From contig OZ244922.1 of the NCBI GenBank assembly GCA_965221905.1, positions 2,912,001 through 2,976,000 of the forward strand: a stretch of DNA of 64,000 bases. Reading direction: 5' to 3'. This document shows, piece by piece, positions 1 through 64,000 of the stretch (positions within the stretch are counted from its first letter, which is position 1; the number at the start of each line of letters is the position of its first letter). Under the pieces are notes generated by a model, which saw nothing but the letters and a program-made list of their open reading frames with translations, searched no databases and was not told the origin of the DNA. The position numbers were made by a program, and so were the translations under genes. The DNA comes from Chloroflexota bacterium. GTDB lineage: Bacteria > Chloroflexota > UBA11872 > VXOZ01.

Positions 1-131
1 GCGATAGTCGCCTTCCCGCCAATAGCGAGGCACAATTGCACGAAGCTCGACATCCGGAAACTTGGCGATCTCTTCCATCTTGCGTTGGTACGTGGCCACT
101 ACAAGCGCCTTGGAAATGTAGAGCACGCGCA

Positions 132-1262
132 TCATTTCACCTGCTTGTAGACCGCAATGGTCTGTGCGGCCGTACGCTCCCAGGAGAACGCCTGGGCCTG
201 CGCAATCGCCCGTTCGGCGTAGTGCGCTCGTTCCTGTCTGGACTCCCAGAGACGTCCGATGGCTGCCGCCCAGGCATTGGCGTCGTCAGGCGGGACTAAG
301 ATGCCGCCTTCGCCTACCACCTCCGGCAGCGACGTCGCCTCGCTGCATACGACCGGTGTGCCGCAAGCCATGGCTTCTAACGGATCCAGGCCGAATCCTT
401 CATAGCGCGAAGGAAACACGAAGAGCGTTGCGGCACGATACAGGAGCGGCTTATCCGCTTCCGGTACGCCGCCTAGAAAACGCACGCGGTGCCCTATCTC
501 CGATTCAGTGGCTTGGCGCACCCAGTCGGGAAAGAGAGCGGCCTTACCATGCCGGGTGCGGCCCGCAACAACTAGCGAGACATCTTCCGGTAGCTTCTCG
601 AGCGCCGTAAACAGAATCCCAAGGTTCTTGCGCACGTCCAGGCCGCCAAGATAGAAGAGGAATCGTTCCGGCAGATCGTAGCGCCGCCGCGCAGCCTTGA
701 CATCCTCATCTCGTAAGTCTGGCGAAAATCGCGCATCCGCGGCGAGATGCACAACGTGCACATCGTCTTCGCTAAGGTTAAGCCGCTCGATCACGTCGCG
801 CTTGGCGGCTTCAGAATCCGTAATGATCGCATCCGCTTTGTGCGCCGCCGCCATTACAAGGCTCGTATAGAGTCGCACGAGGGGGTTGCCGCGATACTCA
901 GGCAGCACAACCGGAATCAAGTCGTGAATAGTAGTTACCAGCGGAAAGCTATGGTAATGCGATGGGGCGAAGTAAGGCACGTGGCCCACTACGTCCTGGC
1001 CCGACTTAGCAGCCAGCCGGGGCCACGTTACTTGCTCCCACCACAGTTTTGCCAGGTTGCCTCGGCGCAGCAAGCCGCCCATTGGGGCGTTCGCCCGGAT
1101 ACCGCCGACCGGACGCATCGTATCGCGCATGAAGTAGGGCAGTTGCACAGAGACCTGAACTTCGTCGCTACGCTTCTGCAGCGCCCGCAGCAGATGATAC
1201 GCGTACTGTGCGCTTCCGGTGTGGTGCACATTAAGGAAATACCCATTTACGGCAATTTCCAT
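132..1262 (-). CDS. Glycosyltransferase family 4 (GT-B)
   Basis: 376 aa; TIHDLIP motif and C-terminal FVFPSRYEGFGLDPLEAMACGTPVV signature. Confidence 0.93.
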   Translation of the reverse strand: MEIAVNGYFLNVHHTGSAQYAYHLLRALQKRSDEVQVSVQLPYFMRDTMRPVGGIRANAPMGGLLRRGNLAKLWWEQVTWPRLAAKSGQDVVGHVPYFAPSHYHSFPLVTTIHDLIPVVLPEYRGNPLVRLYTSLVMAAAHKADAIITDSEAAKRDVIERLNLSEDDVHVVHLAADARFSPDLRDEDVKAARRRYDLPERFLFYLGGLDVRKNLGILFTALEKLPEDVSLVVAGRTRHGKAALFPDWVRQATESEIGHRVRFLGGVPEADKPLLYRAATLFVFPSRYEGFGLDPLEAMACGTPVVCSEATSLPEVVGEGGILVPPDDANAWAAAIGRLWESRQERAHYAERAIAQAQAFSWERTAAQTIAVYKQVK

Positions 1263-1273
1263 AGTGGCGCGGG

Positions 1274-3001
1274 CTATTTCGGAAGTGCTTGTAACGCCAG
1301 GTATGCAGGTCTCGGGTTCAAGTGTTCGTCGAGAATCCCGAAGGAATAAGCGCTGTCAGTCGGTTCGATTTGATTGGCAAAGTTCAAATTGAAAACTACC
1401 AGTCCGGTGACATACGGAAACCTATGCTTCGCCAGTAGATAGGATTCGGCCAGATACCGCCCCTGGTCTTCGTCGGAAACCTCTACCCCATAGGGAAATT
1501 CAGGATGCAAGTTGTGCGTGGTCCATCCCATCTCCGTCAACCAGATACTCTTACCCGTGTCACCGTACTTTTGCAGCACGTCCCAGTGATTCTCAAAGCG
1601 GCGGAAGTAGAACGACCAGTGGTGTTTGTACGTGGTACCGGACGTCGAGTAGTTATCGGGCGTATCGCCCGGCGCATTATTGAAGCCATATGAGTGCAAC
1701 CCGAGCACATCGAAATAGTTGCGGATTATGCCATCGCGGTACTGGTACATAGCCTCCAGGTATGCCACGTCGTCCATGGCAACCCCCTCGCGATTGACTC
1801 CTGTGGGCGACAAGCCGCCGCTGACGACAATAGCGTTCGGATTCCCGCGCTTCACTCCCCGATAGCCCGCGCCCATGAGCTCAACGAATTCCCATGGCGC
1901 GACCGTACCATCCCAGTTTCCGGCCAAGTTAGGCTCATTCCAGAGTTCATAGGATTGCACCTGATCGCCGTAACGCGACGCGATGATGGCCAAGAAGTTT
2001 TCGAAGTCGCCGAAATTCGCCGGCGGGCCGTTATGAAAACTGCCAAACTGCGCCCACCACTCCTCGACGGAGCCAGAAGAGGATCCCTCCTGTACGGCGA
2101 TTTGATTCCCTGCGGGTATTACGCGGCGCGTCCAATAGGGAGACGCATAGATGCCCAGCATCACTTCCAAGCCGTGCCGGTTTGCCGCCTCTACAATGCG
2201 GTCCACCTGGTCCCACATATACCCGCCGGGATGGAGTTCTATTGCCTTCCACTCTACTTGTTGCTTGATGCCGGTAAAGCCCGCGGCCTTTGCTAACGCG
2301 AGCACGTGCTCGATATTAGGGTCGTAGAAAAGCGAGACTTGCGCGATGAGCTTCAGTTGCGAATCTCGTGCAGGCTGGTCCACTATTGTTTGCAACGTGC
2401 CACGCAACGAGAGGAACATCTGGCCCAATGGCGCCAGTTGTACCTCGTCGGGGGTGCCGGACTTGGTTGGATCATAGCGAAATACGGCTCGTTCGAAGTA
2501 TTGGACCGCATGCTGCCAATCGTCATCAGCCGGTAACTCTCCGGAAATCGGCAGCCCAAACACTTGCACACCGCCGTGTTCTTGGAAAAAGCGGAGAAAT
2601 GCAAAGCGCACAGCATGGCCGGTCTCCGGGAAATACCGCTGCGCAGACGTCTCTGCTACCGGTTCTTCCTGGGAGAAGAAGCGCCAGTGCGGATAAAGCA
2701 AGCGACCCAACGGACTGAACCGCACCTGGCCGCGCTGCGGCCACCACTCCAGCCGCGCATTCTCGAAATATTGGACGACGTGACCGTCTTCGCTTTGTTC
2801 GTTTGTCAGCGGCTGTCCTAGGACGCTTTCGCCGCCCATTTGCTCGAAGTAGTCGAGCATAGCCCCATGCACAATAGTATTCGTGGCCTGAAAGTGCCTC
2901 GGCTCCGAATTGGCGAAAACCGGAGCCGGTAGGAGCATGAAGCACGAAAAGAATAGAAGCAATCGAACATACCAACGCCGCGGGCCAATGCCTTTCATCA
3001 T
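1274..3001 (-). CDS. Secreted glycoside hydrolase (clan GH-A, GH5/GH39-like) with N-terminal Chloroflexi-type cell-surface repeats
   Basis: Signal peptide; repeats QYFENARLE / YFPETGH / QYFERA; acid-base WNEPN and nucleophile WLTEMGW motifs; ATG at 3001 follows GGAGG (ORF track start 3025). Confidence 0.8.
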   Translation of the reverse strand: MMKGIGPRRWYVRLLLFFSCFMLLPAPVFANSEPRHFQATNTIVHGAMLDYFEQMGGESVLGQPLTNEQSEDGHVVQYFENARLEWWPQRGQVRFSPLGRLLYPHWRFFSQEEPVAETSAQRYFPETGHAVRFAFLRFFQEHGGVQVFGLPISGELPADDDWQHAVQYFERAVFRYDPTKSGTPDEVQLAPLGQMFLSLRGTLQTIVDQPARDSQLKLIAQVSLFYDPNIEHVLALAKAAGFTGIKQQVEWKAIELHPGGYMWDQVDRIVEAANRHGLEVMLGIYASPYWTRRVIPAGNQIAVQEGSSSGSVEEWWAQFGSFHNGPPANFGDFENFLAIIASRYGDQVQSYELWNEPNLAGNWDGTVAPWEFVELMGAGYRGVKRGNPNAIVVSGGLSPTGVNREGVAMDDVAYLEAMYQYRDGIIRNYFDVLGLHSYGFNNAPGDTPDNYSTSGTTYKHHWSFYFRRFENHWDVLQKYGDTGKSIWLTEMGWTTHNLHPEFPYGVEVSDEDQGRYLAESYLLAKHRFPYVTGLVVFNLNFANQIEPTDSAYSFGILDEHLNPRPAYLALQALPK

Positions 3002-3269
3002 GCTCTGTCTACCTCCCAATTTCACCGCATTCTCCGCTAGGAGCGCTCAAGTCCGTGTCCCGGCCATCGGCAATAGTAATCTCGCCGTATTGCCATCAAC
3101 TGGGCACCGCAGACTGCCCCAATGTGGCGAGGACACAAAGTAACCGCTTTGGCACATTATAGCAGATACAGAAGCCACTCCACGCTACCGATCTGTCTTC
3201 ATTCCGCGAACATACTTTCAGGTGTCGTGCCGCTCACTCGGACGCTAGACTGCCGTCCTCAATTCGCGT

Positions 3270-4403
3270 TCAGCCACCGCTAACAACACGCACCAGATGT
3301 GCACGCAGTTCGCTCGCTGCCCGCTCCCACGTGAATCCAGCAGCGCGTTCTCTTCCCGCGGCAATGAGTTCCGCGCGCTTGACTTCATCTGTAGCAAGCA
3401 CCAAGAGCGCCCCACCAATGGCGTCAACGTCGTTGGGATCTACGAGGATGGCCGCCTCACCCGCGACCTCGGGCAGGGATGACGTATTCGACGTGACTAC
3501 CGGTGTGCCGCACGCCATGGCTTCGAGCACGGGCAGCCCAAAACCCTCGTACAGGCTGGGAAACACAAAAGCGCTCGCGCTATTGTACAGAACCGCAAGA
3601 TCCTCATCGGAATCGACGGTTGTCAGGAAGTGCACGCGCTCGGAAACGCCGTATTCCTGCGGGGCGGCGAGTATCTGCTCGTAGAGCCAGCCCGGACGCC
3701 CCACGTGCACGAGGTGATGGGGCAGCCCAGCATCAACAACCGAGCGCATGGCCGCGATCACGCGGGCAATGTTCTTTCTTGGCTGAATTGTGCCTACGGT
3801 AAGAAAGTAGGGATACGCTATGCCATGTCGCTGAAGCACTGCCGCCCGCAGGGCTGGGTTATTGCGGGAACGGAAGACTCCGTCAACGCCGCAATGAAGC
3901 ACTTCAATACGGGCGGGCTCGACGTGATATGCGCCTATCAAGTCTTGCCGGGTAGCTTCCGAGTCCGCGAGCACCAATTGAGCGCGCGCGACACTGCGCG
4001 GAACGGCTGATTCCAAGTACGAGCGCAAGGAATTCGGGTAGGAGTCTGGAAAGTGAAGGTATGAAAGATCGTGGACGGTGATGACGCCGGGTGCGCGCCA
4101 CAGCGGCGGCAAGACGAAGTCCGGCGCGTAGAAGACGTCGACCCCGCCCGCGAGCAGATCGGCATAGAGAGGCAGCCGCAGCCGATGCCAGATGCGCGTC
4201 AGCGCGCGCTCGGATAGCGGCAGATACCGATACCTCAGTTTAGGAGATACGAGGCGTCGCCAATGCCCTTCTGAGAATCGCGGCATTAAGAGTGTGATTT
4301 GGTCGACGAAGGGCTGTGCTATGAGCGCACTGACTAGCGACCACGTATACCTGCCAATGCCGGCCGGTTGGGTGGCTGCGGTAAAGTCAATTCCTATTCT
4401 CAT
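3270..4403 (-). CDS. Glycosyltransferase family 4
   Basis: MRIGID start, TVHDLS, PRKN, FVFPSLYEGFGLPVLEAMACGTPVV. Confidence 0.93.
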   Translation of the reverse strand: MRIGIDFTAATQPAGIGRYTWSLVSALIAQPFVDQITLLMPRFSEGHWRRLVSPKLRYRYLPLSERALTRIWHRLRLPLYADLLAGGVDVFYAPDFVLPPLWRAPGVITVHDLSYLHFPDSYPNSLRSYLESAVPRSVARAQLVLADSEATRQDLIGAYHVEPARIEVLHCGVDGVFRSRNNPALRAAVLQRHGIAYPYFLTVGTIQPRKNIARVIAAMRSVVDAGLPHHLVHVGRPGWLYEQILAAPQEYGVSERVHFLTTVDSDEDLAVLYNSASAFVFPSLYEGFGLPVLEAMACGTPVVTSNTSSLPEVAGEAAILVDPNDVDAIGGALLVLATDEVKRAELIAAGRERAAGFTWERAASELRAHLVRVVSGG

Positions 4404-4476
4404 GACACTAGGAACACCAAACGGCAACTCTGCTTGGAGCCTGTCGTGGCCAACCTATCCATTAGAGCTATGCCGC

Positions 4477-4890
4477 CTATATTGCACAGTCGGCGAGCCT
4501 CGCTAGCAGTTTTTTCGAGGGCTTTGGGCTACTGTAAATGCCCTTAGTCTCCCAAGACTTGGTGTGAAGCCAATCGGTCACCTCTCCTACTATGGCAACC
4601 AGTTCGTCGTGAAGGATCAAGTACCACTTTCCTCGAACCGGAAACGTCATGTATAAGCCCTTGCACAAGTAGCTTCGGTTGATGGTTAGACGGGCTTTGA
4701 GTTGCACTTTGAGCGTCTGGGTTCCGTCTTTGTGGTATGCAAGAAAGTCTGCACCTTGCCAGTCATCGGACAACTTGAGGCAATTATACCCATACTCCGC
4801 AAGCAACCCAGCAACTTTCTGAAAATTGTAGATTTCCTTTTGCTTTGCATTCAGCTCATCATACTTTGCACGCTGTAATCTCACCGCCAC
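4477..4890 (-). CDS. Hypothetical protein, probable PD-(D/E)XK nuclease fold
   Basis: 137 aa, visibly more AT-rich than neighbours; GADFLAY...KVQLK resembles a D...QxK nuclease core. Confidence 0.55.
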   Translation of the reverse strand: MAVRLQRAKYDELNAKQKEIYNFQKVAGLLAEYGYNCLKLSDDWQGADFLAYHKDGTQTLKVQLKARLTINRSYLCKGLYMTFPVRGKWYLILHDELVAIVGEVTDWLHTKSWETKGIYSSPKPSKKLLARLADCAI

Positions 4891-4902
4891 ACTACCCCCT
4901 TC

Positions 4903-5865
4903 TCAGTGTTGCGAAGCTACTTCCGCGCGATTGCGACCCCAGAGCCGTAGGCGCGCGTGCGTGAAGTAGTAGGCTGCACCGGGAATCAGAACCAGCCAGT
5001 AACTAATGAACCGGTCGAGGATTGCCACTGCCGCCGCCATGTCCACCGGCACGCCAAGCAGCAACATTACCCCTACCATACCCCCTTCCACCGCGCCAAG
5101 GCCGCCGGGGGTGGGCGCCGCGAGCAAGAGCGCGCCTGCCGCAAAGACAAACAGCAGTTGCGGCGCCTCAAGCGAGACACCCATCGCACTTGCCACCAAG
5201 AAGAACCGTCCGGCTTCAGCAGCCCATGCCAGTGCAGTAAGAACAATCATGAGCCACAGTGGCTTTGTCGACGCAAAGATACCGTGCTGAAAGCGCTCGA
5301 ACCGTTCGCCCAGTCTATGGGGCAACCGTGCCAGGAGGGTGCTGTCCAAGCGCCAGAAGAGAAACAAGCCGCCCGCCATGAGCACCGCCAATATTCCAAC
5401 GCTCAGGAGGACTCCTCGCATCTCGCTCAGCAACTCACCACGCACAAAGAAGAGTGCAGCAGTTACTGCAATTGCTAGCAGAGCGAGCATATCGATCACG
5501 CGCTCCGCAAGTACGCTACCCGTGGTGAGCGCGAATGAAATCCGTTCTCTGCGGCGTAGGATTAGCCCCCGGTAGAGGTCTCCCATCTTGGCGGGAATCA
5601 GATGATTAACGAACCAAGAGAGGAAAATGACCTCTGCTAATAGGCGCGTCGGGACCGTGTGGCCCAGGTTTCGCAACATCTTGCGCCACCGCACCGCCCG
5701 CGGCAGCAACGTTGTGTAGTAAACCATCAACGCAAGCAAATAGAGCCGTAAGTCTATTTGCCTGATTTCGGCCCAAATTCCCCGCCAATCGAGCCCACCC
5801 AGGCGCCAAAGCGCGACCAAGAGCGCCGCCGCAACGAGAAAGGAGAAGATCGTCTGCGGACTCAA
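4903..5865 (-). CDS. Lysylphosphatidylglycerol synthase TM-domain / flippase-like membrane protein (UPF0104)
   Basis: Multi-TM; RAVRW, P.KMGDLYR, ERVID, PTPGGLGAVEG, DR.ISYW motifs; start uncertain. Confidence 0.85.
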   Translation of the reverse strand: MSPQTIFSFLVAAALLVALWRLGGLDWRGIWAEIRQIDLRLYLLALMVYYTTLLPRAVRWRKMLRNLGHTVPTRLLAEVIFLSWFVNHLIPAKMGDLYRGLILRRRERISFALTTGSVLAERVIDMLALLAIAVTAALFFVRGELLSEMRGVLLSVGILAVLMAGGLFLFWRLDSTLLARLPHRLGERFERFQHGIFASTKPLWLMIVLTALAWAAEAGRFFLVASAMGVSLEAPQLLFVFAAGALLLAAPTPGGLGAVEGGMVGVMLLLGVPVDMAAAVAILDRFISYWLVLIPGAAYYFTHARLRLWGRNRAEVASQH

Positions 5866-6263
5866 GAAGCGCTGCTTGAAAGTTGCAGGCGCGCCTTCTG
5901 CTGCGTCGTTAGGCTCGATCGGGGAGGAAGTTGTGGGCTCGATGACGTTGTCTCACGTTTCTAGGATGAATTACCTTCTCATAATACCGAATGCCCCGCA
6001 ATCCCCGCTAACCGCCAGGCGGGTCTGCGCACTGCCGCCCCTCATCGCTCTCAAGGGCGGAATCACCGATTGTGGGCCGGCAAACTCCGGCTACGCACTC
6101 AATGGTTCCCACTACCGGCACACTTGCCTCCCTCATGTGCTAGAGTTCTTCGCTTTTAGCCCCGAAACGATGCACCTAGCAGCAAGCTTTGAACACCGTT
6201 ACACTAAAAAGAAGCATAGAAACAACTCAGCCACATCCATGGTTAAGGCAAGGAGCAAGAGAA

Positions 6264-7301
6264 ATGGACCTTTTGAAGCGGCTTTGCGAAACACCAGGCA
6301 TTGCCAGTCGCGAAGAGCCGATACGAAGTGTAATCTGCGAGGAGTTGGGACCGCTCGTTACAACGACCAAGGTTGACGCCCTGGGCAGCGTAATTGCCTA
6401 CCGCAAGGGGCAGGGCGGACCCAAAGTCATGATCGCTGCCCATATGGACCAGATTGGCTTCATGGCGCGCCACGTGGACGAGAATGGCTTCATCCGTTTG
6501 CAGCCCGTTGGCGGCTTCGATCCCCGCACGCTCGTAGCGCAGCGGGTGCGCGTTCACGGCAAGGAAGAACTGACGGGCGTACTCATGCCCGCTACCAAAC
6601 CGACGCACCTGCTGGACGATTCCGAGCGGGGCAAGGCGTTGAAATTGGATGACCTCTTCGTTGACGTGGGGCTCTCCGGCGAACGCACGAAAGAGCTCGT
6701 TCCCCTTGGCACTCCCATTACGTTCGACCGCCCATGCATTGATCTTGGTGACGTGCTAGTGTCTCCGGCCATGGACGACCGGGTCAGCGTTTACGTCATG
6801 ATCGAGGCCATTCGCGGCCTGACCGATCATGTCGCAGAGGTCTACGCCGTTGCTTCCACCCAGGAAGAGGTCGGTCTGCGCGGCGCGACGGTCGCGGCCT
6901 TTGGCGTCGAACCCGACGTCGGCTTGGCGCTTGACTCCACCTTGGCCGTAGACATACCCGGTAGCACGGAAGCGGATCGCGTCTCGAAACTCGGCGACGG
7001 CACGGCAATCAAGATCATGGATTCTTCGCTCATCTGCGACCCGCGCCTTGTAGAACACTCCCGCAAGATTTGCGATGCCGGTGACATCCCCTACCAGATG
7101 GAGATCTTGCCGCGGGGCGGCACCGACGGCGGGGCAATTCAACGCACGCGCGACGGCGTGCCGGCGATTACGATCTCAACCCCGACGCGCTACGTGCACA
7201 CAGTCAACGAAATGGTAAACAAAAAGGACGTAGCGGCTACGGTTGATCTCGTACGGCGCTTCATCGAAACCGCCCATGAAATCGATCTCTCTTGGGACTA
7301 A
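6264..7301 (+). CDS. M42 family metallo-aminopeptidase
   Basis: AAHMDQIG, MDDR, QEEVGLRGA, GGTDGG, RYVH motifs; AAGGAG RBS before ATG 6264. Confidence 0.93.
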   Translation: MDLLKRLCETPGIASREEPIRSVICEELGPLVTTTKVDALGSVIAYRKGQGGPKVMIAAHMDQIGFMARHVDENGFIRLQPVGGFDPRTLVAQRVRVHGKEELTGVLMPATKPTHLLDDSERGKALKLDDLFVDVGLSGERTKELVPLGTPITFDRPCIDLGDVLVSPAMDDRVSVYVMIEAIRGLTDHVAEVYAVASTQEEVGLRGATVAAFGVEPDVGLALDSTLAVDIPGSTEADRVSKLGDGTAIKIMDSSLICDPRLVEHSRKICDAGDIPYQMEILPRGGTDGGAIQRTRDGVPAITISTPTRYVHTVNEMVNKKDVAATVDLVRRFIETAHEIDLSWD

Positions 7302-7472
7302 TCCTGCCATTCGCTCCGCAAGCATGAGTGTACAAGCGTGGACAAGCTCCCGGCTCCGATCCACGATGCGCTCCGGGCTTGATCGCACAGCATTCATCCC
7401 GGCGCGGAACCCGCCTGGTACTTGATGCGGAACCGGAATCCGATTGTGCCAAACTCCCATGCACGGGCACAC

Positions 7473-7517
7473 AAAACGTTACGCCTGTGGGTGGAATGCC
7501 CACAGGCGTAACGTTTT
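7473..7517. terminator. Bidirectional intrinsic terminator
   Basis: Perfect inverted repeat AAAACGTTACGCCTGTGGG / CCCACAGGCGTAACGTTTT between convergent genes. Confidence 0.8.
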
Positions 7518-7554
7518 CGCTATCGCTAGGTAAGACGTTGCGAGCGCCGCGCGC

Positions 7555-8091
7555 CTACTTCACGTCCGCCGAAAAGAGAAAGTCATTGTCGCTCACGTCG
7601 CCGTGGCACTCGGTGCAGCCCTGGACTTTGCCCTCGGCCTCTATCATGCCGTCGGCCGTATATTTCAGGAAGAACCACCCGTTCGCATCCGCATTCTCGA
7701 AGCTAGCGGGCTTATACATCACCGTAACGGCGGCCAGCGTACCGTCGGGCATGTAATTCTCTTTGACGACCATACCGCCAACGGGAATACTCCCCGCCTT
7801 GTCCTCAATCGCCTGCATAGCGATCGCGTTGAAGTACGTGCTCAGCAAAGCGCCGTGCGGATCCTGCCCGGTATACAAGGGCTCTACTCCGGGCAGATGC
7901 TGCCAGGCATTCTGATAGTCGGCTGCCCCAAGATAGTCCATGATGGCAGCTCCATCGGCAGCCGGGGCCTCAGCACCCATATCCTCGGACTCTTCGGCGA
8001 CTGCGCATCCCGCCAGTAGCACCATCGACCCCAAGAGTGCGACACTGAGCATCACGAAAATCCTGCGCAGTAGAGAAAATCTACAAGACAC
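7555..8091 (-). CDS. Cytochrome P460 family lipoprotein
   Basis: Lipobox LAGC; GGMVVKENY, VMYK, GWFF and single C-terminal CxxCH (CTECH); AGGAGG RBS. Confidence 0.82.
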   Translation of the reverse strand: MSCRFSLLRRIFVMLSVALLGSMVLLAGCAVAEESEDMGAEAPAADGAAIMDYLGAADYQNAWQHLPGVEPLYTGQDPHGALLSTYFNAIAMQAIEDKAGSIPVGGMVVKENYMPDGTLAAVTVMYKPASFENADANGWFFLKYTADGMIEAEGKVQGCTECHGDVSDNDFLFSADVK

Positions 8092-8196
8092 ACTGGCCTC
8101 CTATTTAAACTGCGAATACAGAGAGTTGTGTATGATGATACGTAGTTGCATAAGGCAATTCTGTTGGCTGGACGACATTGACGAGAGGAGAATTAC

Positions 8197-8927
8197 GTGA
8201 GCGCGCTGAGCAATCTGCTCCCGACCAAGAAACGCCGCCCTATCCTCAGCAAGGACGAGCGCACAGCCCTCCTCATGCGGCATCTCATTCACGTAGAACT
8301 CTTTCGTGATCTGACGAAAGCAGAGATGGAGCGCCTCTTCGGCCACTTGCCCATGTACTCCTTTCCCAAAGACACACTTGTCTATGCTCCCGATGACCGC
8401 AGCGAGAATCTCTACATTCTCAAGATGGGAGCCGTAGACATTTACCGTCTTAGCGAAGAAGGCAAACGCCTGAGCATCCGCCGGGTATTCATGGGTAGTG
8501 TGTTCGGCGAAATGGGACTGCTGGGGCAGTCGATGCACGGCTGCTTTGCCGAGACGGTCGCGCCCAGCCTCGTGTGCGTGATGACGCGAGCTGAAATGGA
8601 AAGCCTCTTAAGCCAACGACCCGATGTCGGCTTGCGCTTCTACAAGGTAATTGGGGACCGGCTCAAGGCGCTCGAGGATCAATTGGCGCGACTTGCGTTC
8701 AGTCCGGTTCGCGCTCGTGTGGCGACCTTTCTCCTCACACACGTAGACCCTGCCAACAAGGAAGTGCGCGGGTTCACACACGAAGAGATTGGCGATAGTA
8801 TTGGGGCATTGCGCTCCACAGTCACACAAACCCTAGGGGATATGGCCCGAGTTGGCGTGCTTGAGGTTAAGCACAAGTGCATCCACGTGCGTGACTTGCA
8901 GGAACTTGCTGTTTTCGTAAGGGAGTA

Positions 8928-8928
<1 letters not shown>
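8197..8928 (+). CDS. Crp/Fnr family transcriptional regulator
   Basis: cNMP-binding fold ([10 protein letters not shown]) plus C-terminal HTH ([17 protein letters not shown]). Confidence 0.9.
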
Positions 8929-9671
<743 letters not shown>

Positions 9672-9710
9672 CCGTTCGGTGGTATGAGGCTCGGTGCGTT
9701 TGAATACAAA

Positions 9711-9740
9711 AGTAGGGGCGGTTCGCGAACCGCCCCTACT
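9711..9740. repeat. GTAG-type REP palindrome
   Basis: AGTAGGGGCGGTTCGCGAACCGCCCCTACT, perfect palindrome with GTAG/CTAC ends, between convergent genes. Confidence 0.8.
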
Positions 9741-9796
9741 GTTTAACGTGTCGAAACGAAAATTGCTCCTCACGCCGCATCCGTACTAACACGCAC

Positions 9797-11269
9797 TCAC
9801 TGGCGCAGCATTTCCTGCATGGCAATCGACACTTGCTGAGCCGCGTCAGCCACGCTTCTCTCGCCGCTCAAAATCGGCGTCATGAGATGCTGCTGGAACA
9901 AAGACTGCAAGTGAGGCGCAAGGAGAGGCGGCACACCGCGACTATAGCCGAGGGCATTTGAGATTGTCGTTGCATCTTCAATCGTCAAGCTCGGCCTCAC
10001 CTGTTTGATGCGCTCGCCGGAGACGTTATACACCGGATAGCCGAAGAAAGTGACGGGAAGCTGGGAGAGTTCCCGTGCCAGCACCACCGCCGCCTGTGCT
10101 GCCAGGCCGGTATCTTTTGCTTGCGTGCCCACGCCCAATCCCGCAACCGGCGATACCCACGTGGCCTGGCGTGTATCGACCGGCAGTGCGGCAGCGCGAA
10201 TCTGTTCCGCACCCAGTCCCTGTCCGCCGCCGGAACGTACGGCGGTAGCCAAGCGCGCCGTATCGCTGGGCTGTCCACCACCGCGGCCTTGGCCCGGCAT
10301 TTGGTCGAACGAAACCACTTGCATGCCGTTGCGGTTCGAGCGCACGAAGGAAAAGGTGCCTGCGGGCGGATTCGGGGCAATTTGGTGAAACGTCATCATG
10401 TCGCGCCATAGCTCAATGCCCCTAATTGCCTCCGGTTCGGCAAGACGCACGGCGCCGTTTTCAGCACTGAATACCTCACCGCCGTGACTCCAAATCAAGC
10501 TCAGCAACATCGGCACAGAGGCATGGGCATACGTGCCCCACTGCGTTCCCGAATCGTCAGCATACGTCAAGCGCTTCCCCGCTTCGATCATTTCGGTCCA
10601 GCTCCACGATTCGCTAGGCGCAGCAACACCGGCATTCGCAAAGAGATCGGTGTCATAGGTAAGCGTGTTGATGGAACTAGAGAGCGGCAAGACGAGAACT
10701 TGGCCCTGCCACGTCACCGCCTCCAACGCGCCGGGGGCAAAAGCGGAGAGATCGATGCTGCCGTCTACACGAGTAGCCTGCTCGAAAGGCTCGATGATGC
10801 CCTCAGCATAGAGCAGTGGAAGTTCGTCCATATTGCTGATCATCAAAATGTCTGGCAGCGGATCGCCGCTTGCCAACTGTCCGCTTGCCGCCGCCTCGTT
10901 CAGCGTGTCGGCTATCGGACTGAAAGGGGTTGGCGTGGGCTCCGCGTTTGTGTTGGCTGTGCCAAAGAATGCAGCAAAATTGAAGGCGGGCCCCGGCGGC
11001 ACCACGGTTAGGTTCACCTCCATCCGGAAGCCGAGACTCTGTTCGTTTATTTCGTTGGCGGCGGTCTTGAGGCTGGCAAGGATGTTGCCGGCCTGCGCTG
11101 CTTGGAAATTGGCCCCTTCCCCCTGTGGGAGGAAAACCGCTACGTTTACTGTCTTATCGCCGGAGTCCCCGCCAACCAGGTCGCTAAAAAAACCACAACC
11201 GGATGCAAGACTTGCCGCTAGCGGCACGCCCCCGATCAACCCTAGAAACGAACGACGCGACATTCCCAT
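9797..11269 (-). CDS. Extracellular solute-binding lipoprotein (sugar ABC family 1), Tat signal
   Basis: SRRSFL Tat motif, ASGC lipobox, LTYDTDLF..AGV..P...WSW.E; AAGGAG RBS. Confidence 0.85.
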   Translation of the reverse strand: MGMSRRSFLGLIGGVPLAASLASGCGFFSDLVGGDSGDKTVNVAVFLPQGEGANFQAAQAGNILASLKTAANEINEQSLGFRMEVNLTVVPPGPAFNFAAFFGTANTNAEPTPTPFSPIADTLNEAAASGQLASGDPLPDILMISNMDELPLLYAEGIIEPFEQATRVDGSIDLSAFAPGALEAVTWQGQVLVLPLSSSINTLTYDTDLFANAGVAAPSESWSWTEMIEAGKRLTYADDSGTQWGTYAHASVPMLLSLIWSHGGEVFSAENGAVRLAEPEAIRGIELWRDMMTFHQIAPNPPAGTFSFVRSNRNGMQVVSFDQMPGQGRGGGQPSDTARLATAVRSGGGQGLGAEQIRAAALPVDTRQATWVSPVAGLGVGTQAKDTGLAAQAAVVLARELSQLPVTFFGYPVYNVSGERIKQVRPSLTIEDATTISNALGYSRGVPPLLAPHLQSLFQQHLMTPILSGERSVADAAQQVSIAMQEMLRQ

Positions 11270-11822
11270 TGCTAACCTCTCCTTGTGGGCCCCGCAGGAC
11301 CCAATCTGAAGTTTGCCACTAACCATTCACTTCTGCGGAATTTGCATGAGTGCTTTAGTCTATTCTGGCGCGGACGCAGTCTCTTTACGTCTACGCCAAA
11401 GATTTCTTAGCACATTATAGACGATTCGGTGTTGACAATCGAGACTTCAGTATCTCCAAGATATTGGTGATGCCGAACATGTAACAAGCTCAACGGCCAA
11501 AGCGCACGGCACTCTCATACTGACCCATGCTAATGGGTGATTGTCAAGAGAATGTGAAGAAATGACAACGAGAGGAAAGTTGGGAACCGCTTACGCAAAC
11601 TGTTCGCTTGCATGAGAAAGCACGCCGCGATGAACCAGCTTACGGCTTTGCCGGCGCAGCGACATGCAACCGCCACGCGAAATAACTCCACTCGCGGCGG
11701 GCCGCGCAATTGTTCGGTCAGAGCTTCAGGGGCAGCCTTCGCAGCCTCGCCACAGCACATTATTCAGCACCATCTCAATCGACCCGGCAGGGAACGAAGA
11801 GCAAGTGCCACGCACAGCAAGA

Positions 11823-11879
11823 CCGTTCATGGTTCGACAGAGCCTGCACTGAGCTTGTCGAAGTGCTCACCACGAACGG
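11823..11879. repeat. CCGTTC...TTCGACA.GCTCA...GAACGG REP-like palindrome (nested double copy)
   Basis: CCGTTCATGGTTCGACAG[AGCCTGCACTGAGCTTGTCGAAGT]GCTCACCACGAACGG; same family as 26464/27633, 27655, 29560, 56696 and 56761. Confidence 0.75.
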
Positions 11880-11924
11880 TCTGCGGGCTGAAAATCTCTT
11901 CACAAGGGCCCCTGGACCGGAAAT

Positions 11925-12905
11925 CTAAAGAGGCAGAGAGATATCTCCACCTTGCTCAGCCGATTGGAACGTCGCCAGACACACTTCCAGGGCGCGGCGA
12001 CCGTCGTGGCCGTCGGGCATGGGCGGCGTGCCGTTGCGCGCAGAATCGTAGAAGGCGGCGAGTTGGTTGCGCATCCCCACACTGTGGCCTTCAACCTCGA
12101 TTTCCTCGCGCTTGCCGTCGTGGGTCACTAAGAGCGGACCGGAGTGCCTGCTGAGGTGAATTGCGCCCTTGGTGCCGGCAATGCCGAAGTTCGACGCCCC
12201 CGCCGGGTAGATCTGGCTGCTGTGCAGTGAACCAATGGCGCCATTCTCATAATTCAACGTCGTAATGAAGGTATCCTCGACGTCGGTATTGGCAAACGTG
12301 CCGAACGTGGCGTTACCGTGCACCGAAGCAACGGGACCGCCCATCCAGAGGAGCAAATCGAGCTCGTGCACGGACGACGACCACGTGCCGCCGACCGTCT
12401 CGCGCTTCAACCGCCACTCGCCGACGCCAAACGGGGGCCGTCCGCTCAATCGCGTCGACCACGCCAGCTTCAGATCACCGATGTCGCCGTTCTCCAATCG
12501 CTTATGCACTTCGACGTAGGTCGGCCAATACCGCATGACGAAGCCAAGCATGAGGGGCACGCCGTTCTTGTCTGTGGCTTCAATCATGGCATCGCAATCG
12601 TCGAGTTTCAGCGCCATAGGCTTCTCGCAAAATACGGCAATGCCGGCGTTGGCCGCGTCGACGCAGATTTCCCGATGCGTCCACGTGGGTGTTACAACCA
12701 AGACGGCATCCAGTTTCTCGTCCAAGAGATCTCCGTGGTTTGTAAACGCCTTGACGCCAAGTTCATCGGCCACCGCTTGGGCGGACTCGATGTTCACGTC
12801 CACTACACCGACCAACTCGATGCCTTCCATCTCATGCGAGATTTTCGCTTCGCTTGGCCCAAGTCCCCCGCACCCGATGACACCGGTACGCAACGTTTTC
12901 GCCAT
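11925..12905 (-). CDS. Gfo/Idh/MocA family oxidoreductase
   Basis: GVIGCGG Rossmann motif, FCEKPM, HELD; AGGAGG RBS before ATG 12905. Confidence 0.92.
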   Translation of the reverse strand: MAKTLRTGVIGCGGLGPSEAKISHEMEGIELVGVVDVNIESAQAVADELGVKAFTNHGDLLDEKLDAVLVVTPTWTHREICVDAANAGIAVFCEKPMALKLDDCDAMIEATDKNGVPLMLGFVMRYWPTYVEVHKRLENGDIGDLKLAWSTRLSGRPPFGVGEWRLKRETVGGTWSSSVHELDLLLWMGGPVASVHGNATFGTFANTDVEDTFITTLNYENGAIGSLHSSQIYPAGASNFGIAGTKGAIHLSRHSGPLLVTHDGKREEIEVEGHSVGMRNQLAAFYDSARNGTPPMPDGHDGRRALEVCLATFQSAEQGGDISLPL

Positions 12906-13107
12906 GGTCGAAACCTCCTTGTCGCTTACTAGCCTAAGACACATCCGTTTGCATCACGCGGATTTGGACATAATGATAGCAGCTAGCTTGCCCGATGGGA
13001 ACTGTGCGGCCGGTCGGGCGCCATCACGGTGTTGGAAGTGCCGCGCGCGTGCAAGTCTGGCTACAATAGAGCCATGGTTGTCTTGGTTATTCGCATAGGA
13101 GAACACA

Positions 13108-14151
13108 ATGGCGGAAAAGTTTCGCGTTGGCATTATTGGTTGCGGTTGGATGGGCAAGTCGCACGCGCAGGCGTATGCCGAGCTTGATAACGTACAAATG
13201 GCGGCCGCATCAGACACCCATTCCAAGTCTCTGGCGGAGTTGCAAAGCGAACACGGCATTCCCAGCGGCTATGCCGACTATCACGACATGCTGGCCAAAG
13301 AAGACTTGGACATCGTCAGCGTCTGCTCGTGGCCGGGACTGCATGCCCCGATGACGATTGCCGCCGCCGAGGCCAAGGTGCCCGGCATTATCTGCGAGAA
13401 GCCTATGACGCGCACACTGGCCGAGGCAGACGCGATGATTGCGGCCGCCGAGCAGCACGGTTCCAAGCTCGTGATCGGACACCAGGGACGCTTTCGCAAG
13501 CAGACGAACGCCATGCGCAGCCTCATCGCCGACGGCGCTATCGGCCGGGTGGAGATGCTCTACATTCAGCAAGCTGGCGGGCTCACGAATAGCTCGATTC
13601 ACAACGTGGACTATGCGCGCTACATTCTCGGCGATCCCAAAGTGGACTGGGTGATGGGTTCGGTTGAACGCCGCACCGACCGCTATGAGCGCGCCCAGCG
13701 CATCGAGGACCGCGCCCAAGCCCTCATCGGTTTTGAGGGCGGCGTGCGGGGCGTGTTGGAATCGGATATTGGTGACGACCGGCGGGTGCAGCCCTGCGTC
13801 GTCTACGGCTCTCACGGCAGCATCTTTCCCGGGAGCAAAGGCATACGGGTGCTGGACTCCAAAGGGATCACTGAGGTCTCGTTCAATGAGCCGAATACAC
13901 AGGCGCTTCAGGCGCAAGAGTTGATCGAGTGGATCCAGGGGCGGCGCGAGCATCGCGGGCGTGCACACAACGGCCGCCAAGCATTGGAAGTGCTGCTGGC
14001 GATATCCGCCTCAACATACACGCGCGGCATTGTCCGTCTGCCGCTGGAAATCACGGATTACCCGCTGGGGCTTGCCGTAGATGAGGGCGTACTGCCGGTC
14101 GAACAGCCCGGTGCCTACGACATCCGGGGCTATCTGGTGCGAAAAGACTGA
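13108..14151 (+). CDS. Gfo/Idh/MocA family oxidoreductase
   Basis: GIIGCGWMG, ICEKPM, HNVD. Confidence 0.92.
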   Translation: MAEKFRVGIIGCGWMGKSHAQAYAELDNVQMAAASDTHSKSLAELQSEHGIPSGYADYHDMLAKEDLDIVSVCSWPGLHAPMTIAAAEAKVPGIICEKPMTRTLAEADAMIAAAEQHGSKLVIGHQGRFRKQTNAMRSLIADGAIGRVEMLYIQQAGGLTNSSIHNVDYARYILGDPKVDWVMGSVERRTDRYERAQRIEDRAQALIGFEGGVRGVLESDIGDDRRVQPCVVYGSHGSIFPGSKGIRVLDSKGITEVSFNEPNTQALQAQELIEWIQGRREHRGRAHNGRQALEVLLAISASTYTRGIVRLPLEITDYPLGLAVDEGVLPVEQPGAYDIRGYLVRKD

Positions 14152-14242
14152 GCGGAGTACACTGTGGGAAAGGCGCAGACCCATAGACTGGATCTCCCAC
14201 CAATTGTGGTACATTGCAGTCTCACTTAAGGATGCCGACAGA

Positions 14243-14268
14243 CCGGTAGCGCAGGTTTGTAACCTGCG
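14243..14268 (+). repeat. GTAG-type REP
   Basis: CCGGTAGCGCAGGTTTGTAACCTGCG; near-identical copy on the minus strand at 54845-54873. Confidence 0.7.
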
Positions 14269-14366
14269 GCTCTTGGCAGCACTTTAATGAGAGGTATAAG
14301 ACCACACACTTAGGCACAACTGCCCGGTCGTTCATGACCTTGGGCGCAAAACAAGGAGCATTCGAC

Positions 14367-15413
14367 ATGGCGGTACAGAGCGCGCAGATACTGTCGCAGG
14401 ACGAGTTGGCGGCAAAACTTGTGGAGCAGCCTCGCGTTGAGCTAGGTACCTTTCCTACACCCCTAGACTCTTGTCCCCGGCTCTCCGAGGCCGTTGGCGG
14501 GCCGCCAATCTACATCAAGCGTGACGACCTCACGGGGCTGGCCCTGGGAGGCAACAAGACGCGGAATTTAGAGTTTCAAATTGGGTCAGCGCTGGCGCAA
14601 GGCTGCGATAGCGTAGTCGCCGGCGCCGATACCCAGTCGAACCAATGCCGTCAGGCCGCCGCGGCCTGCGCCAAGGTGGGGCTGGATTGCTTTCTCGTGC
14701 TCTCCGGCGGTCTCCACACGGAGGTTCAGGGCAACCTCCTGCTCGACCACATCTTTGGAGCGGACGTTACCGTGCTGGATGACGCGAACCTCGACAATCT
14801 GCAGGAGCAAATCGATCCCATCGAGGCGAATTTGCGCGCCCAGGGACGGAACCCGTACCGGATTACGAGCAAATATCCGGAACCGGCGCTGCGGGCGATG
14901 TGCGGCTACCTGAGTTGCGCTCTGGAGCTTTCGACACAGCTTCCGTCGCTCCCGCAACCGCCGAGCACTATTTTCATCACCTCCGGTTCCGGCACGACCC
15001 ACGCGGGCTTCGCTGCCGGTATCAAGGTGCTGGGATTGCCCATCAAGGTGATCGGCATCTCCATCAAGGAGCCCGCCGCCGAACAGCGCGAAAACGTAGC
15101 GGCACGCTCGCAAACGCTCGCGAAAGAGCTCGACATTCCCTGCGGCCTCTCAGTGGACGAGGTGCACGTATCGGGTGACTTTATCGGTGAGAAGTACGGC
15201 GTAGCGACACAGGATGGTATGGAAGCGCTGCGGCTCACGGCCCAGCAAGAGGGTATTCTGCTCGATCCGGTCTACACCGGCAAGACGATGTCCGGTGTCA
15301 TCGCCATGGCGCGCAGCGGCGGAGTCCCCGCCGATCAGCCGGTCGTCATGGTGCACACCGGCGGCATTCCGGCGCTCTTTGCCTACCACAACGAAGTCAA
15401 GGCTGCGCTGTAA
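14367..15413 (+). CDS. D-cysteine desulfhydrase / ACC deaminase family PLP enzyme
   Basis: KRDDLTGLALGGNKTR (PLP Lys), QSN, SGSGTT, LDPVYTGK, HTGG. Confidence 0.9.
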   Translation: MAVQSAQILSQDELAAKLVEQPRVELGTFPTPLDSCPRLSEAVGGPPIYIKRDDLTGLALGGNKTRNLEFQIGSALAQGCDSVVAGADTQSNQCRQAAAACAKVGLDCFLVLSGGLHTEVQGNLLLDHIFGADVTVLDDANLDNLQEQIDPIEANLRAQGRNPYRITSKYPEPALRAMCGYLSCALELSTQLPSLPQPPSTIFITSGSGTTHAGFAAGIKVLGLPIKVIGISIKEPAAEQRENVAARSQTLAKELDIPCGLSVDEVHVSGDFIGEKYGVATQDGMEALRLTAQQEGILLDPVYTGKTMSGVIAMARSGGVPADQPVVMVHTGGIPALFAYHNEVKAAL

Positions 15414-15508
15414 ACGGCTTGCACGTGTTCAGTCTCTGTGGGTTGCCCCTCTCTTCTCCTAGGGACAATTGTTGCGGAGAGGTGTTCCTTACAGATAGTG
15501 ATCGTGAC

Positions 15509-15537
15509 TTGCCTTGCCGCCCGCGACTGAGTATAAT
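15509..15537 (+). promoter_or_regulatory. Putative sigma70 promoter
   Basis: TTGCCT-N17-TATAAT upstream of the solute-binding gene. Confidence 0.55.
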
Positions 15538-15698
15538 CGCACAGTTTCGCCATGATGAACATTGCATCTAGCTTGACTAGGCATTGTTACCCAAATACAA
15601 TTCTGACAGTGTGAAAGCTAGGGTCACGCCTTTCGGGGTACTTGTGGATTGGCCATGAGGTCTCGTTGAAGGCGCAAAGCAGCAGGAGGTACTTCACG

Positions 15699-17111
15699 AT
15701 GAGGTTGGCACGTTCTATGAAAGTCACACGGCGCACGGCGCTCGCGGGCGTGGGGGCAGGCGCCCTTGGCGCGGTGATTGCCGCTGCGTGCGGACAGGCG
15801 ACGATGACGCCAGAGGAAGCACCGAAGGCTGAGATGAAGGAGGAAGCGCCCAAGGCCGAGGCTACGGCAATGCCGGAGGTCGAAACTACGACAATTTCCA
15901 TGATCTCGGCGGAGAAGCCGACCACTCGTCCCGTTCTGGAGCCGATCCTCGCCGATTTTACCGGGCAGATGCCGCACATTGCGGTTGACCTGGTGCCTTC
16001 CGGCGGCTGGGGCGAGGTGAGAACCAAGTTCTATGCGGCTCAAGCGGCCGGCGACCCGATCAACATCATGGAGAATGGCTGGAGCGCAGTTCTGACCACG
16101 TTTGAGACCGGCGTGACGATTGACCTCGCGCCATTCTTTACGCGGGACAAGATTGACCCGGAGGCTACCTTTGCCGCGCCGGCGATTGGCATGTGGACGG
16201 TTGAGGGTAAAATCCTCGGGATGCCGATCACCATGTCGGTGGATTCAATGGCCTATAACGTTGATCTCTTCGAGGCGAACGGTATCAATCCGCTGCCGGT
16301 GGACTTGGACGATACCGATTGGAATATGGAAACCTTCTTGGACTTGGCAACCAAGCTCACCAACGACGACCGCACGCAGTTCGGGCACGGCGGCGGCATT
16401 ACCTGCTCCAACGGCGGCGGTATTGGCACCGGCACCTATTGGGGGGCGGGCCCGTGGGACTCGGCAGCCGGCCGCGCAACCATAGACACGCCGGAATTCA
16501 TCGATGCCCTGGACTGGTGGCGCGATTTCGGCGACAGCCACCGCGTGACGCCAAACGCTGACGAGCGTGCAGGGGCCATGGGCGGCCAGAGCGGCAACGT
16601 CTTCATGTCCGGCAAAGTGGCGATGCAGCTTACGTGCACTTCGTTCCGGGATGCGCCCTTCCGTTGGGCCATAGGGACAATGCCGTACTCCGGCGAGGGG
16701 CAGAGTCAATCGGGACGAACGTGGACCCATCCGCTGCAGATGGCGGATGACGGCACCGATCAGAACGATCGCTCGTGGGACCTCTTCAAGTGGCTCCTCC
16801 AGCCCGAGAACGGCGGACGGTATCCGCCGTCTGCGGGCCACGTGGTCTCGCCGCTCCTCGATGACAACGCTTCCACGCTCGCGCAGGAAGGCTACAAAGA
16901 GAGCCTGGGCGTTGATCCCAGAGCGTTCTTGCTCCATTCACGCACGACGAAACCGGCCGGTTGGGGCCTCTGGACGTTTACCGAGTTCGGAGAAATTTCC
17001 GGCGATCTCAATGCTCGTTACCGCGACGAGTTCAATGCCGGCACGCTTACGGCGGCGGAGTATTCACGCTGGGCCGCTGATCTCATCAATGCGACCCTTG
17101 GTGGTAAGTAG
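15699..17111 (+). CDS. Extracellular solute-binding lipoprotein, Tat signal
   Basis: TRRTAL, AACG lipobox, AYNVDLF..G, FMSGKVAM; AGGAGG RBS. Confidence 0.87.
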   Translation: MRLARSMKVTRRTALAGVGAGALGAVIAAACGQATMTPEEAPKAEMKEEAPKAEATAMPEVETTTISMISAEKPTTRPVLEPILADFTGQMPHIAVDLVPSGGWGEVRTKFYAAQAAGDPINIMENGWSAVLTTFETGVTIDLAPFFTRDKIDPEATFAAPAIGMWTVEGKILGMPITMSVDSMAYNVDLFEANGINPLPVDLDDTDWNMETFLDLATKLTNDDRTQFGHGGGITCSNGGGIGTGTYWGAGPWDSAAGRATIDTPEFIDALDWWRDFGDSHRVTPNADERAGAMGGQSGNVFMSGKVAMQLTCTSFRDAPFRWAIGTMPYSGEGQSQSGRTWTHPLQMADDGTDQNDRSWDLFKWLLQPENGGRYPPSAGHVVSPLLDDNASTLAQEGYKESLGVDPRAFLLHSRTTKPAGWGLWTFTEFGEISGDLNARYRDEFNAGTLTAAEYSRWAADLINATLGGK

Positions 17112-17203
17112 TCGGATTCACCGTTAGCCAGGGCACCGAGTTTCGCTTCTCCAAAGCGTAGCTATAGGGCCTGGACGCGGGAATATTCGTCAAAGGGGCG
17201 ACG

Positions 17204-17436
17204 CGTAGGGGCACGATATATCGTGCCCCTACGTGATAGTTGAGGAAGACACTCCCCGTAATTCTCGCGGAAGCGGGAATCAATCTTAATGGTGCCCGGT
17301 TGTCTCATAACGGGGTGCAGCGAGAGTACACACAGGCTCTACAGTTTACGGATCGCTTTCCTATCCACGCGAGGAGCCATGCAACAATGAGCCCCTGCAA
17401 CCAATTGAGATTCCTTGCTTCCGCTCGGAATGACGG
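17204..17436. repeat. Cluster of palindromic repeats (GTAG-REP plus GTCATTCC-type units)
   Basis: CGTAGGGGCACGATATATCGTGCCCCTACG (17204-17233); CCGTAATTCTCGCGGAAGCGGGAATC (17256-17281); GAGATTCCTTGCTTCCGCTCGGAATGACGG (17407-17436). Confidence 0.75.
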
Positions 17437-17457
17437 TACCGCTGAAGGAGAACTGGT

Positions 17458-18927
17458 GTGGCGGATCTCCCACAAGGTGAGCTAAGACTCGGTGTCGGCG
17501 CCGAGCGCATCAACCCGCCTCTTGGCGTGCCGCTGCCGTTAGCCTATTCCGGCGGCGGCTCACCGGTTGCAGTAGAGGGCAGGTACGATGACTGCTGGGC
17601 GCGGGCGCTGGTGCTGGAGCAGGGGGAAACCCGCCTAGCAGTCGTTGCGGTTGACCTCTGCACCATGCGCGACGACCAGTACCAAGCGATAGTCGACCGC
17701 ATCGCCGCCCGCTGCCGGATTCCTGACGAAAACATTCTTATTGCGTGCACGCACAATCATTCCAACGCGTCGCTCTTAGAACCGTTCGATGCGCCGCCCT
17801 CGCCATGGCAGGAAACCCTGAATGACCTGATCGTCTCTGCCGTCTATCAAGCATCCCGGAGTCTGGATCCGGTGTCTCGTATCCGCTTCGCTACGGCGAA
17901 GTACGGGCACGTCGCGCATAACCGGCGCGTGGTGCTGCCGGACGTCTGCGACGAAGTCGAAGTCGTGTGCATGCTCATCGGCGCTGAACCGAAATGGGAA
18001 GCCATTGTAGAGCGGTTGGCAGTCGCGCTAGGAACGACACGGGAACAGTTGGGCATCTCGAGCAAACCCATAGAGCCCCAAGGGATTGTAGACGATGATT
18101 TAAGACTGTTGACCTTCGAATCCGGCGAGGGCAAGACGCTAGCCAGCATCGTGAGTGCCGCGTGTCACCCGGTTACCCACAGCTTCGCCGACCGGCATAC
18201 GTGCGCCGACTACCCCGGTTATCTTGTAAGGCTTGTGGAGCATGAGTTGGGTGGGATGGGCCTCTTCCTGCAAGGCTGCAGCGGCGACGTGCGCCCGCGC
18301 TATCAGGAATCTGTATATTCGGAAGTAGAACGGGTAGGCCGACAGTTCGGCAGCGCATTGCTTCAGGCGGTGAGCAGGCTGCAGGACGCCAAGGGGCCGC
18401 ACGTTATCGGCGCTGTGAAGCAACAGATCGAGCTGCCGTTGAAGCAGTACCAAACGCGCGAACAGCAGCAGTCCCGACTTGATGAGCTGGAGCAAGCGCT
18501 GGGGGAGATGGCCCAAACTCCGGCAGCGAGCGCCGCAGTCATCCGGGAACGTTGGGCTGTGAATCAGGAATGCGCGTTTCTGCGCTACCAATTGCGGTGG
18601 GGGGATTTGGAAACCCGGCAGACAGACTTGAAACGACAAAGTGTCGGAGCGATGCTGCAGGCCGTTCGGTTGGGAAATGTACTCTTGCTCACCTCGCCCG
18701 CAGAGGTCTTTGCCGCGACGGGCATAGAACTCTCCGCCTGGGCGGCAGAACAGGGCTGGCAAGGCAGTATCGTCTCATCCTGCACGAACGGGTACATCAA
18801 CTACATCCCACCCCGCGCAGAGGCGGAGCGGGGCGGCTTCGAGCCAAGCTGTACTATGCTTGCTCCAGGCTCATGCGAACAGATGGTTGTCGCATTGGAG
18901 GCGCTGGAGCAGCAGCTCTCGGACTAG
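17458..18927 (+). CDS. Neutral/alkaline ceramidase-like hydrolase
   Basis: ARALVL, CTHNHS, ACHP, ADYPG, FLQGCSGDV, PAEVF, NGYINYIP motifs. Confidence 0.8.
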   Translation: MADLPQGELRLGVGAERINPPLGVPLPLAYSGGGSPVAVEGRYDDCWARALVLEQGETRLAVVAVDLCTMRDDQYQAIVDRIAARCRIPDENILIACTHNHSNASLLEPFDAPPSPWQETLNDLIVSAVYQASRSLDPVSRIRFATAKYGHVAHNRRVVLPDVCDEVEVVCMLIGAEPKWEAIVERLAVALGTTREQLGISSKPIEPQGIVDDDLRLLTFESGEGKTLASIVSAACHPVTHSFADRHTCADYPGYLVRLVEHELGGMGLFLQGCSGDVRPRYQESVYSEVERVGRQFGSALLQAVSRLQDAKGPHVIGAVKQQIELPLKQYQTREQQQSRLDELEQALGEMAQTPAASAAVIRERWAVNQECAFLRYQLRWGDLETRQTDLKRQSVGAMLQAVRLGNVLLLTSPAEVFAATGIELSAWAAEQGWQGSIVSSCTNGYINYIPPRAEAERGGFEPSCTMLAPGSCEQMVVALEALEQQLSD

Positions 18928-19032
18928 GCCGATCCCGGCTGATCCTCTTGAATTCTTGCAGTAACAGAGGAACACCGCATTCAGGAGACACGTTGGGTAA
19001 AGAGCCGCGGAATGTCCCTTCAATCCGAATGC

Positions 19033-19056
19033 AAAAGAGCGCCCAAATGGGCGCTC
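19033..19056 (-). terminator. Intrinsic terminator (ftsH)
   Basis: Stem GAGCGCCCA/TGGGCGCTC followed by a U-tract on the minus strand. Confidence 0.6.
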
Positions 19057-19109
19057 CCTCATTCCCGTAGCACTACCGGGACCTGCCATCGGCCGGCCCA
19101 GCAGAAATT

Positions 19110-21071
19110 CTATGTCGCCATGCCCGGATAGGGTCGCGTGCGGGATTTATTGGCGCTATCGTCGCTGTCTTGCGGCGGTGAGGCCGGCTGTTGGTCTTCA
19201 TTGTCCACAAGGGTACTTGCCGCCTGTGTATCCAGGTCATCGGAGGGTTCAGGCTTCTCTTCGAAGAAGGAACTGAAAGCCTTCCCGTCGAAGGTCTCCA
19301 CCTCCATCAACGTTTCGGCAATCTCCACGAGCTTGTCTTTGTTCTCGGTGAGTACGCTCGATGCCCTATCGTGGGCCTCCTGGATCAGGCCTTCGACTTC
19401 GCCATCGATATCTTGCGCAACGGCCTCGCTGTAGTTGCGCTGCTCTTGAATGTCGCGTCCCAAGAAAATCAGTTCTTCCTTACGGCCGAACGCGCGGGGG
19501 CCAAGCTTCTCGCTCATGCCGTATTCCATCACCATACGTCGCGCCAAGCTGGTGGCCATCTCGATATCGTTGGAAGCTCCGGTGGTCATCTCGCCAAAGA
19601 CCAGCACCTCAGCCGCGTATCCACCGAGGGCAAACGCTATCTGCTGCCTAAATTGGGAACGCGTCCAAAGGTGGCGGTCTTCCGGCGGGAGAACCCGCGT
19701 GTATCCACCGGCACGACCCCGTGCCACGATGGAAATCTTGTGTACCGGGTCGACGTCCGGCAGCAATTGCGCCACCAGAGCGTGGCCCACCTCATGGAAC
19801 GCCGTGACTTTCTTCTCGCGAGGGCTGATGATGCGACTGCGCCGTTCCGGCCCGGCAAGCACGCGCTCGACGGCTTCTTCAACCTCTTCCTGGCTGATGG
19901 CCTTCTTATTGCGTCTCGCGGCCAGCAACGCCGCCTCATTGAGCAAATTCTTCAGGTCTGCACCGGAAAAGCCTGGCGTTTGTCGCGCAATGGTCTCCAA
20001 ATTCAAGTCTTCCGCCAGCGGCTTGTCCTTGCCATAGAGTTGCAGAATGTGCTCGCGGCCCCTCACGTCGGGGCGGTCAAGGACCACCTGCCGGTCGAAG
20101 CGGCCAGGGCGCAGGAGGGCAGGGTCCAGCACGTCGGGGCGGTTTGTCGCCGCCAGCACGATCACGTTGACACTGCTCTCGAAGCCATCCATCTCCACGA
20201 GAATTTGGTTAAGGGTTTGTTCGCGCTCGTCGTGGCTACCGCCCAGCCCGGCGCCGCGTTGCCGACCAACGGCGTCGATTTCGTCAATGAAGACGATGCA
20301 GGGCGCGTTGCGTTTGGCTTGGTCGAAAAGGTCGCGCACCCGCGAGGCGCCGACGCCAACGAACATTTCGACGAATTCCGAACCGCTAATACTGAAGAAC
20401 GGCACGCCTGCCTCACCGGCTACGGCCCGGGAAATATGCGTCTTGCCGGTTCCGGGCGGTCCCACGAGCAGTACGCCTTTAGGAATCTGCGCGCCTAACG
20501 CCTGGAAGCGCTCAGGATACTTGAGGAACGCCACAACCTCTTGCAGTTCCTCTTTTGCCTCCTCCACACCAGCCACTTCTGCAAATGTGATGGTTGGGTT
20601 GTTGCTCTTGAAGACTCTGGCTTTGCTCTTGCCAAACGAGAGAGCCTGATTATTCGAGCCCTGCGCCTGGCGCATCATGAGCAGCAGAATTCCGCCAAAG
20701 ATGAGAATAGGAAGGAAGGTGCCGATAATGGGAAGGAAATTGCTGAATTGGCTGGGCTCTTGCACCGACACGTCGACTTGATCGTAACCGACGCCGCTGT
20801 TGTGCAGTGCCTCAAGAATGTCAAACTGTTCCCACTTGAGAGTGGTGACCCGCCTTTCGCCAATCTCAGCTATGAGGCGGTTGTCTGAAATTATAACGTG
20901 CGGGAGCTCGCTGCTTGTCCACGCGGCATCCTGGACAATAGCAATGAATTCGGATAGGGAAACTTTAGTATTCTCGCGCGGCTCCGGAGCAAACAGGGTA
21001 AAGATGATAGCCAGAATCGCTACCGTGATGACCAGGTAGACGAAACCATTCTTCAACCACTTATTATCCAC
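19110..21071 (-). CDS. ftsH: ATP-dependent zinc metalloprotease FtsH
   Basis: Two TM helices, [21 protein letters not shown] motif, HEVGH zinc site. Confidence 0.98.
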
Positions 21072-21469
21072 TACGCTCTCCCTAAATCAGACGCTCTGTA
21101 TAGGACAACGTTCGCTATATTTCATTATGTGGTCGCCACGCTCATTATACCATACCGCTTTGCGCACAAATTCACCTACGTGCCTCTCGTTTTGCGCCGT
21201 CCTTTAGTACCTGCCGGGCGGCGGAACTGTCAGTCACGCTCTTTGCTTTAGGTCAGTTCTTGGTTGCGGAGCTCTGCGCCGCGAGATTCCAATCAATTGA
21301 GAGAAGCCTATACATTCTGACTTGCCCCTGCGCTAAACATGAACCAATGTACGTCGCAGTGCTAGTTTAGAGAGTTAGGGCTTTAGGCATGCTTGAAAGG
21401 AGGGTTACGCGCCCAATGAAAAGCAGACTTGAGGTATCGCATCATCGACATGATGTCAAATCAAGACAT

Positions 21470-23371
21470 CTATGTCGATGGTACAGTACTTGGCTTGCCG
21501 GCGGTTTCCTCAACTTCCATGCCTGAGGTGACACCGGTTGTGTAGAGATCGGCATAGAATCCCCTTGCTGCCAGCAAGTCTTCGTGCACACCGCGCTCAA
21601 CGATCTTCCCGTCGCGCAGCACGAGGATGTTGTCTGCGTTCTTGATGGTTGAGAGGCGGTGGGCAATGACGAACGCCGTGCGTCCTTGCAGGAGGGTAGC
21701 AAGGGCACGCTGGATGAGGATTTCTGTGTGGGCGTCGACACTGCTCGTCGCCTCATCGAGAATCAGGATGTGCGGATCGATGAGCAGCGCGCGGGCAAAG
21801 CAGATCAACTGCCGTTGCCCGACGGAGAGTCTTCCGCCTCGCTCCATCACCGCAGTTTCGTAGCCATCCGGCAGACGTTGGATGAAGCCATCGATCCCCA
21901 CGGTTCGCGCCGCTGACTCAACCTCTTCCATGCTGGCCTCGGGCTTACCGTAGCGGATGTTTTCCAAAATCGAGCCGGAAAAGAGGAAACTATCTTGGAG
22001 CACCATACCAACTTGGCGGCGCAGCGAACCAATCTGCACGTCCCGCAAGTCGTGGCCGTCAATTACGATACGCCCTTGCTGCACGTCGTAGAAGCGCATC
22101 AGAAGATTTACGATGGACGTCTTGCCCGCGCCGGTGGGGCCCACGAGCGCTATCGTCTCGCCCGGCTTCGCTTCCAAGTTGATCTCTGAAAGCACCGGTT
22201 GCTCAGGATCGTAGCCAAACGTCACGTCTTGGAAACGCACGTGACCGTCCACTACCGCCAGCGCCAACGCGTCCGGTTTGTCGACAATCTCGGGGTCGGT
22301 ATCGAGCAAGGCAAAGATGCGCTCGCCGCCCGCCATCGCTTGCTGGAGGTTGGTGTACCAGGCCGAAATCTCACGGATGGGATTGAAAAATTGCTGGACG
22401 TATGAAAGAAACGCCACCAAGACTCCGATACTGATTGCTCCATTCAGCACGCGATATCCGCCATAGACAATCACCAAACCGATAGCCAGCGCAGTGACGA
22501 GCTCCACCGCCGGCGGGAACGCCGCCATAACGCGCGCCGCCCGTACCGAGGCGTCGAGATTCTCACGGTTGGTGCCCTGAAATTGACGGTAGTTGAGATC
22601 CTCGCGCGTAAAGGATTGGGCAACGCGCACACCACTGATGTTCTCTTGCAGATTCGCGTAGACCTTGCCGACTCTGTGCCGTACCTCACGAAACCGGCTC
22701 CGCGCTTGGCCACTGAATATGCGCGTAATCAAAAACATGATCGGCAACACCACGAACGTAGCGAGCGAGAGCATGGGATCCAAAATCACCATGACACCAA
22801 GAATGAGGCCGAGACCCAACAGATCGGCCACGAGCGTCATAGTGCCCTGGGAGAAGGCATTGTTGAGGGCGTTCACGTCGCTCGTAACGCGGGCAATGAT
22901 CACGCCGATTTCATTGCTATCGAAGTAACGAAATGAGAGCTTCTGCAGGTGGGTAACGACCTGTACCCGGAGGGCGTGCAGCATGCGCTGCGATATGGCC
23001 GCGATCATGGCGCCGTGCGTATAGGAAGCCACACCCATGACTATAAGGCTAAGTAAATAGAAGACTGCCGCAAATGCCAGCATGCGTGTGTCTTCTTTGA
23101 CAATGCCGTCGTCGATTGCAATTTTTATTAGGAGTGGCCCAGCCATAGTTGCACACGACGTAACCAGCACGAGAAAGATGGCCACGAAGAGCTGTCCGCG
23201 ATGAGGTACAAGATACGGCAGCATGCGCTTGACGACGTTCTGGTCGAAGAGCTTGGCGTCCGGGTCGAGTTCGGCAAACTCGTCGCCGCCTCGCCAACTG
23301 CTGCTTCCCCGCGACCCCATACTGCCGCCGCCGCGCCAGCCGCCGCCCATGTCGGAGCCACCGCTTATCAT
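21470..23371 (-). CDS. ABC exporter subunit (TMD+NBD)
   Basis: GPTGAGKT, LSVGQRQ, ILDEATSS, IAHRLST. Confidence 0.95.
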   Translation of the reverse strand: MISGGSDMGGGWRGGGSMGSRGSSSWRGGDEFAELDPDAKLFDQNVVKRMLPYLVPHRGQLFVAIFLVLVTSCATMAGPLLIKIAIDDGIVKEDTRMLAFAAVFYLLSLIVMGVASYTHGAMIAAISQRMLHALRVQVVTHLQKLSFRYFDSNEIGVIIARVTSDVNALNNAFSQGTMTLVADLLGLGLILGVMVILDPMLSLATFVVLPIMFLITRIFSGQARSRFREVRHRVGKVYANLQENISGVRVAQSFTREDLNYRQFQGTNRENLDASVRAARVMAAFPPAVELVTALAIGLVIVYGGYRVLNGAISIGVLVAFLSYVQQFFNPIREISAWYTNLQQAMAGGERIFALLDTDPEIVDKPDALALAVVDGHVRFQDVTFGYDPEQPVLSEINLEAKPGETIALVGPTGAGKTSIVNLLMRFYDVQQGRIVIDGHDLRDVQIGSLRRQVGMVLQDSFLFSGSILENIRYGKPEASMEEVESAARTVGIDGFIQRLPDGYETAVMERGGRLSVGQRQLICFARALLIDPHILILDEATSSVDAHTEILIQRALATLLQGRTAFVIAHRLSTIKNADNILVLRDGKIVERGVHEDLLAARGFYADLYTTGVTSGMEVEETAGKPSTVPST

Positions 23372-25260
23372 ACCGGCCTACCTCGGGGTGTCTCGGCGCT
23401 TTCTGCCACAACGACTGCCCCATCAAGGCTCAGGCCGTCCGTTTGTGCCGCGCGCTGCCGCTCCATGTGCTCTTCTTGCTCCTGCAATTGGTACACGTAC
23501 ATGTCGTGATAGAGGCCATCCTGTGTCACCAACTCTCCATGTGTACCTCGCTGCACTATCTGCCCTTCGTGTAGAACGACGATCTCCTGTGCCTCGCGCA
23601 CACTGGAAATTCGTTGCGCAACGATGAACGTCGTCCGTCCGCGCATGAGCTCCTTGAGTGCCTCCTGCAAGTCTGCTTCAGTCCGTGTATCAACCGCCGA
23701 CGTGGACTCATCGAGGACAAGGACGCGTGGGTCAAGCAAGAGTGCGCGCGCTATGGCGATACGCTGCTTCTGACCGCCGGAAAGGGTTACACCCCGCTCG
23801 CCGACGTGCGTCTCGTAGCCGTCCGGGATTTGCATGATGAAGTCATGGGCCTGCGCGGCCTTGGCGGCCGCTATGATGCCTTCCTCAGTCGCGTCCGGTC
23901 GCCCGTATGAAATATTTTCTCGAATCGATGCGGCGAAGAGGAACGTCTCCTGCGCCACCAAGCCGATGTGCTGCCGCAGCGCCCGGAAGGTAAGGTCGCG
24001 GATGTCGTATCCATCCAACGTTATTCGTCCGCCTGTCACGTCATAGAAGCGGGGTAACAGATTGATAATGGTGCTCTTGCCGGAACCGGTGCTGCCAACG
24101 ATACCAATTACCTCACCCGCCCTTGCCTCGATTGTAATGTCTTGGAGCACCGGTAAGCCGCTCGCCTTGTAAGAGACCGATTCGAACTTGACGTTTCCAG
24201 CTACTGAGGCCATGTCAATGGCATCGGGCTTCTCCTCGATCTCTGATTGGGTATCGAGAATCTCAAAGATGCGCTCGCCTGCCGCGACTGCTCGCGCGTA
24301 GGTATTAATCGTCATGCCCAGCATCCGGATCGGGCGCTGGAGCATCATGAGGTAGGCACTGAACTCCACCATGGTGCCGAGCGATATCGTACGATCAATG
24401 ACTTGCAGGCCCCCGTACCAGACCACCGCAGTAGTCCCGATTCCGGCAATGAACTGGAGCAGCGGGTTGCGCATGGCAAAGAGTTCCATGGTCTTTGACG
24501 TAGCAACCGCCAGTCGGTCCGAGCTGTAAAGGAACTTGGCGGTTTCCTGATCTTCCTGGGCGAATGCCCGCACCACCCGCATACCGGAGAGGTCTTCCTG
24601 CAAGACGGTACTGAGCTGCGCTGTCTCCTGTTGCACCCGGCTGAACATCGGCCGCAGTTGGCGCGCAAAGAGCACGGCAATCACGAAGAGCACCGGCATC
24701 GTCGCCAGGGAAAGAAGCGCTAACTTCCAGTTTATCAATAGTAGAACGACAAGCACCGCCACGAACGTCAGCAGCATGAGGGCGCCGTTTATAAGGCCTT
24801 GCGAGACGAAGAAGCGGATCTGCTCCACGTCGCTCGTCGCCCGCGACATGAGCTGTCCGGTTTGGGAGCGATCGTGGTACGCAAAGGAGAGGCGCTGATA
24901 CTGGTTGAAGATGCGGTTGCGCAAGTCGAAGCAAACGCGCTGCGAAAGGTATTCGCCCACGAACACCTGTGAAAACGTAAAAACGCCCTTAACAAGCGTA
25001 GCAGCAAGGATTAGACCGGCGAAGAAGAGGAGCGGCTGTATCTGTTCGAGCACGGATGTGCCGTCGACGGCCTCAATAACCGAACCGGCGAAAATGTAAA
25101 AGTCTTTTTCAACCGCTTCGACAACGACATTAACGACATTGCCGAACAGGCGCGGGATTACGAGACTGAGGAGGGCACTGCCGGCCAGGGCGCCGTAAGC
25201 AAGGAAGGCGAGCTTCCGGTAGCGCCACGTGTAGAAGAAAAGTCGTCGCAGCGTATCCAT
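23368..25260 (-). CDS. ABC exporter subunit (TMD+NBD), partner of a heterodimer
   Basis: GSTGSGKS, LSGGQKQ, VLDESTS, switch His replaced (VAQRISS); 4-nt overlap with partner gene. Confidence 0.95.
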   Translation of the reverse strand: MDTLRRLFFYTWRYRKLAFLAYGALAGSALLSLVIPRLFGNVVNVVVEAVEKDFYIFAGSVIEAVDGTSVLEQIQPLLFFAGLILAATLVKGVFTFSQVFVGEYLSQRVCFDLRNRIFNQYQRLSFAYHDRSQTGQLMSRATSDVEQIRFFVSQGLINGALMLLTFVAVLVVLLLINWKLALLSLATMPVLFVIAVLFARQLRPMFSRVQQETAQLSTVLQEDLSGMRVVRAFAQEDQETAKFLYSSDRLAVATSKTMELFAMRNPLLQFIAGIGTTAVVWYGGLQVIDRTISLGTMVEFSAYLMMLQRPIRMLGMTINTYARAVAAGERIFEILDTQSEIEEKPDAIDMASVAGNVKFESVSYKASGLPVLQDITIEARAGEVIGIVGSTGSGKSTIINLLPRFYDVTGGRITLDGYDIRDLTFRALRQHIGLVAQETFLFAASIRENISYGRPDATEEGIIAAAKAAQAHDFIMQIPDGYETHVGERGVTLSGGQKQRIAIARALLLDPRVLVLDESTSAVDTRTEADLQEALKELMRGRTTFIVAQRISSVREAQEIVVLHEGQIVQRGTHGELVTQDGLYHDMYVYQLQEQEEHMERQRAAQTDGLSLDGAVVVAESAETPRGRPV

Positions 25261-25581
25261 ATTCGGCTGCCCTACACCTCCTCTTCTCTACATGCCATCT
25301 TCGCGTCTGCGCGCAATTCTCGCGTCTGCGCGACGTTCTCTCGCGGTGCTGTACTCCTAGCTGACGGAGAATGGTAGGCTGTACTCGCACGTTTACGTTA
25401 ATGTAGATGCTAGCACGCGCGGTATTGCCAGTCAACCAACTTTCTTCAAAGGGGCTCTCCGCATCCCCCAGCGAGCTCTTGCGTTTGGCGATACCAAGAG
25501 ATCGGGCCGACGCCTTTACGTGGTGGCACGCCAGTTGTGGTCCATTTCCGCCAGCGAGCCACCATTAAGAGTCTCTATCAT

Positions 25582-26397
25582 CTATTCCTGGCATCGGGGA
25601 CAAACATGGGTGCCGCGTTGCGCAACGACGATGCGCTCGATAGGCGCGCCGCAATCAAGGCACGGCTCACCCGTCCGACGGTAGACCGCCAGGTGCTCAC
25701 GGTGGCGGCCCGGCTTACCCTCAGCATCACAATAGACGGCGTCGAAGGTGGTACCCCCGTTTGCAATCGCCGCGCGCAGTATGCGGCGCGTCGTCTCAAG
25801 AAGCCCGGTGACCTCATCCCTATTGAGCGAATCGGCCGGACGGCGGGGATGGAGCTTGCAGGCGAAGAGCACTTCATCCACGTAGATGTTGCCCAGACCC
25901 GCAATGAAGTGCTGATTGAGCAGGAGCGCCTTCAATGCGGTTGTGCGGCTTGCAAGGCGTTCCCGCAGGACGTCAGCCGTAAGCGACAAATCGAAGGGCT
26001 CCGGGCCAAGCGGGGCGAAGAGTTCTGCCAGGCGGGCATCGTCCACCAGCCAAATGCGGCCGAAGCGCCGCACGTCAAAGAAGCAAAGCACGTGTCCGGA
26101 TTCAAGATTCCACTGCGCGCGCAGGTAGCGAATGTCTTCCAACGGTCGCACGAGCCTGAGCCGGCCGCTCATCCGCAGATGCACAACCAGATTCAGGCCT
26201 TCAAGGGCAAACACCAGGTATTTCGCGCGGCGGTTGACCGCAACGATGCGCCGGCCCGGCAGCAGCGCTACGATCGCATCAGGGCCTGGCTCAGCCACAG
26301 CGTGGGGATCGAGCAGCGGCACCGCGGCAATAGCGTCCCCGCAAAGATGGGGCACGAGGCTGCGGCGAATGGTTTCAACTTCGGGAAGCTCAGGCAT
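25582..26397 (-). CDS. mutM: Formamidopyrimidine-DNA glycosylase
   Basis: N-terminal PELPEVET, HLRMSG, GLGNIY.DE, C-terminal CxxC...CPRCQ zinc finger. Confidence 0.97.
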   Translation of the reverse strand: MPELPEVETIRRSLVPHLCGDAIAAVPLLDPHAVAEPGPDAIVALLPGRRIVAVNRRAKYLVFALEGLNLVVHLRMSGRLRLVRPLEDIRYLRAQWNLESGHVLCFFDVRRFGRIWLVDDARLAELFAPLGPEPFDLSLTADVLRERLASRTTALKALLLNQHFIAGLGNIYVDEVLFACKLHPRRPADSLNRDEVTGLLETTRRILRAAIANGGTTFDAVYCDAEGKPGRHREHLAVYRRTGEPCLDCGAPIERIVVAQRGTHVCPRCQE

Positions 26398-26495
26398 GAT
26401 AAGCCCGTCAGCTCTTCAACTTCTAGAACTCATCTCATAAAGACATAGCTCTGCGCAGACCTGCCCTTCGACAGGCTCAGAAACTGTCTTGGGTG

Positions 26496-27449
<954 letters not shown>

Positions 27450-27464
27450 CTATGGCTGGCGCTC

Positions 27465-27616
27465 CCATGCAGTCCCTGCCTTACGGATACGGACTTCATG
27501 TCCCGGTAACTGTTCGGGCTCTGGGGGAGCTCGGCAGGTGTGGCGACCACTCTGAGCCACGGTCTGCCAGACCTAGGACGAACCGGTCTGCCACGCCTGC
27601 TCCCATTCTATCTCCC
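27465..27616 (-). ncRNA. Predicted IS110 bridge RNA
   Basis: Two stem/internal-loop modules carrying GTTCGTCCT (27575-83), GGCTCAG (27552-58), ACAGTTAC (27506-13) and GTAAG (27480-84), which match the target and donor arms; ends approximate. Confidence 0.82.
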
Positions 27617-27654
27617 TTTTCCAAGATATAAGGGCGAACGGGAAAGTGAAAAAC

Positions 27655-27689
27655 CCGTTTCGTGCTTCGACAAGCTCAGCACGAAACGG
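27655..27689. repeat. REP-like palindrome (TTCGACAAGCTCAG family)
   Basis: CCGTTTCGTGCTTCGACAAGCTCAGCACGAAACGG. Confidence 0.8.
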
Positions 27690-27791
27690 CATGTCGAATC
27701 TATTTATGAGATAGCTTCTAGTGAACCGCAAAACTCCCCCGACGACGGGAAGCGGGCGAAACGCGGCGCAGTGTCACGTTGCGAATAGCTG

Positions 27792-28391
27792 CTAGCGCAG
27801 GCGTTCGCCGGTAAGGCGAAGCTCTCCCGGTACGATCTCGACGCTCGTAACCCGTATCCCGTATTCCGTCCTGAAGAATGAATCGAGGATTTCGTTAACC
27901 TCAGCGGTGCCCTCCGCCATGTACGATTCTGGCACGGAGAAGAAGCCAAGTTTCCCCTTCACCATCGCAGCCTCTATCCTGCCATTGCGCACGACGAGGC
28001 GTCCGCTCACCTGGATCGTAGGACGGGGAGCACGCTGAAGCGTGCCTCGGATAAAGAAGGCGTCTCGCTTGAACGTAAGGACGACGTTCGTTACCCGCCC
28101 CTCATTGTTTACGGCGATGGCTTCTTCGATCTTTGGGATCAATTCGCGTTCGGTAAGTGTCAACATATATTGTCCCGGCGCTGGGGAGGGACACAGGAAC
28201 TCGGGCAGCGCCGGCGGATCCCATTGCGGCGGCAGACAAGACACCCACGTCGTCGTCACTTGCGGCTCGGGGCCGGACACCTGGGGTGTTTCTCTAGTCT
28301 CCGGCCCTTCTATCTCGCCGCCGCAGTGCACGAGGAACAGCATGCACGCGACAACGGCTAATCCTTTGGCTAATGATCGTATCCACCCCAT
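27792..28391 (-). CDS. Hypothetical lipoprotein (possible LmeA/DUF2993/DUF2140-like fold)
   Basis: LVHC lipobox; LTLTERE ... VTSVEIVPGELRLTG, similar to the neighbouring gene. Confidence 0.6.
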   Translation of the reverse strand: MGWIRSLAKGLAVVACMLFLVHCGGEIEGPETRETPQVSGPEPQVTTTWVSCLPPQWDPPALPEFLCPSPAPGQYMLTLTERELIPKIEEAIAVNNEGRVTNVVLTFKRDAFFIRGTLQRAPRPTIQVSGRLVVRNGRIEAAMVKGKLGFFSVPESYMAEGTAEVNEILDSFFRTEYGIRVTSVEIVPGELRLTGERLR

Positions 28392-28683
28392 AGCACAGCC
28401 CCTTGATACCCGGCATCACGTCCTCATTAATCCATGGTATAGAATCCACCGGCATTCGTGTCGGAAACGGAGCGCCGATGCATTGTGCTTTGCCGGCGCT
28501 GGCAGGACGGAAAGCCCCTGCGGCGATTTGGCTCATAGTGCAAACGGCGTGGAGGCGCGGGCTTTGCGTCTGCCGGTAGCGACTTAGAGTGAAAATCTCA
28601 TGTCTCGCGCATTCGCGTAGAGGTGCAAAAGCCATTGAATGCACACGTGCAAGAGACCCCTCCCGGCGTTCAGGAAATCGGCC

Positions 28684-29400
28684 CTACTGTTCGACGCGCT
28701 CACCCGTTACGACAATCTTGCCCGGCAAGATCTCAACACTCTCTATGCGTAGTCCACTTTCTGCACCGACTTCATCAGCCAGAAACTCGTTTGCCTGCAC
28801 TGTCAGAGGATCGAGCAATGCTTTCGGCATCACCAATGCGCCCAACCGAGCCTCCGTGAACTCGATCTGTACGGTCTCCTCGCTTACAACGAAGTGCCCC
28901 GTGGCCTGGATGTTGGCGCGAAACGGCGTCGTAATCGTGCCGCTTGCCACAAACGCGTCCTGCTCGAACGTGACGACCAAGTTAGACACCGGCGGACTAT
29001 CGACAGAAGCAATCACCTCGCCCAGCAGCGCGGTGAGGTCGCTATCGGTGACCTCTATGGTGAAGCGACCGGGCTCATCGGCCTGGCTGATGGCATCTTC
29101 CGCTCGCTGTATTGCCGCCGTTTCCTCTGTGCTTGCCGCTGAGGTCGCCGTCGCGGCTGGAGCCGGTGTCCCGGACTCACCCACGTCACTTTCGGTTGTT
29201 TGAGACGGCGCAGCCTCCCTTACAATCGTGACGGTCGGTGTCGGCTCAACGCTAAACCCAAAGAGCCTGCTCAGCCCCGGTATCTCCACCGCGCCAATCC
29301 CTGCGAGCAAGAACACACCTACAAGGAGAAGCACGATGAATAGGGTGAAAAACAGTACGGAAAGGGCCTTATAGACTTGCCACAAACATCCCATAGTCAC
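28684..29400 (-). CDS. Hypothetical membrane-anchored protein, paralogous C-terminal domain to 27792-28391
   Basis: N-terminal TM, Thr/Ala/Pro linker, IEVTDSDL ... IESVEILPGKIVVTG. Confidence 0.65.
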   Translation of the reverse strand: MTMGCLWQVYKALSVLFFTLFIVLLLVGVFLLAGIGAVEIPGLSRLFGFSVEPTPTVTIVREAAPSQTTESDVGESGTPAPAATATSAASTEETAAIQRAEDAISQADEPGRFTIEVTDSDLTALLGEVIASVDSPPVSNLVVTFEQDAFVASGTITTPFRANIQATGHFVVSEETVQIEFTEARLGALVMPKALLDPLTVQANEFLADEVGAESGLRIESVEILPGKIVVTGERVEQ

Positions 29401-29559
29401 TATCCGGGTTCAGGAGTAGCCGCTCCTCCATGGTACAATACCGGCGACCTAGGATAGCAAATTCGTCTACGGCGGCCCCGGCAAGGCGCGAGTGCCTTGT
29501 GGGCAGGTAGGACGTACCCGCAACGCCTTTCGTAGGCGCTGCAAGTGCCGAAACCCTCT

Positions 29560-29594
29560 GTCCTTCGGCCCTGCGACGCGCTCAGGACGAACGG
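29560..29594. repeat. Degenerate REP-like unit of the IS110-targeted family
   Basis: TCCTTCGGCCCTGCGACGCGCTCAGGACGAACGG; minus strand reads GTTCGTCCTGAGC. Confidence 0.6.
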
Positions 29595-29670
29595 TAGCTG
29601 ACTTTGGCCGTGGCATGCCGGCCATGCCAATCGGATACCGGCTCTTCTGACAAACCCTTGTTTCATCGTA

Positions 29671-30300
29671 TTGGGTAGCCAGGCCACTCGAGTGCACCAC
29701 AGGCAAATGCCGGAACAGCTTCGCAGTGATGCTACAGCCCTGCACCGCAAGGGCTCCCTGACGCTTGAGCGGCTGGAGCATGCGCGGCTAGAATCGCCCC
29801 GAGACCCAACCTTAACCGCCCCGGAATGGGAACTCCTCGCAGCATTTCAGCTCAACACGATGGATGCGGTTCGGCAGCGCATGCATGAGCGCGCCATGCT
29901 TGCCGCGTACGATGGCGCTCCCAGTGCGCTCACTGAAATGCGGATCGAGCAAGCACCGGCGTCAATGGGAGAAAAGGGTGTGCCAAGCCGCCCGCAGAAA
30001 CTCCCCGACACGAGGCAGGAAGCACAGTTGGAAACCACGCTTAGCTACGATCCGGATACACTCCGCGCAAGTCTGCGTTACATGGTTACGTGGCGGCAGG
30101 TCGAGCAGCTAGCGGACGGTCAACCGCTGGAGACTCAAGAGAACGCCTACCATGAAGTATCATTCGATGTGGACACGGGAAGGGTGACGCAGCGCGAGTA
30201 CGGCACGACTCTCAAGGCTCCCCAGCAAGCTACAGCACAACATGACGTTACGCTTGAAACAGTGGACCCGACCCTCTCGCCAACAACTGGGCTACACTAG
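29671..30300 (+). CDS. Hypothetical protein (possibly a fragment)
   Basis: 209-codon ORF filling an otherwise empty gap; no motif recognised; TTG start uncertain. Confidence 0.35.
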   Translation: MGSQATRVHHRQMPEQLRSDATALHRKGSLTLERLEHARLESPRDPTLTAPEWELLAAFQLNTMDAVRQRMHERAMLAAYDGAPSALTEMRIEQAPASMGEKGVPSRPQKLPDTRQEAQLETTLSYDPDTLRASLRYMVTWRQVEQLADGQPLETQENAYHEVSFDVDTGRVTQREYGTTLKAPQQATAQHDVTLETVDPTLSPTTGLH

Positions 30301-30535
30301 ATGCCACGGCCTGCAACGAGTACGGATCTCTGCTGAAGTCTCGTAGGCGGAGATTCCGACGCCAGGAAGTTTTGGCGCCCGGTAAATCGATCCGATCGAG
30401 TGTCTTGGTCGATCCGCTTGCAGTGAGGTCGATTTGCTGCATTCGAGTTCACTGAAAACCGGAAGGCTGCTACTGGGCAGCTAGCCCTGCTCGCTACGTG
30501 CCGGCGTTCATTTTAGCCGGTCAAGTCATAGGCTA

Positions 30536-31285
30536 TTGAGCATGACCGAATTTCAAACGCTTCTCCTCTTTGGGGGCATGGTGACGTTCTTTGCGGCCAC
30601 CGTTGCCGGCATGACGGGGTTTGGTTACGGTCTCGTCAGTGTGCCGCTGCTCATGCTCATGCTGCCGCCGCGGATGGTTGTGCCTGCCGTCACAATGCAC
30701 ATCTTCCTAATCTCTCTGCTCATACTCTTGGAGGTCATCAAGCAAGTTGACGTACGGCGCATTTGGCCGCTGATGGTGACGGGCCTGTTCGGGTTGCCTC
30801 TTGGTATCTTTGTGCTGCTCGTCCTCAGCGAAGGTGCGCTCAGGACGATTGTCGGCGTTGTGATCGTGTTCTTCGCGCTTGCCTTGCTCTTGGGCCTCAA
30901 CCTTGAAATCAAGAACGAAAAACTTGCACTTGCGCCGGTGGGCATTTCGAGTGGACTGCTCGCCTCCGGTATAGCGATGGCTGGGCCGCCGGTAATCCTC
31001 TTCTTTACCAACCAAGGCATGCAAAAGCAGGTCTTTCGCGCAAATCTGGCTGCCTACTTCGTATTTCTCAACACCATTACCATTCCAGCTCACGCCGCGA
31101 GCGGGCTCATAACAGGAGAGGTGGTGCGCTATGCGCTGCTCTTTCTACCGACGCTTGTTGCGGGCAAGGTCCTTGGCAGCTTTCTCTCGCGCAAGGTACC
31201 GGAGGCGCTCTTTCACCGCGTGGTGTTGGTTGTCGTGCTCTTTTCAGGACTGCTCTCCATTACCTCCGGCCTGGGACTTTTCTAG
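30536..31285 (+). CDS. Sulfite exporter TauE/SafE family membrane protein
   Basis: GMTGFGYGLVSVP and duplicated G..SG.....GPP motifs; about 8 TM segments. Confidence 0.88.
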   Translation: MSMTEFQTLLLFGGMVTFFAATVAGMTGFGYGLVSVPLLMLMLPPRMVVPAVTMHIFLISLLILLEVIKQVDVRRIWPLMVTGLFGLPLGIFVLLVLSEGALRTIVGVVIVFFALALLLGLNLEIKNEKLALAPVGISSGLLASGIAMAGPPVILFFTNQGMQKQVFRANLAAYFVFLNTITIPAHAASGLITGEVVRYALLFLPTLVAGKVLGSFLSRKVPEALFHRVVLVVVLFSGLLSITSGLGLF

Positions 31286-31824
31286 CCGAAGCCGGTCTTA
31301 CGGAGCGTTTCCATGACTGCCTCCCAGCGTGCGGGATAGCTCTCATGGCTCATTAACGGCTTGAAGCCAAGCTTCAGGTAGATGTGGACTGCAGTCAGGC
31401 GCTCGTCGTCGGTAAGCAGTTGTACAGAGCGAAAGTTGCGCTCGCGGAAGCGGTGCAAGACCGCGAGAGAGAGCCAGTATCCCAGGCGGAAGCCGCGATG
31501 GTCCGGGTGGACGCAGACCATGTGCACCGTGCCGCGATCAGGCGGGTTCTGTTCATCGTGAAACGCGCAGGCAGTGCCCACTACGTCTTCACCCTTAACG
31601 GCGAAGAACATGCCGTCAGGATCGAAACCCGGCGCGGCAATGATGTTCTTGCGACACGCCTCGACGGTCCAAGAGGAGTTCATCGCCACCCCCACAAGCT
31701 CCGTCCAAAGCACCTCGTCGTTGGGCCGGTAGGATCGGATGCCGTAGGGTTCCGGCACCTGCATTGGGGGCAGATCGTCCAGATGGGGACGTTCCATCTT
31801 TAACTGTGGTCTTGAAGCGCTCAC
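31282..31824 (-). CDS. GNAT family N-acetyltransferase
   Basis: VCVHPDHRGFRLG motif A, A...YLKLGF; GTG at 31824 after AAGGAG (ORF track start 31959 overlaps the upstream gene). Confidence 0.85.
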   Translation of the reverse strand: MSASRPQLKMERPHLDDLPPMQVPEPYGIRSYRPNDEVLWTELVGVAMNSSWTVEACRKNIIAAPGFDPDGMFFAVKGEDVVGTACAFHDEQNPPDRGTVHMVCVHPDHRGFRLGYWLSLAVLHRFRERNFRSVQLLTDDERLTAVHIYLKLGFKPLMSHESYPARWEAVMETLRKTGFG

Positions 31825-31828
31825 TGCG

Positions 31829-33013
31829 CTACTCCTTGCCATGCGCTGTAGTTGGGTCATTGAAGATCGTACCGCCCCAGGTGTCCGCCGTCGGGCGGCT
31901 CCAGGGCGTGGGAATGTTTCGGTAGGGGTGCTTTCGCAATTCCTCTTCATCCAGTTCAATGCCTAGTCCCGGCGCATTTGGTATGCGTAACGTGCCGTCC
32001 GGTTGGAGGACTTCCAAAGAGTCTACGACAATATCCTGACGCCACGGACACCCAAAGAGGAACGACTCGAGAATAAGCACGTTTGGGATGCAACCAACCG
32101 CCTGGAGAGTCGCGGCCATCGCCACCGGGCCGTACGGGTTATGGGGAGCCACGGGGATATCGTAGGTCTCGGCCCAGGCCGCAATCTTCTTGGCCTCCAA
32201 GATGCCCCCGGTGTGGCTGATGTCCGGCTGGATTACGTCGAGGAGTTGCTGCTCGATGTACTCGCGAAACCCCCAACGGGTGAAGAATCGTTCGCCCGCC
32301 GCGATTGGCATCCCAATTTTCGCCTGCGCCAGCTTGGCGTAAGCTGCGGGATTGTCCGGTCTGAGCGGTTCTTCGTAGAAGAAGGGCCGAAAGGGACGCA
32401 AGGCCTCCGCCGCCGCAATCGCACTCGTTACATTTAGGCGACCGTGGACTTCCACGCATAGGTCGATATCGTCGCCTACTGCCTCTCGCACCGCCGCGAC
32501 GCTGTCTGCCGCTTCTCTAATCTCCCGTTCGGAAGCCGTAATCCAGGAGGTGAATGGGTCCCACTTCAAGGCCGTGTAGCCCTGCGCCACCACCGCTTGG
32601 GCGGCAGTAGCGAATTCGTCCGGTGTGCTCGCACCCTCGAACCAGCCATTCGCGTAGACGCGCACACGCTCGCGGCACGGCCCGCCCAGCAGCGCGTGCA
32701 CCGGCAGTCCGGCGTCTTTGCCCTTGATATCCCAGCACGCCTGCTCCAAAGCACTGATGGCGGTGTTATACACGGGTCCCGTGCCGCCGTACTCACCCCG
32801 GTGCAAGAGTTGCAGATTGGCTTCGATGTGCCGTGGGTCCTCGCCAATCAGCACCGCGCCAAGCTCTTCGATAGCGGCAGCCGCAGTGTGCTCTTTCCAT
32901 GCCAGGGGTGCTTCACCCCACCCGTGGAGACCGCTATCCGTGGTGACTTTGACAAAGACCCAATTCCACCACTGGCCGTCCACTACAAAGGTTTGAATGT
33001 CCCTGATTCTCAT
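31829..33013 (-). CDS. Mandelate racemase/muconate lactonising enzyme family (galactonate dehydratase-like)
   Basis: WDIKGK, VYANGW, KWDPF, EVHGR, EEP, AAGER, QPD, APHNP. Confidence 0.9.
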   Translation of the reverse strand: MRIRDIQTFVVDGQWWNWVFVKVTTDSGLHGWGEAPLAWKEHTAAAAIEELGAVLIGEDPRHIEANLQLLHRGEYGGTGPVYNTAISALEQACWDIKGKDAGLPVHALLGGPCRERVRVYANGWFEGASTPDEFATAAQAVVAQGYTALKWDPFTSWITASEREIREAADSVAAVREAVGDDIDLCVEVHGRLNVTSAIAAAEALRPFRPFFYEEPLRPDNPAAYAKLAQAKIGMPIAAGERFFTRWGFREYIEQQLLDVIQPDISHTGGILEAKKIAAWAETYDIPVAPHNPYGPVAMAATLQAVGCIPNVLILESFLFGCPWRQDIVVDSLEVLQPDGTLRIPNAPGLGIELDEEELRKHPYRNIPTPWSRPTADTWGGTIFNDPTTAHGKE

Positions 33014-33017
33014 ATGT

Positions 33018-33776
33018 CTATGGCATTGGTGTCTTATGGAACGTGCGGATGAAATCCGCAAGGTTCTTGGTAATTACGTCCAAGATGGCCTTGCCTTTTT
33101 CTGCCGTAGCGAGCGTTGGGTCGCCGGCCACGCCCGTTGTCCCAGGGTCGAAGACCGGCCAAAAGTAGACAGGCCCTCCCGTGGGCAAGCGTGTGGGGGG
33201 GATTCGCAGGTCTTTGACTGCCGTGCTCATGTCCACCAGTTCCTGCCGGAGATAGAGGTATAGTGACGTCTCAATCTCACAGGCGTGGCCGACATTCTTG
33301 CGCTCCCCCTCGACCAGTTCCACAATTTCTGCCGCTGCCAGGTCCCAATAGGTCACCGCGCCCACTTCGATGCCTTCGGCGCCGAGCTTGAGAGTCGTCG
33401 CTTTCATTGTTTGGTCGTTGCCGCCGTGCCCGTTCAGCAGCAAGATGTGCCGGAATCCGTGCCGCCACATGCAGGTTACGATCTCGCGGATCACTTCAGA
33501 AAAGGTGTCGACCGAGAGCGTCAGCGTGCCGGTGAAGTGCATGTGATGCGGCGAAACGCCCGACCAAACCGGCGGCGCAACGAGCACGGGCACGTCCGGC
33601 GATAGCGCCTGTGCCGCGGCCAGGGCAACGGTCTGCGCCATGAAGATGTCGGTATTCACCGGAAGGTGAGGGCCGTGCTGCTCAATCGACCCTATCGGCA
33701 GTATCACGACCGCATCGTGGTCGCGCATCTCCGCAATCTCGTCCCGCCGCATCTGTTGCCACTCGTATTTTTCCAT
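33018..33776 (-). CDS. Creatininase family amidohydrolase
   Basis: GSIEQHGPHLP.NTD, SPHH, NGHGGN, HACEIETS, G..GDP..AT.EKG. Confidence 0.92.
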   Translation of the reverse strand: MEKYEWQQMRRDEIAEMRDHDAVVILPIGSIEQHGPHLPVNTDIFMAQTVALAAAQALSPDVPVLVAPPVWSGVSPHHMHFTGTLTLSVDTFSEVIREIVTCMWRHGFRHILLLNGHGGNDQTMKATTLKLGAEGIEVGAVTYWDLAAAEIVELVEGERKNVGHACEIETSLYLYLRQELVDMSTAVKDLRIPPTRLPTGGPVYFWPVFDPGTTGVAGDPTLATAEKGKAILDVITKNLADFIRTFHKTPMP

Positions 33777-34063
33777 AGTCCCCTCCTCTTGCGTTTAAAC
33801 TTATCGCGGGTATAGTACGCAGCTACGCATTATCTTACCAACAGTTCTGCCTACAGAGCGCCCCCGACCGAACTAGGCAAAGTCACCTTTGCAACGGGTT
33901 GCGGGGGCAGTTGAAAGCCAAGCATACACCCCTGGCCCGCAATCCTCGATTCACAATCTGCCGAGAAAGCATGCCGCCCATGAGCATCGGCATACCGTGG
34001 CATTCCACAGGCCGCCCCTTTTTAGGGCAATGGCATGCCAAAACATTTTATGTGAAGTAGCAA

Positions 34064-34891
34064 TTATGCTTCGGGCTGTGCCGAAGCGGAATAAGGCTGA
34101 ATGAGGCGCGCGGTGCTGAGGGTATCCAGCACTGCATTACCGCAATACTCTACCGTCCTCGGATCGATCTTGCTGCAGATGCTCCCGTCAAAGTACATGC
34201 GGTCGACGAGGTCCGTGCTGTTGTAGCGAATACGCACAGTAACCGGCGCAGGCACAGCATATGGCGTAAGTTCCCGTGCCCGCTCCACGGCGCGGCGCGC
34301 TTTGGACTTGAGCAGTTCACGTGCCCGCTGGGGCGAGAGCAAACGCGCCGCGTGGCGTCCCAGCGCCTGCTTCACTTGCGCCGTCTCGATGTCGCCCAGC
34401 AAGTGCCGGGCCTCCCCACACGCCTTGTCGTCACCGGTGACCAGACCGACCGGCACCCCATGCGCACCGGCAATCGCAGCATCGATCATGATTTCTCCTG
34501 CCGGCGCGCCATTGATCCAAATGTCTTGGTACGAGGCTGAACTCATGGTATGGTCGCGCACGGCATTTGCCGTACCCGACATGGCATGGTAACCCACCAG
34601 CATCATGACATCGGAGTCCTCCAAGAAGGGGAACCGCTGCTGGTGGGCGCCGCCTGAGATGTATTCGGCGGCGGGATGCAACTCCTCGTAAATGAAGTTG
34701 AAGCCGGAACTATGGGCATCGATTACGAGCACGTCATCGGCGCCTCCGGCCAGTGCGCCGGCAATCACCGCGTTGGTGTCATTCACCAACATGCGGCGCG
34801 CTTCTTGGTAGAATAGCCGCCCATGCCCAAGTTGCTCCGTGATGACGACACCACTGATCCCTTCCATGTCCACGGCAATGTACGCCTTCAT
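34064..34891 (-). CDS. M55 family D-aminopeptidase (DppA-like)
   Basis: DMEGISG, DAH, GYHAM, HT, GE, VTGDD. Confidence 0.92.
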   Translation of the reverse strand: MKAYIAVDMEGISGVVITEQLGHGRLFYQEARRMLVNDTNAVIAGALAGGADDVLVIDAHSSGFNFIYEELHPAAEYISGGAHQQRFPFLEDSDVMMLVGYHAMSGTANAVRDHTMSSASYQDIWINGAPAGEIMIDAAIAGAHGVPVGLVTGDDKACGEARHLLGDIETAQVKQALGRHAARLLSPQRARELLKSKARRAVERARELTPYAVPAPVTVRIRYNSTDLVDRMYFDGSICSKIDPRTVEYCGNAVLDTLSTARLIQPYSASAQPEA

Positions 34892-35385
34892 ATTCGCGCA
34901 TCCTTCTTGGGGAAGTACTGTTCAATCACATCAAACATGCTGCCGGCAGGGAGGCAAGCGGCGATTTGGAAAACCGTGTCAGAGCGTATCGTGCCGCTGC
35001 CCTCTTGGGCGCGGGGTCGGAGGGGCGATAGACCCAGGATAATTCTCAGATGCCGCAGGTTCCCTCCTACTGCGGCGGGCCCCGCTTGTCGGTCACGAGG
35101 CATAGCGACAATTGGTGCGCAGGATCCCTCCCAAGGCCGGTATAAGATAGGCTATTATAGGCATGCGCATCCTATTCCGTAAACGAACGTGTCGTTTGCT
35201 GACATGCCCTCGAAACTATGGTACTCTCACTTAGTACGCAATTTGCATAAGTCTCTCATATGGGATTCAGCTTAGGTAGAGATCATTCTCCTTAAGTATT
35301 CTCAGCGTACAATCTCGGCACCAACGACTTTCCTGCGGACAATTCTGGCGGTCACGCCCACGATGAAGAGGAGAAAGAACCCACC

Positions 35386-37248
35386 ATGCGAAGATTGATT
35401 CGATTACGTCACGTACCAGGGGCGCTCGCTCTTATGGTGATGCTTTTCGCTATGGCCGTGGCGCCAATCAACGCGCAAGAAGGCACCACTTTTTCGTCGG
35501 CGGTGGTCACGAACAATCACTACGATCCCACGCTCAGGCACAACATACCAAATCTCCAGATTGTGCGGAACGGCGTGACGAATAGCGTGAACTTCCTCGA
35601 CCACTACAACAATACCGGCGGTATAACACGGTGGGGATTTCCAACGTCTGAGGTAATCGAGGAGGAGACCGGCAACCTCGCACAGTATTACCAGCGGGGT
35701 GTCGTGGACTGGCACTGGCGTCCCGATCTTGGGCGTTACGAGATGGAGCGCCGCTTGGCTTGGGACTTCTTTGGCGGCGGAGCCGGCGGCAGCGTCGACC
35801 AGGGCGTCGAGCCCGGCCGCACGAACCCAAATCCGGGCACTACACTGGGACCCTGGGGACACAAGGTTTCCGATTTCTCTATCGAAGGGATTTTCATCGG
35901 GTTCAAAGGCTTCTACGATTCGCTCGGCGGCATTCAGGCGTTCGGCTTCCCCAAGACCGATGCTCGTATTGACACGAATTCACCCGGTACGTTGCATATA
36001 CAGACTGCTACACCCGGGTTTATCCGCCAATACTTTCAGGCAGCAGTGCTTGAATATCACCAGGGAGACCCGGATCCGGTCAAACTGCAATTGCTCGGAG
36101 ACACTCTCCGTGACTTGAACTACCCAAGCAATAGTTGGCAGACCTATGCGGCGTTCAATGCCTCGGTTGCACTAACCCCGGGGCAACTGTACACGATTTC
36201 GCGCGTTATTCGGGGGCATACGGCCAGCGGGCAACCGGTAACGCCCGCGCCGCAGCCCGCGCCACCGACTCCCGCACCGCAGCCGGCAGCCCCCACTCCC
36301 GTGCCGACCGGCCCCGCACCCACGCCAATTCCAGCTCCTGCTTCGACCACCACTAGCGTGTGGTTCGGCGCTTTCGGCGGGGGGGCTATACACTATGACG
36401 GATCTGTCTGGAGAACGTATCGCGGCTTCAGGAGCCCGCTTCCGAACGACCGCGTGAACGACATTTTCATTGCGAAAGACGGTTCAAAGTGGTTTGCCAC
36501 TGAGGATGGTTTTGCGCAATTGCGCGGCACCACGTGGTCCCAGTATGACACCGGTACCACCGGGTTTCCTGGAAACAACGTTACGGCGGTCCATGTTGTC
36601 GGCGATTTGGTTTGGATTGGCACTGCAGAAAACGGCGCCGGTATGTATGAGATTTCAAAGAACAAGTGGACGAGCTTCCACACCGAGAACTCTGATATTC
36701 CCAGCAACTCCATACGAGACGTGCTAATTATCAATGAGGATCTCAAACGTGTTTGGCTCGCAACAGCCGAAGGCGCCGCGCTGTACAACAATGGCCAATG
36801 GCAGATCTTCAAGACGCCTTCGCTTGCTTTTAACAAAGTCTTGAGTCTAGGCATTGACACTCATGGCAATGTTTGGGTAGGTCTGGATGGTGCCGGTCTC
36901 AGTGTGTTCAACGGCACAACGTGGACCGACTACCCAGTAGGTGACTCCGGCCTCACGAATAATACCGTGCGCAGTATCACTGTCGGACCGGATGGGCGCG
37001 TCTGGTTCGGTACGAGGGGCGGCGTAAGTATTTACGATAACGTTAGCAAGAAGTGGACTAACTACAATGAGTTCACTTCCGGCCTAGCACACAATGAGGT
37101 CTTCGACATTGCGATAGACTCGAGCGGCCGCGTTTGGATCGCAACGGCCGACGGCGCCTCTCTCCTGGAAGGCGGTGCTTGGAGAACCTTCCAAACGAAT
37201 CTGTCAGATATCACGTACGACGCTCTGCGCGCCGTAGCAGTGGAATAG
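35386..37248 (+). CDS. Secreted protein: Chloroflexi cell-surface repeats, Pro-rich linker, two-component-regulator-type beta-propeller
   Basis: Signal peptide; GG..RWGFPTSE/QYYQRG and GG..AFGFPK/QYFQ repeats; PAPQPAP linker; repeated LP.N.V..I..D..G.VW.GT..G blades. Confidence 0.78.
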   Translation: MRRLIRLRHVPGALALMVMLFAMAVAPINAQEGTTFSSAVVTNNHYDPTLRHNIPNLQIVRNGVTNSVNFLDHYNNTGGITRWGFPTSEVIEEETGNLAQYYQRGVVDWHWRPDLGRYEMERRLAWDFFGGGAGGSVDQGVEPGRTNPNPGTTLGPWGHKVSDFSIEGIFIGFKGFYDSLGGIQAFGFPKTDARIDTNSPGTLHIQTATPGFIRQYFQAAVLEYHQGDPDPVKLQLLGDTLRDLNYPSNSWQTYAAFNASVALTPGQLYTISRVIRGHTASGQPVTPAPQPAPPTPAPQPAAPTPVPTGPAPTPIPAPASTTTSVWFGAFGGGAIHYDGSVWRTYRGFRSPLPNDRVNDIFIAKDGSKWFATEDGFAQLRGTTWSQYDTGTTGFPGNNVTAVHVVGDLVWIGTAENGAGMYEISKNKWTSFHTENSDIPSNSIRDVLIINEDLKRVWLATAEGAALYNNGQWQIFKTPSLAFNKVLSLGIDTHGNVWVGLDGAGLSVFNGTTWTDYPVGDSGLTNNTVRSITVGPDGRVWFGTRGGVSIYDNVSKKWTNYNEFTSGLAHNEVFDIAIDSSGRVWIATADGASLLEGGAWRTFQTNLSDITYDALRAVAVE

Positions 37249-37290
37249 CCTTGAGCTCAAGAGACACCGTATAGAGTCTCTAGTTAGGCA

Positions 37291-37342
37291 GCAATGAGTG
37301 ACCGCATCAGCGACATTGTGCGCGGGTGCGGTCACTCATTGC
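37291..37342. terminator. Long hairpin, probable terminator or stabiliser
   Basis: GCAATGAGTGACCGCA ... TGCGGTCACTCATTGC, 16-bp perfect stem; no clear U-tract. Confidence 0.55.
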
Positions 37343-37505
37343 CGGGCTAGACCTCACGTTTCATTATCGGAAATTACGGTTAGCTAAACGCCCGAACGGC
37401 CGAGCACGAGTCCAACAGCACCTCATTCGATATTTCATGAATGCAGTGCATCACGCCGCAGCAGCCGGCATTTCACGCAGCGCCAAGCCCAGCGAGCAGT
37501 AGATC

Positions 37506-38174
37506 ATGCGAGACCCAATTCGACATCTTAAAGCGCTGGCATTTGCGGTGACAGTGTTCCTGATCACCTCATTCGCTTTGGCACAAGTCAATCCGCAGCT
37601 TTTTCCTTTTATGCCCTATGTCTGGCCGTACGTAACCGGCGGATCCTTGACGTACGCCGGCACCGACCTCGAAATTGCCCCGGCGCACCCATTTGCCCTC
37701 CAAGACCAACGCGGAGCAACAGTCTCACTTGCAGACCATCAAGGGAACGTGGTGCTTCTCACTTTCCTCGATCCGTCGTGCACTGACGACTGTCTTCTCA
37801 TGGCGCAGGAGATTGCCACCGCGCTAGAGCGCTTAGAGGCAGACGCACATGAAGTAGTTGTGCTGGCCGTAAACGTTAATCCGGACGAGCAAACCCCCGC
37901 AGCCATGCTGGACTTCCTGAAAACCCAGGGACTTGACCAAGACCCAGCCTGGCACTTTCTCGGAGGTGAATGGGAAGCGGTGGCAGAAGTCGTCGCCGCG
38001 TACTACGTGTCGGCGGGCGAGCCGAAACCAGGTAAAACGGGCGAGGTAGCGCATCAAGACGTGGTGTTTCTCATCGATCGGCAAGGCAACCTGCGCGTGC
38101 TCATCACCTACCCGACTCCGGTAGGCGCCTCGTTGCAAGACGTAATCGTGGAGCGCGTGCGGCAGCTACTGTAG
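37506..38174 (+). CDS. SCO/SenC family copper chaperone
   Basis: Thioredoxin fold with CxxxC (CTDDC) and distal His (VAHQD..FLID). Confidence 0.88.
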   Translation: MRDPIRHLKALAFAVTVFLITSFALAQVNPQLFPFMPYVWPYVTGGSLTYAGTDLEIAPAHPFALQDQRGATVSLADHQGNVVLLTFLDPSCTDDCLLMAQEIATALERLEADAHEVVVLAVNVNPDEQTPAAMLDFLKTQGLDQDPAWHFLGGEWEAVAEVVAAYYVSAGEPKPGKTGEVAHQDVVFLIDRQGNLRVLITYPTPVGASLQDVIVERVRQLL

Positions 38175-39146
38175 TTTTTCCACGTGCTCGACAACATACT
38201 GCGGCTGCGGCTCGACCTCCTTGCCGCAGGAACTGGGAAACTGAAGCGCGTCTTCCGGCGCTTCGCGCACGATGACCCGATACGTACCGCCACGCGCAGA
38301 ATCAGGCGACGTGTAAGAAAGCTGCACGGCGACCGCGCCATTCTCGGCGCCGCCGTCGCTGACCTCACACGTCACTGGATACGTTGTCCACTCCCAATCC
38401 TCAGCGAGCAATACCGCATGCTCGGCAGCCTGCTCCAATGGCGAGAGCCTGCCCCAGCCACGATACTGCCGTTCTAGCGCGGAAAACGACCCTTCGCGTC
38501 CGATGATATTGGGCAAGGCATCCGTTGTAACGTAGGCATAGTAGCGGCCCTCTGGGAAGTCGAGCAGTGTCGGCGCCATGCGGTGACCGCCAAGGTGACT
38601 GCACCGCCAGACACGCAGTGATTCCGGGCGGGCGCGGGCGTAGACTTCACGGAGTTCCCGGTAGATTTCAAAGCCGAAGGTGGCGCAGCAGCGGTCCCGG
38701 CTGCCGTGATTGCACACGAGCAACTCGCGTACTTGGTTGCTTGGCTGCCTGTATGACGCAAAAACCTGCATGTCATTCGGGGTATAGAGCAGCGCCTGCA
38801 CAAGCGCCGCCAGTTGCTCCGGTGGTACGAGATACTCCTGCTTCTCGTAAACCGGGGACTGCCGGTCTGCGTACGTGTAGGAGAAGACACGGGTGAGTCC
38901 CGGCTGCGAATGCTCTGCATCGGGCATAATGCCCGTAATCCGCGGCTCAATGCCTTCATCTGCGGCGCGAGCGAGCACTTTCGCCACCTCAGCAGGAAAA
39001 GTAGCGGAGTCCGTTACTTCTCGCTCCCATGGCAACGCGCATTCCAATACCAAATGTGCCAGGTACGTCGGCGCCGAACCGATCGGATGAAATCCTGCCG
39101 CCCGCGCCACACGCGAGCAAAACGGCATGCCTGTAGTACTTTTCAC
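38166..39146 (-). CDS. Sucrase/ferredoxin-like protein
   Basis: LVCNHGSRDRCCATFG and WRCSHLGGHRMAPT motifs. Confidence 0.88.
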   Translation of the reverse strand: MKSTTGMPFCSRVARAAGFHPIGSAPTYLAHLVLECALPWEREVTDSATFPAEVAKVLARAADEGIEPRITGIMPDAEHSQPGLTRVFSYTYADRQSPVYEKQEYLVPPEQLAALVQALLYTPNDMQVFASYRQPSNQVRELLVCNHGSRDRCCATFGFEIYRELREVYARARPESLRVWRCSHLGGHRMAPTLLDFPEGRYYAYVTTDALPNIIGREGSFSALERQYRGWGRLSPLEQAAEHAVLLAEDWEWTTYPVTCEVSDGGAENGAVAVQLSYTSPDSARGGTYRVIVREAPEDALQFPSSCGKEVEPQPQYVVEHVEKLQ

Positions 39147-39415
39147 CGTGGATTCCTTCTGTGCTAGAAGTGTCTCGGACGATTAGCCCTATGAGCGGAA
39201 ACGTATACCCTTGTTCTTTCTGCTCTGACTGCTCTCTTTTTCATTACCAATTTTCATAGTTTAGAATGCCGCCGGTTCTGCTAAAAACATCCCAAATGAG
39301 CGTCATCCTCTTCACGCTGAGATTGTCGCCTCGCAGACACATCCCAGCGGTTCACCATGCTACACTAGCAAGGAATTGGGCGTTGGGCAACGCCGTACAG
39401 GGGAATGCGCCGAGT

Positions 39416-39922
39416 GTGATCACGTTAGACCTTCTGCGCGTCGCACTGCGTTGGGTTCATCTGACCGCGGCGGTGACGTGGATCGGCGGCACGTTCTTCT
39501 ACCTCTTAGTGATACGTCCGTCAGTGGATACAGCGGAAAGAGCCGCTGGCTGGAAGAAGATTAGCCAAGAGGTGGAGGGTCGGTTCCATGAAATCGTACA
39601 GCTTTGTATCTGGACATTCTTCATCTCCGGCGCTATCCTCACGTACGACCGGCTGATGTCTGTGAATCCGGGCCTGGACTACATAGCTGCCCTAGTGATT
39701 AAGGTACTATTGGTACTGTGGATGGTGTACGTTTCCGGTGGACTGCGGCGGTCGGGCTATCGCAAGCCAATTGGTTCTCCGCACCGGAATGCGCCCGCCG
39801 CACCGGGCATTCAGCAGAGGCTGCGATCACCTGTTGTGCAGATTGCTATTGCCGGCAGCGTAGTGTTGTTGCTCGCCGACGTACTGAAGATTATTGCCGA
39901 GAACGCGCTGCGTACGCATTAG
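39416..39922 (+). CDS. CopD-like / urate-oxidase-N-like 4-TM membrane protein
   Basis: LRWVHLTAAVTWIGG motif; GTG start inferred. Confidence 0.65.
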   Translation: MITLDLLRVALRWVHLTAAVTWIGGTFFYLLVIRPSVDTAERAAGWKKISQEVEGRFHEIVQLCIWTFFISGAILTYDRLMSVNPGLDYIAALVIKVLLVLWMVYVSGGLRRSGYRKPIGSPHRNAPAAPGIQQRLRSPVVQIAIAGSVVLLLADVLKIIAENALRTH

Positions 39923-39958
39923 GCATGCGCGGGCATTAGAAACTGGAAGATCGGCCTA

Positions 39959-40423
39959 ATGGCAAACGAAGTCGCGATGAGTCGCCAGGGCGGAAAAAGC
40001 CGTCCCGTGTTCGATATCAAGATCATCGTGGGCGGCATCATCATCCTCTTGGCGGTAGCCTACTTGATCGTGGCTGCCTTGCCCTCGGGTACCGCGTACT
40101 ACATTACGGTGAGCGAGTTGGCGGAGATGGGCCCGCAGGCGCAAACCCAGCATACGCGGGTCTCCGGCAACGTGGTGCCCGGTACAATCGTGCGCAGCGC
40201 TGAAATCCAGGACGTGCGCTTCCAGGTTGAGGATGAAAGCGGAAAGCTCACTGTCGTCTTCAGCGGGGTCTTGTCTGACATCTTTGGCGACAGCGTGCAG
40301 GTTGTCGTCGAAGGCAAGCAGGGCCCGGATGGCGTCTATTACGCTGATAAGGTCTTTGCAAAGTGCCCGTCGCGCTTCGAGGAAGTTGCGCCAACCGACA
40401 GTAACTACGCCCAACCCGGTTAA
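39959..40423 (+). CDS. ccmE: Heme chaperone CcmE (Cys-type)
   Basis: N-terminal TM, YYITVSEL, RVSG.V..G, DIF, VVVEG, AKCPSRF. Confidence 0.9.
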   Translation: MANEVAMSRQGGKSRPVFDIKIIVGGIIILLAVAYLIVAALPSGTAYYITVSELAEMGPQAQTQHTRVSGNVVPGTIVRSAEIQDVRFQVEDESGKLTVVFSGVLSDIFGDSVQVVVEGKQGPDGVYYADKVFAKCPSRFEEVAPTDSNYAQPG

Positions 40424-40677
40424 TGGCAGGATTTGCATGCTCGCTTGCTCGCCGGAGTGCCGGTCAAAAGCAGAAGACGATTTGACCGCTCATCCTCACT
40501 GGTGGGATGGGCGGTATCTTTGTTCCTCGGCGGTCGTGGGGCGGCCAAATCGACGCGCACACAACGTGACTGCGCTGACGAAAGTGTTCGAAGCTGCAAC
40601 TAGGTAGTGGCTGTGCAAGTGCGTTGCCGATGCGCTGAACTCACCGCAGGATTACGAGAGGATTGGGCAAGAGGCTG

Positions 40678-40998
40678 ATGATTATTGCGACAACGGAGCA
40701 AGTCCCGGGCAAGCGAGTGATTGCAGTGAAGGGCCTGGTGCAAGGCAACACAATCCGTTCACGGCACGTGGGACGCGACATCATGGCGGCGTTCCGAAAC
40801 ATTGTCGGCGGCGAGATCGCCGAGTACACGCAGCTCATGACGGAGTCTCGCAGACAGGCTGCTGATCGAATGGTTGCCGAGGCAGAAGGTTTGGGAGCGA
40901 ATGCGGTTATTGGCGTCCGTTTTGTGACATCCATGGTGATGTCAGGCGCTTCGGAGTTATTGGCGTACGGCACGGCGGTTGTCGTCGAAGATGAGTAG
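40678..40998 (+). CDS. YbjQ (UPF0145) family protein
   Basis: RNIVGGEIAEYT, GANAVIGVRF, AYGTAV. Confidence 0.92.
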   Translation: MIIATTEQVPGKRVIAVKGLVQGNTIRSRHVGRDIMAAFRNIVGGEIAEYTQLMTESRRQAADRMVAEAEGLGANAVIGVRFVTSMVMSGASELLAYGTAVVVEDE

Positions 40999-41490
40999 CA
41001 AGACAATTTGTTCGATACGGCAAGTATCAGGGAGTTCTATCAGTCGCGCGATGCACACTTTCCTTGGTCGCGCTGAAGTCGCTTTAGGCAGCACAAATAG
41101 CGGGTTAGCTCGCGCCTCAGCATAGAGATTAGAAAGCGGCTAGGGAATCAACCGGGCGGAGTCACGCGGAGGATCGAAGTTTCTCGGTTGCGAAGGCGTT
41201 GCATGGGGCTAGCGTGTGGTTGCAGACCGGTTGGCTAGGGGCATCACGCATCAAGCAGGCTCCCCAACCGGTCTTTCTGAGGACGGCGGCGGCGAAGAAT
41301 CTCATGAGTGCCAATTATAGAATCCTCGTTTAGCTTGGAAGTGTACGTGTCAGGTAAATCGCTGACAGAATGGGAGCATGAAACGGCAGGAAGTAAGGGC
41401 TACCAGTCTGCTGCCTCACCCAATAGGTAATTCTGTCACGATCAGTGACAGGGCATGCATCAAAGACGAACAGGGTAGGCGGCCGGAAGA

Positions 41491-41586
41491 CCGTCACTCC
41501 GGCCCAAAGCCTGCCCCATTCTTAATGCGGGTCGGGAGCCTAAGGGGTGCAGTGAAGATGGATTCCCGCTTTCGTCGGAATGACGG
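41491..41586. repeat. Inverted pair of GTCATTCC-type palindromic repeats
   Basis: CCGTCACTCCGG ... GGATTCCCGCTTTCGTCGGAATGACGG; same family as 17256 and 45838. Confidence 0.7.
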
Positions 41587-41777
41587 AGTTGACCGTCTTC
41601 AACTTTCCAAGGTATTAACCGGATTGGCGACTCTGTCAACGAATCAGTCGACACTTGCACGAATGACCGGAGCTAAAGCGCAGCAAGAAAGGCAATTCCA
41701 AATTTTCACATTCAGTCTCGCTTTCTCGTGCGGAACTTGGGACAGATGTTTTTCTCGCGCAAAGTAAATACACCTCT

Positions 41778-43793
41778 ATGACCGCAAATATTGGAACAGC
41801 TTTACTCTTCATTGGCCTTTTGGCCGCGCTCTTCGGGGCTGTCGCGTCTGTGCTCGGCGCACGTCTGCGGGTGCCGGAGTTGGTCGTAAGCGCGCGCAAC
41901 GCCGTAGTGGCCGTCGCCGTGCTGGTCGCGCTCTCCTCGCTCACCCTCATCTATGCCTTTGTGTCCCACGACTTCAGCCTGAAGTACGTAGTCGCACAGT
42001 CGACCCGCTCTCAGCCGTGGCCCTACCTCTTCAGCGGTTTCTACGGCGGCCAAGCCGGCTCTTTGCTCTATTGGTCTCTCACACTGGCGTTGCTCTCTTC
42101 GGTGGTAGTGCTCATCCACTTCCGCACGGACCGGCAACTGATTCCCTACGTGATTACGGTCCTCATGACAATCGAGGCGTTCTTTCTTTTAGTGCTCAAT
42201 TTCATCTCGTCACCGTTCGAGACCATTTCGCCGGTGCCGCCTGACGGGCGCGGCCTCAACCCGCTGCTGCAAGACCCGGGCATGCTCGTGCACCCACCCA
42301 TGTTGCTGGCCGGATACATGAGCGTCTCGATCCCCTTCGCCTTTGCCATAGCTGCCTTGATCACAGGCCACGTGGACAGCCGTTGGCTCAAGGCTACACG
42401 CCACTATGCGCTGCTCGCCTGGCTCTTTCTCTCACTCGGCAACCTGTTGGGGGCATGGTGGGCCTATCACGTTCTGGGTTGGGGCGGATACTGGGGCTGG
42501 GACCCCGTGGAAAACGTCGCGATCTTGCCGTGGTTCGCTATGACCGCCTATGTGCATTCGGTATTGGTGCAAGAGCGGCGCGGCATGCTGAAAGTCTGGA
42601 ACATGGTCCTCATCATCGTAGCCTTTAACTTAGCCCTATTCGGGACGTTTGTGGTTCGGAGCGGAATCCTCTCATCCGTCCACTCTTTTGCGGTATCCGA
42701 AATCGGCCCGTACTTCTTCGGCTTCCTGGCGGTCAGCCTGATCGTCTCGCTCACGCTCCTCATGCTGCGTCTGCCCCAACTGCGTGACGAGCATGATTTC
42801 GACTCCCTGTTGTCGCGCGAAGCGACGTTTCTCTTCAACAACCTTCTCCTGGTAGCAGTGATACTCGTCACCTTTCTCGGCGTGATCTTCCCGCTCCTCT
42901 CGGAAGCAATTCAAGGACGGAAGATCAATGTCGGCGCGCCGTTCTACCAGCAAGTCAACGGGCCGCTCTTGCTGGCCGTGGTCGCGCTGATGGGCTTTGG
43001 CATGCTCGTGCCGTGGCGGCGCGGTGCGGCGCGGGCGCTCTTGCGGGGACTGCGCACCACGCTGATTGCTACCGCCTTGGTTACGGCTGCGGCCATCGTA
43101 CTTGGCGCGCGCTCTCCATGGTCGATACTAAGTATCGCTGCTTGTACGTTCGCGTTCGTTGTTGCCCTCCGCGAGTTTCATCGCACGGCCATTGCCCTTA
43201 TGCGTGCCCAACAGACGCTCTATCCAGCCGCATTGCTCGCGGTCTTTCGCTATAATCGCCGCCGCTATGGCGGGTATCTCGTTCACGTAGGAGTGGCAGC
43301 CTTAGGCATTGCCATTATTGGCTCCTCTTTCTTTCAAACTGAACGTTCCGTGAGTATGCGTCCCGGTCAGAGCGTGGAAGTAGGCCGGTACACAGTGGCG
43401 TACCAAGGTCTTACAACGTGGAGCGAACCGGGCAAGCAACGCACGATCGCCTCCCTGCTGGTGCGCAATGCCAACCAATCATTCGAAGTAGCGCCGCAGA
43501 AGGTAGTCTACGCAAATTGGGAAGACCAGCCGGTGAGCGAGGTTGTAATCAAGACGGTCTATCCGCAGTTCGACGACGTCTACATAGTAATGGCGGCCTT
43601 CGGTGAGGACGGCACGGCAAGTTTTCACATTTTCGTGAACCCGCTCGTCGCCTTTCTTTGGCTGGGCGGGGCGCTCCTTGTAGTCGGCGGGCTCATTTCG
43701 TGGTGGCCGACTTCGTCAAAGTCGGCGGAATCAGCCCCAGTGACCGATGACGTTCGCGCCGGACGGCCGGCGCCGGGCACGGTCCCGCCATAG
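41778..43793 (+). CDS. ccmF: Heme lyase CcmF
   Basis: GLNPLLQ, HPP, WWD domain WGGYWGWDPVEN, SVHSF. Confidence 0.97.
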   Translation: MTANIGTALLFIGLLAALFGAVASVLGARLRVPELVVSARNAVVAVAVLVALSSLTLIYAFVSHDFSLKYVVAQSTRSQPWPYLFSGFYGGQAGSLLYWSLTLALLSSVVVLIHFRTDRQLIPYVITVLMTIEAFFLLVLNFISSPFETISPVPPDGRGLNPLLQDPGMLVHPPMLLAGYMSVSIPFAFAIAALITGHVDSRWLKATRHYALLAWLFLSLGNLLGAWWAYHVLGWGGYWGWDPVENVAILPWFAMTAYVHSVLVQERRGMLKVWNMVLIIVAFNLALFGTFVVRSGILSSVHSFAVSEIGPYFFGFLAVSLIVSLTLLMLRLPQLRDEHDFDSLLSREATFLFNNLLLVAVILVTFLGVIFPLLSEAIQGRKINVGAPFYQQVNGPLLLAVVALMGFGMLVPWRRGAARALLRGLRTTLIATALVTAAAIVLGARSPWSILSIAACTFAFVVALREFHRTAIALMRAQQTLYPAALLAVFRYNRRRYGGYLVHVGVAALGIAIIGSSFFQTERSVSMRPGQSVEVGRYTVAYQGLTTWSEPGKQRTIASLLVRNANQSFEVAPQKVVYANWEDQPVSEVVIKTVYPQFDDVYIVMAAFGEDGTASFHIFVNPLVAFLWLGGALLVVGGLISWWPTSSKSAESAPVTDDVRAGRPAPGTVPP

Positions 43794-43805
43794 GGAATCA
43801 CCGGG

Positions 43806-44408
43806 ATGAAGACAATCGCCATGGATGGGAAACGCACGACCATGCTAGGCCCCCGCAGCGGAGACGACACTCCCCGTTCAGAACTCATGCCGGCAAGAAC
43901 ACGCACACACTTCGTGACAATCTCGGTCGCACTGTTGCTCGCTGCGCTGCTGCTCCATTTGGCGCCGGCTATCACCGGAGCGGCAAGTATCGACGAACAG
44001 ACCGTGGCAGTTGCCAAGCAGCTCAAGTGTCCGGTCTGCCAGAATGTGCCGGTTGCATACTCCCAGTCACAATTGGCAGGTGAGATGCGCCTGGTCATTC
44101 GCGAAAAGCTAGCAAACGGCGAGAGCGAAGAAGCGATCATCCAGTACTTCGTAGACCGCTACGGCGAGGATGTGCTGCTTGAACCCCGCCGCGAGGGCTT
44201 CAGTCTCTTGTTGTGGGTTGCGTCCATTGGAGTGGTGGTCTTTGGCGCCGCCGTCGTCGGCATCGTGCTCTGGAACTGGAGTCAAGCCCGACCGGTATCA
44301 ACGACTGCTTCCGCAATGCCGACCGACTCACCAAAAGCGCCGTCCGGCAAGCTGGAGCAACTCTTCGAAGAGGAGTACGCACGGTACAAGCAGGACAAGC
44401 GCACATGA
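43806..44408 (+). CDS. ccmH: Cytochrome c biogenesis protein CcmH
   Basis: LKCPVCQN, YFVDRYGEDVLL.P; start uncertain. Confidence 0.92.
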   Translation: MKTIAMDGKRTTMLGPRSGDDTPRSELMPARTRTHFVTISVALLLAALLLHLAPAITGAASIDEQTVAVAKQLKCPVCQNVPVAYSQSQLAGEMRLVIREKLANGESEEAIIQYFVDRYGEDVLLEPRREGFSLLLWVASIGVVVFGAAVVGIVLWNWSQARPVSTTASAMPTDSPKAPSGKLEQLFEEEYARYKQDKRT

Positions 44409-45712
44409 GCGTGATCGTCTTTGGGAGCGTGTTCGGTGTGGCTGCCCTGATATGGATTGTGTGGCCTCTGGTAGGGCGCAGAGGCGCCTCCACCACACTT
44501 TCGGCAGGCGGCGTCCGCGATGACCTCGCCGAACGCACCTTGCTGCTCTATCAAGAGCTCGAGGAAATCGACCTCGAGCACGAGCAAGGCGATCTCACGG
44601 CAGACGAGTACGAGTCCTTACGCGCGGCGCAGAAGCAACGCGTCCTCAGCGTGCTCGAGGAGAGGCAGAGCGAAGAGGGCGCTCTCAGTGACGCCGCGGG
44701 ACTAGATGAAGCCAGCGCGCTCAGCTACGCCATCGAGGAAGATATCCTGCGCATACGCGCCCGGCGGCGGGGACAACAGCATGTTCCGGCCGACCAAGTG
44801 GCTGTGGATCCAGCTTCGGCTTCCTCCATGTCGAAGGGCGTGCATTGGCTCTGGATAGCGGTACCCGCAGCCCTCGTACTCATCGCTTTCGGCGTTATCT
44901 TTCAGCTCTATCGTTCGTCCTCCCGCACGCTTACCGAGCAGACGCCAATTGCACAGATTGACGCAGCGGGGCTCGTGGGGTTTGCCTTCCTTGCTCCCGA
45001 TCACGTTTTGTTGGCTCAAACGTCCGGTCTGTTGGAAAGCCGCGATGGGGGACGCGCGTGGACTCAAAGCGCACTGGATGTTGCGCCCGCCGCCATGGCA
45101 GTATCTCCTTCCGGTGAAGGCTACGCCTATGTATTCACAGAGAGCAGTATCCACGTCACGGCCGATTCGGGACAAACTTGGCAGGAAGTTCAAGGCACGT
45201 TGCCCAGCGCGCAGATTCTTGCCGCAGCGGTGAATGCTTTCGCTCCTACGGAAATCTACGCGAGCTTCGCCGAGAGCGGTTTGTTCCGCTCGCGTGACGG
45301 GGGTAGATTTTGGGAACCGGTGGCAACGCCGGATGACGAGAAGATTGTGGCAATTCTCGTAAGCGGCATTACGCCGCTGCTATTCATTGCCTTAGAATCA
45401 GGCAGAGTGCAGGTGAGCAGCGATGAGGGAGAGACGTGGTCTGCCGCCAGCGGCGCAGTTACCATGGCGTTGCGGGGACCCGTTCGCGCACTGACCGGCG
45501 CATCGGACGGAAGCACGCTCTACGCTGCGGCCCACACCGGATTGTACCTTTCCACGTCAGCCGGGCAGACGTGGGTAGACCTGCCGCTGCGCAAACCGCT
45601 GGTCGCGGTGACGGTTGACCCAACGACCGCCCGCACTGTGCTCGCGGTGACGGAGATGGGAGAAGTCTATCGCAGCACCGACGGCGGCATTGCCTGGAGA
45701 AACGACCAGTGA
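44405..45712 (+). CDS. CcmI-N-like membrane segment fused to a BNR/YCF48-like beta-propeller
   Basis: ATGA overlap with ccmH; ELEEIDLEHEQGDLTADEY motif between two TMs; multiple Asp-boxes (SRDGGRAW, TADSGQTW, SRDGGRFW, SSDEGETW, STDGGIAW). Confidence 0.75.
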   Translation: MSVIVFGSVFGVAALIWIVWPLVGRRGASTTLSAGGVRDDLAERTLLLYQELEEIDLEHEQGDLTADEYESLRAAQKQRVLSVLEERQSEEGALSDAAGLDEASALSYAIEEDILRIRARRRGQQHVPADQVAVDPASASSMSKGVHWLWIAVPAALVLIAFGVIFQLYRSSSRTLTEQTPIAQIDAAGLVGFAFLAPDHVLLAQTSGLLESRDGGRAWTQSALDVAPAAMAVSPSGEGYAYVFTESSIHVTADSGQTWQEVQGTLPSAQILAAAVNAFAPTEIYASFAESGLFRSRDGGRFWEPVATPDDEKIVAILVSGITPLLFIALESGRVQVSSDEGETWSAASGAVTMALRGPVRALTGASDGSTLYAAAHTGLYLSTSAGQTWVDLPLRKPLVAVTVDPTTARTVLAVTEMGEVYRSTDGGIAWRNDQ

Positions 45713-47157
45713 CAGGCCAACATAGCCCGCATCCGAACCGTCACGCACCTTTTCTGTCATGCCCTTCACAACAGGAGCGATCCTGCGCGCCGACTCCGTC
45801 ATTCCCGCCACAACAGGAGCGCACTTGCACGCTGACTCCGTCATTCCCGCGAAAGCGGGAATCCATCTGCGGCAGCAGTGCGAGCGGCTCAACAACCGAA
45901 TGCATTACCGCCCCGCTCCAATTCTGGTCGCCAATATCTATTGCACTGTCATTGTTGCTCTGCATTCTCCTGACCCTCCTGATTCATTCCACGATCGCCG
46001 CAGCGGACGGCGTCATCAGCGGCACCGTCGTCAACGGCACTGCGGACGGCAGTGTACCGGCTGATGTAGCGGTGACCCTCTACTTCCTTCGCGATGGTGA
46101 AATCGTGGAACAACGCACGCAGGTCACCGGGCCTGAAGGCGCCTACCGTTTCTCCGACCTTCCCACCGATCCCATGCTGGGATTTGTGGTCGTGGCTGCC
46201 TATACGCAAGTTCCATACAACACGCCGGAGCTCAAGTTTACCGAGGGTACCGCGGTCCAAGCGCCCCCACTCATCGTGTTCGAGGCAAGCCAGGATGCGA
46301 GCGTGGTGCGGGTCGTCACTGACGTGCTGATCATTGCGCCGGGAGAAGAGAGTAGCGGCATGCTCAGCGTCATCGAGATAGTGCGGTTAGCCAATGATAG
46401 CGACCGCACATTCCTTGCCACCGGCGGTGCTGGCGCCGGAGCGCCGATGGACAGAGTGCTGCGGTTTGCCCTCCCCGTAGATGCACAAGACCTCACGATG
46501 CTGAGCGGCCTCAATGCGCAAAACGTCGTGCAGATCGATCGCGGTTTCGGCGTCTTCATGCCGTTGTTGCCGGGAGAGCGTGAAGTAATGTTTGGGTACC
46601 AACTGCCGTACTCCGGCAGCACGCTCAGTCTTACCAAGCGCACGGTGTACCCCACCGACCAATTTGCCATCCTTGCGCGTGAAGAGTATGGGCTGCGCTT
46701 CAACGCAGACCAGCTTGAGGTCCAAGCCGATCCGATTGGCGATCGCCGCTACCTGGTGGGGTCAACCAACTCGCTCGCCGCCCGCGCTGAGGTCTCGGTG
46801 CAAATTGCAGGTTTGCCCGCGCCCTCCATACGGGTGCGGCTTGAACGTCTATTTGATCGCGCGCGCGACACGCAGGCAGCTCTCTTCTTCCTGCTTGGCG
46901 TAGTCCTGATTCTGCCTGTCCTCTATGCGGTCTACCGCATGCGGGGCGGCCCGCGCCGCAGGGCCACAGCCACAGCGGCGGTTGCGACCGCTGTTCCGGC
47001 GGCTGGCGAGACGTTGCTCCTGGAGATCGCGCAACTAGATGACGAATTTGCGGCGGGTGGGATTGCCGCAGAGGAGTACCGGCGACTGCGCGCGGAAAAG
47101 AAGCAGCGTCTGATGGAAATCCATCGAGAACCAGGCAAAGAGACCGGCGATGAATGA
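45709..47157 (+). CDS. Ccm-cluster accessory membrane protein (carboxypeptidase-regulatory-like beta domain, C-terminal CcmI-like helix motif)
   Basis: GTGA overlap; GVISGTVVNGT...GAYRFSDL; C-terminal TM then EIAQLDDEFAAGGIAAEEY..LR. Confidence 0.7.
   Translation: MTGQHSPHPNRHAPFLSCPSQQERSCAPTPSFPPQQERTCTLTPSFPRKRESICGSSASGSTTECITAPLQFWSPISIALSLLLCILLTLLIHSTIAAADGVISGTVVNGTADGSVPADVAVTLYFLRDGEIVEQRTQVTGPEGAYRFSDLPTDPMLGFVVVAAYTQVPYNTPELKFTEGTAVQAPPLIVFEASQDASVVRVVTDVLIIAPGEESSGMLSVIEIVRLANDSDRTFLATGGAGAGAPMDRVLRFALPVDAQDLTMLSGLNAQNVVQIDRGFGVFMPLLPGEREVMFGYQLPYSGSTLSLTKRTVYPTDQFAILAREEYGLRFNADQLEVQADPIGDRRYLVGSTNSLAARAEVSVQIAGLPAPSIRVRLERLFDRARDTQAALFFLLGVVLILPVLYAVYRMRGGPRRRATATAAVATAVPAAGETLLLEIAQLDDEFAAGGIAAEEYRRLRAEKKQRLMEIHREPGKETGDE
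45754..45864 (+). repeat. In-frame 42-bp tandem array ending in a GTCATTCCCGCGAAAGCGGGAATCC palindrome
   Basis: Units start at 45754, 45796 and 45838. Confidence 0.8.
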
Positions 47158-47887
47158 ACCTAAGTGCGCGGCACCGGACCTTGCCGTTGAGGCGAAGGGG
47201 CTGACCAAGCGCTACGGGTCCCACATTGCCCTGGATAACGTAGACCTCTCTGTGGGCTGTAACGAGCGCCTGGCGATTCTCGGGCCCAATGGCTCCGGGA
47301 AAACAACACTCATTGCGGTACTGAGCACAATCATGCGCGCTTCCGCAGGCGCGTTTCGCATCATGGGCTGGGACAGCGCAAATGCTTCGAACGAGGTGCG
47401 CCGACACGTCGGCGTCGTGGCGCACCGCACATATCTCTACGAGGAGCTTTCGGCGCGTGAGAACTTGCTCTTCTACGGCCGCCTCTACGGGGTGCCGAAC
47501 CTCGCGCAGCGTGTTGATGCGCTGCTGAAGTTGGTAGACATCTTTCCCCGTCGCCACGATCAAGTCGCCAATCTATCGCGCGGCATGCAGCAGCGTGTGG
47601 CGTTGGCGCGCGCCCTAGTCCACGATCCCGACGTGCTGCTGCTTGACGAGCCGGACACCGGCCTCGACCAAGAACACCTTGATCTCCTGGCTTCACTCGT
47701 GCAAGGCCGCGCTATCCCGGCCCGGACGGTTATCCTAACCACCCACAACTTAGACCGCGCGTTGGCCCTGTGCAATCGCGTGATGGTGCTCGCACAGGGG
47801 CGGCTGGTCTATCATGCCGAAAGCTCGACCCTCGATCACACTGCGCTGCACAACGCATACCGCCGCCTCGCAGGAGCAGCGCAATGA
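47150..47887 (+). CDS. ccmA: Heme ABC exporter ATPase CcmA
   Basis: GPNGSGKT, LYEELSARENL, LSRGMQQR, LLDEP; operon context. Confidence 0.9.
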   Translation: MNEPKCAAPDLAVEAKGLTKRYGSHIALDNVDLSVGCNERLAILGPNGSGKTTLIAVLSTIMRASAGAFRIMGWDSANASNEVRRHVGVVAHRTYLYEELSARENLLFYGRLYGVPNLAQRVDALLKLVDIFPRRHDQVANLSRGMQQRVALARALVHDPDVLLLDEPDTGLDQEHLDLLASLVQGRAIPARTVILTTHNLDRALALCNRVMVLAQGRLVYHAESSTLDHTALHNAYRRLAGAAQ

Positions 47888-48552
47888 TGCTACCGGTGCA
47901 GCAAGTCCTCACGGTGGTTCGGAAAGACCTCTTGGTAGAGTCCCGCGCCCGCGACCTGCTCACCGTAATGCTTACCTTTGCAGTGCTAACGCTCATCATA
48001 TTCAACCTGGCCTTGGACCTACGGGGGCCAACGGTCCAAGAGATAGGGCCCGGACTGCTGTGGCTGACCATTACCTTCGCTGCCATCCTCGGCATGGGAC
48101 GCACGTTTGTGCGTGAGTACGAACGGGGAACGCTCGCCGGATTACTGCTTGCGCCGGTTGACCGGGGCACGCTCTTCGTTGCTAAGTTGCTGGCAAACCT
48201 CATTTTCCTCTTCATCATGGAAGCGGTCACCCTGCCCATGTTCGCCTTGCTCTTCAACCTGCCGGTGCTCCGACCGTCAGTGATTCTCATCACGGCCTTA
48301 GGCACGCTGGGCTTTGCTATCCTGGGCACAATCTTCTCTGCCATGGCAGCACACAGCAGGGCGCGCGAGGCATTGCTGCCGCTCCTGCTCTTGCCCACAA
48401 CGGTGCCCGTGCTTATTGGCTCAGTAAAAGCGACAACTAACGCGCTCAGCGGCACCGTGGACGGGACACCATGGATCGGCCTGCTGATCGCTTTCGACGT
48501 AATCTTTCTTACCCTTTCGTACCTCCTATTTGCACATGCAGTTGAAGGCTGA
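47884..48552 (+). CDS. ccmB: Heme exporter protein CcmB
   Basis: KDLLVESR, GLLW, EYERGTL.GLLLAP, LLPLLLLP; ATGA overlap. Confidence 0.92.
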   Translation: MMLPVQQVLTVVRKDLLVESRARDLLTVMLTFAVLTLIIFNLALDLRGPTVQEIGPGLLWLTITFAAILGMGRTFVREYERGTLAGLLLAPVDRGTLFVAKLLANLIFLFIMEAVTLPMFALLFNLPVLRPSVILITALGTLGFAILGTIFSAMAAHSRAREALLPLLLLPTTVPVLIGSVKATTNALSGTVDGTPWIGLLIAFDVIFLTLSYLLFAHAVEG

Positions 48553-48803
48553 TGTGAGCACTATTGTCGGAAGAGCATTAGGAAAACGTGTGTATACCCA
48601 GTGCCATACAGGGCTACGATTGCCTTCTTGGAATTGCTTCGCCTTTAGATCCGAGCGCCGAAAGAGGAGCAAGCGGCGTGAGCCAAACGTCGGCTTAGCT
48701 TTGCGCTATTTTTATAATGTGACCATCGGATTGCACGGGGGCAGCGCGCCGGCACGGTAGATGCGCGAAACAGTCCCAAGATCACACTAAGTAAGACTTT
48801 TAT

Positions 48804-49523
48804 TTGGAAAGGACGTCGATGTTGCTAAGCAATAATGCAGACGGCGCGCGGAGATGGATCGATGACCTCCTGGGCGTAGCCACGTTGATCGGCATGGTCG
48901 TGGCCCTTTGGCTCATATTTGTCTACACACCGGTTGAGCTCGTGCAGGGCGCGTCGCAGAAGATATTTTATATCCACCTGGCGTCAATATGGAACGCCTA
49001 CTTGAGCTTCTTCCTTGTTTTCGTGGCGAGCATCCTCTATCTCAGGCGGCCGACTTCCGGCAGAGACCGGTTCGCCCGCGCTTGGGCGGAAATTGGGGTG
49101 CTCTTCACTACGATCACGCTCATCAGCGGAGCAATTTGGGGCAAACCGATTTGGGGCACGTATTGGAGTTGGGACCCGCGTCTCACCACCACGCTCTTGC
49201 TTTGGCTCATCTACGTGGTCTATCTCATGCTGCGCGGATTCGTCGGCGACCCCGAACGCGGCAGGCGCTATGCGGCGATCGTTGGCATCATCGGCTTTAT
49301 TGACGTGCCAATTGTGCATATGTCCGTGCGTTGGTGGCGCACCTTGCACCCCGATCCCATCGTAGCCAGAGCGGAAGGCCCGGACCTACCCATGAGCATG
49401 TGGTACACCGTGCTCTACTGCATCGTCGTATTTACGGTGCTGGCGGTCTTCCTGGTGCGGCAACGCTTGCAGATCGACGAGCTACGAGAAACCCTAATTG
49501 ACCTACGTACGTCCGCAAGATGA
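48804..49523 (+). CDS. ccmC: Heme exporter protein CcmC
   Basis: IFYIH, WWD domain WGKPIWGTYWSWDPR, WWRTLHP. Confidence 0.95.
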   Translation: MERTSMLLSNNADGARRWIDDLLGVATLIGMVVALWLIFVYTPVELVQGASQKIFYIHLASIWNAYLSFFLVFVASILYLRRPTSGRDRFARAWAEIGVLFTTITLISGAIWGKPIWGTYWSWDPRLTTTLLLWLIYVVYLMLRGFVGDPERGRRYAAIVGIIGFIDVPIVHMSVRWWRTLHPDPIVARAEGPDLPMSMWYTVLYCIVVFTVLAVFLVRQRLQIDELRETLIDLRTSAR

Positions 49524-49543
49524 ATGCACGAGGGAGCATCCGA

Positions 49544-49723
49544 ATGGAAACGATACAAAACTTTGACTACCTCTTCGCAGCATATGCCATTCTTTGGGTG
49601 GTGGTTTTCGGCTACTTCTTCTTCCTTACACGGCAGCTTGGCGAATTGCGGCGCGAGGTCAACGCGCTCCGCGAGGAACGCGCAAGCGGCGAATCCGGCC
49701 CGGACGCATCGCCAGACTCTTAG
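49544..49723 (+). CDS. ccmD: CcmD family small membrane protein
   Basis: YLFAAYAILW single TM plus charged tail directly after ccmC; GGGAG RBS. Confidence 0.8.
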   Translation: METIQNFDYLFAAYAILWVVVFGYFFFLTRQLGELRREVNALREERASGESGPDASPDS

Positions 49724-49798
49724 TCTCCGGCCCAAATAGGCAGCGCATCAACCTTTTGCGCTACCAGCGCGGCAGTGCCGAAGTGACACGTCGATTTG

Positions 49799-49827
49799 TT
49801 GGCACCTCCATGGGTGCATGGTATGCT
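49799..49827 (+). promoter_or_regulatory. Putative sigma70 promoter
   Basis: TTGGCA-N17-TATGCT with a TGn extended -10. Confidence 0.5.
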
Positions 49828-49874
49828 ATAAATAATGAAGTAATGGCGAAACCTAGAAATCCGAGCGAGTTGAA

Positions 49875-51413
49875 ATGACGGAAGACGCACCAAGTACTGC
49901 TGCTAAAGCAGGTAGCCAAACTGCGGAATCGGAGAGTCGCGGGAGCCAAGAACGTAGTGCTCTTGCAAGCTCCCCCGCTTTGGATATGCTCACAGAGACC
50001 GACGCTCGTGCACGCAGTCTGGCCCTCAACGACCGTGTTCCCGCCAGCGGATTATTTGGCGAGGCAGACCGGCCCCTTATTGAGGGGTCTCGCGCTTCTT
50101 GGCGCATCGCGCCGGAGCCCTTCCTCATCAATCCCGATAGCTACCGGCGTCTACAGCAATTGGGGAACCAGCTACTTGCCTTCTACAGCGCCGCGAACCG
50201 CCTCTACCGCCGCAGCGTGCGTGGCACTATCCCACCGTTCTTCCACGAGTATCTCGATATCGGCAAGAGCGATACCGTAATCGACTACGGGCGTATGAAT
50301 CGCTTCCGTCGCGACCTGCCCGGTGTGATTCGGCCCGATCTTCTCCTGACAAATGACGGCGTTAAGGCTGCCGAACTGGATTCCATTCCCGGCGGCATCG
50401 GCCTTACTGGCAGCATGCAGCAGCACTACGATAGCTTGGGATTCTCGATGGTAGGGGGCGCGAACGGCATGGTGGAAGGCTTTGCCGCCATGATCCGCAG
50501 CCGAGCCGCGAAAGACGACCCACAGCTCGCCATAGCCGTTTCAGACGAGTCGGTGGACTACCGTCCTGAAATGCAGTGGCTGTCCGATCAATTGTGCGAG
50601 CTTGGCATGAGCAGCGCATGTGCCAAACCCGAAGAGATAGAGATGCACGGCGACTGTCTCATGCTCAATGGGCAGCCCGTCGACACGCTCTATCGCTTCT
50701 TCGAGCTCTTCGATCTCAAGAACATCCCGAACTACGATCTTCTTCTCTACGCCGCCCGCAAGCAACTCATCACCATGACGCCGCCGGTGAAGGCGTATCT
50801 CGAGGAGAAGCTCCTCTTTGCCCTCTTCCATCATCCCGTGCTGGCTGAATTCTGGAAGCAAGAGTTGGGGGCAAAGAACGTAGCGGCCCTGCAGCGAGTA
50901 ATACCGGAAACCTGGATCCTAGACCCGCGCCCGCTGCCGCCGCAAGCCGTCGTTCCCGGACTGAACATTGCCAAGCGACCGGTAACGAATTGGGGTCAAC
51001 TCAAGGGCTTGGGCCAATCCGACCGGCGGCTGGTTATCAAGCCTTCCGGCTTCTCGGCGACAGCCTGGGGCAGCCGCGGCGTCACCATCGGCCACGATCA
51101 CCCCGAAGCGGAGTGGGATGCAGCAGTGCAGAGTGCCCTCGACGCTTTCGCGACGACCCCCCACGTCTTACAAAAGTTCCACCACGGCAATCGGTACGGC
51201 ACCCGCTACTATGACTTTGCTCAAGACGCAGTGCGCAAGATGAACGGGCGCGTGCGCCTGAGCCCATATTACTTCGTGGCCAATGACGAAACGACGCTTG
51301 CCGGCATCCTCGTAACTATCGTGCCGGCGGACAAAAAACTTATCCATGGTATGGTTGACGCCGTGATGGTGCCTGCCGCCATCAGCGATAACGGTGTAGA
51401 CCTGGAACTATAG
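49875..51413 (+). CDS. Uncharacterised ATP-grasp-like ligase (circularly permuted / glutathionylspermidine-synthase-like)
   Basis: IRPDLLL, ELDSIPGG, LYRFFE, EEK, VIKPSG..AWGSRGV.IG, VLQKF motif order. Confidence 0.65.
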   Translation: MTEDAPSTAAKAGSQTAESESRGSQERSALASSPALDMLTETDARARSLALNDRVPASGLFGEADRPLIEGSRASWRIAPEPFLINPDSYRRLQQLGNQLLAFYSAANRLYRRSVRGTIPPFFHEYLDIGKSDTVIDYGRMNRFRRDLPGVIRPDLLLTNDGVKAAELDSIPGGIGLTGSMQQHYDSLGFSMVGGANGMVEGFAAMIRSRAAKDDPQLAIAVSDESVDYRPEMQWLSDQLCELGMSSACAKPEEIEMHGDCLMLNGQPVDTLYRFFELFDLKNIPNYDLLLYAARKQLITMTPPVKAYLEEKLLFALFHHPVLAEFWKQELGAKNVAALQRVIPETWILDPRPLPPQAVVPGLNIAKRPVTNWGQLKGLGQSDRRLVIKPSGFSATAWGSRGVTIGHDHPEAEWDAAVQSALDAFATTPHVLQKFHHGNRYGTRYYDFAQDAVRKMNGRVRLSPYYFVANDETTLAGILVTIVPADKKLIHGMVDAVMVPAAISDNGVDLEL

Positions 51414-51451
51414 AACGCCGATTAGGGGATTTGGGAGAATAAGGAATCGCA

Positions 51452-52624
51452 ATGGCACTATCGCAGACCGAAGTGAAACGAGAAAAAGATGAGTGGCAGG
51501 AATTGCTCGCGGCCGGCATTAACCGGCCGGAGAAGCTCATTACCGAGCTTGGCGAGCGGCTCGGCCTAGATGACGAAACGGCGGCCAGCCTTCACAAGAA
51601 CTTCCCGGTCAGGATCAACCCCTACTACCTCGGCCTAATTGATGAGGTCAACGACCCTATCTGGCGTCAGGCCATTCCCGATGAAATGGAACTCGACCAT
51701 AGCGATTCATTGACGACAATGGATCCGCTGGCTGAGGATATGGATTCGCCGGTGCCCTATCTGACGCACCGCTATCCCGATCGCGTGCTCATGGTCGTGC
51801 AATTGCAGTGCGCTATGTACTGCCGCTTCTGCACGCGCCGCCGCGAAGTGGGCAGCCGCAATGCCGTGACCAAGAACGATTGGGACCGCCAAATCGAGTA
51901 CATCGCTTCCAATCCCAAGGTACGCGATGTCATCATATCCGGCGGCGACCCTTTCATGCTGCTCGACCACCAAATCGACTATATTCTCAAAAACCTGCGG
52001 GCGATTCCGCACATGGAGATCATCCGCCTCGACTCCCGCATGCCCGTCACTCTGCCCCACCGCGTGACGGAGAACCTCTGCGAAATCATGCAACGCTATC
52101 ATCCGGTCTACCTGAACACGCATTTCAACCATCCGCGCGAGATCACGCCTGAATCCACCCGCGCGTGCGAACTGATGGCCGACCACGGCATCCCCTTGGG
52201 TAACCAGAGCGTGCTGCTGCGGGGTGTGAATGACGATGCGGAAGTGATGAAGGAGCTTGTACAGAAGCTCCTAGTGATTCGGGTCAAGCCGTACTACCTC
52301 TACCAGGCCGACTTGGTCACCGGTACCAGCCACTTCCGCACCTCCGTGGAGAAAGGCCTGGAAATCATCAAGGCGATTCAGGGCCACACCAGCGGCATGG
52401 CTGTCCCGCATTTCGTGATCGATGCGCCGCAAGGCGGCGGCAAAATTCCCGTGACGCCCGATTTCATCCAGGAAATCACCGACGACGAGATCGTGCTGAA
52501 GAATTACGAAGGCAACGTCTACCGCTATCCGATTGACTCCGAGGTGCCGAACGCACAGGAAACGAAGCTATCCCAGGCGCAGACCAACGGCAAGGGCAAC
52601 GGCACAGCTACCGAAACCACTTAA
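51452..52624 (+). CDS. kamA: Lysine 2,3-aminomutase (KamA family radical SAM/PLP enzyme)
   Basis: HRYPDR, CAMYCRFC, SGGDP, NQSVLLRGVND, YYLYQAD, IDAPQGGGK. Confidence 0.9.
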   Translation: MALSQTEVKREKDEWQELLAAGINRPEKLITELGERLGLDDETAASLHKNFPVRINPYYLGLIDEVNDPIWRQAIPDEMELDHSDSLTTMDPLAEDMDSPVPYLTHRYPDRVLMVVQLQCAMYCRFCTRRREVGSRNAVTKNDWDRQIEYIASNPKVRDVIISGGDPFMLLDHQIDYILKNLRAIPHMEIIRLDSRMPVTLPHRVTENLCEIMQRYHPVYLNTHFNHPREITPESTRACELMADHGIPLGNQSVLLRGVNDDAEVMKELVQKLLVIRVKPYYLYQADLVTGTSHFRTSVEKGLEIIKAIQGHTSGMAVPHFVIDAPQGGGKIPVTPDFIQEITDDEIVLKNYEGNVYRYPIDSEVPNAQETKLSQAQTNGKGNGTATETT

Positions 52625-52691
52625 CGGCCGTGTGACTAGGCAGTATTGCCTACCCCAGGTGCGTTGAATCCCCGATAGAGGATCACACCTC

Positions 52692-53744
52692 GTGAATCCC
52701 CCTCTTCGCATCGCCGCCGTCGGATTAGAGCACGACGAGATTTACCGCGTGCTCGACCGGCTGCGCCGACATGAGACTGCCGACTTGGTAGCCATCGCCG
52801 AACGCAGCGGGAGACTCCGTATGGCGGCGGCAGGTCGGTATCGTGTGCCGGTCTTCCCGCGCCTCACGCCGCTCTTGGCCGAAACTGCTGTAGATGCTGT
52901 CATCGTGGCTACGGCCAATGGCGATAAGGCGGCGGCCATCCAGGAAGCCATGCGCGCCGGCAAGCACGTTATCGCCCACGCACCGTGCACGCTAACTCTG
53001 GAGCAAGTAGCCGCTGTAAAAGAGGCGCAAACCGCGTTAGGCAGCGGCTTGGTCTTGCTGCATCCTCTGCGCTTCACACCGGTATACGTGCACTTACGGG
53101 ATGCGATTGCTCAGGGACTGCTGGGCGCCATTTGCCAGGCCGTAGTCATCAACTCGCAGAAGGTCACGGCCACACCTCGTACCCAGGCGTTCTATGCGAC
53201 GCACACGCACGGCGGCGTGCTGACCAATCTTGCCGTCCACGACCTTGACGTGCTGCGCTGGCTCGGCGGAGATCTGACCGTAACCGCCGCCGCTACACAG
53301 CGACACGGCCTCACCGAGCACCCGGACTTCGAAGATGCGGGCCTAGTCCATTGTGCGTTCAATTCTGGCGGTACGGGTGTGGTGGCGTGCAATTGGCTCG
53401 CGCCGGACGCGGGGGCCCCATTCCAAGAACTAACGTTGATCGGCACTGAAGGCACGGCGTGGATCAGCGGCGGCAAGTTGCACGCGTTGGGAGCAAATGA
53501 CCGATCGTCTCTGACGAACGAGCCGCAAAGCAGTGGATACTTGGCGACCCAAGATGAGTCCGGTCGCGCCTTTCCTCCAACTTCCGCTGCCAAAGCCGAC
53601 TACGATGTTGCCGCGGCCATGCTCGACGCGGCTATTCAATCTCTCAGCGATGCCGACTTGAGGCAAGTTGCCACCGCCGATGCATTCCGCACGTCTAGCG
53701 TGGCCGTGCAGGCCCAGCACATCGCGTGGCAGGACCGTGCGTGA
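52692..53744 (+). CDS. Gfo/Idh/MocA family oxidoreductase (divergent)
   Basis: AGKHVI, GGVLTNLAVHDLD, FEDAG; usual EKP reads HAP. Confidence 0.8.
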   Translation: MNPPLRIAAVGLEHDEIYRVLDRLRRHETADLVAIAERSGRLRMAAAGRYRVPVFPRLTPLLAETAVDAVIVATANGDKAAAIQEAMRAGKHVIAHAPCTLTLEQVAAVKEAQTALGSGLVLLHPLRFTPVYVHLRDAIAQGLLGAICQAVVINSQKVTATPRTQAFYATHTHGGVLTNLAVHDLDVLRWLGGDLTVTAAATQRHGLTEHPDFEDAGLVHCAFNSGGTGVVACNWLAPDAGAPFQELTLIGTEGTAWISGGKLHALGANDRSSLTNEPQSSGYLATQDESGRAFPPTSAAKADYDVAAAMLDAAIQSLSDADLRQVATADAFRTSSVAVQAQHIAWQDRA

Positions 53745-54600
53745 CGTGAATGCAACCGGCCAAGCCGCACCAACGTTCCTCACCATCGGCCATGCCTCGC
53801 GGGATCTCATGCCCGGCGGCTGGCGCTGGGGCGGCACGGTGACCTACGCCGCACTGCTTGCGCGCACCTGGGGAGTGTCAGCCGCTGTGCTCACAGCCCT
53901 CGCACCGGAAGACGAGCCTCTCTATCAGGCGTTCCTCGGCAGTGACGTGATGCTGCACACGCTCCCATCCAAGAACACAACGTCGATGGCGAACGAATAT
54001 ACCGCTGCGGGACGCCGGCAGCAGCTCGCCGCCAAAGCCTCGAAGATTCACCCCCGCCACGTGCCTACAGCTTGGCGCGACACGCCCATCGTGCTCGTCG
54101 CGCCTCTCTTCGGTGAGGTATCGACGCAATTTGGCGGGTCTTTCCCCCAAGGGTCGCTCGTCGGCATGACCATCCAAGGTCGCCTGCGCAGTCACCGCAA
54201 GGGCCGCATCTATTCCCGCCGCTGGCACCGCGCCGAGCAGGAATTTTCTGCCTACGATATAATCTTCTTCTCCGAAGAAGATGTGCGCGGCAATGCTGAA
54301 CTTGCCGAATACTACGCCTCGCTTGTCCCGCTGGCAGTAATGACCCAGGGTGACTCCGGCGCAACCGTCTTCGTACAAGGCCGAGCTGTGCAACACGCCG
54401 CCTTTCCGGCCCAGCCCGTGGACGCTACCGGCGCGGGCGACGTGTTTGCGGCTGCATTTCTGCTCCACTATGCGGAGAACCGTGATCCGACAGCCGCCTG
54501 TCGCTACGCGAATGCCGCCGCCGCGTGCAGCATCGAGCACGCCGGCGCGAGTAGTATTCCCACACACCGGCAAGTGGCCGCACGGCTGCGCTCTGCGTGA
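53737..54600 (+). CDS. PfkB family carbohydrate kinase
   Basis: GGTVTY, T.G..GA, VDATGAGDVFAAAF, ANAAAA. Confidence 0.9.
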   Translation: MRDVNATGQAAPTFLTIGHASRDLMPGGWRWGGTVTYAALLARTWGVSAAVLTALAPEDEPLYQAFLGSDVMLHTLPSKNTTSMANEYTAAGRRQQLAAKASKIHPRHVPTAWRDTPIVLVAPLFGEVSTQFGGSFPQGSLVGMTIQGRLRSHRKGRIYSRRWHRAEQEFSAYDIIFFSEEDVRGNAELAEYYASLVPLAVMTQGDSGATVFVQGRAVQHAAFPAQPVDATGAGDVFAAAFLLHYAENRDPTAACRYANAAAACSIEHAGASSIPTHRQVAARLRSA

Positions 54601-54687
54601 AGTATGTAATTGGCGTAAAAAGCCGTTCACCGCTGCACACTGCATCCACTGACTATACGCTGGCCTCCCTTTATGTAAATCCAAGAG

Positions 54688-54873
54688 GCGGGGAACAAGC
54701 CCCCGCGCTACGGCGTTTCTTGTCCCCTCTCCATTGAGGGAGAGGGTTAGGGTGAGGGTGAGGGGGAAATGCTAGTCTTGCCGCACCCACGTGAGCAAGA
54801 TAATTTCAAGCAATGCTTTCTTGGACATCGCTCTCTCTCCAGATGTGCGCAGGTTGCAAACCTGCGCTACCGG
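54688..54873. repeat. Cluster of three palindromic repeats
   Basis: GTAG-REP on minus strand (54688-54711), CCCCTCTCC..GGGAGAGGGTTAGGGTGAGGG (about 54724-54758), GTAG-REP on minus strand (54845-54873). Confidence 0.72.
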
Positions 54874-54925
54874 AAATGGCAGTAGAATAGATACATACGC
54901 ATTCAGACTATAAAGGATACATTGC

Positions 54926-56665
54926 TTGAACATTGACGTTGCTACTCTTACCGCTTTGCGCCGGGAATTCACCGACAAGATCGTCGGCGGACGGATACAG
55001 CGCGTTCTGCACCCGAACCATCTCGCCGTCGGCCTCGAGATTTATGCGCGGGGCGAGACGTGGTGGCTCATCATCAATGCCGCACCGCAAGCGCCGCATC
55101 TCTATCTCACCCGCGAGCGGCCGGCGCGCGCTGACGACAACGTAACGCCGCTCCTGCTCCTATTGCGCAAGTACGTGCGGGGAGGACGGCTTGCCGCGGT
55201 GGAGCAGCCGCCCTGGGAGCGTGTCTTGCAGTTCACCGTCCACGCGCGGGTGGACGACGACATTGTGGAAACTACGCTCATCGCTGAGATCATGGGGCGC
55301 ACGAGCAACCTGGTGCTGGTGGACGCCGACGGCGCCATTCTCGACAGCATGAAGCGGGTAGACTTATCCATCAATCGTTACCGCCAAGTATTGCCCAAGC
55401 TGCCGTACCTCCCGCCCCCACCCCTTGAGCGTCCCGATCCTTTTGCGGTGCAAGCATCGCAATTGGAATCCGCGGCCCAGTCCGATCCCAAACCTCCCGC
55501 CTGGCGTGTGCTCATGGGGCAGACCAGCGGCTGCGGACCCCTCCTCACCCGTGAAGCGGTGTTCCGCGCTGCAGGCAAGGCTGAAGCACCGGCAGCAGGT
55601 GTTGTGTGGGAAGGCGTGATCGCTGCAGCGCGCGCTATCTTTACGCAGGTCGCGAGCGGCGAACCCACGCCCTCCCTCGCCCACAGTGAAGACGGCGCGC
55701 TCGCGGCCTATGCGCCCTATACCTTGAGTATGTTCCCGCAGTGCGAATTACAAGACACGATGAGCGCAGCCATCGAGCGCTTCTACCGGGAGCAGGGCAA
55801 AACGCCGCAGCGCCGGACGCCCGACCTGGGCCAGAAGCCGCTGCTGGCAGCGATGCAAGAGCGCATGGACCAACTCCGGCAGCGGCGGCGTGCCCTGGAA
55901 CACCAGCAGGCGGAAGCTGTCGACGCGGAAGAATGGCGGCGCAAAGGGGATATGGTCCTGGCGTTTGGCTACAGTGCTGCGCCGGACAGCAGCGAGATCG
56001 AGGTTGACGGCGAGACAATTCGCATTGATCCGAAAATCTCGGTCGCTGCGAATGCCGACACGTACTTTTCCACCTACAAGCGTAAGAAGCGGGCGCAGGA
56101 AGAAGTGCCGGGGCTGCTGCGCAAGGTTAAGAATGAATACGCCTACTGCGAGCAAGCCGAGGCCCTGCTCGAGGCAGCGGAGACGCCAACCGACGTGCGC
56201 GCGTTACGCGAAGAGTTGCGAGAGCAGGGCATCGTAAGCGGCGGCAAGCCTCGCAAGGATAAAGGACGCAAAGGCAAGCGCGGCAGAGCTGTGGAAGAGG
56301 GAGCGCGCCCGGTCTCGCTCTGGCTCGACGGCGTGCAAGTGCTCGTAGGCCGCAGCGGAGCCCAGAACGACGCCGCCCTGCGTCTTGCCGACGCCGACGA
56401 CGTGTGGCTGCACGCGCGCAACGTGCCCGGCGCACATACCGTCCTGCGCTCCGGCGGACGCGAGGTGCCGGAAGACATCATCAACCAGGCGGCCCAGATC
56501 GCTGCCTACTACAGCAAGTTGCGTGAATCCACTAGTGCCGAGGTAGACGTCACCCGCCGCCGCTACGTCCGCCGCATCCCCGGCGCGCACCCCGGCCTCG
56601 TCACCTACCGCAACGAGTACACCATCCGCGTGAAGCCGATGCCGTTGCCGCAGCCTGAGCGGTGA
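54926..56665 (+). CDS. rqcH: Ribosome quality control protein RqcH (NFACT/FbpA)
   Basis: LLLRKY, ERV, EIMGR.SN, VGRS..QND, WLHARNVPGAH, AAYYSK. Confidence 0.92.
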   Translation: MNIDVATLTALRREFTDKIVGGRIQRVLHPNHLAVGLEIYARGETWWLIINAAPQAPHLYLTRERPARADDNVTPLLLLLRKYVRGGRLAAVEQPPWERVLQFTVHARVDDDIVETTLIAEIMGRTSNLVLVDADGAILDSMKRVDLSINRYRQVLPKLPYLPPPPLERPDPFAVQASQLESAAQSDPKPPAWRVLMGQTSGCGPLLTREAVFRAAGKAEAPAAGVVWEGVIAAARAIFTQVASGEPTPSLAHSEDGALAAYAPYTLSMFPQCELQDTMSAAIERFYREQGKTPQRRTPDLGQKPLLAAMQERMDQLRQRRRALEHQQAEAVDAEEWRRKGDMVLAFGYSAAPDSSEIEVDGETIRIDPKISVAANADTYFSTYKRKKRAQEEVPGLLRKVKNEYAYCEQAEALLEAAETPTDVRALREELREQGIVSGGKPRKDKGRKGKRGRAVEEGARPVSLWLDGVQVLVGRSGAQNDAALRLADADDVWLHARNVPGAHTVLRSGGREVPEDIINQAAQIAAYYSKLRESTSAEVDVTRRRYVRRIPGAHPGLVTYRNEYTIRVKPMPLPQPER

Positions 56666-56695
56666 CAAGCCCAATCCAGAAGAGTGAGACCTCAT

Positions 56696-56797
56696 CCGTT
56701 CGCCCTGAGCCTGTCGAAGGGTGAATCCTTGCTTGAGAACATACGCGGTGCATACGTCCCACCCGTTCATGCTTCGACAAGCTCAGCACGAACGGGT
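56696..56797. repeat. Inverted pair of TTCGACA.GCTCAG REP-like units, including an unoccupied IS110 target
   Basis: CCGTTCGCCCTGAGCCTGTCGAAGGG (56696-56721) and ACCCGTTCATGCTTCGACAAGCTCAGCACGAACGGGT (56761-56797). Confidence 0.82.
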
Positions 56798-56841
56798 AGG
56801 GGTTCGGTTTAATTCTGTCGCTCGCTATCACGCGGTGTCAT

Positions 56842-59121
56842 CTAGCTATTCCGCGGCTCCCAGTTCAGGTGCTTATCCAGAAATGGGAACGTCCCCGTGC
56901 CTTCGATCATGTGGCCGCCGTCGAAGTAGTAGATTTCGGCGCGGTCGGGGATTTTCAGGTCGGCGTAGCGGCGCTGGACTCTGGCATATTCGTGGGCGCA
57001 CCATTCATCCGACGCCACGGCGTCGCGGTGGCCGCGCTCGACCATGAACGGGCGCGGGGCCATGAGATAGGCCATCTCGGCGTAGTTGAAGGTCTGTCCC
57101 AGGTCGAATTCCTGCATTTCCCACTCGTGATTGAACATATAGCCCGAGAAGTAGTCGGTGCTGGCGCACTTGCGCGCCCACTCGTTGAAGTCGCCCGCGC
57201 AGATCGAAAGCGCGTACTGTGTCAGCACCGTCGGGATGCGCATCGCCGCCTTGCCGCCATAGGACAACCCGTAGAAGCCGATACGGTCCGAGTCAACGTA
57301 TGGCAGGGTTGAAAGCCAGCGCAGCATCTGCTCGTGCTGCGCGATGGCGAAGGAAAAGAGCGTCCAGCCTAGCGGATTCGCCTTGCGCTGGAGCGTGCGG
57401 AATTCGTGGTAGCCGATGTAGGGATTCTGCGGCGCGTATGTGATGTAGCCGCGCTCGGCCAGCCGCGCGGCAAAGGCATTATACGGGCCTTCCCCTTCCG
57501 CAATCACGTCCTCCGGCCGGCCCTCGAGACCATGTTGACAGACCACCACCGGCCGCTGCTCTCCCGGCGCAATGTCTTTGGGCACCAGCAAGATGCCGTG
57601 GTTGAACACGTCGGGCAGCACGTCCAGCGTCACTTCGTGGCCGGTCCAGGCCTCGCTATCGCCGAACGGACGGCTGCGCAGATTGAACGGCAGGCTGGGA
57701 TCGGGACAGCGTCCGATCAACCCTTCCCAGAAGCGTTTTCTATAAGCGGCCGCGGATTGCTCCCAGGATTCAAGCGAAGAGGTATCCGCCTCCGACCAGA
57801 AGTCCTCGCGAGTGCGCCACGCCAACTCTAGGCATTCCTGGACGTGCGTCACGATCTGGTTGAACTGTCGCTGCATACGAGCGGATGGGACGAAGGCGCC
57901 GCGCGCGTCGCGTGGTGATGTGGCCGGAGCCGCGCCGCGCGATTCTACACCCAAGCCTTGCAGCAACGCCGTTAGAGCGGCATCCGAGCCCGGTCCGGGA
58001 TCTGTAGCAGAGGGTCCCACGAGCACGAGACAGTCCGCGGCGTCGTGCGATGCGTAAGCCGGTAGAGCGCGGGCAACTTCCGCCTGAACTTCCTCTAGCG
58101 GCGCGGGCTCGATCTTTCCTGGAGCGCCAACACGGCCGCGCACACGTTCTAGATTGCTTATGGGCGGCAAGCCGCTGATGGTAGGCGCAGGCGTCGTCTC
58201 GACGATCAAGGGACGCGGCGCAATCATGCTCGCGAGCTCAGCATCGCTGAAGCCGCGCAGGAGCCGCCAGACGTTGCGATAAATCGGCTCTTGCCACAAT
58301 TGGCGCCGGTTACGGAAGTAGCCGCTTACACCAACGCCGGCGATGCGCTCGTCCAGCGCGCCGCTGTAGAGCGCCAAGAGCCCGCCTTCACCGTAGCCAA
58401 ATACGCCCACCGGCACGTCTTCCGGTGCGTCCTGAGCCAAAAAGAAATCTACCAGCGCCAAGATCTTCTGTGCTTCATAGCCAATTACGTGCCGACCCAT
58501 CTCGAAGGCCATGCGGTAGATGTATTCACGATGAGGCTGGTCTGTCATGCGGATAGCCGGATTCCCGGACCACGTGTGCTCACGATCAATGAGCACCGGC
58601 ACCACCACCTGACAGCCCAGTTCCACCAATCGCCGCGCGAACTGCTGCTCAGGTTTCAGGCCGGGTGCAATTCCGGCGAGCATTTCCGGCGACCAGTCGG
58701 CATCCGGCAACGCAATTACATGCGCGCTGGGCTTCTGCTTGGGCCGCAGCAGCAGGCCCTCGCCTTCTACGCCATCCAGCACCGGCCAGCGAATCGCATG
58801 AACGTCATAGCTTGGCGTAGCAGCGACACGGAAGGGGTCTCGAGTTGAGCTCACGAACTCCAACGCCGACACCGGCTTGCGCTCGTCTATCGCGCCGACG
58901 ATGCGTGCGAATTCTTGGCGCTTCGCGGCAACTGCGGCCTCTGCGGAGTCACCCGCCGCAGGCAGTGACTGCAGTGCCGTCTCAGCGGCCTCGTCAGCGG
59001 CATCGAGTTCGCGGTCCAAGTAGCGATGGATGCCGGCAATCATCAGTGCGGCCACGTCGCCTTCCACGGTGAGCGGCGCCGAATCAGGCAAACGGGAGGT
59101 TTCGCGATCGAGTTGACCCAT
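56842..59121 (-). CDS. Tandem alpha/beta-hydrolase (dienelactone hydrolase/acetylxylan esterase-like)
   Basis: C-domain VVCQHG, GLSYGG nucleophile elbow, APRP, GGH; N-domain elbow reads GYGEGG. Confidence 0.8.
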   Translation of the reverse strand: MGQLDRETSRLPDSAPLTVEGDVAALMIAGIHRYLDRELDAADEAAETALQSLPAAGDSAEAAVAAKRQEFARIVGAIDERKPVSALEFVSSTRDPFRVAATPSYDVHAIRWPVLDGVEGEGLLLRPKQKPSAHVIALPDADWSPEMLAGIAPGLKPEQQFARRLVELGCQVVVPVLIDREHTWSGNPAIRMTDQPHREYIYRMAFEMGRHVIGYEAQKILALVDFFLAQDAPEDVPVGVFGYGEGGLLALYSGALDERIAGVGVSGYFRNRRQLWQEPIYRNVWRLLRGFSDAELASMIAPRPLIVETTPAPTISGLPPISNLERVRGRVGAPGKIEPAPLEEVQAEVARALPAYASHDAADCLVLVGPSATDPGPGSDAALTALLQGLGVESRGAAPATSPRDARGAFVPSARMQRQFNQIVTHVQECLELAWRTREDFWSEADTSSLESWEQSAAAYRKRFWEGLIGRCPDPSLPFNLRSRPFGDSEAWTGHEVTLDVLPDVFNHGILLVPKDIAPGEQRPVVVCQHGLEGRPEDVIAEGEGPYNAFAARLAERGYITYAPQNPYIGYHEFRTLQRKANPLGWTLFSFAIAQHEQMLRWLSTLPYVDSDRIGFYGLSYGGKAAMRIPTVLTQYALSICAGDFNEWARKCASTDYFSGYMFNHEWEMQEFDLGQTFNYAEMAYLMAPRPFMVERGHRDAVASDEWCAHEYARVQRRYADLKIPDRAEIYYFDGGHMIEGTGTFPFLDKHLNWEPRNS

Positions 59122-59374
59122 AGTGGTAGTAATCCTTTACTTGCTAGCGCACGTCCACAAGCACAGTAGCGCGGAAACGCAGGTATGTGCAAGACGTGGA
59201 AGCGGCGCTCACAGCCTTGCGCGCACAACTATCGCAAAATTCGCGCACAATGCCCGTAAGCGCCGCCTCTTCCGCCTTCACACATCTGACCGGCTCAAAG
59301 CTAGCCGATCCTGCAAGACCTATTTGCAGCCAGGAAGGAGTGAATTCTGCCTACTTCCCGTGCTTAGAGAAGAA

Positions 59375-60748
59375 TTACTTCCACTCATCCGGTCGTTGCG
59401 AGAACAGCTCATTGAGCCTTGCGGCCGACTCTTGCATCGCCTCGGTGGTATCGATCTCTCCCGCGAGTGCGCGGCCCATGGGCTCGTTCATCGTGCTCCA
59501 AGCCTGTGAGCCCTCGGGCAGCACCAGCAGGTCGTGACCGCCGCTCTGCCACACGTTCTGGACGTCAATGATATGCGTGCCCTCATACAGTCTCAGCCAA
59601 ATCTCCGATGTTGCCGCCCAGAACAGCGGCGGCCAAGAGATTACCTCGATCTGCGGGGTTGATTCCAATATCTCACGCGTATGCGAGACGCGCAGCACCT
59701 CCCAAGCGTCGTCCAGTTGCTCGGAGAGCGCCAGGATCGACCAGGAGTTGCCGCCGGTGCTGACGCGCTGGATGCCTGTCGGGCCCTTGGGCGGCGGCGC
59801 AAAATCGAGGTTCTCCACGCCGATGCCGTTGCGAATCGCGTTGTGGCGGAAGTTTCCGTTGAACTCCATGGACACCATCTGCGCATCCATCGGCCTGATG
59901 CCGCTGCCGAGACTCTCGCGCGCTTCTGCAGGCGGAGTGGCCTTGTGCACGGTATGCAAATCAACGTCGAGACCCGCGCCGCGAATCGAGTTTTGGTCCT
60001 CGCCGTAGAGCGCCCGATCGCGCACGTCGTTCAGCAGTTCGCCGCCAAAATTGTAGACGAACGTACCCATCATGTAATGTAGACCGTTCTGACCGATATC
60101 CAAGGCCCAGCGATTGTTGTCCGGATCATTCAGCTTGGTCACCGCCGAGATCAGATCATCGTAGGTCCAATCCTTATGAGGATGGGACACGCCTTTCTCA
60201 TCGAACAATTGCTTGTTGTAGAAGACTACCTCGCCACCATGCTGGAATGGCTGTGCCCAGAGTTGGCCCTTCCACGCCCAGCTTGTCAGTGCCGTTGGGA
60301 AGTACTGGTCAAGGTCCACGTTATCCCGGCGCATGAACTCGTAGAGGTCCGGGAACATGCCCGTGAGACCGCCCGGAATGACCCAGTTCAACTGGTTCAC
60401 CATCAGGTCAACCGGCGCGGTGCCTGCGGCAAATTCAGCGCGGCGCCGGTCCCAATAGCCGCTGCCGTCCTGCCACGAGACTTCGATGTCGATACCTGTG
60501 GATTCGGCGATCGCAGCAAACGTATCGTCCCAACCCTCCATGCGGCCCCTGAGACGGTAGCAAGACCATACAACCTGCCTGGCTTCGGCCTCAGGCATCG
60601 ATTCTTTCGCCTTTGGCGCTTCTTCCGTAGTTTCCTCGGCCATCTCTTGCGTCGCCACGGCGCCGCAAGCAGCAAAAATGAGCACGGCAGCGCCACTCCC
60701 GGCCCCAGTCAGCAGTCCACGTCGCGTAACAGCATTTCGAAAAGCCAT
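59375..60748 (-). CDS. Extracellular solute-binding lipoprotein, Tat signal
   Basis: TRRGLL, AACG lipobox, FYNKQLFDEKGV..P..DWTYDD. Confidence 0.88.
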   Translation of the reverse strand: MAFRNAVTRRGLLTGAGSGAAVLIFAACGAVATQEMAEETTEEAPKAKESMPEAEARQVVWSCYRLRGRMEGWDDTFAAIAESTGIDIEVSWQDGSGYWDRRRAEFAAGTAPVDLMVNQLNWVIPGGLTGMFPDLYEFMRRDNVDLDQYFPTALTSWAWKGQLWAQPFQHGGEVVFYNKQLFDEKGVSHPHKDWTYDDLISAVTKLNDPDNNRWALDIGQNGLHYMMGTFVYNFGGELLNDVRDRALYGEDQNSIRGAGLDVDLHTVHKATPPAEARESLGSGIRPMDAQMVSMEFNGNFRHNAIRNGIGVENLDFAPPPKGPTGIQRVSTGGNSWSILALSEQLDDAWEVLRVSHTREILESTPQIEVISWPPLFWAATSEIWLRLYEGTHIIDVQNVWQSGGHDLLVLPEGSQAWSTMNEPMGRALAGEIDTTEAMQESAARLNELFSQRPDEWK

Positions 60749-60967
60749 CTTTGATCTTCTCCTTCATGCATGCGCGTTAACTACACGCCCGCCAACCCGT
60801 AGGGCAAGTAACCGGGTTGCGTACTAAATAATACCCTCCCCTTTGCCCAGCGCTATCGCTCCTACTCACGTCTTGAATGCGGCATTATCGCATGTATACG
60901 ATGCTAGCATACCATTTGCGAATAGTCAATACATTTTACTGTTTGCCCCTATCCCTTACCGTACTCT

Positions 60968-61717
60968 CTAATCGGTACGGTAGGACGCCGTGCGACGACC
61001 TACAGAACGATGGATAAGACGAATCCAGATCAGGTCTCGTAGTGTTGGGAGCACAACGCCTGCCAAATTCACGCGAGAGTCCGGAGAATCCGTCCAATGC
61101 ACCGGGATTTCGGCCACCTGAAACCCCATCTTTATTGCCAAATACAGTATTTCTACATCGTAAGCCCAGCCGCGAACCCTCTGACGGCTGAAGACCGGCG
61201 CAACAACATGTTTGCGAAACAGCTTGAAGCCGCAGGTCGTATCGACGATCTCAGGAATAGCCAACACGCGGGCAATGAAGCTAAAGGCCTTACCCATGGT
61301 CTCTCGCACCACAGGTTGGTGTTGCCGGATTTCCGATCCCGCCAGGTCCCGCGACCCAATCGCTATGTCGGCCCCACCATCCAAGGCCTGCGATAGCTTT
61401 TCAATCTCGGCAATGTCGGTAGAACCGTCGGCATCCATGAAGAGCACATACTCACCATCAGCCGCCAGCATCCCCGTGCGCACTGCCCAACCCTTGCCCA
61501 TGTTCTCGTCGTGACTGAGAAGGCGAACATGCCGGGATCGCTCCTGCCAGGAGGCGACCAAGTTCGCAGTGCTGTCCGTGGAGCCATCGTCAACAACCAG
61601 CACTTCAGCCCGACATTCCGGGCGTTCGGAAAAATAGGCTAGGGTTCGTTCCAGCGTAGCGCCAATCCGCTCTTCTTCGTTGTAAGCAGGAATGACGATT
61701 GAATAGCTCGTTTCCAC
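60968..61717 (-). CDS. GT2 dolichyl-phosphate beta-glucosyltransferase-like protein
   Basis: SIVIPAYNEE, VDDGSTD, GKG.AV, FMDAD, DTTCGFKLF, DVEIL; start uncertain (61717 or 61783). Confidence 0.9.
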   Translation of the reverse strand: METSYSIVIPAYNEEERIGATLERTLAYFSERPECRAEVLVVDDGSTDSTANLVASWQERSRHVRLLSHDENMGKGWAVRTGMLAADGEYVLFMDADGSTDIAEIEKLSQALDGGADIAIGSRDLAGSEIRQHQPVVRETMGKAFSFIARVLAIPEIVDTTCGFKLFRKHVVAPVFSRQRVRGWAYDVEILYLAIKMGFQVAEIPVHWTDSPDSRVNLAGVVLPTLRDLIWIRLIHRSVGRRTASYRTD

Positions 61718-61792
61718 ACCAGCCCTGTCTAGAGAGATTGTTTTCTTAGATGCAGCGTGACCGCAGACAAATGGGGTAAGCAAAGATTCCTG

Positions 61793-62092
61793 TCACGCTT
61801 CGGCAGATTCTGTGGCGGCGTCTGCGGGCTTGCCGAGACTGAAGCCGCCATCCTCAGAGTGACCCAAGACCACTCCATCGAGCGTTCGCAGACTTAGCCT
61901 ATCCACTAGCACCTTCAGGCCGTGCTGCTCGCTGACTTCGTCATTCTTGCCAGGTTTCTCCTCGCTCGACATGCCGAATTGCATACCATCCGCACCGGGA
62001 CGAACGAATACCCGAAGATACATTTCGCCCTCGCCTTCAGATTGCATCTGGTCCTTGATGAGTCGCGCAGCAGTTTCCGTAATTGTGAACAT
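61793..62092 (-). CDS. HesB/IscA-like protein lacking cysteines
   Basis: ITETAA, YLRVFV, GM.FGM, DEV....GLKVLVD..S...LDG; AGGAG RBS before ATG 62092. Confidence 0.75.
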   Translation of the reverse strand: MFTITETAARLIKDQMQSEGEGEMYLRVFVRPGADGMQFGMSSEEKPGKNDEVSEQHGLKVLVDRLSLRTLDGVVLGHSEDGGFSLGKPADAATESAEA

Positions 62093-62570
62093 GCACCCTC
62101 TCCTGAGTAGACGGACCCTGTGGAGGCTTCTGAGTCCAGGCTCAAGGGTATCACGCAGGTTGTTCACAGTAAATGCACTATCCGGGCAGTTGCCCCGCGT
62201 GAATTCGCCCCGGTATTTTCCTTGATAGTCCAAGTGCCAATCAACGCGCCTGCAGCGGCAGAAAAACGTAAGGTAACGATTGCGTCAGGAAAATTTGAGG
62301 GGGTCCATCGGCAAGACGCCCAAGCGCCCTTGCCGCATTCATGCACGACCGGCATCAGGTGCGAAAAGTTTTCGTTCACAGGTTGGTCGGGTACTCGGCG
62401 CCTTTCAGTAGCAGTAAGCCGTGTAATTGGGTATCCTGGACAACATGAGGCGCCAAAGCCCTTACAAATCTTGACAAGAGACAGCCGGGCGTCTTGTGCG
62501 CACCCCGCTACCCGCCGTCGTGATGGGGCTGAGATCAAGGGAGCGAACCGCCGCCCACGGGAGTGACGCC

Positions 62571-63293
62571 ATGGACACACATATCGACCCACGGTTCGAC
62601 CCATCTCAGATTTCTGCAGCCGACATTGAGTATCAGCGCAGTCACCGGAACAAGCGGAATTGGTTCTGGTACTACATAGTCGGCGGATTGATACTCATGC
62701 CGCTCTTCCATCTGTATCTGGGATTGCGCGTCAGCGGAAATAAGCAGTGGCCCTCGGGGCCACTGCTTATCATTTGCAATCACCGCAGCAATCTTGATCC
62801 CTTTGCTGTGGGCGTGGCGTGTACCCACCGTGTGCTTACGTTTATGGCCAAGGTGGAGCTCTTTCGCAACTCACTGCTGCGGTTCATTCTGCCCCGTTGG
62901 GGTGTATATCCGCTTATCCGCCAAAGCAATGACATTCGCGGTGTGCGTGTTCTTATGGAAGCGCTCAAGCGAAACGAGACTGTCGCACTCTTCCCCGAAG
63001 GCACCCGCAGCCGTACCGGAGAGGTAGGCCCGTTTAACTCCGGCTTTGTGCGCATCGCAGTGCGACAACGGATACCTATTGTGCTCGCTGCCATCAAGAA
63101 CACCGAAAAAGCCCTGCCACGGGGCAGCCAGTTCCCCAGTCCCCGGGTAGGAGTAACCATTACTTTGGGTGAACCGATAGAGCTGCAGGAGCACTACGGA
63201 AAGAAACTCTCGGGAGCTGAGGCAGATGCTATTGCAGAGTCTTTGCGGCAACGTATCATTGCACTTCTCGATGAAGGTACTGCGGCCGCCTAA
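62571..63293 (+). CDS. plsC: 1-acyl-sn-glycerol-3-phosphate acyltransferase
   Basis: NHRSNLD (HX4D), FMAK.ELF, FPEGTRS. Confidence 0.9.
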   Translation: MDTHIDPRFDPSQISAADIEYQRSHRNKRNWFWYYIVGGLILMPLFHLYLGLRVSGNKQWPSGPLLIICNHRSNLDPFAVGVACTHRVLTFMAKVELFRNSLLRFILPRWGVYPLIRQSNDIRGVRVLMEALKRNETVALFPEGTRSRTGEVGPFNSGFVRIAVRQRIPIVLAAIKNTEKALPRGSQFPSPRVGVTITLGEPIELQEHYGKKLSGAEADAIAESLRQRIIALLDEGTAAA

Positions 63294-63589
63294 GAACAAG
63301 TGAGACTACAGGCATGCAAATGCCCCGCACTGCCCTGCAAGTGCACAGCCACTCGAACGACGACTGCTCGGGAAACACTACAGATCTCAGAGAGCGACGC
63401 CGCGATGGCGCCCCTGAAGCGCTATCGATTCTCTATCAGCCGGTAGATTGAGAGTCTAGGGGCTCTTAATCTACCAGCAATTGCATGCGGCCGAAGCGCT
63501 TCACAACATTCGGACGCACCGATAGGTTGTTGCGGCCAACATTCGTCCAGTACAATGATAAGGAACGTGTGCAGAGCAGAAGGCAACCT

Positions 63590-64000
63590 ATGGAGATCAT
63601 TCTTGCAAGAGAGATGGGCTTTTGCTACGGCGTAAAACGCGCTATCGAGATGACGCAAGCTGTAGCGAAAGAGAGAGGGGAGATTCACACGCTGGGGCAG
63701 CTTGTCCACAATCCTTCGGTAATAGATAGACTAGAGCAAGACGGTATTAGCGTTGTCTCTGAAATGGAGACCATCCCGCAGGACGGCATTGCCACCATCA
63801 CTGCCCACGGCACGGGCAAAGCGGTCACTGAGCAAATCGCCGCACAAAATCTCGAGCTTTTGGATGCCACTTGCCCAATCGTTTCCAAGGTGCATCGCAT
63901 CGTCCAGGAGCATGCAGAGCGCGGGTATCAAATCCTAATCTTTGGCGACCCCTCCCACAAGGAAGTCCGCGGTATTCTCGGCTGGTCGGAAGGACGCGGC
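63590..64000 (+). CDS. ispH: 4-hydroxy-3-methylbut-2-enyl diphosphate reductase (5' part; runs off the window)
   Basis: Not in the ORF track; read by eye as MEIILAREMGFCYGVKRAI...LVHN...TAHG...DATCPIV..VH...GDPSHKEVRG. Confidence 0.93.
   Translation, partial: MEIILAREMGFCYGVKRAIEMTQAVAKERGEIHTLGQLVHNPSVIDRLEQDGISVVSEMETIPQDGIATITAHGTGKAVTEQIAAQNLELLDATCPIVSKVHRIVQEHAERGYQILIFGDPSHKEVRGILGWSEGRG

What the first reader, a model, noticed from the sequence alone, without database searches (positions are those of the whole stretch)
27465..27630. Readable bridge RNA in the IS110 non-coding end, programmed against a REP-like repeat
Seen (minus strand): the restored target is GTTCGCC-CT-GAGCC and the circle junction (donor) is ACAGTTT-CT-TATAT. 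The first stem-loop (GGGAGC/GCTCCC and CAGGCGTGGC/GCCACACCTG, capped by a GGTCT/AGACC hairpin) has an internal loop with GTTCGTCCT (27575-83; 8/9 to left target+core, the difference being a U:G wobble) and GGCTCAG (27552-58; exact reverse complement of CTGAGCC). The second module, capped by a GGAC/GTCC hairpin, carries ACAGTTAC (27506-13; 7/8 to left donor ACAGTTTC) and GTAAG (27480-84; pairs with CTTAT with one G:T wobble). Established: this LTG-RTG-LDG-RDG order and the CT core are the architecture of the IS621 bridge RNA. Inference: an intact, compact (311 aa) RNA-guided recombinase ortholog with a different natural target. The system class is known; this ortholog may not be characterised.
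Basis: partly seen in the sequence, partly recalled or inferred. Interest (0 to 1): 0.88.

Follow-up and report, generated by a model that had tools for sequence, protein, structure and literature searches.

The report
IS110 element with readable bridge RNA
This is an intact, recently active IS110-family insertion sequence whose non-coding left end encodes an IS621-type bridge RNA aimed at a repeat that occurs about a hundred times in the host genome; the system class is already known, so it is a well-documented new example and not a new mechanism.

Summary
Window 26479-27630 (minus strand) is a 1152-bp IS110-group element. It encodes a 311-aa recombinase (PF01548 + PF02371) that keeps the IS621 catalytic residues, and it has a 199-nt left end and a 15-nt right end.

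The left end folds into two stem/internal-loop modules. The target loop carries GTTCGTCCT and GGCTCAG, which match the flanks GTTCG(T/C)C-CT-GAGCC at all 6 genomic copies; 4 of the 6 match 9/9 + 7/7. The target is a hairpin repeat with 103 empty sites in the genome.

In seven further lineages the same loop positions change together with the flanks: six differ from this window, and L012 matches this window's target as well as its own (two are left side only). In a model-fitted alignment 24 of 31 stem pairs show compensatory changes.

Three finer IS621 features are also present: the handshake nucleotides, the discontiguous right donor guide, and a promoter split across the circle junction (TTGACA-17-TATCTT).

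No RNA, circle or activity data could be obtained.

Verdict: a genuine bridge RNA system, a new uncharacterised member of a known kind, and not surprising to a specialist. Side note: Rfam's sX15 family appears to model the antisense strand of such bridge RNAs.

The parts
26479..27630 (-). Whole IS110-group element, 1152 bp counting one copy of the CT core. There are no terminal inverted repeats.
   Evidence: Six copies in the genome share exactly this span, with at most 1 difference. The flanks diverge outside it.
27633..27639 (-). Left target (LT) GTTCGCC in the flank. It is GTTCGTC at 4 of the 6 copies.
27631..27632 (-). Left copy of the CT core
   Evidence: CT is the only sequence shared by both junctions
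27623..27628 (-). TATCTT, the -10 half of the promoter that forms only across the circle junction
   Evidence: TTGACA, 17 nt, TATCTT once the right end is joined to the left end. Four further representatives have a close variant of the -35 at the same geometry, three have TTGACA itself, and two do not fit. No sigma-70-like site is found in the resident linear form.
27525..27604 (-). Target-binding loop module: an outer stem, a bulged A, the stem GACC/GGTC, an internal loop and the cap hairpin at 27561-27573
27575..27583 (-). Left target guide (LTG) GUUCGUCCU. It is identical to LT + core, so it pairs with the bottom strand.
   Evidence: 9/9 at 4 of 6 copies and 8/9 (U:G) at 2 of 6. It changes with the flank in L008, L009, L010, L011, L047, L040 and the Acidobacteria group.
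27552..27558 (-). Right target guide (RTG) GGCUCAG, the reverse complement of CT + GAGCC
   Evidence: 7/7 at 6 of 6 copies. None of the 42 empty GAGCT-type sites is occupied.
27550..27551 (-). Handshake guide of the target loop (AG). It can pair with donor positions 7 and 6 (T, T) after strand exchange, and it cannot pair with target position 7 (C).
   Evidence: Read. The rule comes from Hiraizumi 2024, section 11. In the other lineages this nucleotide is C where donor position 7 is G.
27474..27518 (-). Donor-binding loop module: the stem CCC/GGG, an internal loop and the cap hairpin at 27490-27505
27505..27513 (-). Left donor guide (LDG) ACAGUUACC, compared with the right end + core ACAGTTT-CT
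   Evidence: 7/9. The relatives score 7-8/9 and track their own right ends (ACGGTTG, ACAGTCG, ACAGCCG).
27480..27488 (-). Right donor guide (RDG) AU-CC-GUAAG. Nine RNA bases pair discontiguously with the seven donor bases CTTATAT (one G:T).
   Evidence: Read. The 9-on-7 discontiguous pattern is described for IS621. GUAAG changes to GCAAG where the left end is TGTAT instead of TATAT.
27478..27479 (-). Handshake guide of the donor loop (GC). The G can pair with target position 7 (C).
26496..27431 (-). Recombinase gene, 311 aa. D8, E52, D94, D97 and S232-G233 align with IS621 D11, E60, D102, D105 and S241-G242.
26494..26499 (-). TTGACA, the -35 half of the junction promoter. It overlaps the stop codon and ends 13 nt before the right terminus.
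26481..26487 (-). Left donor (LD) ACAGTTT, the right terminus of the element
26479..26480 (-). Right copy of the CT core
26474..26478 (-). Right target (RT) GAGCC in the flank, the start of the repeat's loop

Best explanation
This is a functional IS110-group insertion sequence that works like IS621.

Shown from sequence and comparison:
- The element is 1152 bp and has no inverted ends. A CT core lies at both junctions.
- It has a 199-nt left end and a 15-nt right end.
- Its DEDD/Ser recombinase has all catalytic residues.
- Its left end forms two conserved stem/internal-loop modules.
- The loop bases match the insertion site GTTCG(U/C)C-CT-GAGCC and the element's own ends.

Inferred by analogy with IS621:
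- The element excises as a circle. Joining the right end to the left end creates the promoter TTGACA-17-TATCTT.
- That promoter transcribes a bridge RNA of roughly 150 nt, from about 27616 to about 27470.
- A recombinase tetramer holds this RNA.
[quoted passage not shown] The donor loop pairs with the circle junction ACAGTTT-CT-TATAT.
- S232 cuts next to CT. The strands are exchanged with help from the handshake bases (A27551 with donor T7, G27479 with target C7), and the element is inserted.

The element has recently multiplied in this genome.
For: Protein:
- PF01548 (76 bits) and PF02371 (70 bits) are both found.
- The protein aligns at full length to the IS621 and ISCro4 chains, with the catalytic residues in register.

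Copies:
- There are 6 of 6 copies of 1150 nt with at most 1 difference, each in a different flank and each at the same repeat.
- The closest related genome shows one full-length match.
- The locus is empty in two related genomes.

Target choice:
- There are 103 empty GTTCG[CT]CCTGAGC[CT] sites.
- The class that matches both guides perfectly holds 4 occupied and 10 empty sites. All other classes hold 2 occupied and 93 empty sites (Fisher one-sided p = 0.0023).
- There are 0 insertions among the 42 GAGCT sites (p = 0.049).

Guides covary with flanks:
- L008: GTTCGCCCT with flank GTTCGCC.
- L009: TATTCCCCT/GCAGGAG with GATTCCC-CT-CCTGC.
- L010: TGCCATCCT/CCGGTAG with ATGCATC-CT-ACCGC.
- L011: ATCGTGCCT/CACGGAG with TCGGTGC-CT-CCGTG.
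- Acidobacteria: GTTCATCCT/CGCTCAG with TGTCATC-CT-GAGCG. The variant CGTTCAG sits at CTGAACG in L016. The other two carriers of this variant sit elsewhere: L015 at CTGAGCG, and L020 at CTGAACC (6 of 7).
- L047: 9/9 on the left side.
- L040: GTTCATTCT with GTCATT-CT.
- In the 7 x 7 cross table, each element's own target scores highest in its row (9-12 of 12 non-core bases). There is one tie: L012 scores 10 both against its own target and against this window's. The L010 row used an off-position 7-mer for its right guide; the structural 7-mer CCGGTAG gives the same own-target score.

Structure, on the model-fitted alignment A4:
- 95% of cells are paired, 24 of 31 pairs have compensatory changes, 0 of 500 shuffles reach this, and slid controls give 29-45%.
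- On the 7 rows not used to build the model, 93.5% are paired and 23 of 31 pairs are compensatory.
- G:U pairs favour the minus strand as the RNA strand.

Promoter:
- The junction gives TTGACA-17-TATCTT.
- Of the other 9 representatives examined, 3 have TTGACA and 4 a close variant (TTGACT twice, TTGAAA, TTGACC) at the same spacing. L009 (CACAAA) and L015 (TGACAA, out of register) do not.
- No promoter-like site is found in the linear form.
Against: There is no direct evidence of the RNA, of a circle junction or of recombination.

- The donor guides are imperfect. The LDG matches 7/9 (positions 7 and 9 are mismatched). The RDG needs a 2-nt skip and one G:T pair.
- The second handshake base of the donor loop (C) does not pair with target position 6.
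- The folding energy of the left end is not remarkable (z = -1.76).
- Alignment A4 was fitted to the structure I proposed. It included the two training rows and one antisense self-hit of the window, which I removed only in my own recount.
- The right ends of the single-copy relatives L009, L010 and L011 were placed using a conserved terminal motif, not by comparing copies.
- The site-class statistics rest on only six insertions.
- A predicted 5' stem-loop, present in IS621 and in most relatives here, is missing or minimal in this element.
Confidence: 0.93

Rival explanations
1. The element is a dead relic. The architecture is that of a bridge RNA system, but the recombinase or the RNA no longer works and the copies were spread by other means such as duplication.
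For: No activity data exist. The window's copy has a private base change at 27498 in the donor-loop cap. The donor guides are imperfect.
Against: Six copies differ by at most one base and lie in six unrelated flanks, always at the same 14-bp site and with CT on both sides. The reading frame is intact with all five catalytic residues. The closest relative shows one full-length match against six here.
Confidence: 0.04
2. The left end is only a 5' untranslated regulatory structure of the transposase mRNA. Its likeness to the target is chance, or a captured piece of the repeat.
For: The non-coding ends of IS110 elements were long thought to regulate expression (Durrant 2024, Main section). The folding z-score is weak.
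Against: The right guide is the reverse complement of the flank, not a copy of it, and is separated from the left guide by a hairpin. So this is not a captured repeat. Both motifs together occurred in 0 of 200,000 shuffles. The same loop positions change with unrelated targets in other lineages.
Confidence: 0.01
3. The functional RNA here is an sX15-like small RNA made from the plus strand, antisense to the region.
For: Rfam RF02234 (sX15) matches 27454-27609 on the plus strand at 45.6 bits, E 5.9e-6. In Xanthomonas, sX15 is a detected transcript (Schmidtke 2011, passages read).
Against: The score is below the family's gathering threshold of 55, and many pairs are flagged non-canonical in that alignment. 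No promoter-like site lies on either strand of the linear element. The junction promoter reads the minus strand. G:U pairs in the stems fit the minus strand. An antisense RNA could exist in addition to the bridge RNA without replacing it.
Confidence: 0.02

Closest known systems
IS621 (Escherichia coli) bridge recombinase and bridge RNA (Durrant et al. 2024, PMC11208160; Hiraizumi et al. 2024, PMC11208158)
   Same: - The same two Pfam domains and the same catalytic residues.
- A CT core.
- The RNA is encoded in the long left end.
- The target loop comes first and the donor loop second.
- The LTG pairs with the bottom strand and the RTG with the top strand.
- A discontiguous RDG and handshake bases at position 7.
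- A promoter split across the circle junction.
- A REP-type target.
   Different: - The protein is a distant relative (E 2.4e-42, not a close ortholog) and is 311 aa against 326 aa.
- The natural RTG is 7 nt. Wild-type IS621 uses 4 (Durrant, section 10 passage).
- The predicted 5' stem-loop is absent or minimal.
- The target sequence and the host phylum (Chloroflexota, from the record titles) differ.
ISCro4 / IS622 (Citrobacter rodentium; PDB 9t56; Perry et al. preprint 10.1101/2025.05.14.653916, passages read)
   Same: It is the best solved-structure match (E 1.6e-44, residues 4-305), with the same architecture.
   Different: The relationship is again distant. ISCro4 was chosen for its activity in human cells, and nothing is known about activity for this ortholog.
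ISPpu10 (Pseudomonas putida; preprint 10.64898/2026.03.19.712850, abstract and section 6 read)
   Same: - A bridge RNA without the 5' stem-loop.
- A strict preference for REP hairpin targets.
- Tolerated wobble pairs between guide and target.
   Different: ISPpu10 is reported to need a hairpin in the target DNA in addition to base pairing. Whether the hairpin of the repeat matters here was not tested. In this element the core lies at the junction between the stem and the loop of the repeat.
Rfam RF02234 sX15 / asX7 of Xanthomonas plasmid pXCV183 (Schmidtke et al. 2011, PMC3300014)
   Same: My model of this window's bridge RNA matches that locus at 58.3 bits, E 1.4e-10. It matches on the strand of asX7, just upstream of a truncated IS110-type reading frame.
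   Different: sX15 itself is the opposite strand. It was described as a small RNA of unknown function and not as part of a transposon.

Membership tests
IS110 family, IS110 group (bridge recombinase systems) | [quoted passage not shown] | tested here: met
   PF01548 scores 76.4 bits over residues 5-147. D8, E52, D94 and D97 align with IS621 D11, E60, D102 and D105.
IS110 family, IS110 group (bridge recombinase systems) | C-terminal Tnp domain (PF02371) with the conserved catalytic serine | tested here: met
   PF02371 scores 70.4 bits over residues 188-270. S232-G233 align with IS621 S241-G242.
IS110 family, IS110 group (bridge recombinase systems) | No terminal inverted repeats; a short core dinucleotide at both junctions; site-specific insertion | tested here: met
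   CT lies at both junctions and 6 of 6 copies sit at one 14-bp site. No inverted repeat joins the two termini.
IS110 family, IS110 group (bridge recombinase systems) | Left non-coding end much longer than the right end, with the RNA encoded in the left end (the IS1111 group is the reverse) | tested here: met
   The left end is 199 nt (27432-27630) and the right end is 15 nt (26481-26495). The criterion comes from Durrant, section 12.
IS621-type bridge RNA | Two stem-loops with internal loops, conserved across orthologs | tested here: met
   24 of 31 pairs have compensatory changes and 95% of cells are paired, against 29-45% when the partners are slid. The value is 93.5% on the 7 rows outside the training set. 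Caveat: the alignment was fitted to the model.
IS621-type bridge RNA | The first loop pairs with the target: the 5' side with the bottom strand (8-9 nt) and the 3' side with the top strand (4-7 nt), both including the core | tested here: met
   9/9 or 8/9 for the left side and 7/7 for the right side at the six copies. Covariation with the flanks is seen in other lineages.
IS621-type bridge RNA | The second loop pairs with the donor (the circle junction) in the same way; the RDG is discontiguous, 9 nt on 7 | tested here: met
   The LDG matches 7/9. The RDG AU-CC-GUAAG lies on CTTATAT with one G:T pair. The relatives covary (ACGGTTG, ACAGTCG, ACAGCCG; GUAAG/GCAAG/ACAAG). The match is weaker than for the target loop.
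IS621-type bridge RNA | Handshake guides: the base after each core-binding AG pairs with position 7 of the non-cognate DNA | tested here: met
   - Target loop: A with donor T7 here and in L008, and C with donor G7 in L009, L010, L011 and the Acidobacteria group.
- Donor loop: G with target C7 here and in L009, L010 and the Acidobacteria group. L011 does not fit (A against C).

These were read.
IS621-type bridge RNA | [quoted passage not shown] | tested here: inconclusive
   The sequence fits: TTGACA-17-TATCTT. Of the other 9 representatives, 3 have TTGACA and 4 a close variant at the same spacing, and 2 do not fit. No circle or transcription start was observed.
IS621-type bridge RNA | The RNA is expressed, binds the recombinase and is required for recombination | not testable with these tools
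   This needs RNA-seq or RACE, binding assays and recombination assays.

The most novel reading that the evidence does not exclude
This ortholog is a naturally streamlined bridge system. It has a 311-aa recombinase, a bridge RNA of about 150 nt with no 5' stem-loop, and full-length 9 + 7 nt target guides. Its left guide has been retuned in nature by a single base: U in this genome and C in the 82%-identical element L008.

Insertions in this genome favour the minority repeat variant that matches the guide perfectly (4 of 14 such sites occupied, against 2 of 95 others). That would be a small natural record of guide reprogramming and of mismatch cost in vivo.
Probability: 0.35. Interest if true: 0.4.

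Novelty: new member of a known kind. Interest (0 to 1): 0.3.

Why it matters
It adds a cleanly delimited, apparently active bridge recombinase from Chloroflexota. Its donor, target, guides, handshake bases and junction promoter can all be read from the sequence, so it could go straight into a plasmid recombination assay.

The six insertions and 103 empty sites give a small natural measure of how guide mismatches affect site choice.

It does not change what is known about the mechanism. Thousands of such RNAs were already predicted in 2024.

The side observation may be of more practical use to annotators: an Rfam small-RNA family (sX15) appears to be the antisense strand of IS110 bridge RNAs.

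Tried and rejected
- **Rfam.** No family matched the sense strand. The only notable hit was sX15 on the opposite strand, below its threshold.
- **RNAalifold on plain MAFFT alignments.** The stems of distant lineages were out of register, and only 18 pairs were predicted at -5.2 kcal/mol. I replaced this with a covariance model.
- **Public reads.** Only assembled contigs were available.
  - In the two RNA-library runs X18 and X19 (one study), the contigs lay on parts of the recombinase gene (26495-26833 and 26996-27391) and not on 27432-27630.
  - No contig joined right end to left end as a circle. One low-depth contig in X5 (depth 3.59) joined 26480 to 27682. That is not the precise empty site, and I attribute it to another copy of the repeat.
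  - DNA run X2 had one contig spanning 26465-27633 at about five times the depth of its flanks, as expected for a collapsed multi-copy element.
- **Accession AM039951** was not in the plasmid collection. NC_007507 was.
- **Pfam on the 98-aa annotated frame beside the Xanthomonas locus** found nothing.
- **BLAST of the two halves of the 147-bp insertion that carries the target.** Only 4 related copies of one half and none of the other were found, so it is not a large family.
- **Not done:** percent identity to IS621 (the chain is not held as a protein id), structure prediction and complex prediction. I judged none of them necessary.

Full report
**What is there**

On the minus strand, window 26479-27630 is a 1152-bp element. 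It carries one gene (26496-27431, 311 aa), a 199-nt non-coding left end and a 15-nt right end. The junctions read GTTCGCC-CT-TATAT... and ...ACAGTTT-CT-GAGCC. CT is therefore the only sequence shared by both sides, and there are no inverted ends.

**The protein**

- Pfam finds DEDD_Tnp_IS110 (76.4 bits, residues 5-147) and Transposase_20 (70.4 bits, residues 188-270).
- Against solved structures, the only two hits are the bridge recombinases ISCro4 (9t56, E 1.6e-44) and IS621 (8wt6, E 2.4e-42). Both align over residues 4-305.
- The IS621 chain in that entry runs two residues ahead of the published numbering. Counting along the printed alignment, D8, E52, D94, D97 and S232-G233 stand opposite D11, E60, D102, D105 and S241-G242.
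- These are the residues that Hiraizumi et al. showed to form the composite active site and to be essential (PMC11208158, passages and sections 7 and 11 read).

**Copies and target**

The host genome (3.52 Mb, one contig) holds six copies.
- Five are identical. The window's copy differs at one base (27498), in the loop of the donor-module hairpin. The same difference shows in two DNA runs.
- The six copies lie in six unrelated neighbourhoods, but always at CCGTTCG(C/T)C-CT-GAGCCTGTCGAAGG.
- This is a repeat that folds as a hairpin: a 13-bp stem at -19.8 kcal/mol for one empty copy.
- The pattern GTTCG[CT]CCTGAGC[CT] has 103 empty instances: 10 of type T..C, 51 of C..C, 7 of T..T and 35 of C..T.

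The insertions are not spread evenly over these classes.
- Four are in T..C, the class that matches both guides perfectly. Two are in C..C and none in the 42 ..GAGCT sites.
- Fisher one-sided tests give 0.0023 for the perfect class against the rest, 0.049 for GAGCC against GAGCT, and 0.015 for T against C within GAGCC.
- With six events this is suggestive, not strong.

**The RNA**

Read 5' to 3' on the minus strand, the left end contains two modules.
- Module 1 (27604-27525) has an outer stem, a bulged A, the stem GACC/GGTC, an internal loop and the cap hairpin GGTCT/AGACC. The 5' side of its internal loop carries GUUCGUCCU. The 3' side carries GGCUCAG.
- Module 2 (27518-27474) has a CCC/GGG stem and a GGAC/GUCC cap. 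The 5' side of its loop carries ACAGUUACC. The 3' side carries AU-CC-GUAAG.

This is the layout that Durrant et al. define for IS621.
[quoted passage not shown] The core is included in all four pairings.
- The right donor guide pairs nine RNA bases discontiguously with seven donor bases (PMC11208160, sections 4-7 and 12 read).

Applied to this element:
- LTG against LT + core matches 9/9 at four copies and 8/9 (U:G) at two.
- RTG against CT + RT matches 7/7 at all six.
- LDG against the right end + core matches 7/9.
- RDG pairs with CTTATAT using a 2-nt skip and one G:T.
- The two target motifs never occurred together in 200,000 shuffles of the left end.

**Comparison with relatives**

A scan of one genome per species returned 43 loci: a 99% copy (L007) and an 82% relative (L008) in Chloroflexota MAGs, and more distant ones at 56% (L009), 53% (L010), 44% (L011) and 34-41% for most of the rest (many Acidobacteriaceae copies).

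The left ends are fixed by the sharp loss of similarity among many copies and by the conserved T(G/A)TAT terminus. The right ends of the Acidobacteria elements are fixed by comparing copies within genomes. Those of L009-L011 rest on the conserved terminal motif.

At the same loop positions, the guides differ and follow the flanks:
- L008: GTTCGCCCT at GTTCGCC.
- L009: TATTCCCCT/GCAGGAG at GATTCCC-CT-CCTGC.
- L010: TGCCATCCT/CCGGTAG at ATGCATC-CT-ACCGC.
- L011: ATCGTGCCT/CACGGAG at TCGGTGC-CT-CCGTG.
- Acidobacteria: GTTCATCCT/CGCTCAG at TGTCATC-CT-GAGCG. Of the three elements that carry the variant CGTTCAG, L016 sits at CTGAACG, L020 at CTGAACC (6 of 7) and L015 at CTGAGCG.
- L047: the left flank matches its loop 9/9.
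- L040: both flank and guide have T where the other Acidobacteria elements have C.

In a 7 x 7 table of guides against targets, the own target scores highest in each row, with one tie. The Acidobacteria guide fits this window's target as well as its own, because the two repeats are alike. The scan picked an off-position 7-mer for the L010 right guide. The 7-mer at the structural position scores the same against its own target.

The donor guides track the termini in the same way (ACGGTTG, ACAGTCG, ACAGCCG; GUAAG with TATAT, GCAAG or ACAAG with TGTAT).

The handshake rule of Hiraizumi et al. also holds at position 7.
- The base after the target loop's AG is A where the donor ends in T (this element and L008). 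It is C where the donor ends in G (all the others).
- The base after the donor loop's AG is G opposite target C7. L011 is the exception.

**Structure test**

Plain alignments did not bring distant stems into register. I therefore built a covariance model from the window, L007 and L008 with the structure above and searched 27 sources with it.

There were ten matches, including L009, L010, L011, L047, L040, L044 and L013. One was a partial antisense self-match of the window.
- On that alignment, 95.0% of cells pair and 24 of 31 pairs carry changes on both sides. None of 500 shuffles reach this, and sliding the partners gives 29-45%.
- After dropping the antisense row and the two training rows, the seven remaining sequences pair at 93.5%, with 23 of 31 compensatory pairs. 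Slid controls give 27-45%.
- The alignment leans towards the model's structure by construction.
- Six of nine single-sequence folds recover the first module without any constraint.

**Promoter**

Joining the right end to the left end places TTGACA (26499-26494, overlapping the stop codon) 17 nt from TATCTT (27628-27623).
- Of the other 9 representatives examined, 3 have TTGACA and 4 a close variant (TTGACT twice, TTGAAA, TTGACC) at the same spacing. L009 and L015 do not.
- The resident linear element has no promoter-like site on either strand.
- This fits the published model that the circle switches the RNA on. It remains inferred here.
- A start about 7 nt after the -10 would leave only about 12 nt before module 1. 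The 5' stem-loop of IS621 therefore seems to be missing. ISPpu10 is a reported precedent (preprint 10.64898/2026.03.19.712850, abstract and section 6 read).

**Recent activity**

- The orthologous locus between mutM and its upstream gene is continuous in two related genomes, with no element there.
- The closest relative shows one full-length match, against six here.

**What could not be shown**

There is no evidence for the RNA, the circle or catalysis (see Tried and rejected). The supplementary tables of the bridge-RNA papers were closed, so this protein may already be listed among predicted orthologs. Its 90% cluster has 13 members and none is named. In the Perry et al. preprint, 'Chloroflex' does not occur in the main text.

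**Verdict**

The class has been known since 2024, and Durrant et al. already predicted bridge RNAs in 85.7% of catalogued IS110 elements. This is a new, uncharacterised member and not a new kind. Interest 0.3.

**Side finding**

The only Rfam match is sX15 on the opposite strand. My model of this bridge RNA matches the type locus of sX15 on Xanthomonas plasmid pXCV183 at 58.3 bits. The match lies on the strand of the complementary transcript asX7 and just upstream of a truncated IS110-type frame. The transcript coordinates come from Schmidtke 2011. Two literature searches found no paper linking sX15 or asX7 to bridge RNAs.

Noticed in passing
window 27454-27609 (+); L050 1895-2032 (-) = NC_007507 116394-116531: Rfam RF02234 (sX15, a Xanthomonas small RNA) matches the antisense strand of this bridge RNA (45.6 bits, below its threshold).

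Conversely, my bridge-RNA model hits the sX15 type locus on pXCV183 at 58.3 bits, E 1.4e-10. The hit is on the strand of the complementary transcript asX7, whose 5' end (116528) lies 3 nt inside the start of the match, beside the first stem. A truncated IS110-type frame (MNGIGIDV...) follows.

sX15 therefore looks like an antisense transcript over an IS110 bridge RNA, and asX7 like its target-loop half. Schmidtke 2011 reports 10 homologs in Stenotrophomonas maltophilia K279a, which fits a multi-copy element. No paper in the library makes this link.
   Followed up: partly
window 26423-26446 and 27698-27721: The element is nested in a 147-bp insertion that is absent from the orthologous locus of two related genomes. 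The insertion is bounded by 24-nt imperfect inverted repeats (79%) and a CTTCTAG duplication. It carries two of the hairpin repeats, one of them split by the IS and one at 27655-27689. It looks like a small MITE-like carrier of the target repeat, and it is low copy (about 4 related copies of one half).
   Followed up: partly
window 27498: The window's copy has a private single-base difference from the other five genomic copies and from L007. It lies in the loop of the donor-module cap hairpin. Contigs of DNA runs X2 and X5 carry the other base.
   Followed up: yes
window 56698-56711 (+), 29579-29592 (-), 58425-58438 (+): These are unoccupied copies of the target in the same window: one exact GTTCGCCCTGAGCC and two with 2 mismatches. 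They are potential landing sites.
   Followed up: no
genome G000:C1 about 2566061-2566450: A tandem array of about 15 units of a 26-nt period (GTTCGCCCTGAGCTTGTCGAAGGGCC). It consists of the target repeat in its GAGCT form, which no copy of the IS occupies. G001 has a similar long array of 37-nt spacing near 3096714-3098237.
   Followed up: no
L012-L048 (Acidobacteriaceae MAGs): The distant Acidobacteria relatives target a very similar repeat (TGTCATC-CT-GAGCG). Their left guide GTTCATCCT fits this window's target (8/9) better than their own (7/9). They also carry an extra 5' stem-loop that this element lacks.
   Followed up: partly
L021 (1339-bp element): One Acidobacteria copy has a left end in which much of the target loop's 3' side and the donor module appear to be deleted or rearranged, although the element is longer overall. 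It is possibly a defective copy.
   Followed up: no

What the first reader, a model, noticed from the sequence alone, without database searches (positions are those of the whole stretch)
49799..52624. ATP-grasp-like ligase paired with lysine 2,3-aminomutase: candidate beta-lysine ligation pathway
Seen: a putative promoter, then a 512-aa protein with circularly-permuted-ATP-grasp-like motifs, then kamA 38 bp later. KamA keeps both aspartates that bind the lysine side chain (YQAD, VIDAP), which glutamate 2,3-aminomutases replace. Established: KamA-family genes usually sit with kamDE (lysine fermentation), ablB (N-acetyl-beta-lysine osmolyte), epmA/efp (EF-P modification) or NRPS genes, and none of these is in the window. 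Inference: the ligase attaches beta-lysine to a small molecule, peptide or protein (for example a gamma-glutamyl-beta-lysine solute or an EpmA-independent protein modification). I do not know of a description of this pairing.
Basis: partly seen in the sequence, partly recalled or inferred. Interest (0 to 1): 0.7.

Follow-up and report, generated by a model that had tools for sequence, protein, structure and literature searches.

The report
Beta-lysine stand-in for glutathione
An unnamed enzyme predicted to fold like glutathione synthetase occurs together with a likely beta-lysine-making enzyme and with altered glutaredoxins in three bacterial phyla, and the usual glutathione genes were not found in the few genomes checked, so it likely makes an undescribed beta-lysine-containing thiol that would stand in for glutathione.

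Summary
Observation confirmed. 49875-51413 encodes an unannotated, widespread family with a predicted circularly permuted ATP-grasp fold (glutathione/glutathionylspermidine synthetase type, Z about 26). A KamA with both lysine-binding aspartates follows 38 bp later. Every ligase genome in three phylum samples has a KamA (29/29 Chloroflexota, 59/59 Nitrospirota, 58/58 Verrucomicrobiota), adjacent in 13/29, 53/59 and none. EpmA, AblB and KamD were not found in this genome. EF-P is not the common target: 16 of 30 ligase genomes, this one included, lack the modified lysine. A distinct CGWS glutaredoxin tracks the ligase (28/29 vs 0/222; 50/58 vs 0/143), a small glutaredoxin sits inside the Nitrospirota operon, and both monothiol glutaredoxin types carry Asp at the conserved Gly of the gamma-glutamyl site. 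GshA was not found in 5 genomes tested. All three genes survive in 0.9-Mb genomes. Best reading (about 50%): a glutathione-like thiol, most simply beta-Lys-Cys(-X). No chemistry was shown. The scan noted this pair before on other DNA (three notes, two with a thiol idea); no paper was found.

The parts
49799..49827 (+). Likely promoter (-35 and extended -10 hexamers, 17-nt spacer) of the ligase-kamA pair
   Evidence: 9/12 consensus match, not above chance alone; both hexamers kept in 10 of 10 close relatives; RNA-library contigs start at 49846-49876 in 3 of 4 runs
49875..51413 (+). Unnamed circularly permuted ATP-grasp ligase, glutathione-synthetase-like fold (predicted); catalytic-type motif R153-x-D155...E167-x-D169
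   Evidence: no family match; fold; conserved residues; 5585 and 1764 relatives
51452..52624 (+). Short KamA-family radical SAM/PLP aminomutase, likely lysine 2,3-aminomutase; no C-terminal zinc cysteines

Best explanation
KamA likely converts lysine to beta-lysine, and the ligase, predicted to fold like glutathione synthetase, likely uses ATP to join beta-lysine to cysteine or a cysteine-containing partner, giving a small thiol that would replace glutathione for the glutaredoxins that co-occur with it. The simplest product is beta-Lys-Cys, possibly extended, with beta-lysine where glutathione has gamma-glutamate. Shown by calls: gene order, family membership of KamA, the predicted fold and its catalytic-type residues, co-occurrence with KamA and with the glutaredoxins, and the changed glutaredoxin motif. 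Inferred: both substrates, which one is the acyl donor, and the use of the product in thiol redox and Fe-S handling. The CGWS glutaredoxin (G000 C1:1864190-1864582) and a candidate disulfide reductase (G000 C1:2060389-2061777) lie outside the window.
For: (1) Fold: top matches are glutathione, homoglutathione and glutathionylspermidine synthetases, YjfC/YgiC and Cp1B, Z 21.7-26.4. R153/D155/E167/D169 are kept in 78-82 of 82 diverse members and follow the Cp1B acyl-phosphate motif R139/D141/E163/N165 (PMC12568646, passages). (2) KamA in 29/29, 59/59 and 58/58 ligase genomes, against 65/222, 5/92 and 119/143 of the others. Ligase-linked KamAs fall in several clades, which fits a need for free beta-lysine rather than a fixed partner protein. 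(3) CGWS glutaredoxin in 28/29 vs 0/222 Chloroflexota and 50/58 vs 0/143 Verrucomicrobiota, and in ligase-positive Nitrospirota G307. A Grx4-like CGF/YT protein was found in G015, G032, G370 and G292, next to a BolA-like gene (identified by eye) in three of them, and neither type in 5 of 5 ligase-negative Nitrospirota. A CPxC glutaredoxin/GST-N gene family occurs in 28 of 128 loci, lying between ligase and kamA wherever both are in the locus. (4) Asp replaces the second Gly of the GG kink in 120 of 120 CGWS sequences and in 4 of 4 Grx4-like ones; all solved Grx4-type alignments shown have GGCD. That kink binds the gamma-glutamyl moiety (PMC8161271, passages). The Lys before the active-site motif is kept. 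(5) No GCS2 or Glu_cys_ligase in 5 of 5 genomes; no GshB-type domain in 4 of 5. (6) Ligase, KamA and CGWS Grx are all kept in two 0.9-Mb genomes. (7) SUF or cysteine-desulfurase genes lie beside the ligase in three lineages, and an unassigned class I disulfide reductase lies two genes downstream in 3 Akkermansiaceae/Luteolibacter loci, with a 41.6% relative in G000.
Against: No product or activity was measured. The ligase, the CGWS Grx and the loss of EpmA follow class or order lines, so the co-occurrence rests on about three or four lineages, and no control set of other lineage-limited genes was profiled. The Grx profile was built from three ligase genomes. 8 of 58 ligase-positive Verrucomicrobiota lack the CGWS Grx and 2 more have only weak hits; G480 and G453 showed no glutaredoxin of either type. 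An acidic residue at the same position is normal in glutathione S-transferases, so the operon-internal small protein is not diagnostic. The ligase keeps R274 and E225, which by motif order match the gamma-glutamyl-binding Arg267 and Glu214 of human GS (PMC2845819, passages); this could mean an acidic donor, with beta-lysine as the amine. The candidate reductase is absent from G528. In Eremiobacterota the KamA is the kdd-linked fermentation type, and G528 has an NRPS-like protein that could use beta-lysine. The ATP-grasp-type GshA (PF08886), BshC and MshC were not searched.
Confidence: 0.5

Rival explanations
1. The ligase joins beta-lysine to a thiol-free small molecule (an amino acid, dicarboxylate or polyamine), giving a solute, polyamine-like conjugate or cell-wall precursor; the glutaredoxins co-occur through shared history.
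For: The same fold makes peptide-spermidine conjugates (YgiC/YjfC) and epoxysuccinyl-amino acids (Cp1B). The pocket region is rich in conserved acids (E225, E232, E277, D280). G528 has deoxyhypusine-synthase-like and agmatine-deiminase-like genes, and 5 of 5 genomes tested have MurE. Related KamAs sit with two Ddl-like ligases and a small GNAT-like gene in other genomes.
Against: Does not explain a glutaredoxin gene inside the operon, the lineage-crossing CGWS family at 40-56% identity between a Chloroflexota class and Verrucomicrobiota, or the Gly-to-Asp change in two glutaredoxin types.
Confidence: 0.22
2. The ligase attaches beta-lysine to a protein, replacing EpmA on EF-P or acting on another conserved protein.
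For: No ligase genome has EpmA: 0 of 58 vs 117 of 143 in Verrucomicrobiota, 0 of 24 across three other sets, none in G000. Retention in 0.9-Mb genomes fits a housekeeping role. 14 of 30 ligase genomes have a PGKG EF-P, and many bacterial EF-Ps have no known modification (PMC11388002, passages).
Against: 16 of 30 ligase genomes have Arg or Asn at the EF-P site, including G000 (Arg) and both 0.9-Mb genomes (Asn). efp was never a neighbour in 128 loci. The closest folds act on small molecules. The EpmA split follows lineage.
Confidence: 0.12
3. The system makes a thiol, but the KamA acts on another amino acid (arginine or glutamate), so the product contains beta-arginine or beta-glutamate.
For: The KamA is below the cut-off of every substrate-specific model (AblA 471.7/525.4, Eam 416.5/650, ArgM 352.3/600). 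R274 is kept in the ligase.
Against: AblA scores best. Both aspartates that bind the lysine side chain are kept in all ligase-associated KamAs that span them; glutamate aminomutases replace them (recalled, not from a call).
Confidence: 0.08
4. The two genes are an old housekeeping neighbourhood with separate jobs; the ligase does not use the KamA product.
For: Not adjacent in Verrucomicrobiota, Eremiobacterota, 16 of 29 Chloroflexota and 6 of 59 Nitrospirota. KamA is common without the ligase (65/222, 119/143).
Against: Adjacent in two unrelated phyla; 59/59 vs 5/92 in Nitrospirota, where 4 genomes with a KamA from another clade still carry one; no other known beta-lysine user found in G000.
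Confidence: 0.08

Closest known systems
Eukaryote-type glutathione synthetase and homoglutathione synthetase (2HGS, 8FBZ, 5OES, 3KAL, 1M0W)
   Same: Predicted circularly permuted ATP-grasp fold over the whole length (Z 24.8-26.4, about 400-426 residues aligned), R-x-D...E-x-N/D motif; homoglutathione synthetase uses a beta-amino acid.
   Different: 12-14% identity, no Pfam match, Asp for Asn in the E-x-N motif, no gamma-glutamylcysteine ligase found in 5 genomes, obligatory co-occurrence with KamA.
Glutathionylspermidine/trypanothione synthetase, E. coli YgiC and YjfC, 3N6X
   Same: Same fold (Z 21.7-26.3); joins a peptide carboxylate to a polyamine-like amine.
   Different: No GSP_synth or CP_ATPgrasp match, no amidase domain, no fused longer form found (weak evidence), no glutathione synthesis genes found.
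Cp1B (E-64 biosynthesis, 9CJN)
   Same: Same fold (Z 24.6) and catalytic-type motif; shows the fold can take an unusual acyl donor.
   Different: Fungal secondary-metabolite cluster; this family is single-copy and class-wide.
EpmA/EpmB EF-P beta-lysylation
   Same: KamA-family enzyme plus an ATP-dependent ligase; the two systems never co-occurred in the genomes searched.
   Different: EpmA is a lysyl-tRNA-synthetase paralogue; the KamA is below the EpmB cut-off; EF-P here has Arg at the site.
AblA/AblB, and kdd-kamA-kamDE lysine fermentation
   Same: Lysine 2,3-aminomutase as first step.
   Different: AblB, KamD and Kdd not found in G000; the KamA lacks the C-terminal cysteines of AblA-type enzymes.
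Glutathione/glutaredoxin system (Grx4/BolA) and other low-molecular-weight thiols (gamma-Glu-Cys, mycothiol, bacillithiol; recalled)
   Same: Synthetase-fold enzyme, monothiol glutaredoxins, BolA-like and SUF neighbours, a class I disulfide reductase.
   Different: Glutaredoxins have GD in place of GG; the reductase passes no named cut-off; no known thiol contains beta-lysine to my knowledge.

Membership tests
Circularly permuted ATP-grasp ligases (GSH/Gsp synthetase type) | Whole-length structural match to the permuted topology | tested here: met
   Predicted model, Z 21.7-26.4 vs 9 or less for classical ATP-grasp
Circularly permuted ATP-grasp ligases (GSH/Gsp synthetase type) | R-x-D...E-x-N catalytic and metal-binding motif | tested here: met
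   R153, D155, E167 nearly invariant; Asn is Asp169 (motif from PMC12568646)
Circularly permuted ATP-grasp ligases (GSH/Gsp synthetase type) | ATP-dependent amide formation | not testable with these tools
   Needs an assay
Glutathione synthetase / GspS / CP_ATPgrasp sequence families | Pfam or NCBIfam match | tested here: not met
   0 families at E 0.1; no PDB sequence hit with the profile
Glutathione synthetase / GspS / CP_ATPgrasp sequence families | gamma-Glutamylcysteine ligase in the genome | tested here: inconclusive
   PF04107 and PF04262 not found in 5 of 5 genomes; PF08886 not searched
KamA radical SAM family (TIGR00238) | Score above cut-off, CxxxCxxC, PLP lysine | tested here: met
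   328.7 vs 199.2 bits; C120/C124/C127, K331
Lysine 2,3-aminomutase (AblA/KamA equivalog TIGR03820) | Score above 525.4 bits | tested here: not met
   471.7 bits, the best of the substrate-specific models; C-terminal zinc region missing
Lysine 2,3-aminomutase (AblA/KamA equivalog TIGR03820) | Two aspartates for the lysine side chain | tested here: met
   D287 and D324 align with 2A5H; their role is recalled
EpmA/EpmB system | epmA in the genome | tested here: not met
   Best hit is lysyl-tRNA synthetase
EpmA/EpmB system | EF-P with Lys at the loop tip | tested here: not met
   The single efp has KMGRGG
AblAB osmolyte pathway | ablB in the genome | tested here: not met
Lysine fermentation | kamD and kdd in the genome | tested here: not met
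   Not found in G000; present in Eremiobacterota
Low-molecular-weight thiol system | Dedicated thiol-using redoxins that co-occur with the synthetase | tested here: met
Low-molecular-weight thiol system | Dedicated disulfide reductase | tested here: inconclusive
   Candidate in 3 loci and G000, absent from G528, not profiled
Low-molecular-weight thiol system | The thiol detected in cells | not testable with these tools
   Needs LC-MS

The most novel reading that the evidence does not exclude
Verrucomicrobiae, nitrite-oxidising and related Nitrospirota, Eremiobacterota and a whole class of Chloroflexota use an undescribed cationic glutathione analogue, beta-lysyl-cysteine(-X), made by KamA and this ligase, and read by glutaredoxins whose gamma-glutamyl site has been rebuilt with an aspartate and recycled by its own disulfide reductase.
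Probability: 0.38. Interest if true: 0.92.

Novelty: new variant of a known kind. Interest (0 to 1): 0.79.

Why it matters
New cellular thiols are rare finds, and the thiol chemistry of these lineages is open: two papers on Leptospirillum (Nitrospirota) report no glutathione genes and leave another low-molecular-weight thiol as an open question (PMC3435265, PMC7084401; passages). The finding names a two-enzyme route, a testable product and its likely readers. It would also give a role to many orphan KamA genes and a new amide-forming biocatalyst for beta-amino acids. If the product is not a thiol, a single-copy beta-lysine ligase kept across whole classes and in 0.9-Mb genomes is still an undescribed core pathway.

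Tried and rejected
Sequence searches of the ligase against Pfam, NCBIfam and PDB gave nothing. No longer fused form among 8000 candidates (weak evidence). EF-P as the common target was rejected. AblB, KamD, Kdd and the paired Ddl-like ligases were not found in G000 beyond an ordinary-looking Ddl-level hit. The downstream Gfo/Idh/MocA, PfkB and NFACT genes and the upstream ccm genes were seen only in the close Chloroflexota relatives and are treated as local neighbours. A complex prediction of ligase with the CGWS glutaredoxin gave no answer (score 0.08, mark 0.32). Cluster look-ups of 20 distant representatives gave only 'hypothetical protein' names. Literature: nine answered full-text searches plus one on glutaredoxin motifs found no description of this pair or of a beta-lysine thiol; PMC5029188 matched only author names. 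Iyer et al. 2009 on amidoligases (PMC3268129) was not available, and it may mention this family or the KamA/Ddl-like clusters. No supplements were read.
Full report
Observation. The window holds a 512-aa ORF (49875-51413) and, 38 bp later, a 390-aa ORF (51452-52624), both on +. Each is single-copy in the genome G000 (99.6% complete). The promoter-like site at 49799-49827 is no better than chance by consensus, but both hexamers are kept in 10 of 10 close relatives inspected. RNA-library contigs of related strains cover both genes and start at 49846-49876 in 3 of 4 runs; contigs cannot show levels or a single transcript.

The first protein. It has no Pfam, NCBIfam or PDB sequence match, yet 5585 relatives among 8000 candidates and 1764 representatives at 50% clustering, named only 'hypothetical protein' where named. 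The ESM Atlas puts it next to unnamed clusters and, further out, GSP_synth, CP_ATPgrasp and glutathione synthetase clusters. An AlphaFold2 model from 101 sequences (pLDDT 90.8) matches glutathione synthetases, YjfC/YgiC, homoglutathione synthetase, glutathionylspermidine synthetase and Cp1B at Z 21.7-26.4 with 11-14% identity, and classical ATP-grasp enzymes at Z 9 or less. R153, D155, E167 and D169 are kept in 81, 82, 81 and 78 of 82 diverse full-length members, in the order of the Cp1B residues R139/D141/E163/N165 (PMC12568646, passages). So it is a new sequence family in a known amide-forming fold; activity is inferred.

The second protein passes the KamA family cut-off and no substrate-specific one, AblA being closest. 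Against 2A5H it keeps the iron-sulfur cysteines, the PLP lysine and the two aspartates of YQAD and VIDAP, and it lacks the zinc cysteines. The same holds for the ligase-associated KamAs compared. The role of those aspartates in binding the lysine side chain is recalled. Lysine is the likely substrate.

Linkage. Of 128 ligase loci, 99 have at least 1.5 kb downstream and 38 of these have kamA within 1 kb. In the 48 titled genome loci, kamA follows in 14 of 15 Chloroflexota and 6 of 7 Nitrospiraceae (the misses end at the ligase) and in none of 23 Verrucomicrobiota or 3 Eremiobacterota. At genome level, 35 of 38 of these genomes (38 of the 48 loci were given) have a KamA. In phylum samples: Chloroflexota, ligase in 29 of 251, all of the own class, KamA in 29/29 and 65/222 others, adjacent in 13 of 29; in 3 of 3 separated cases fetched a SUF operon lies between the genes. 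Nitrospirota, ligase in 59 of 151, KamA in 59/59 and 5/92, adjacent in 53. Verrucomicrobiota, ligase in 58 of 201, KamA in 58/58 and 119/143, not adjacent. A tree of 78 KamA segments splits the ligase-associated ones into several clades, and in Eremiobacterota the KamA is kdd-linked. The ligase seems to need a KamA of any kind. Kin are not independent, so these counts stand for a few lineages.

Known uses of beta-lysine. G000 has no EpmA (best hit is lysyl-tRNA synthetase), AblB, KamD or Kdd match. EpmA passed its cut-off in 0 of 24 ligase genomes. In Verrucomicrobiota, EpmA-type matches at E 1e-72 or better occur in 0 of 58 ligase genomes and 117 of 143 others. This suggested a replacement of EpmA, but the EF-P loop has Arg in 4 Chloroflexota and 8 Verrucomicrobiota and Asn in 4 more, so 16 of 30 ligase genomes lack the lysine (two divergent second copies were set aside). 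EF-P cannot be the shared target.

Search for the partner. Two 0.9-Mb genomes (G528, G552) keep both genes. Of 807 ORFs called in G528, 468 matched G000; I read most of that list by eye. One was an unusual monothiol glutaredoxin (CGWS), 40-56% identical between G528 and the Chloroflexota class. A three-sequence profile found it in 28 of 29 ligase-positive and 0 of 222 other Chloroflexota, and in 50 of 58 (48 strong, 2 weak) and 0 of 143 Verrucomicrobiota. Ligase-positive Nitrospirota and Eremiobacterota have it (G307) or a Grx4-like protein (G015, G032, G370, G292); G480 and G453 had neither; 5 ligase-negative Nitrospirota had neither. A small CPxC glutaredoxin/GST-N family occurs in 28 of the 128 loci and sits between ligase and kamA where both are present; 39 of the 53 adjacent Nitrospirota pairs have a gap large enough for it. 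Eleven residues after the cis-proline, where Grx4-type proteins have the second Gly of GGCD (all alignments shown), the CGWS family has Asp in 120 of 120 sequences and the four Grx4-like proteins have Asp too. This kink holds the gamma-glutamyl moiety of glutathione (PMC8161271, passages). An acid there is normal in GSTs, so the small operon protein (acidic in 34 of 34 rows, some duplicated) adds nothing on this point. GCS2 and Glu_cys_ligase were not found in 5 of 5 genomes; a GshB-type domain was not found in 4 of 5, with one unexamined 303-aa hit in G021. Among 216 G528 proteins of 150 aa or more without a G000 match, Pfam at E 1e-22 showed no thiol-synthesis or second ATP-grasp peptide ligase, but one NRPS-like protein; 123 shorter ones and the 468 shared ones were not scanned. 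A class I disulfide reductase below all named cut-offs lies two genes after the ligase in L027-L029 and has a 41.6% relative in G000, none in G528.

Mechanism. Most likely, KamA supplies beta-lysine, the ligase forms an acyl phosphate and an amide with cysteine or a cysteinyl partner, and the product serves the glutaredoxins as glutathione does. The Gly-to-Asp change at the gamma-glutamyl end, with the Lys at the other end kept, favours a cationic acyl group, that is beta-Lys-Cys(-X). Against this orientation, the ligase keeps R274 and E225, which by motif order (not by superposition) match Arg267 and Glu214 that bind gamma-glutamate in human GS (PMC2845819, passages). I put a beta-lysine thiol of either orientation at 0.5 and the specific cationic analogue at about 0.38.

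What is known. Full-text searches listed no paper on this pair; I saw listings and abstract starts, and passages of PMC11388002, PMC12632600, PMC12568646, PMC3435265, PMC7084401, PMC2845819, PMC8161271 and PMC5029188. The Leptospirillum papers state that no glutathione genes or glutaredoxins were found and leave another thiol open; I did not confirm that those strains carry the ligase. The 2009 amidoligase survey could not be read. This scan noted the pair on three other windows, two with a glutaredoxin in the operon and a thiol idea; those notes are not independent support. New here are the unlinked CGWS glutaredoxin, the motif change, the EF-P exclusion and the retention in reduced genomes.

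Verdict. Real, conserved and undescribed; a new variant of the glutathione-type system if the thiol reading holds. Interest 0.79.

Noticed in passing
L280-L282, L285 (and by eye L368, L369, L373, L381-L383): A second recurring system in genomes without the ligase: KamA with two tandem Ddl-like ATP-grasp genes (below Ddl cut-offs) and a small GNAT-like gene. Three of these KamAs nest within the Chloroflexota/Nitrospirota ligase-linked clade. Possibly a parallel beta-lysine peptide pathway.
   Followed up: partly
L180-L186, L213; L172, L210-L212: Verrucomicrobial EF-P loops TPPRMA and TPGNLR, with no lysine at the tip; Chloroflexota class has KMGRGG.
   Followed up: partly
L187, L188: Second, divergent EF-P copy (SGTAKFSG loop) in two Nitrospiraceae genomes.
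   Followed up: no
G000 C1:2060389-2061777; L027:6574-7953: Unassigned class I pyridine nucleotide-disulfide oxidoreductase (CILRGCMPSK), below DLD, MerA, GR and mycothione reductase cut-offs.
   Followed up: partly
L126:3740-5242 and relatives: Nitrospira-type gene divergent from the ligase joining a CxxCxxCC zinc/iron domain to an LPG_synthase_C domain; split in some genomes.
   Followed up: no
L158:2670-3821; L231, L233: A dCTP deaminase follows kamA in most Nitrospirota, as the long two-domain type or the short type.
   Followed up: no
window 52692-56665: Gfo/Idh/MocA oxidoreductase, PfkB kinase and NFACT/RqcH genes follow kamA only in close relatives.
   Followed up: partly
window 39959-49726: Cytochrome c maturation cluster (ccmE, ccmF, ccmH, ccmA/B/C-like, by eye and one Pfam hit) with a BNR-repeat protein ends just upstream of the promoter.
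   Followed up: no
window about 45790-45880 and 54720-54880: Short repeated palindromic elements of the 'GTCATTCCCGCG...GGGAATC' kind between or within genes; many RNA contigs fit only a short piece near 54723-54761.
   Followed up: no
L264:12330-15950; L254:7804-8811; L263:6816-7934: The 0.9-Mb genome G528 keeps an NRPS-like condensation/adenylation protein, a deoxyhypusine-synthase-like gene and an agmatine-deiminase-like gene.
   Followed up: no
L297:1336-1728 family: The CGWS glutaredoxins have two further conserved cysteines (C70 after the cis-proline, 117/120; C111 in the tail, 120/120), a possible extra metal or disulfide site.
   Followed up: no
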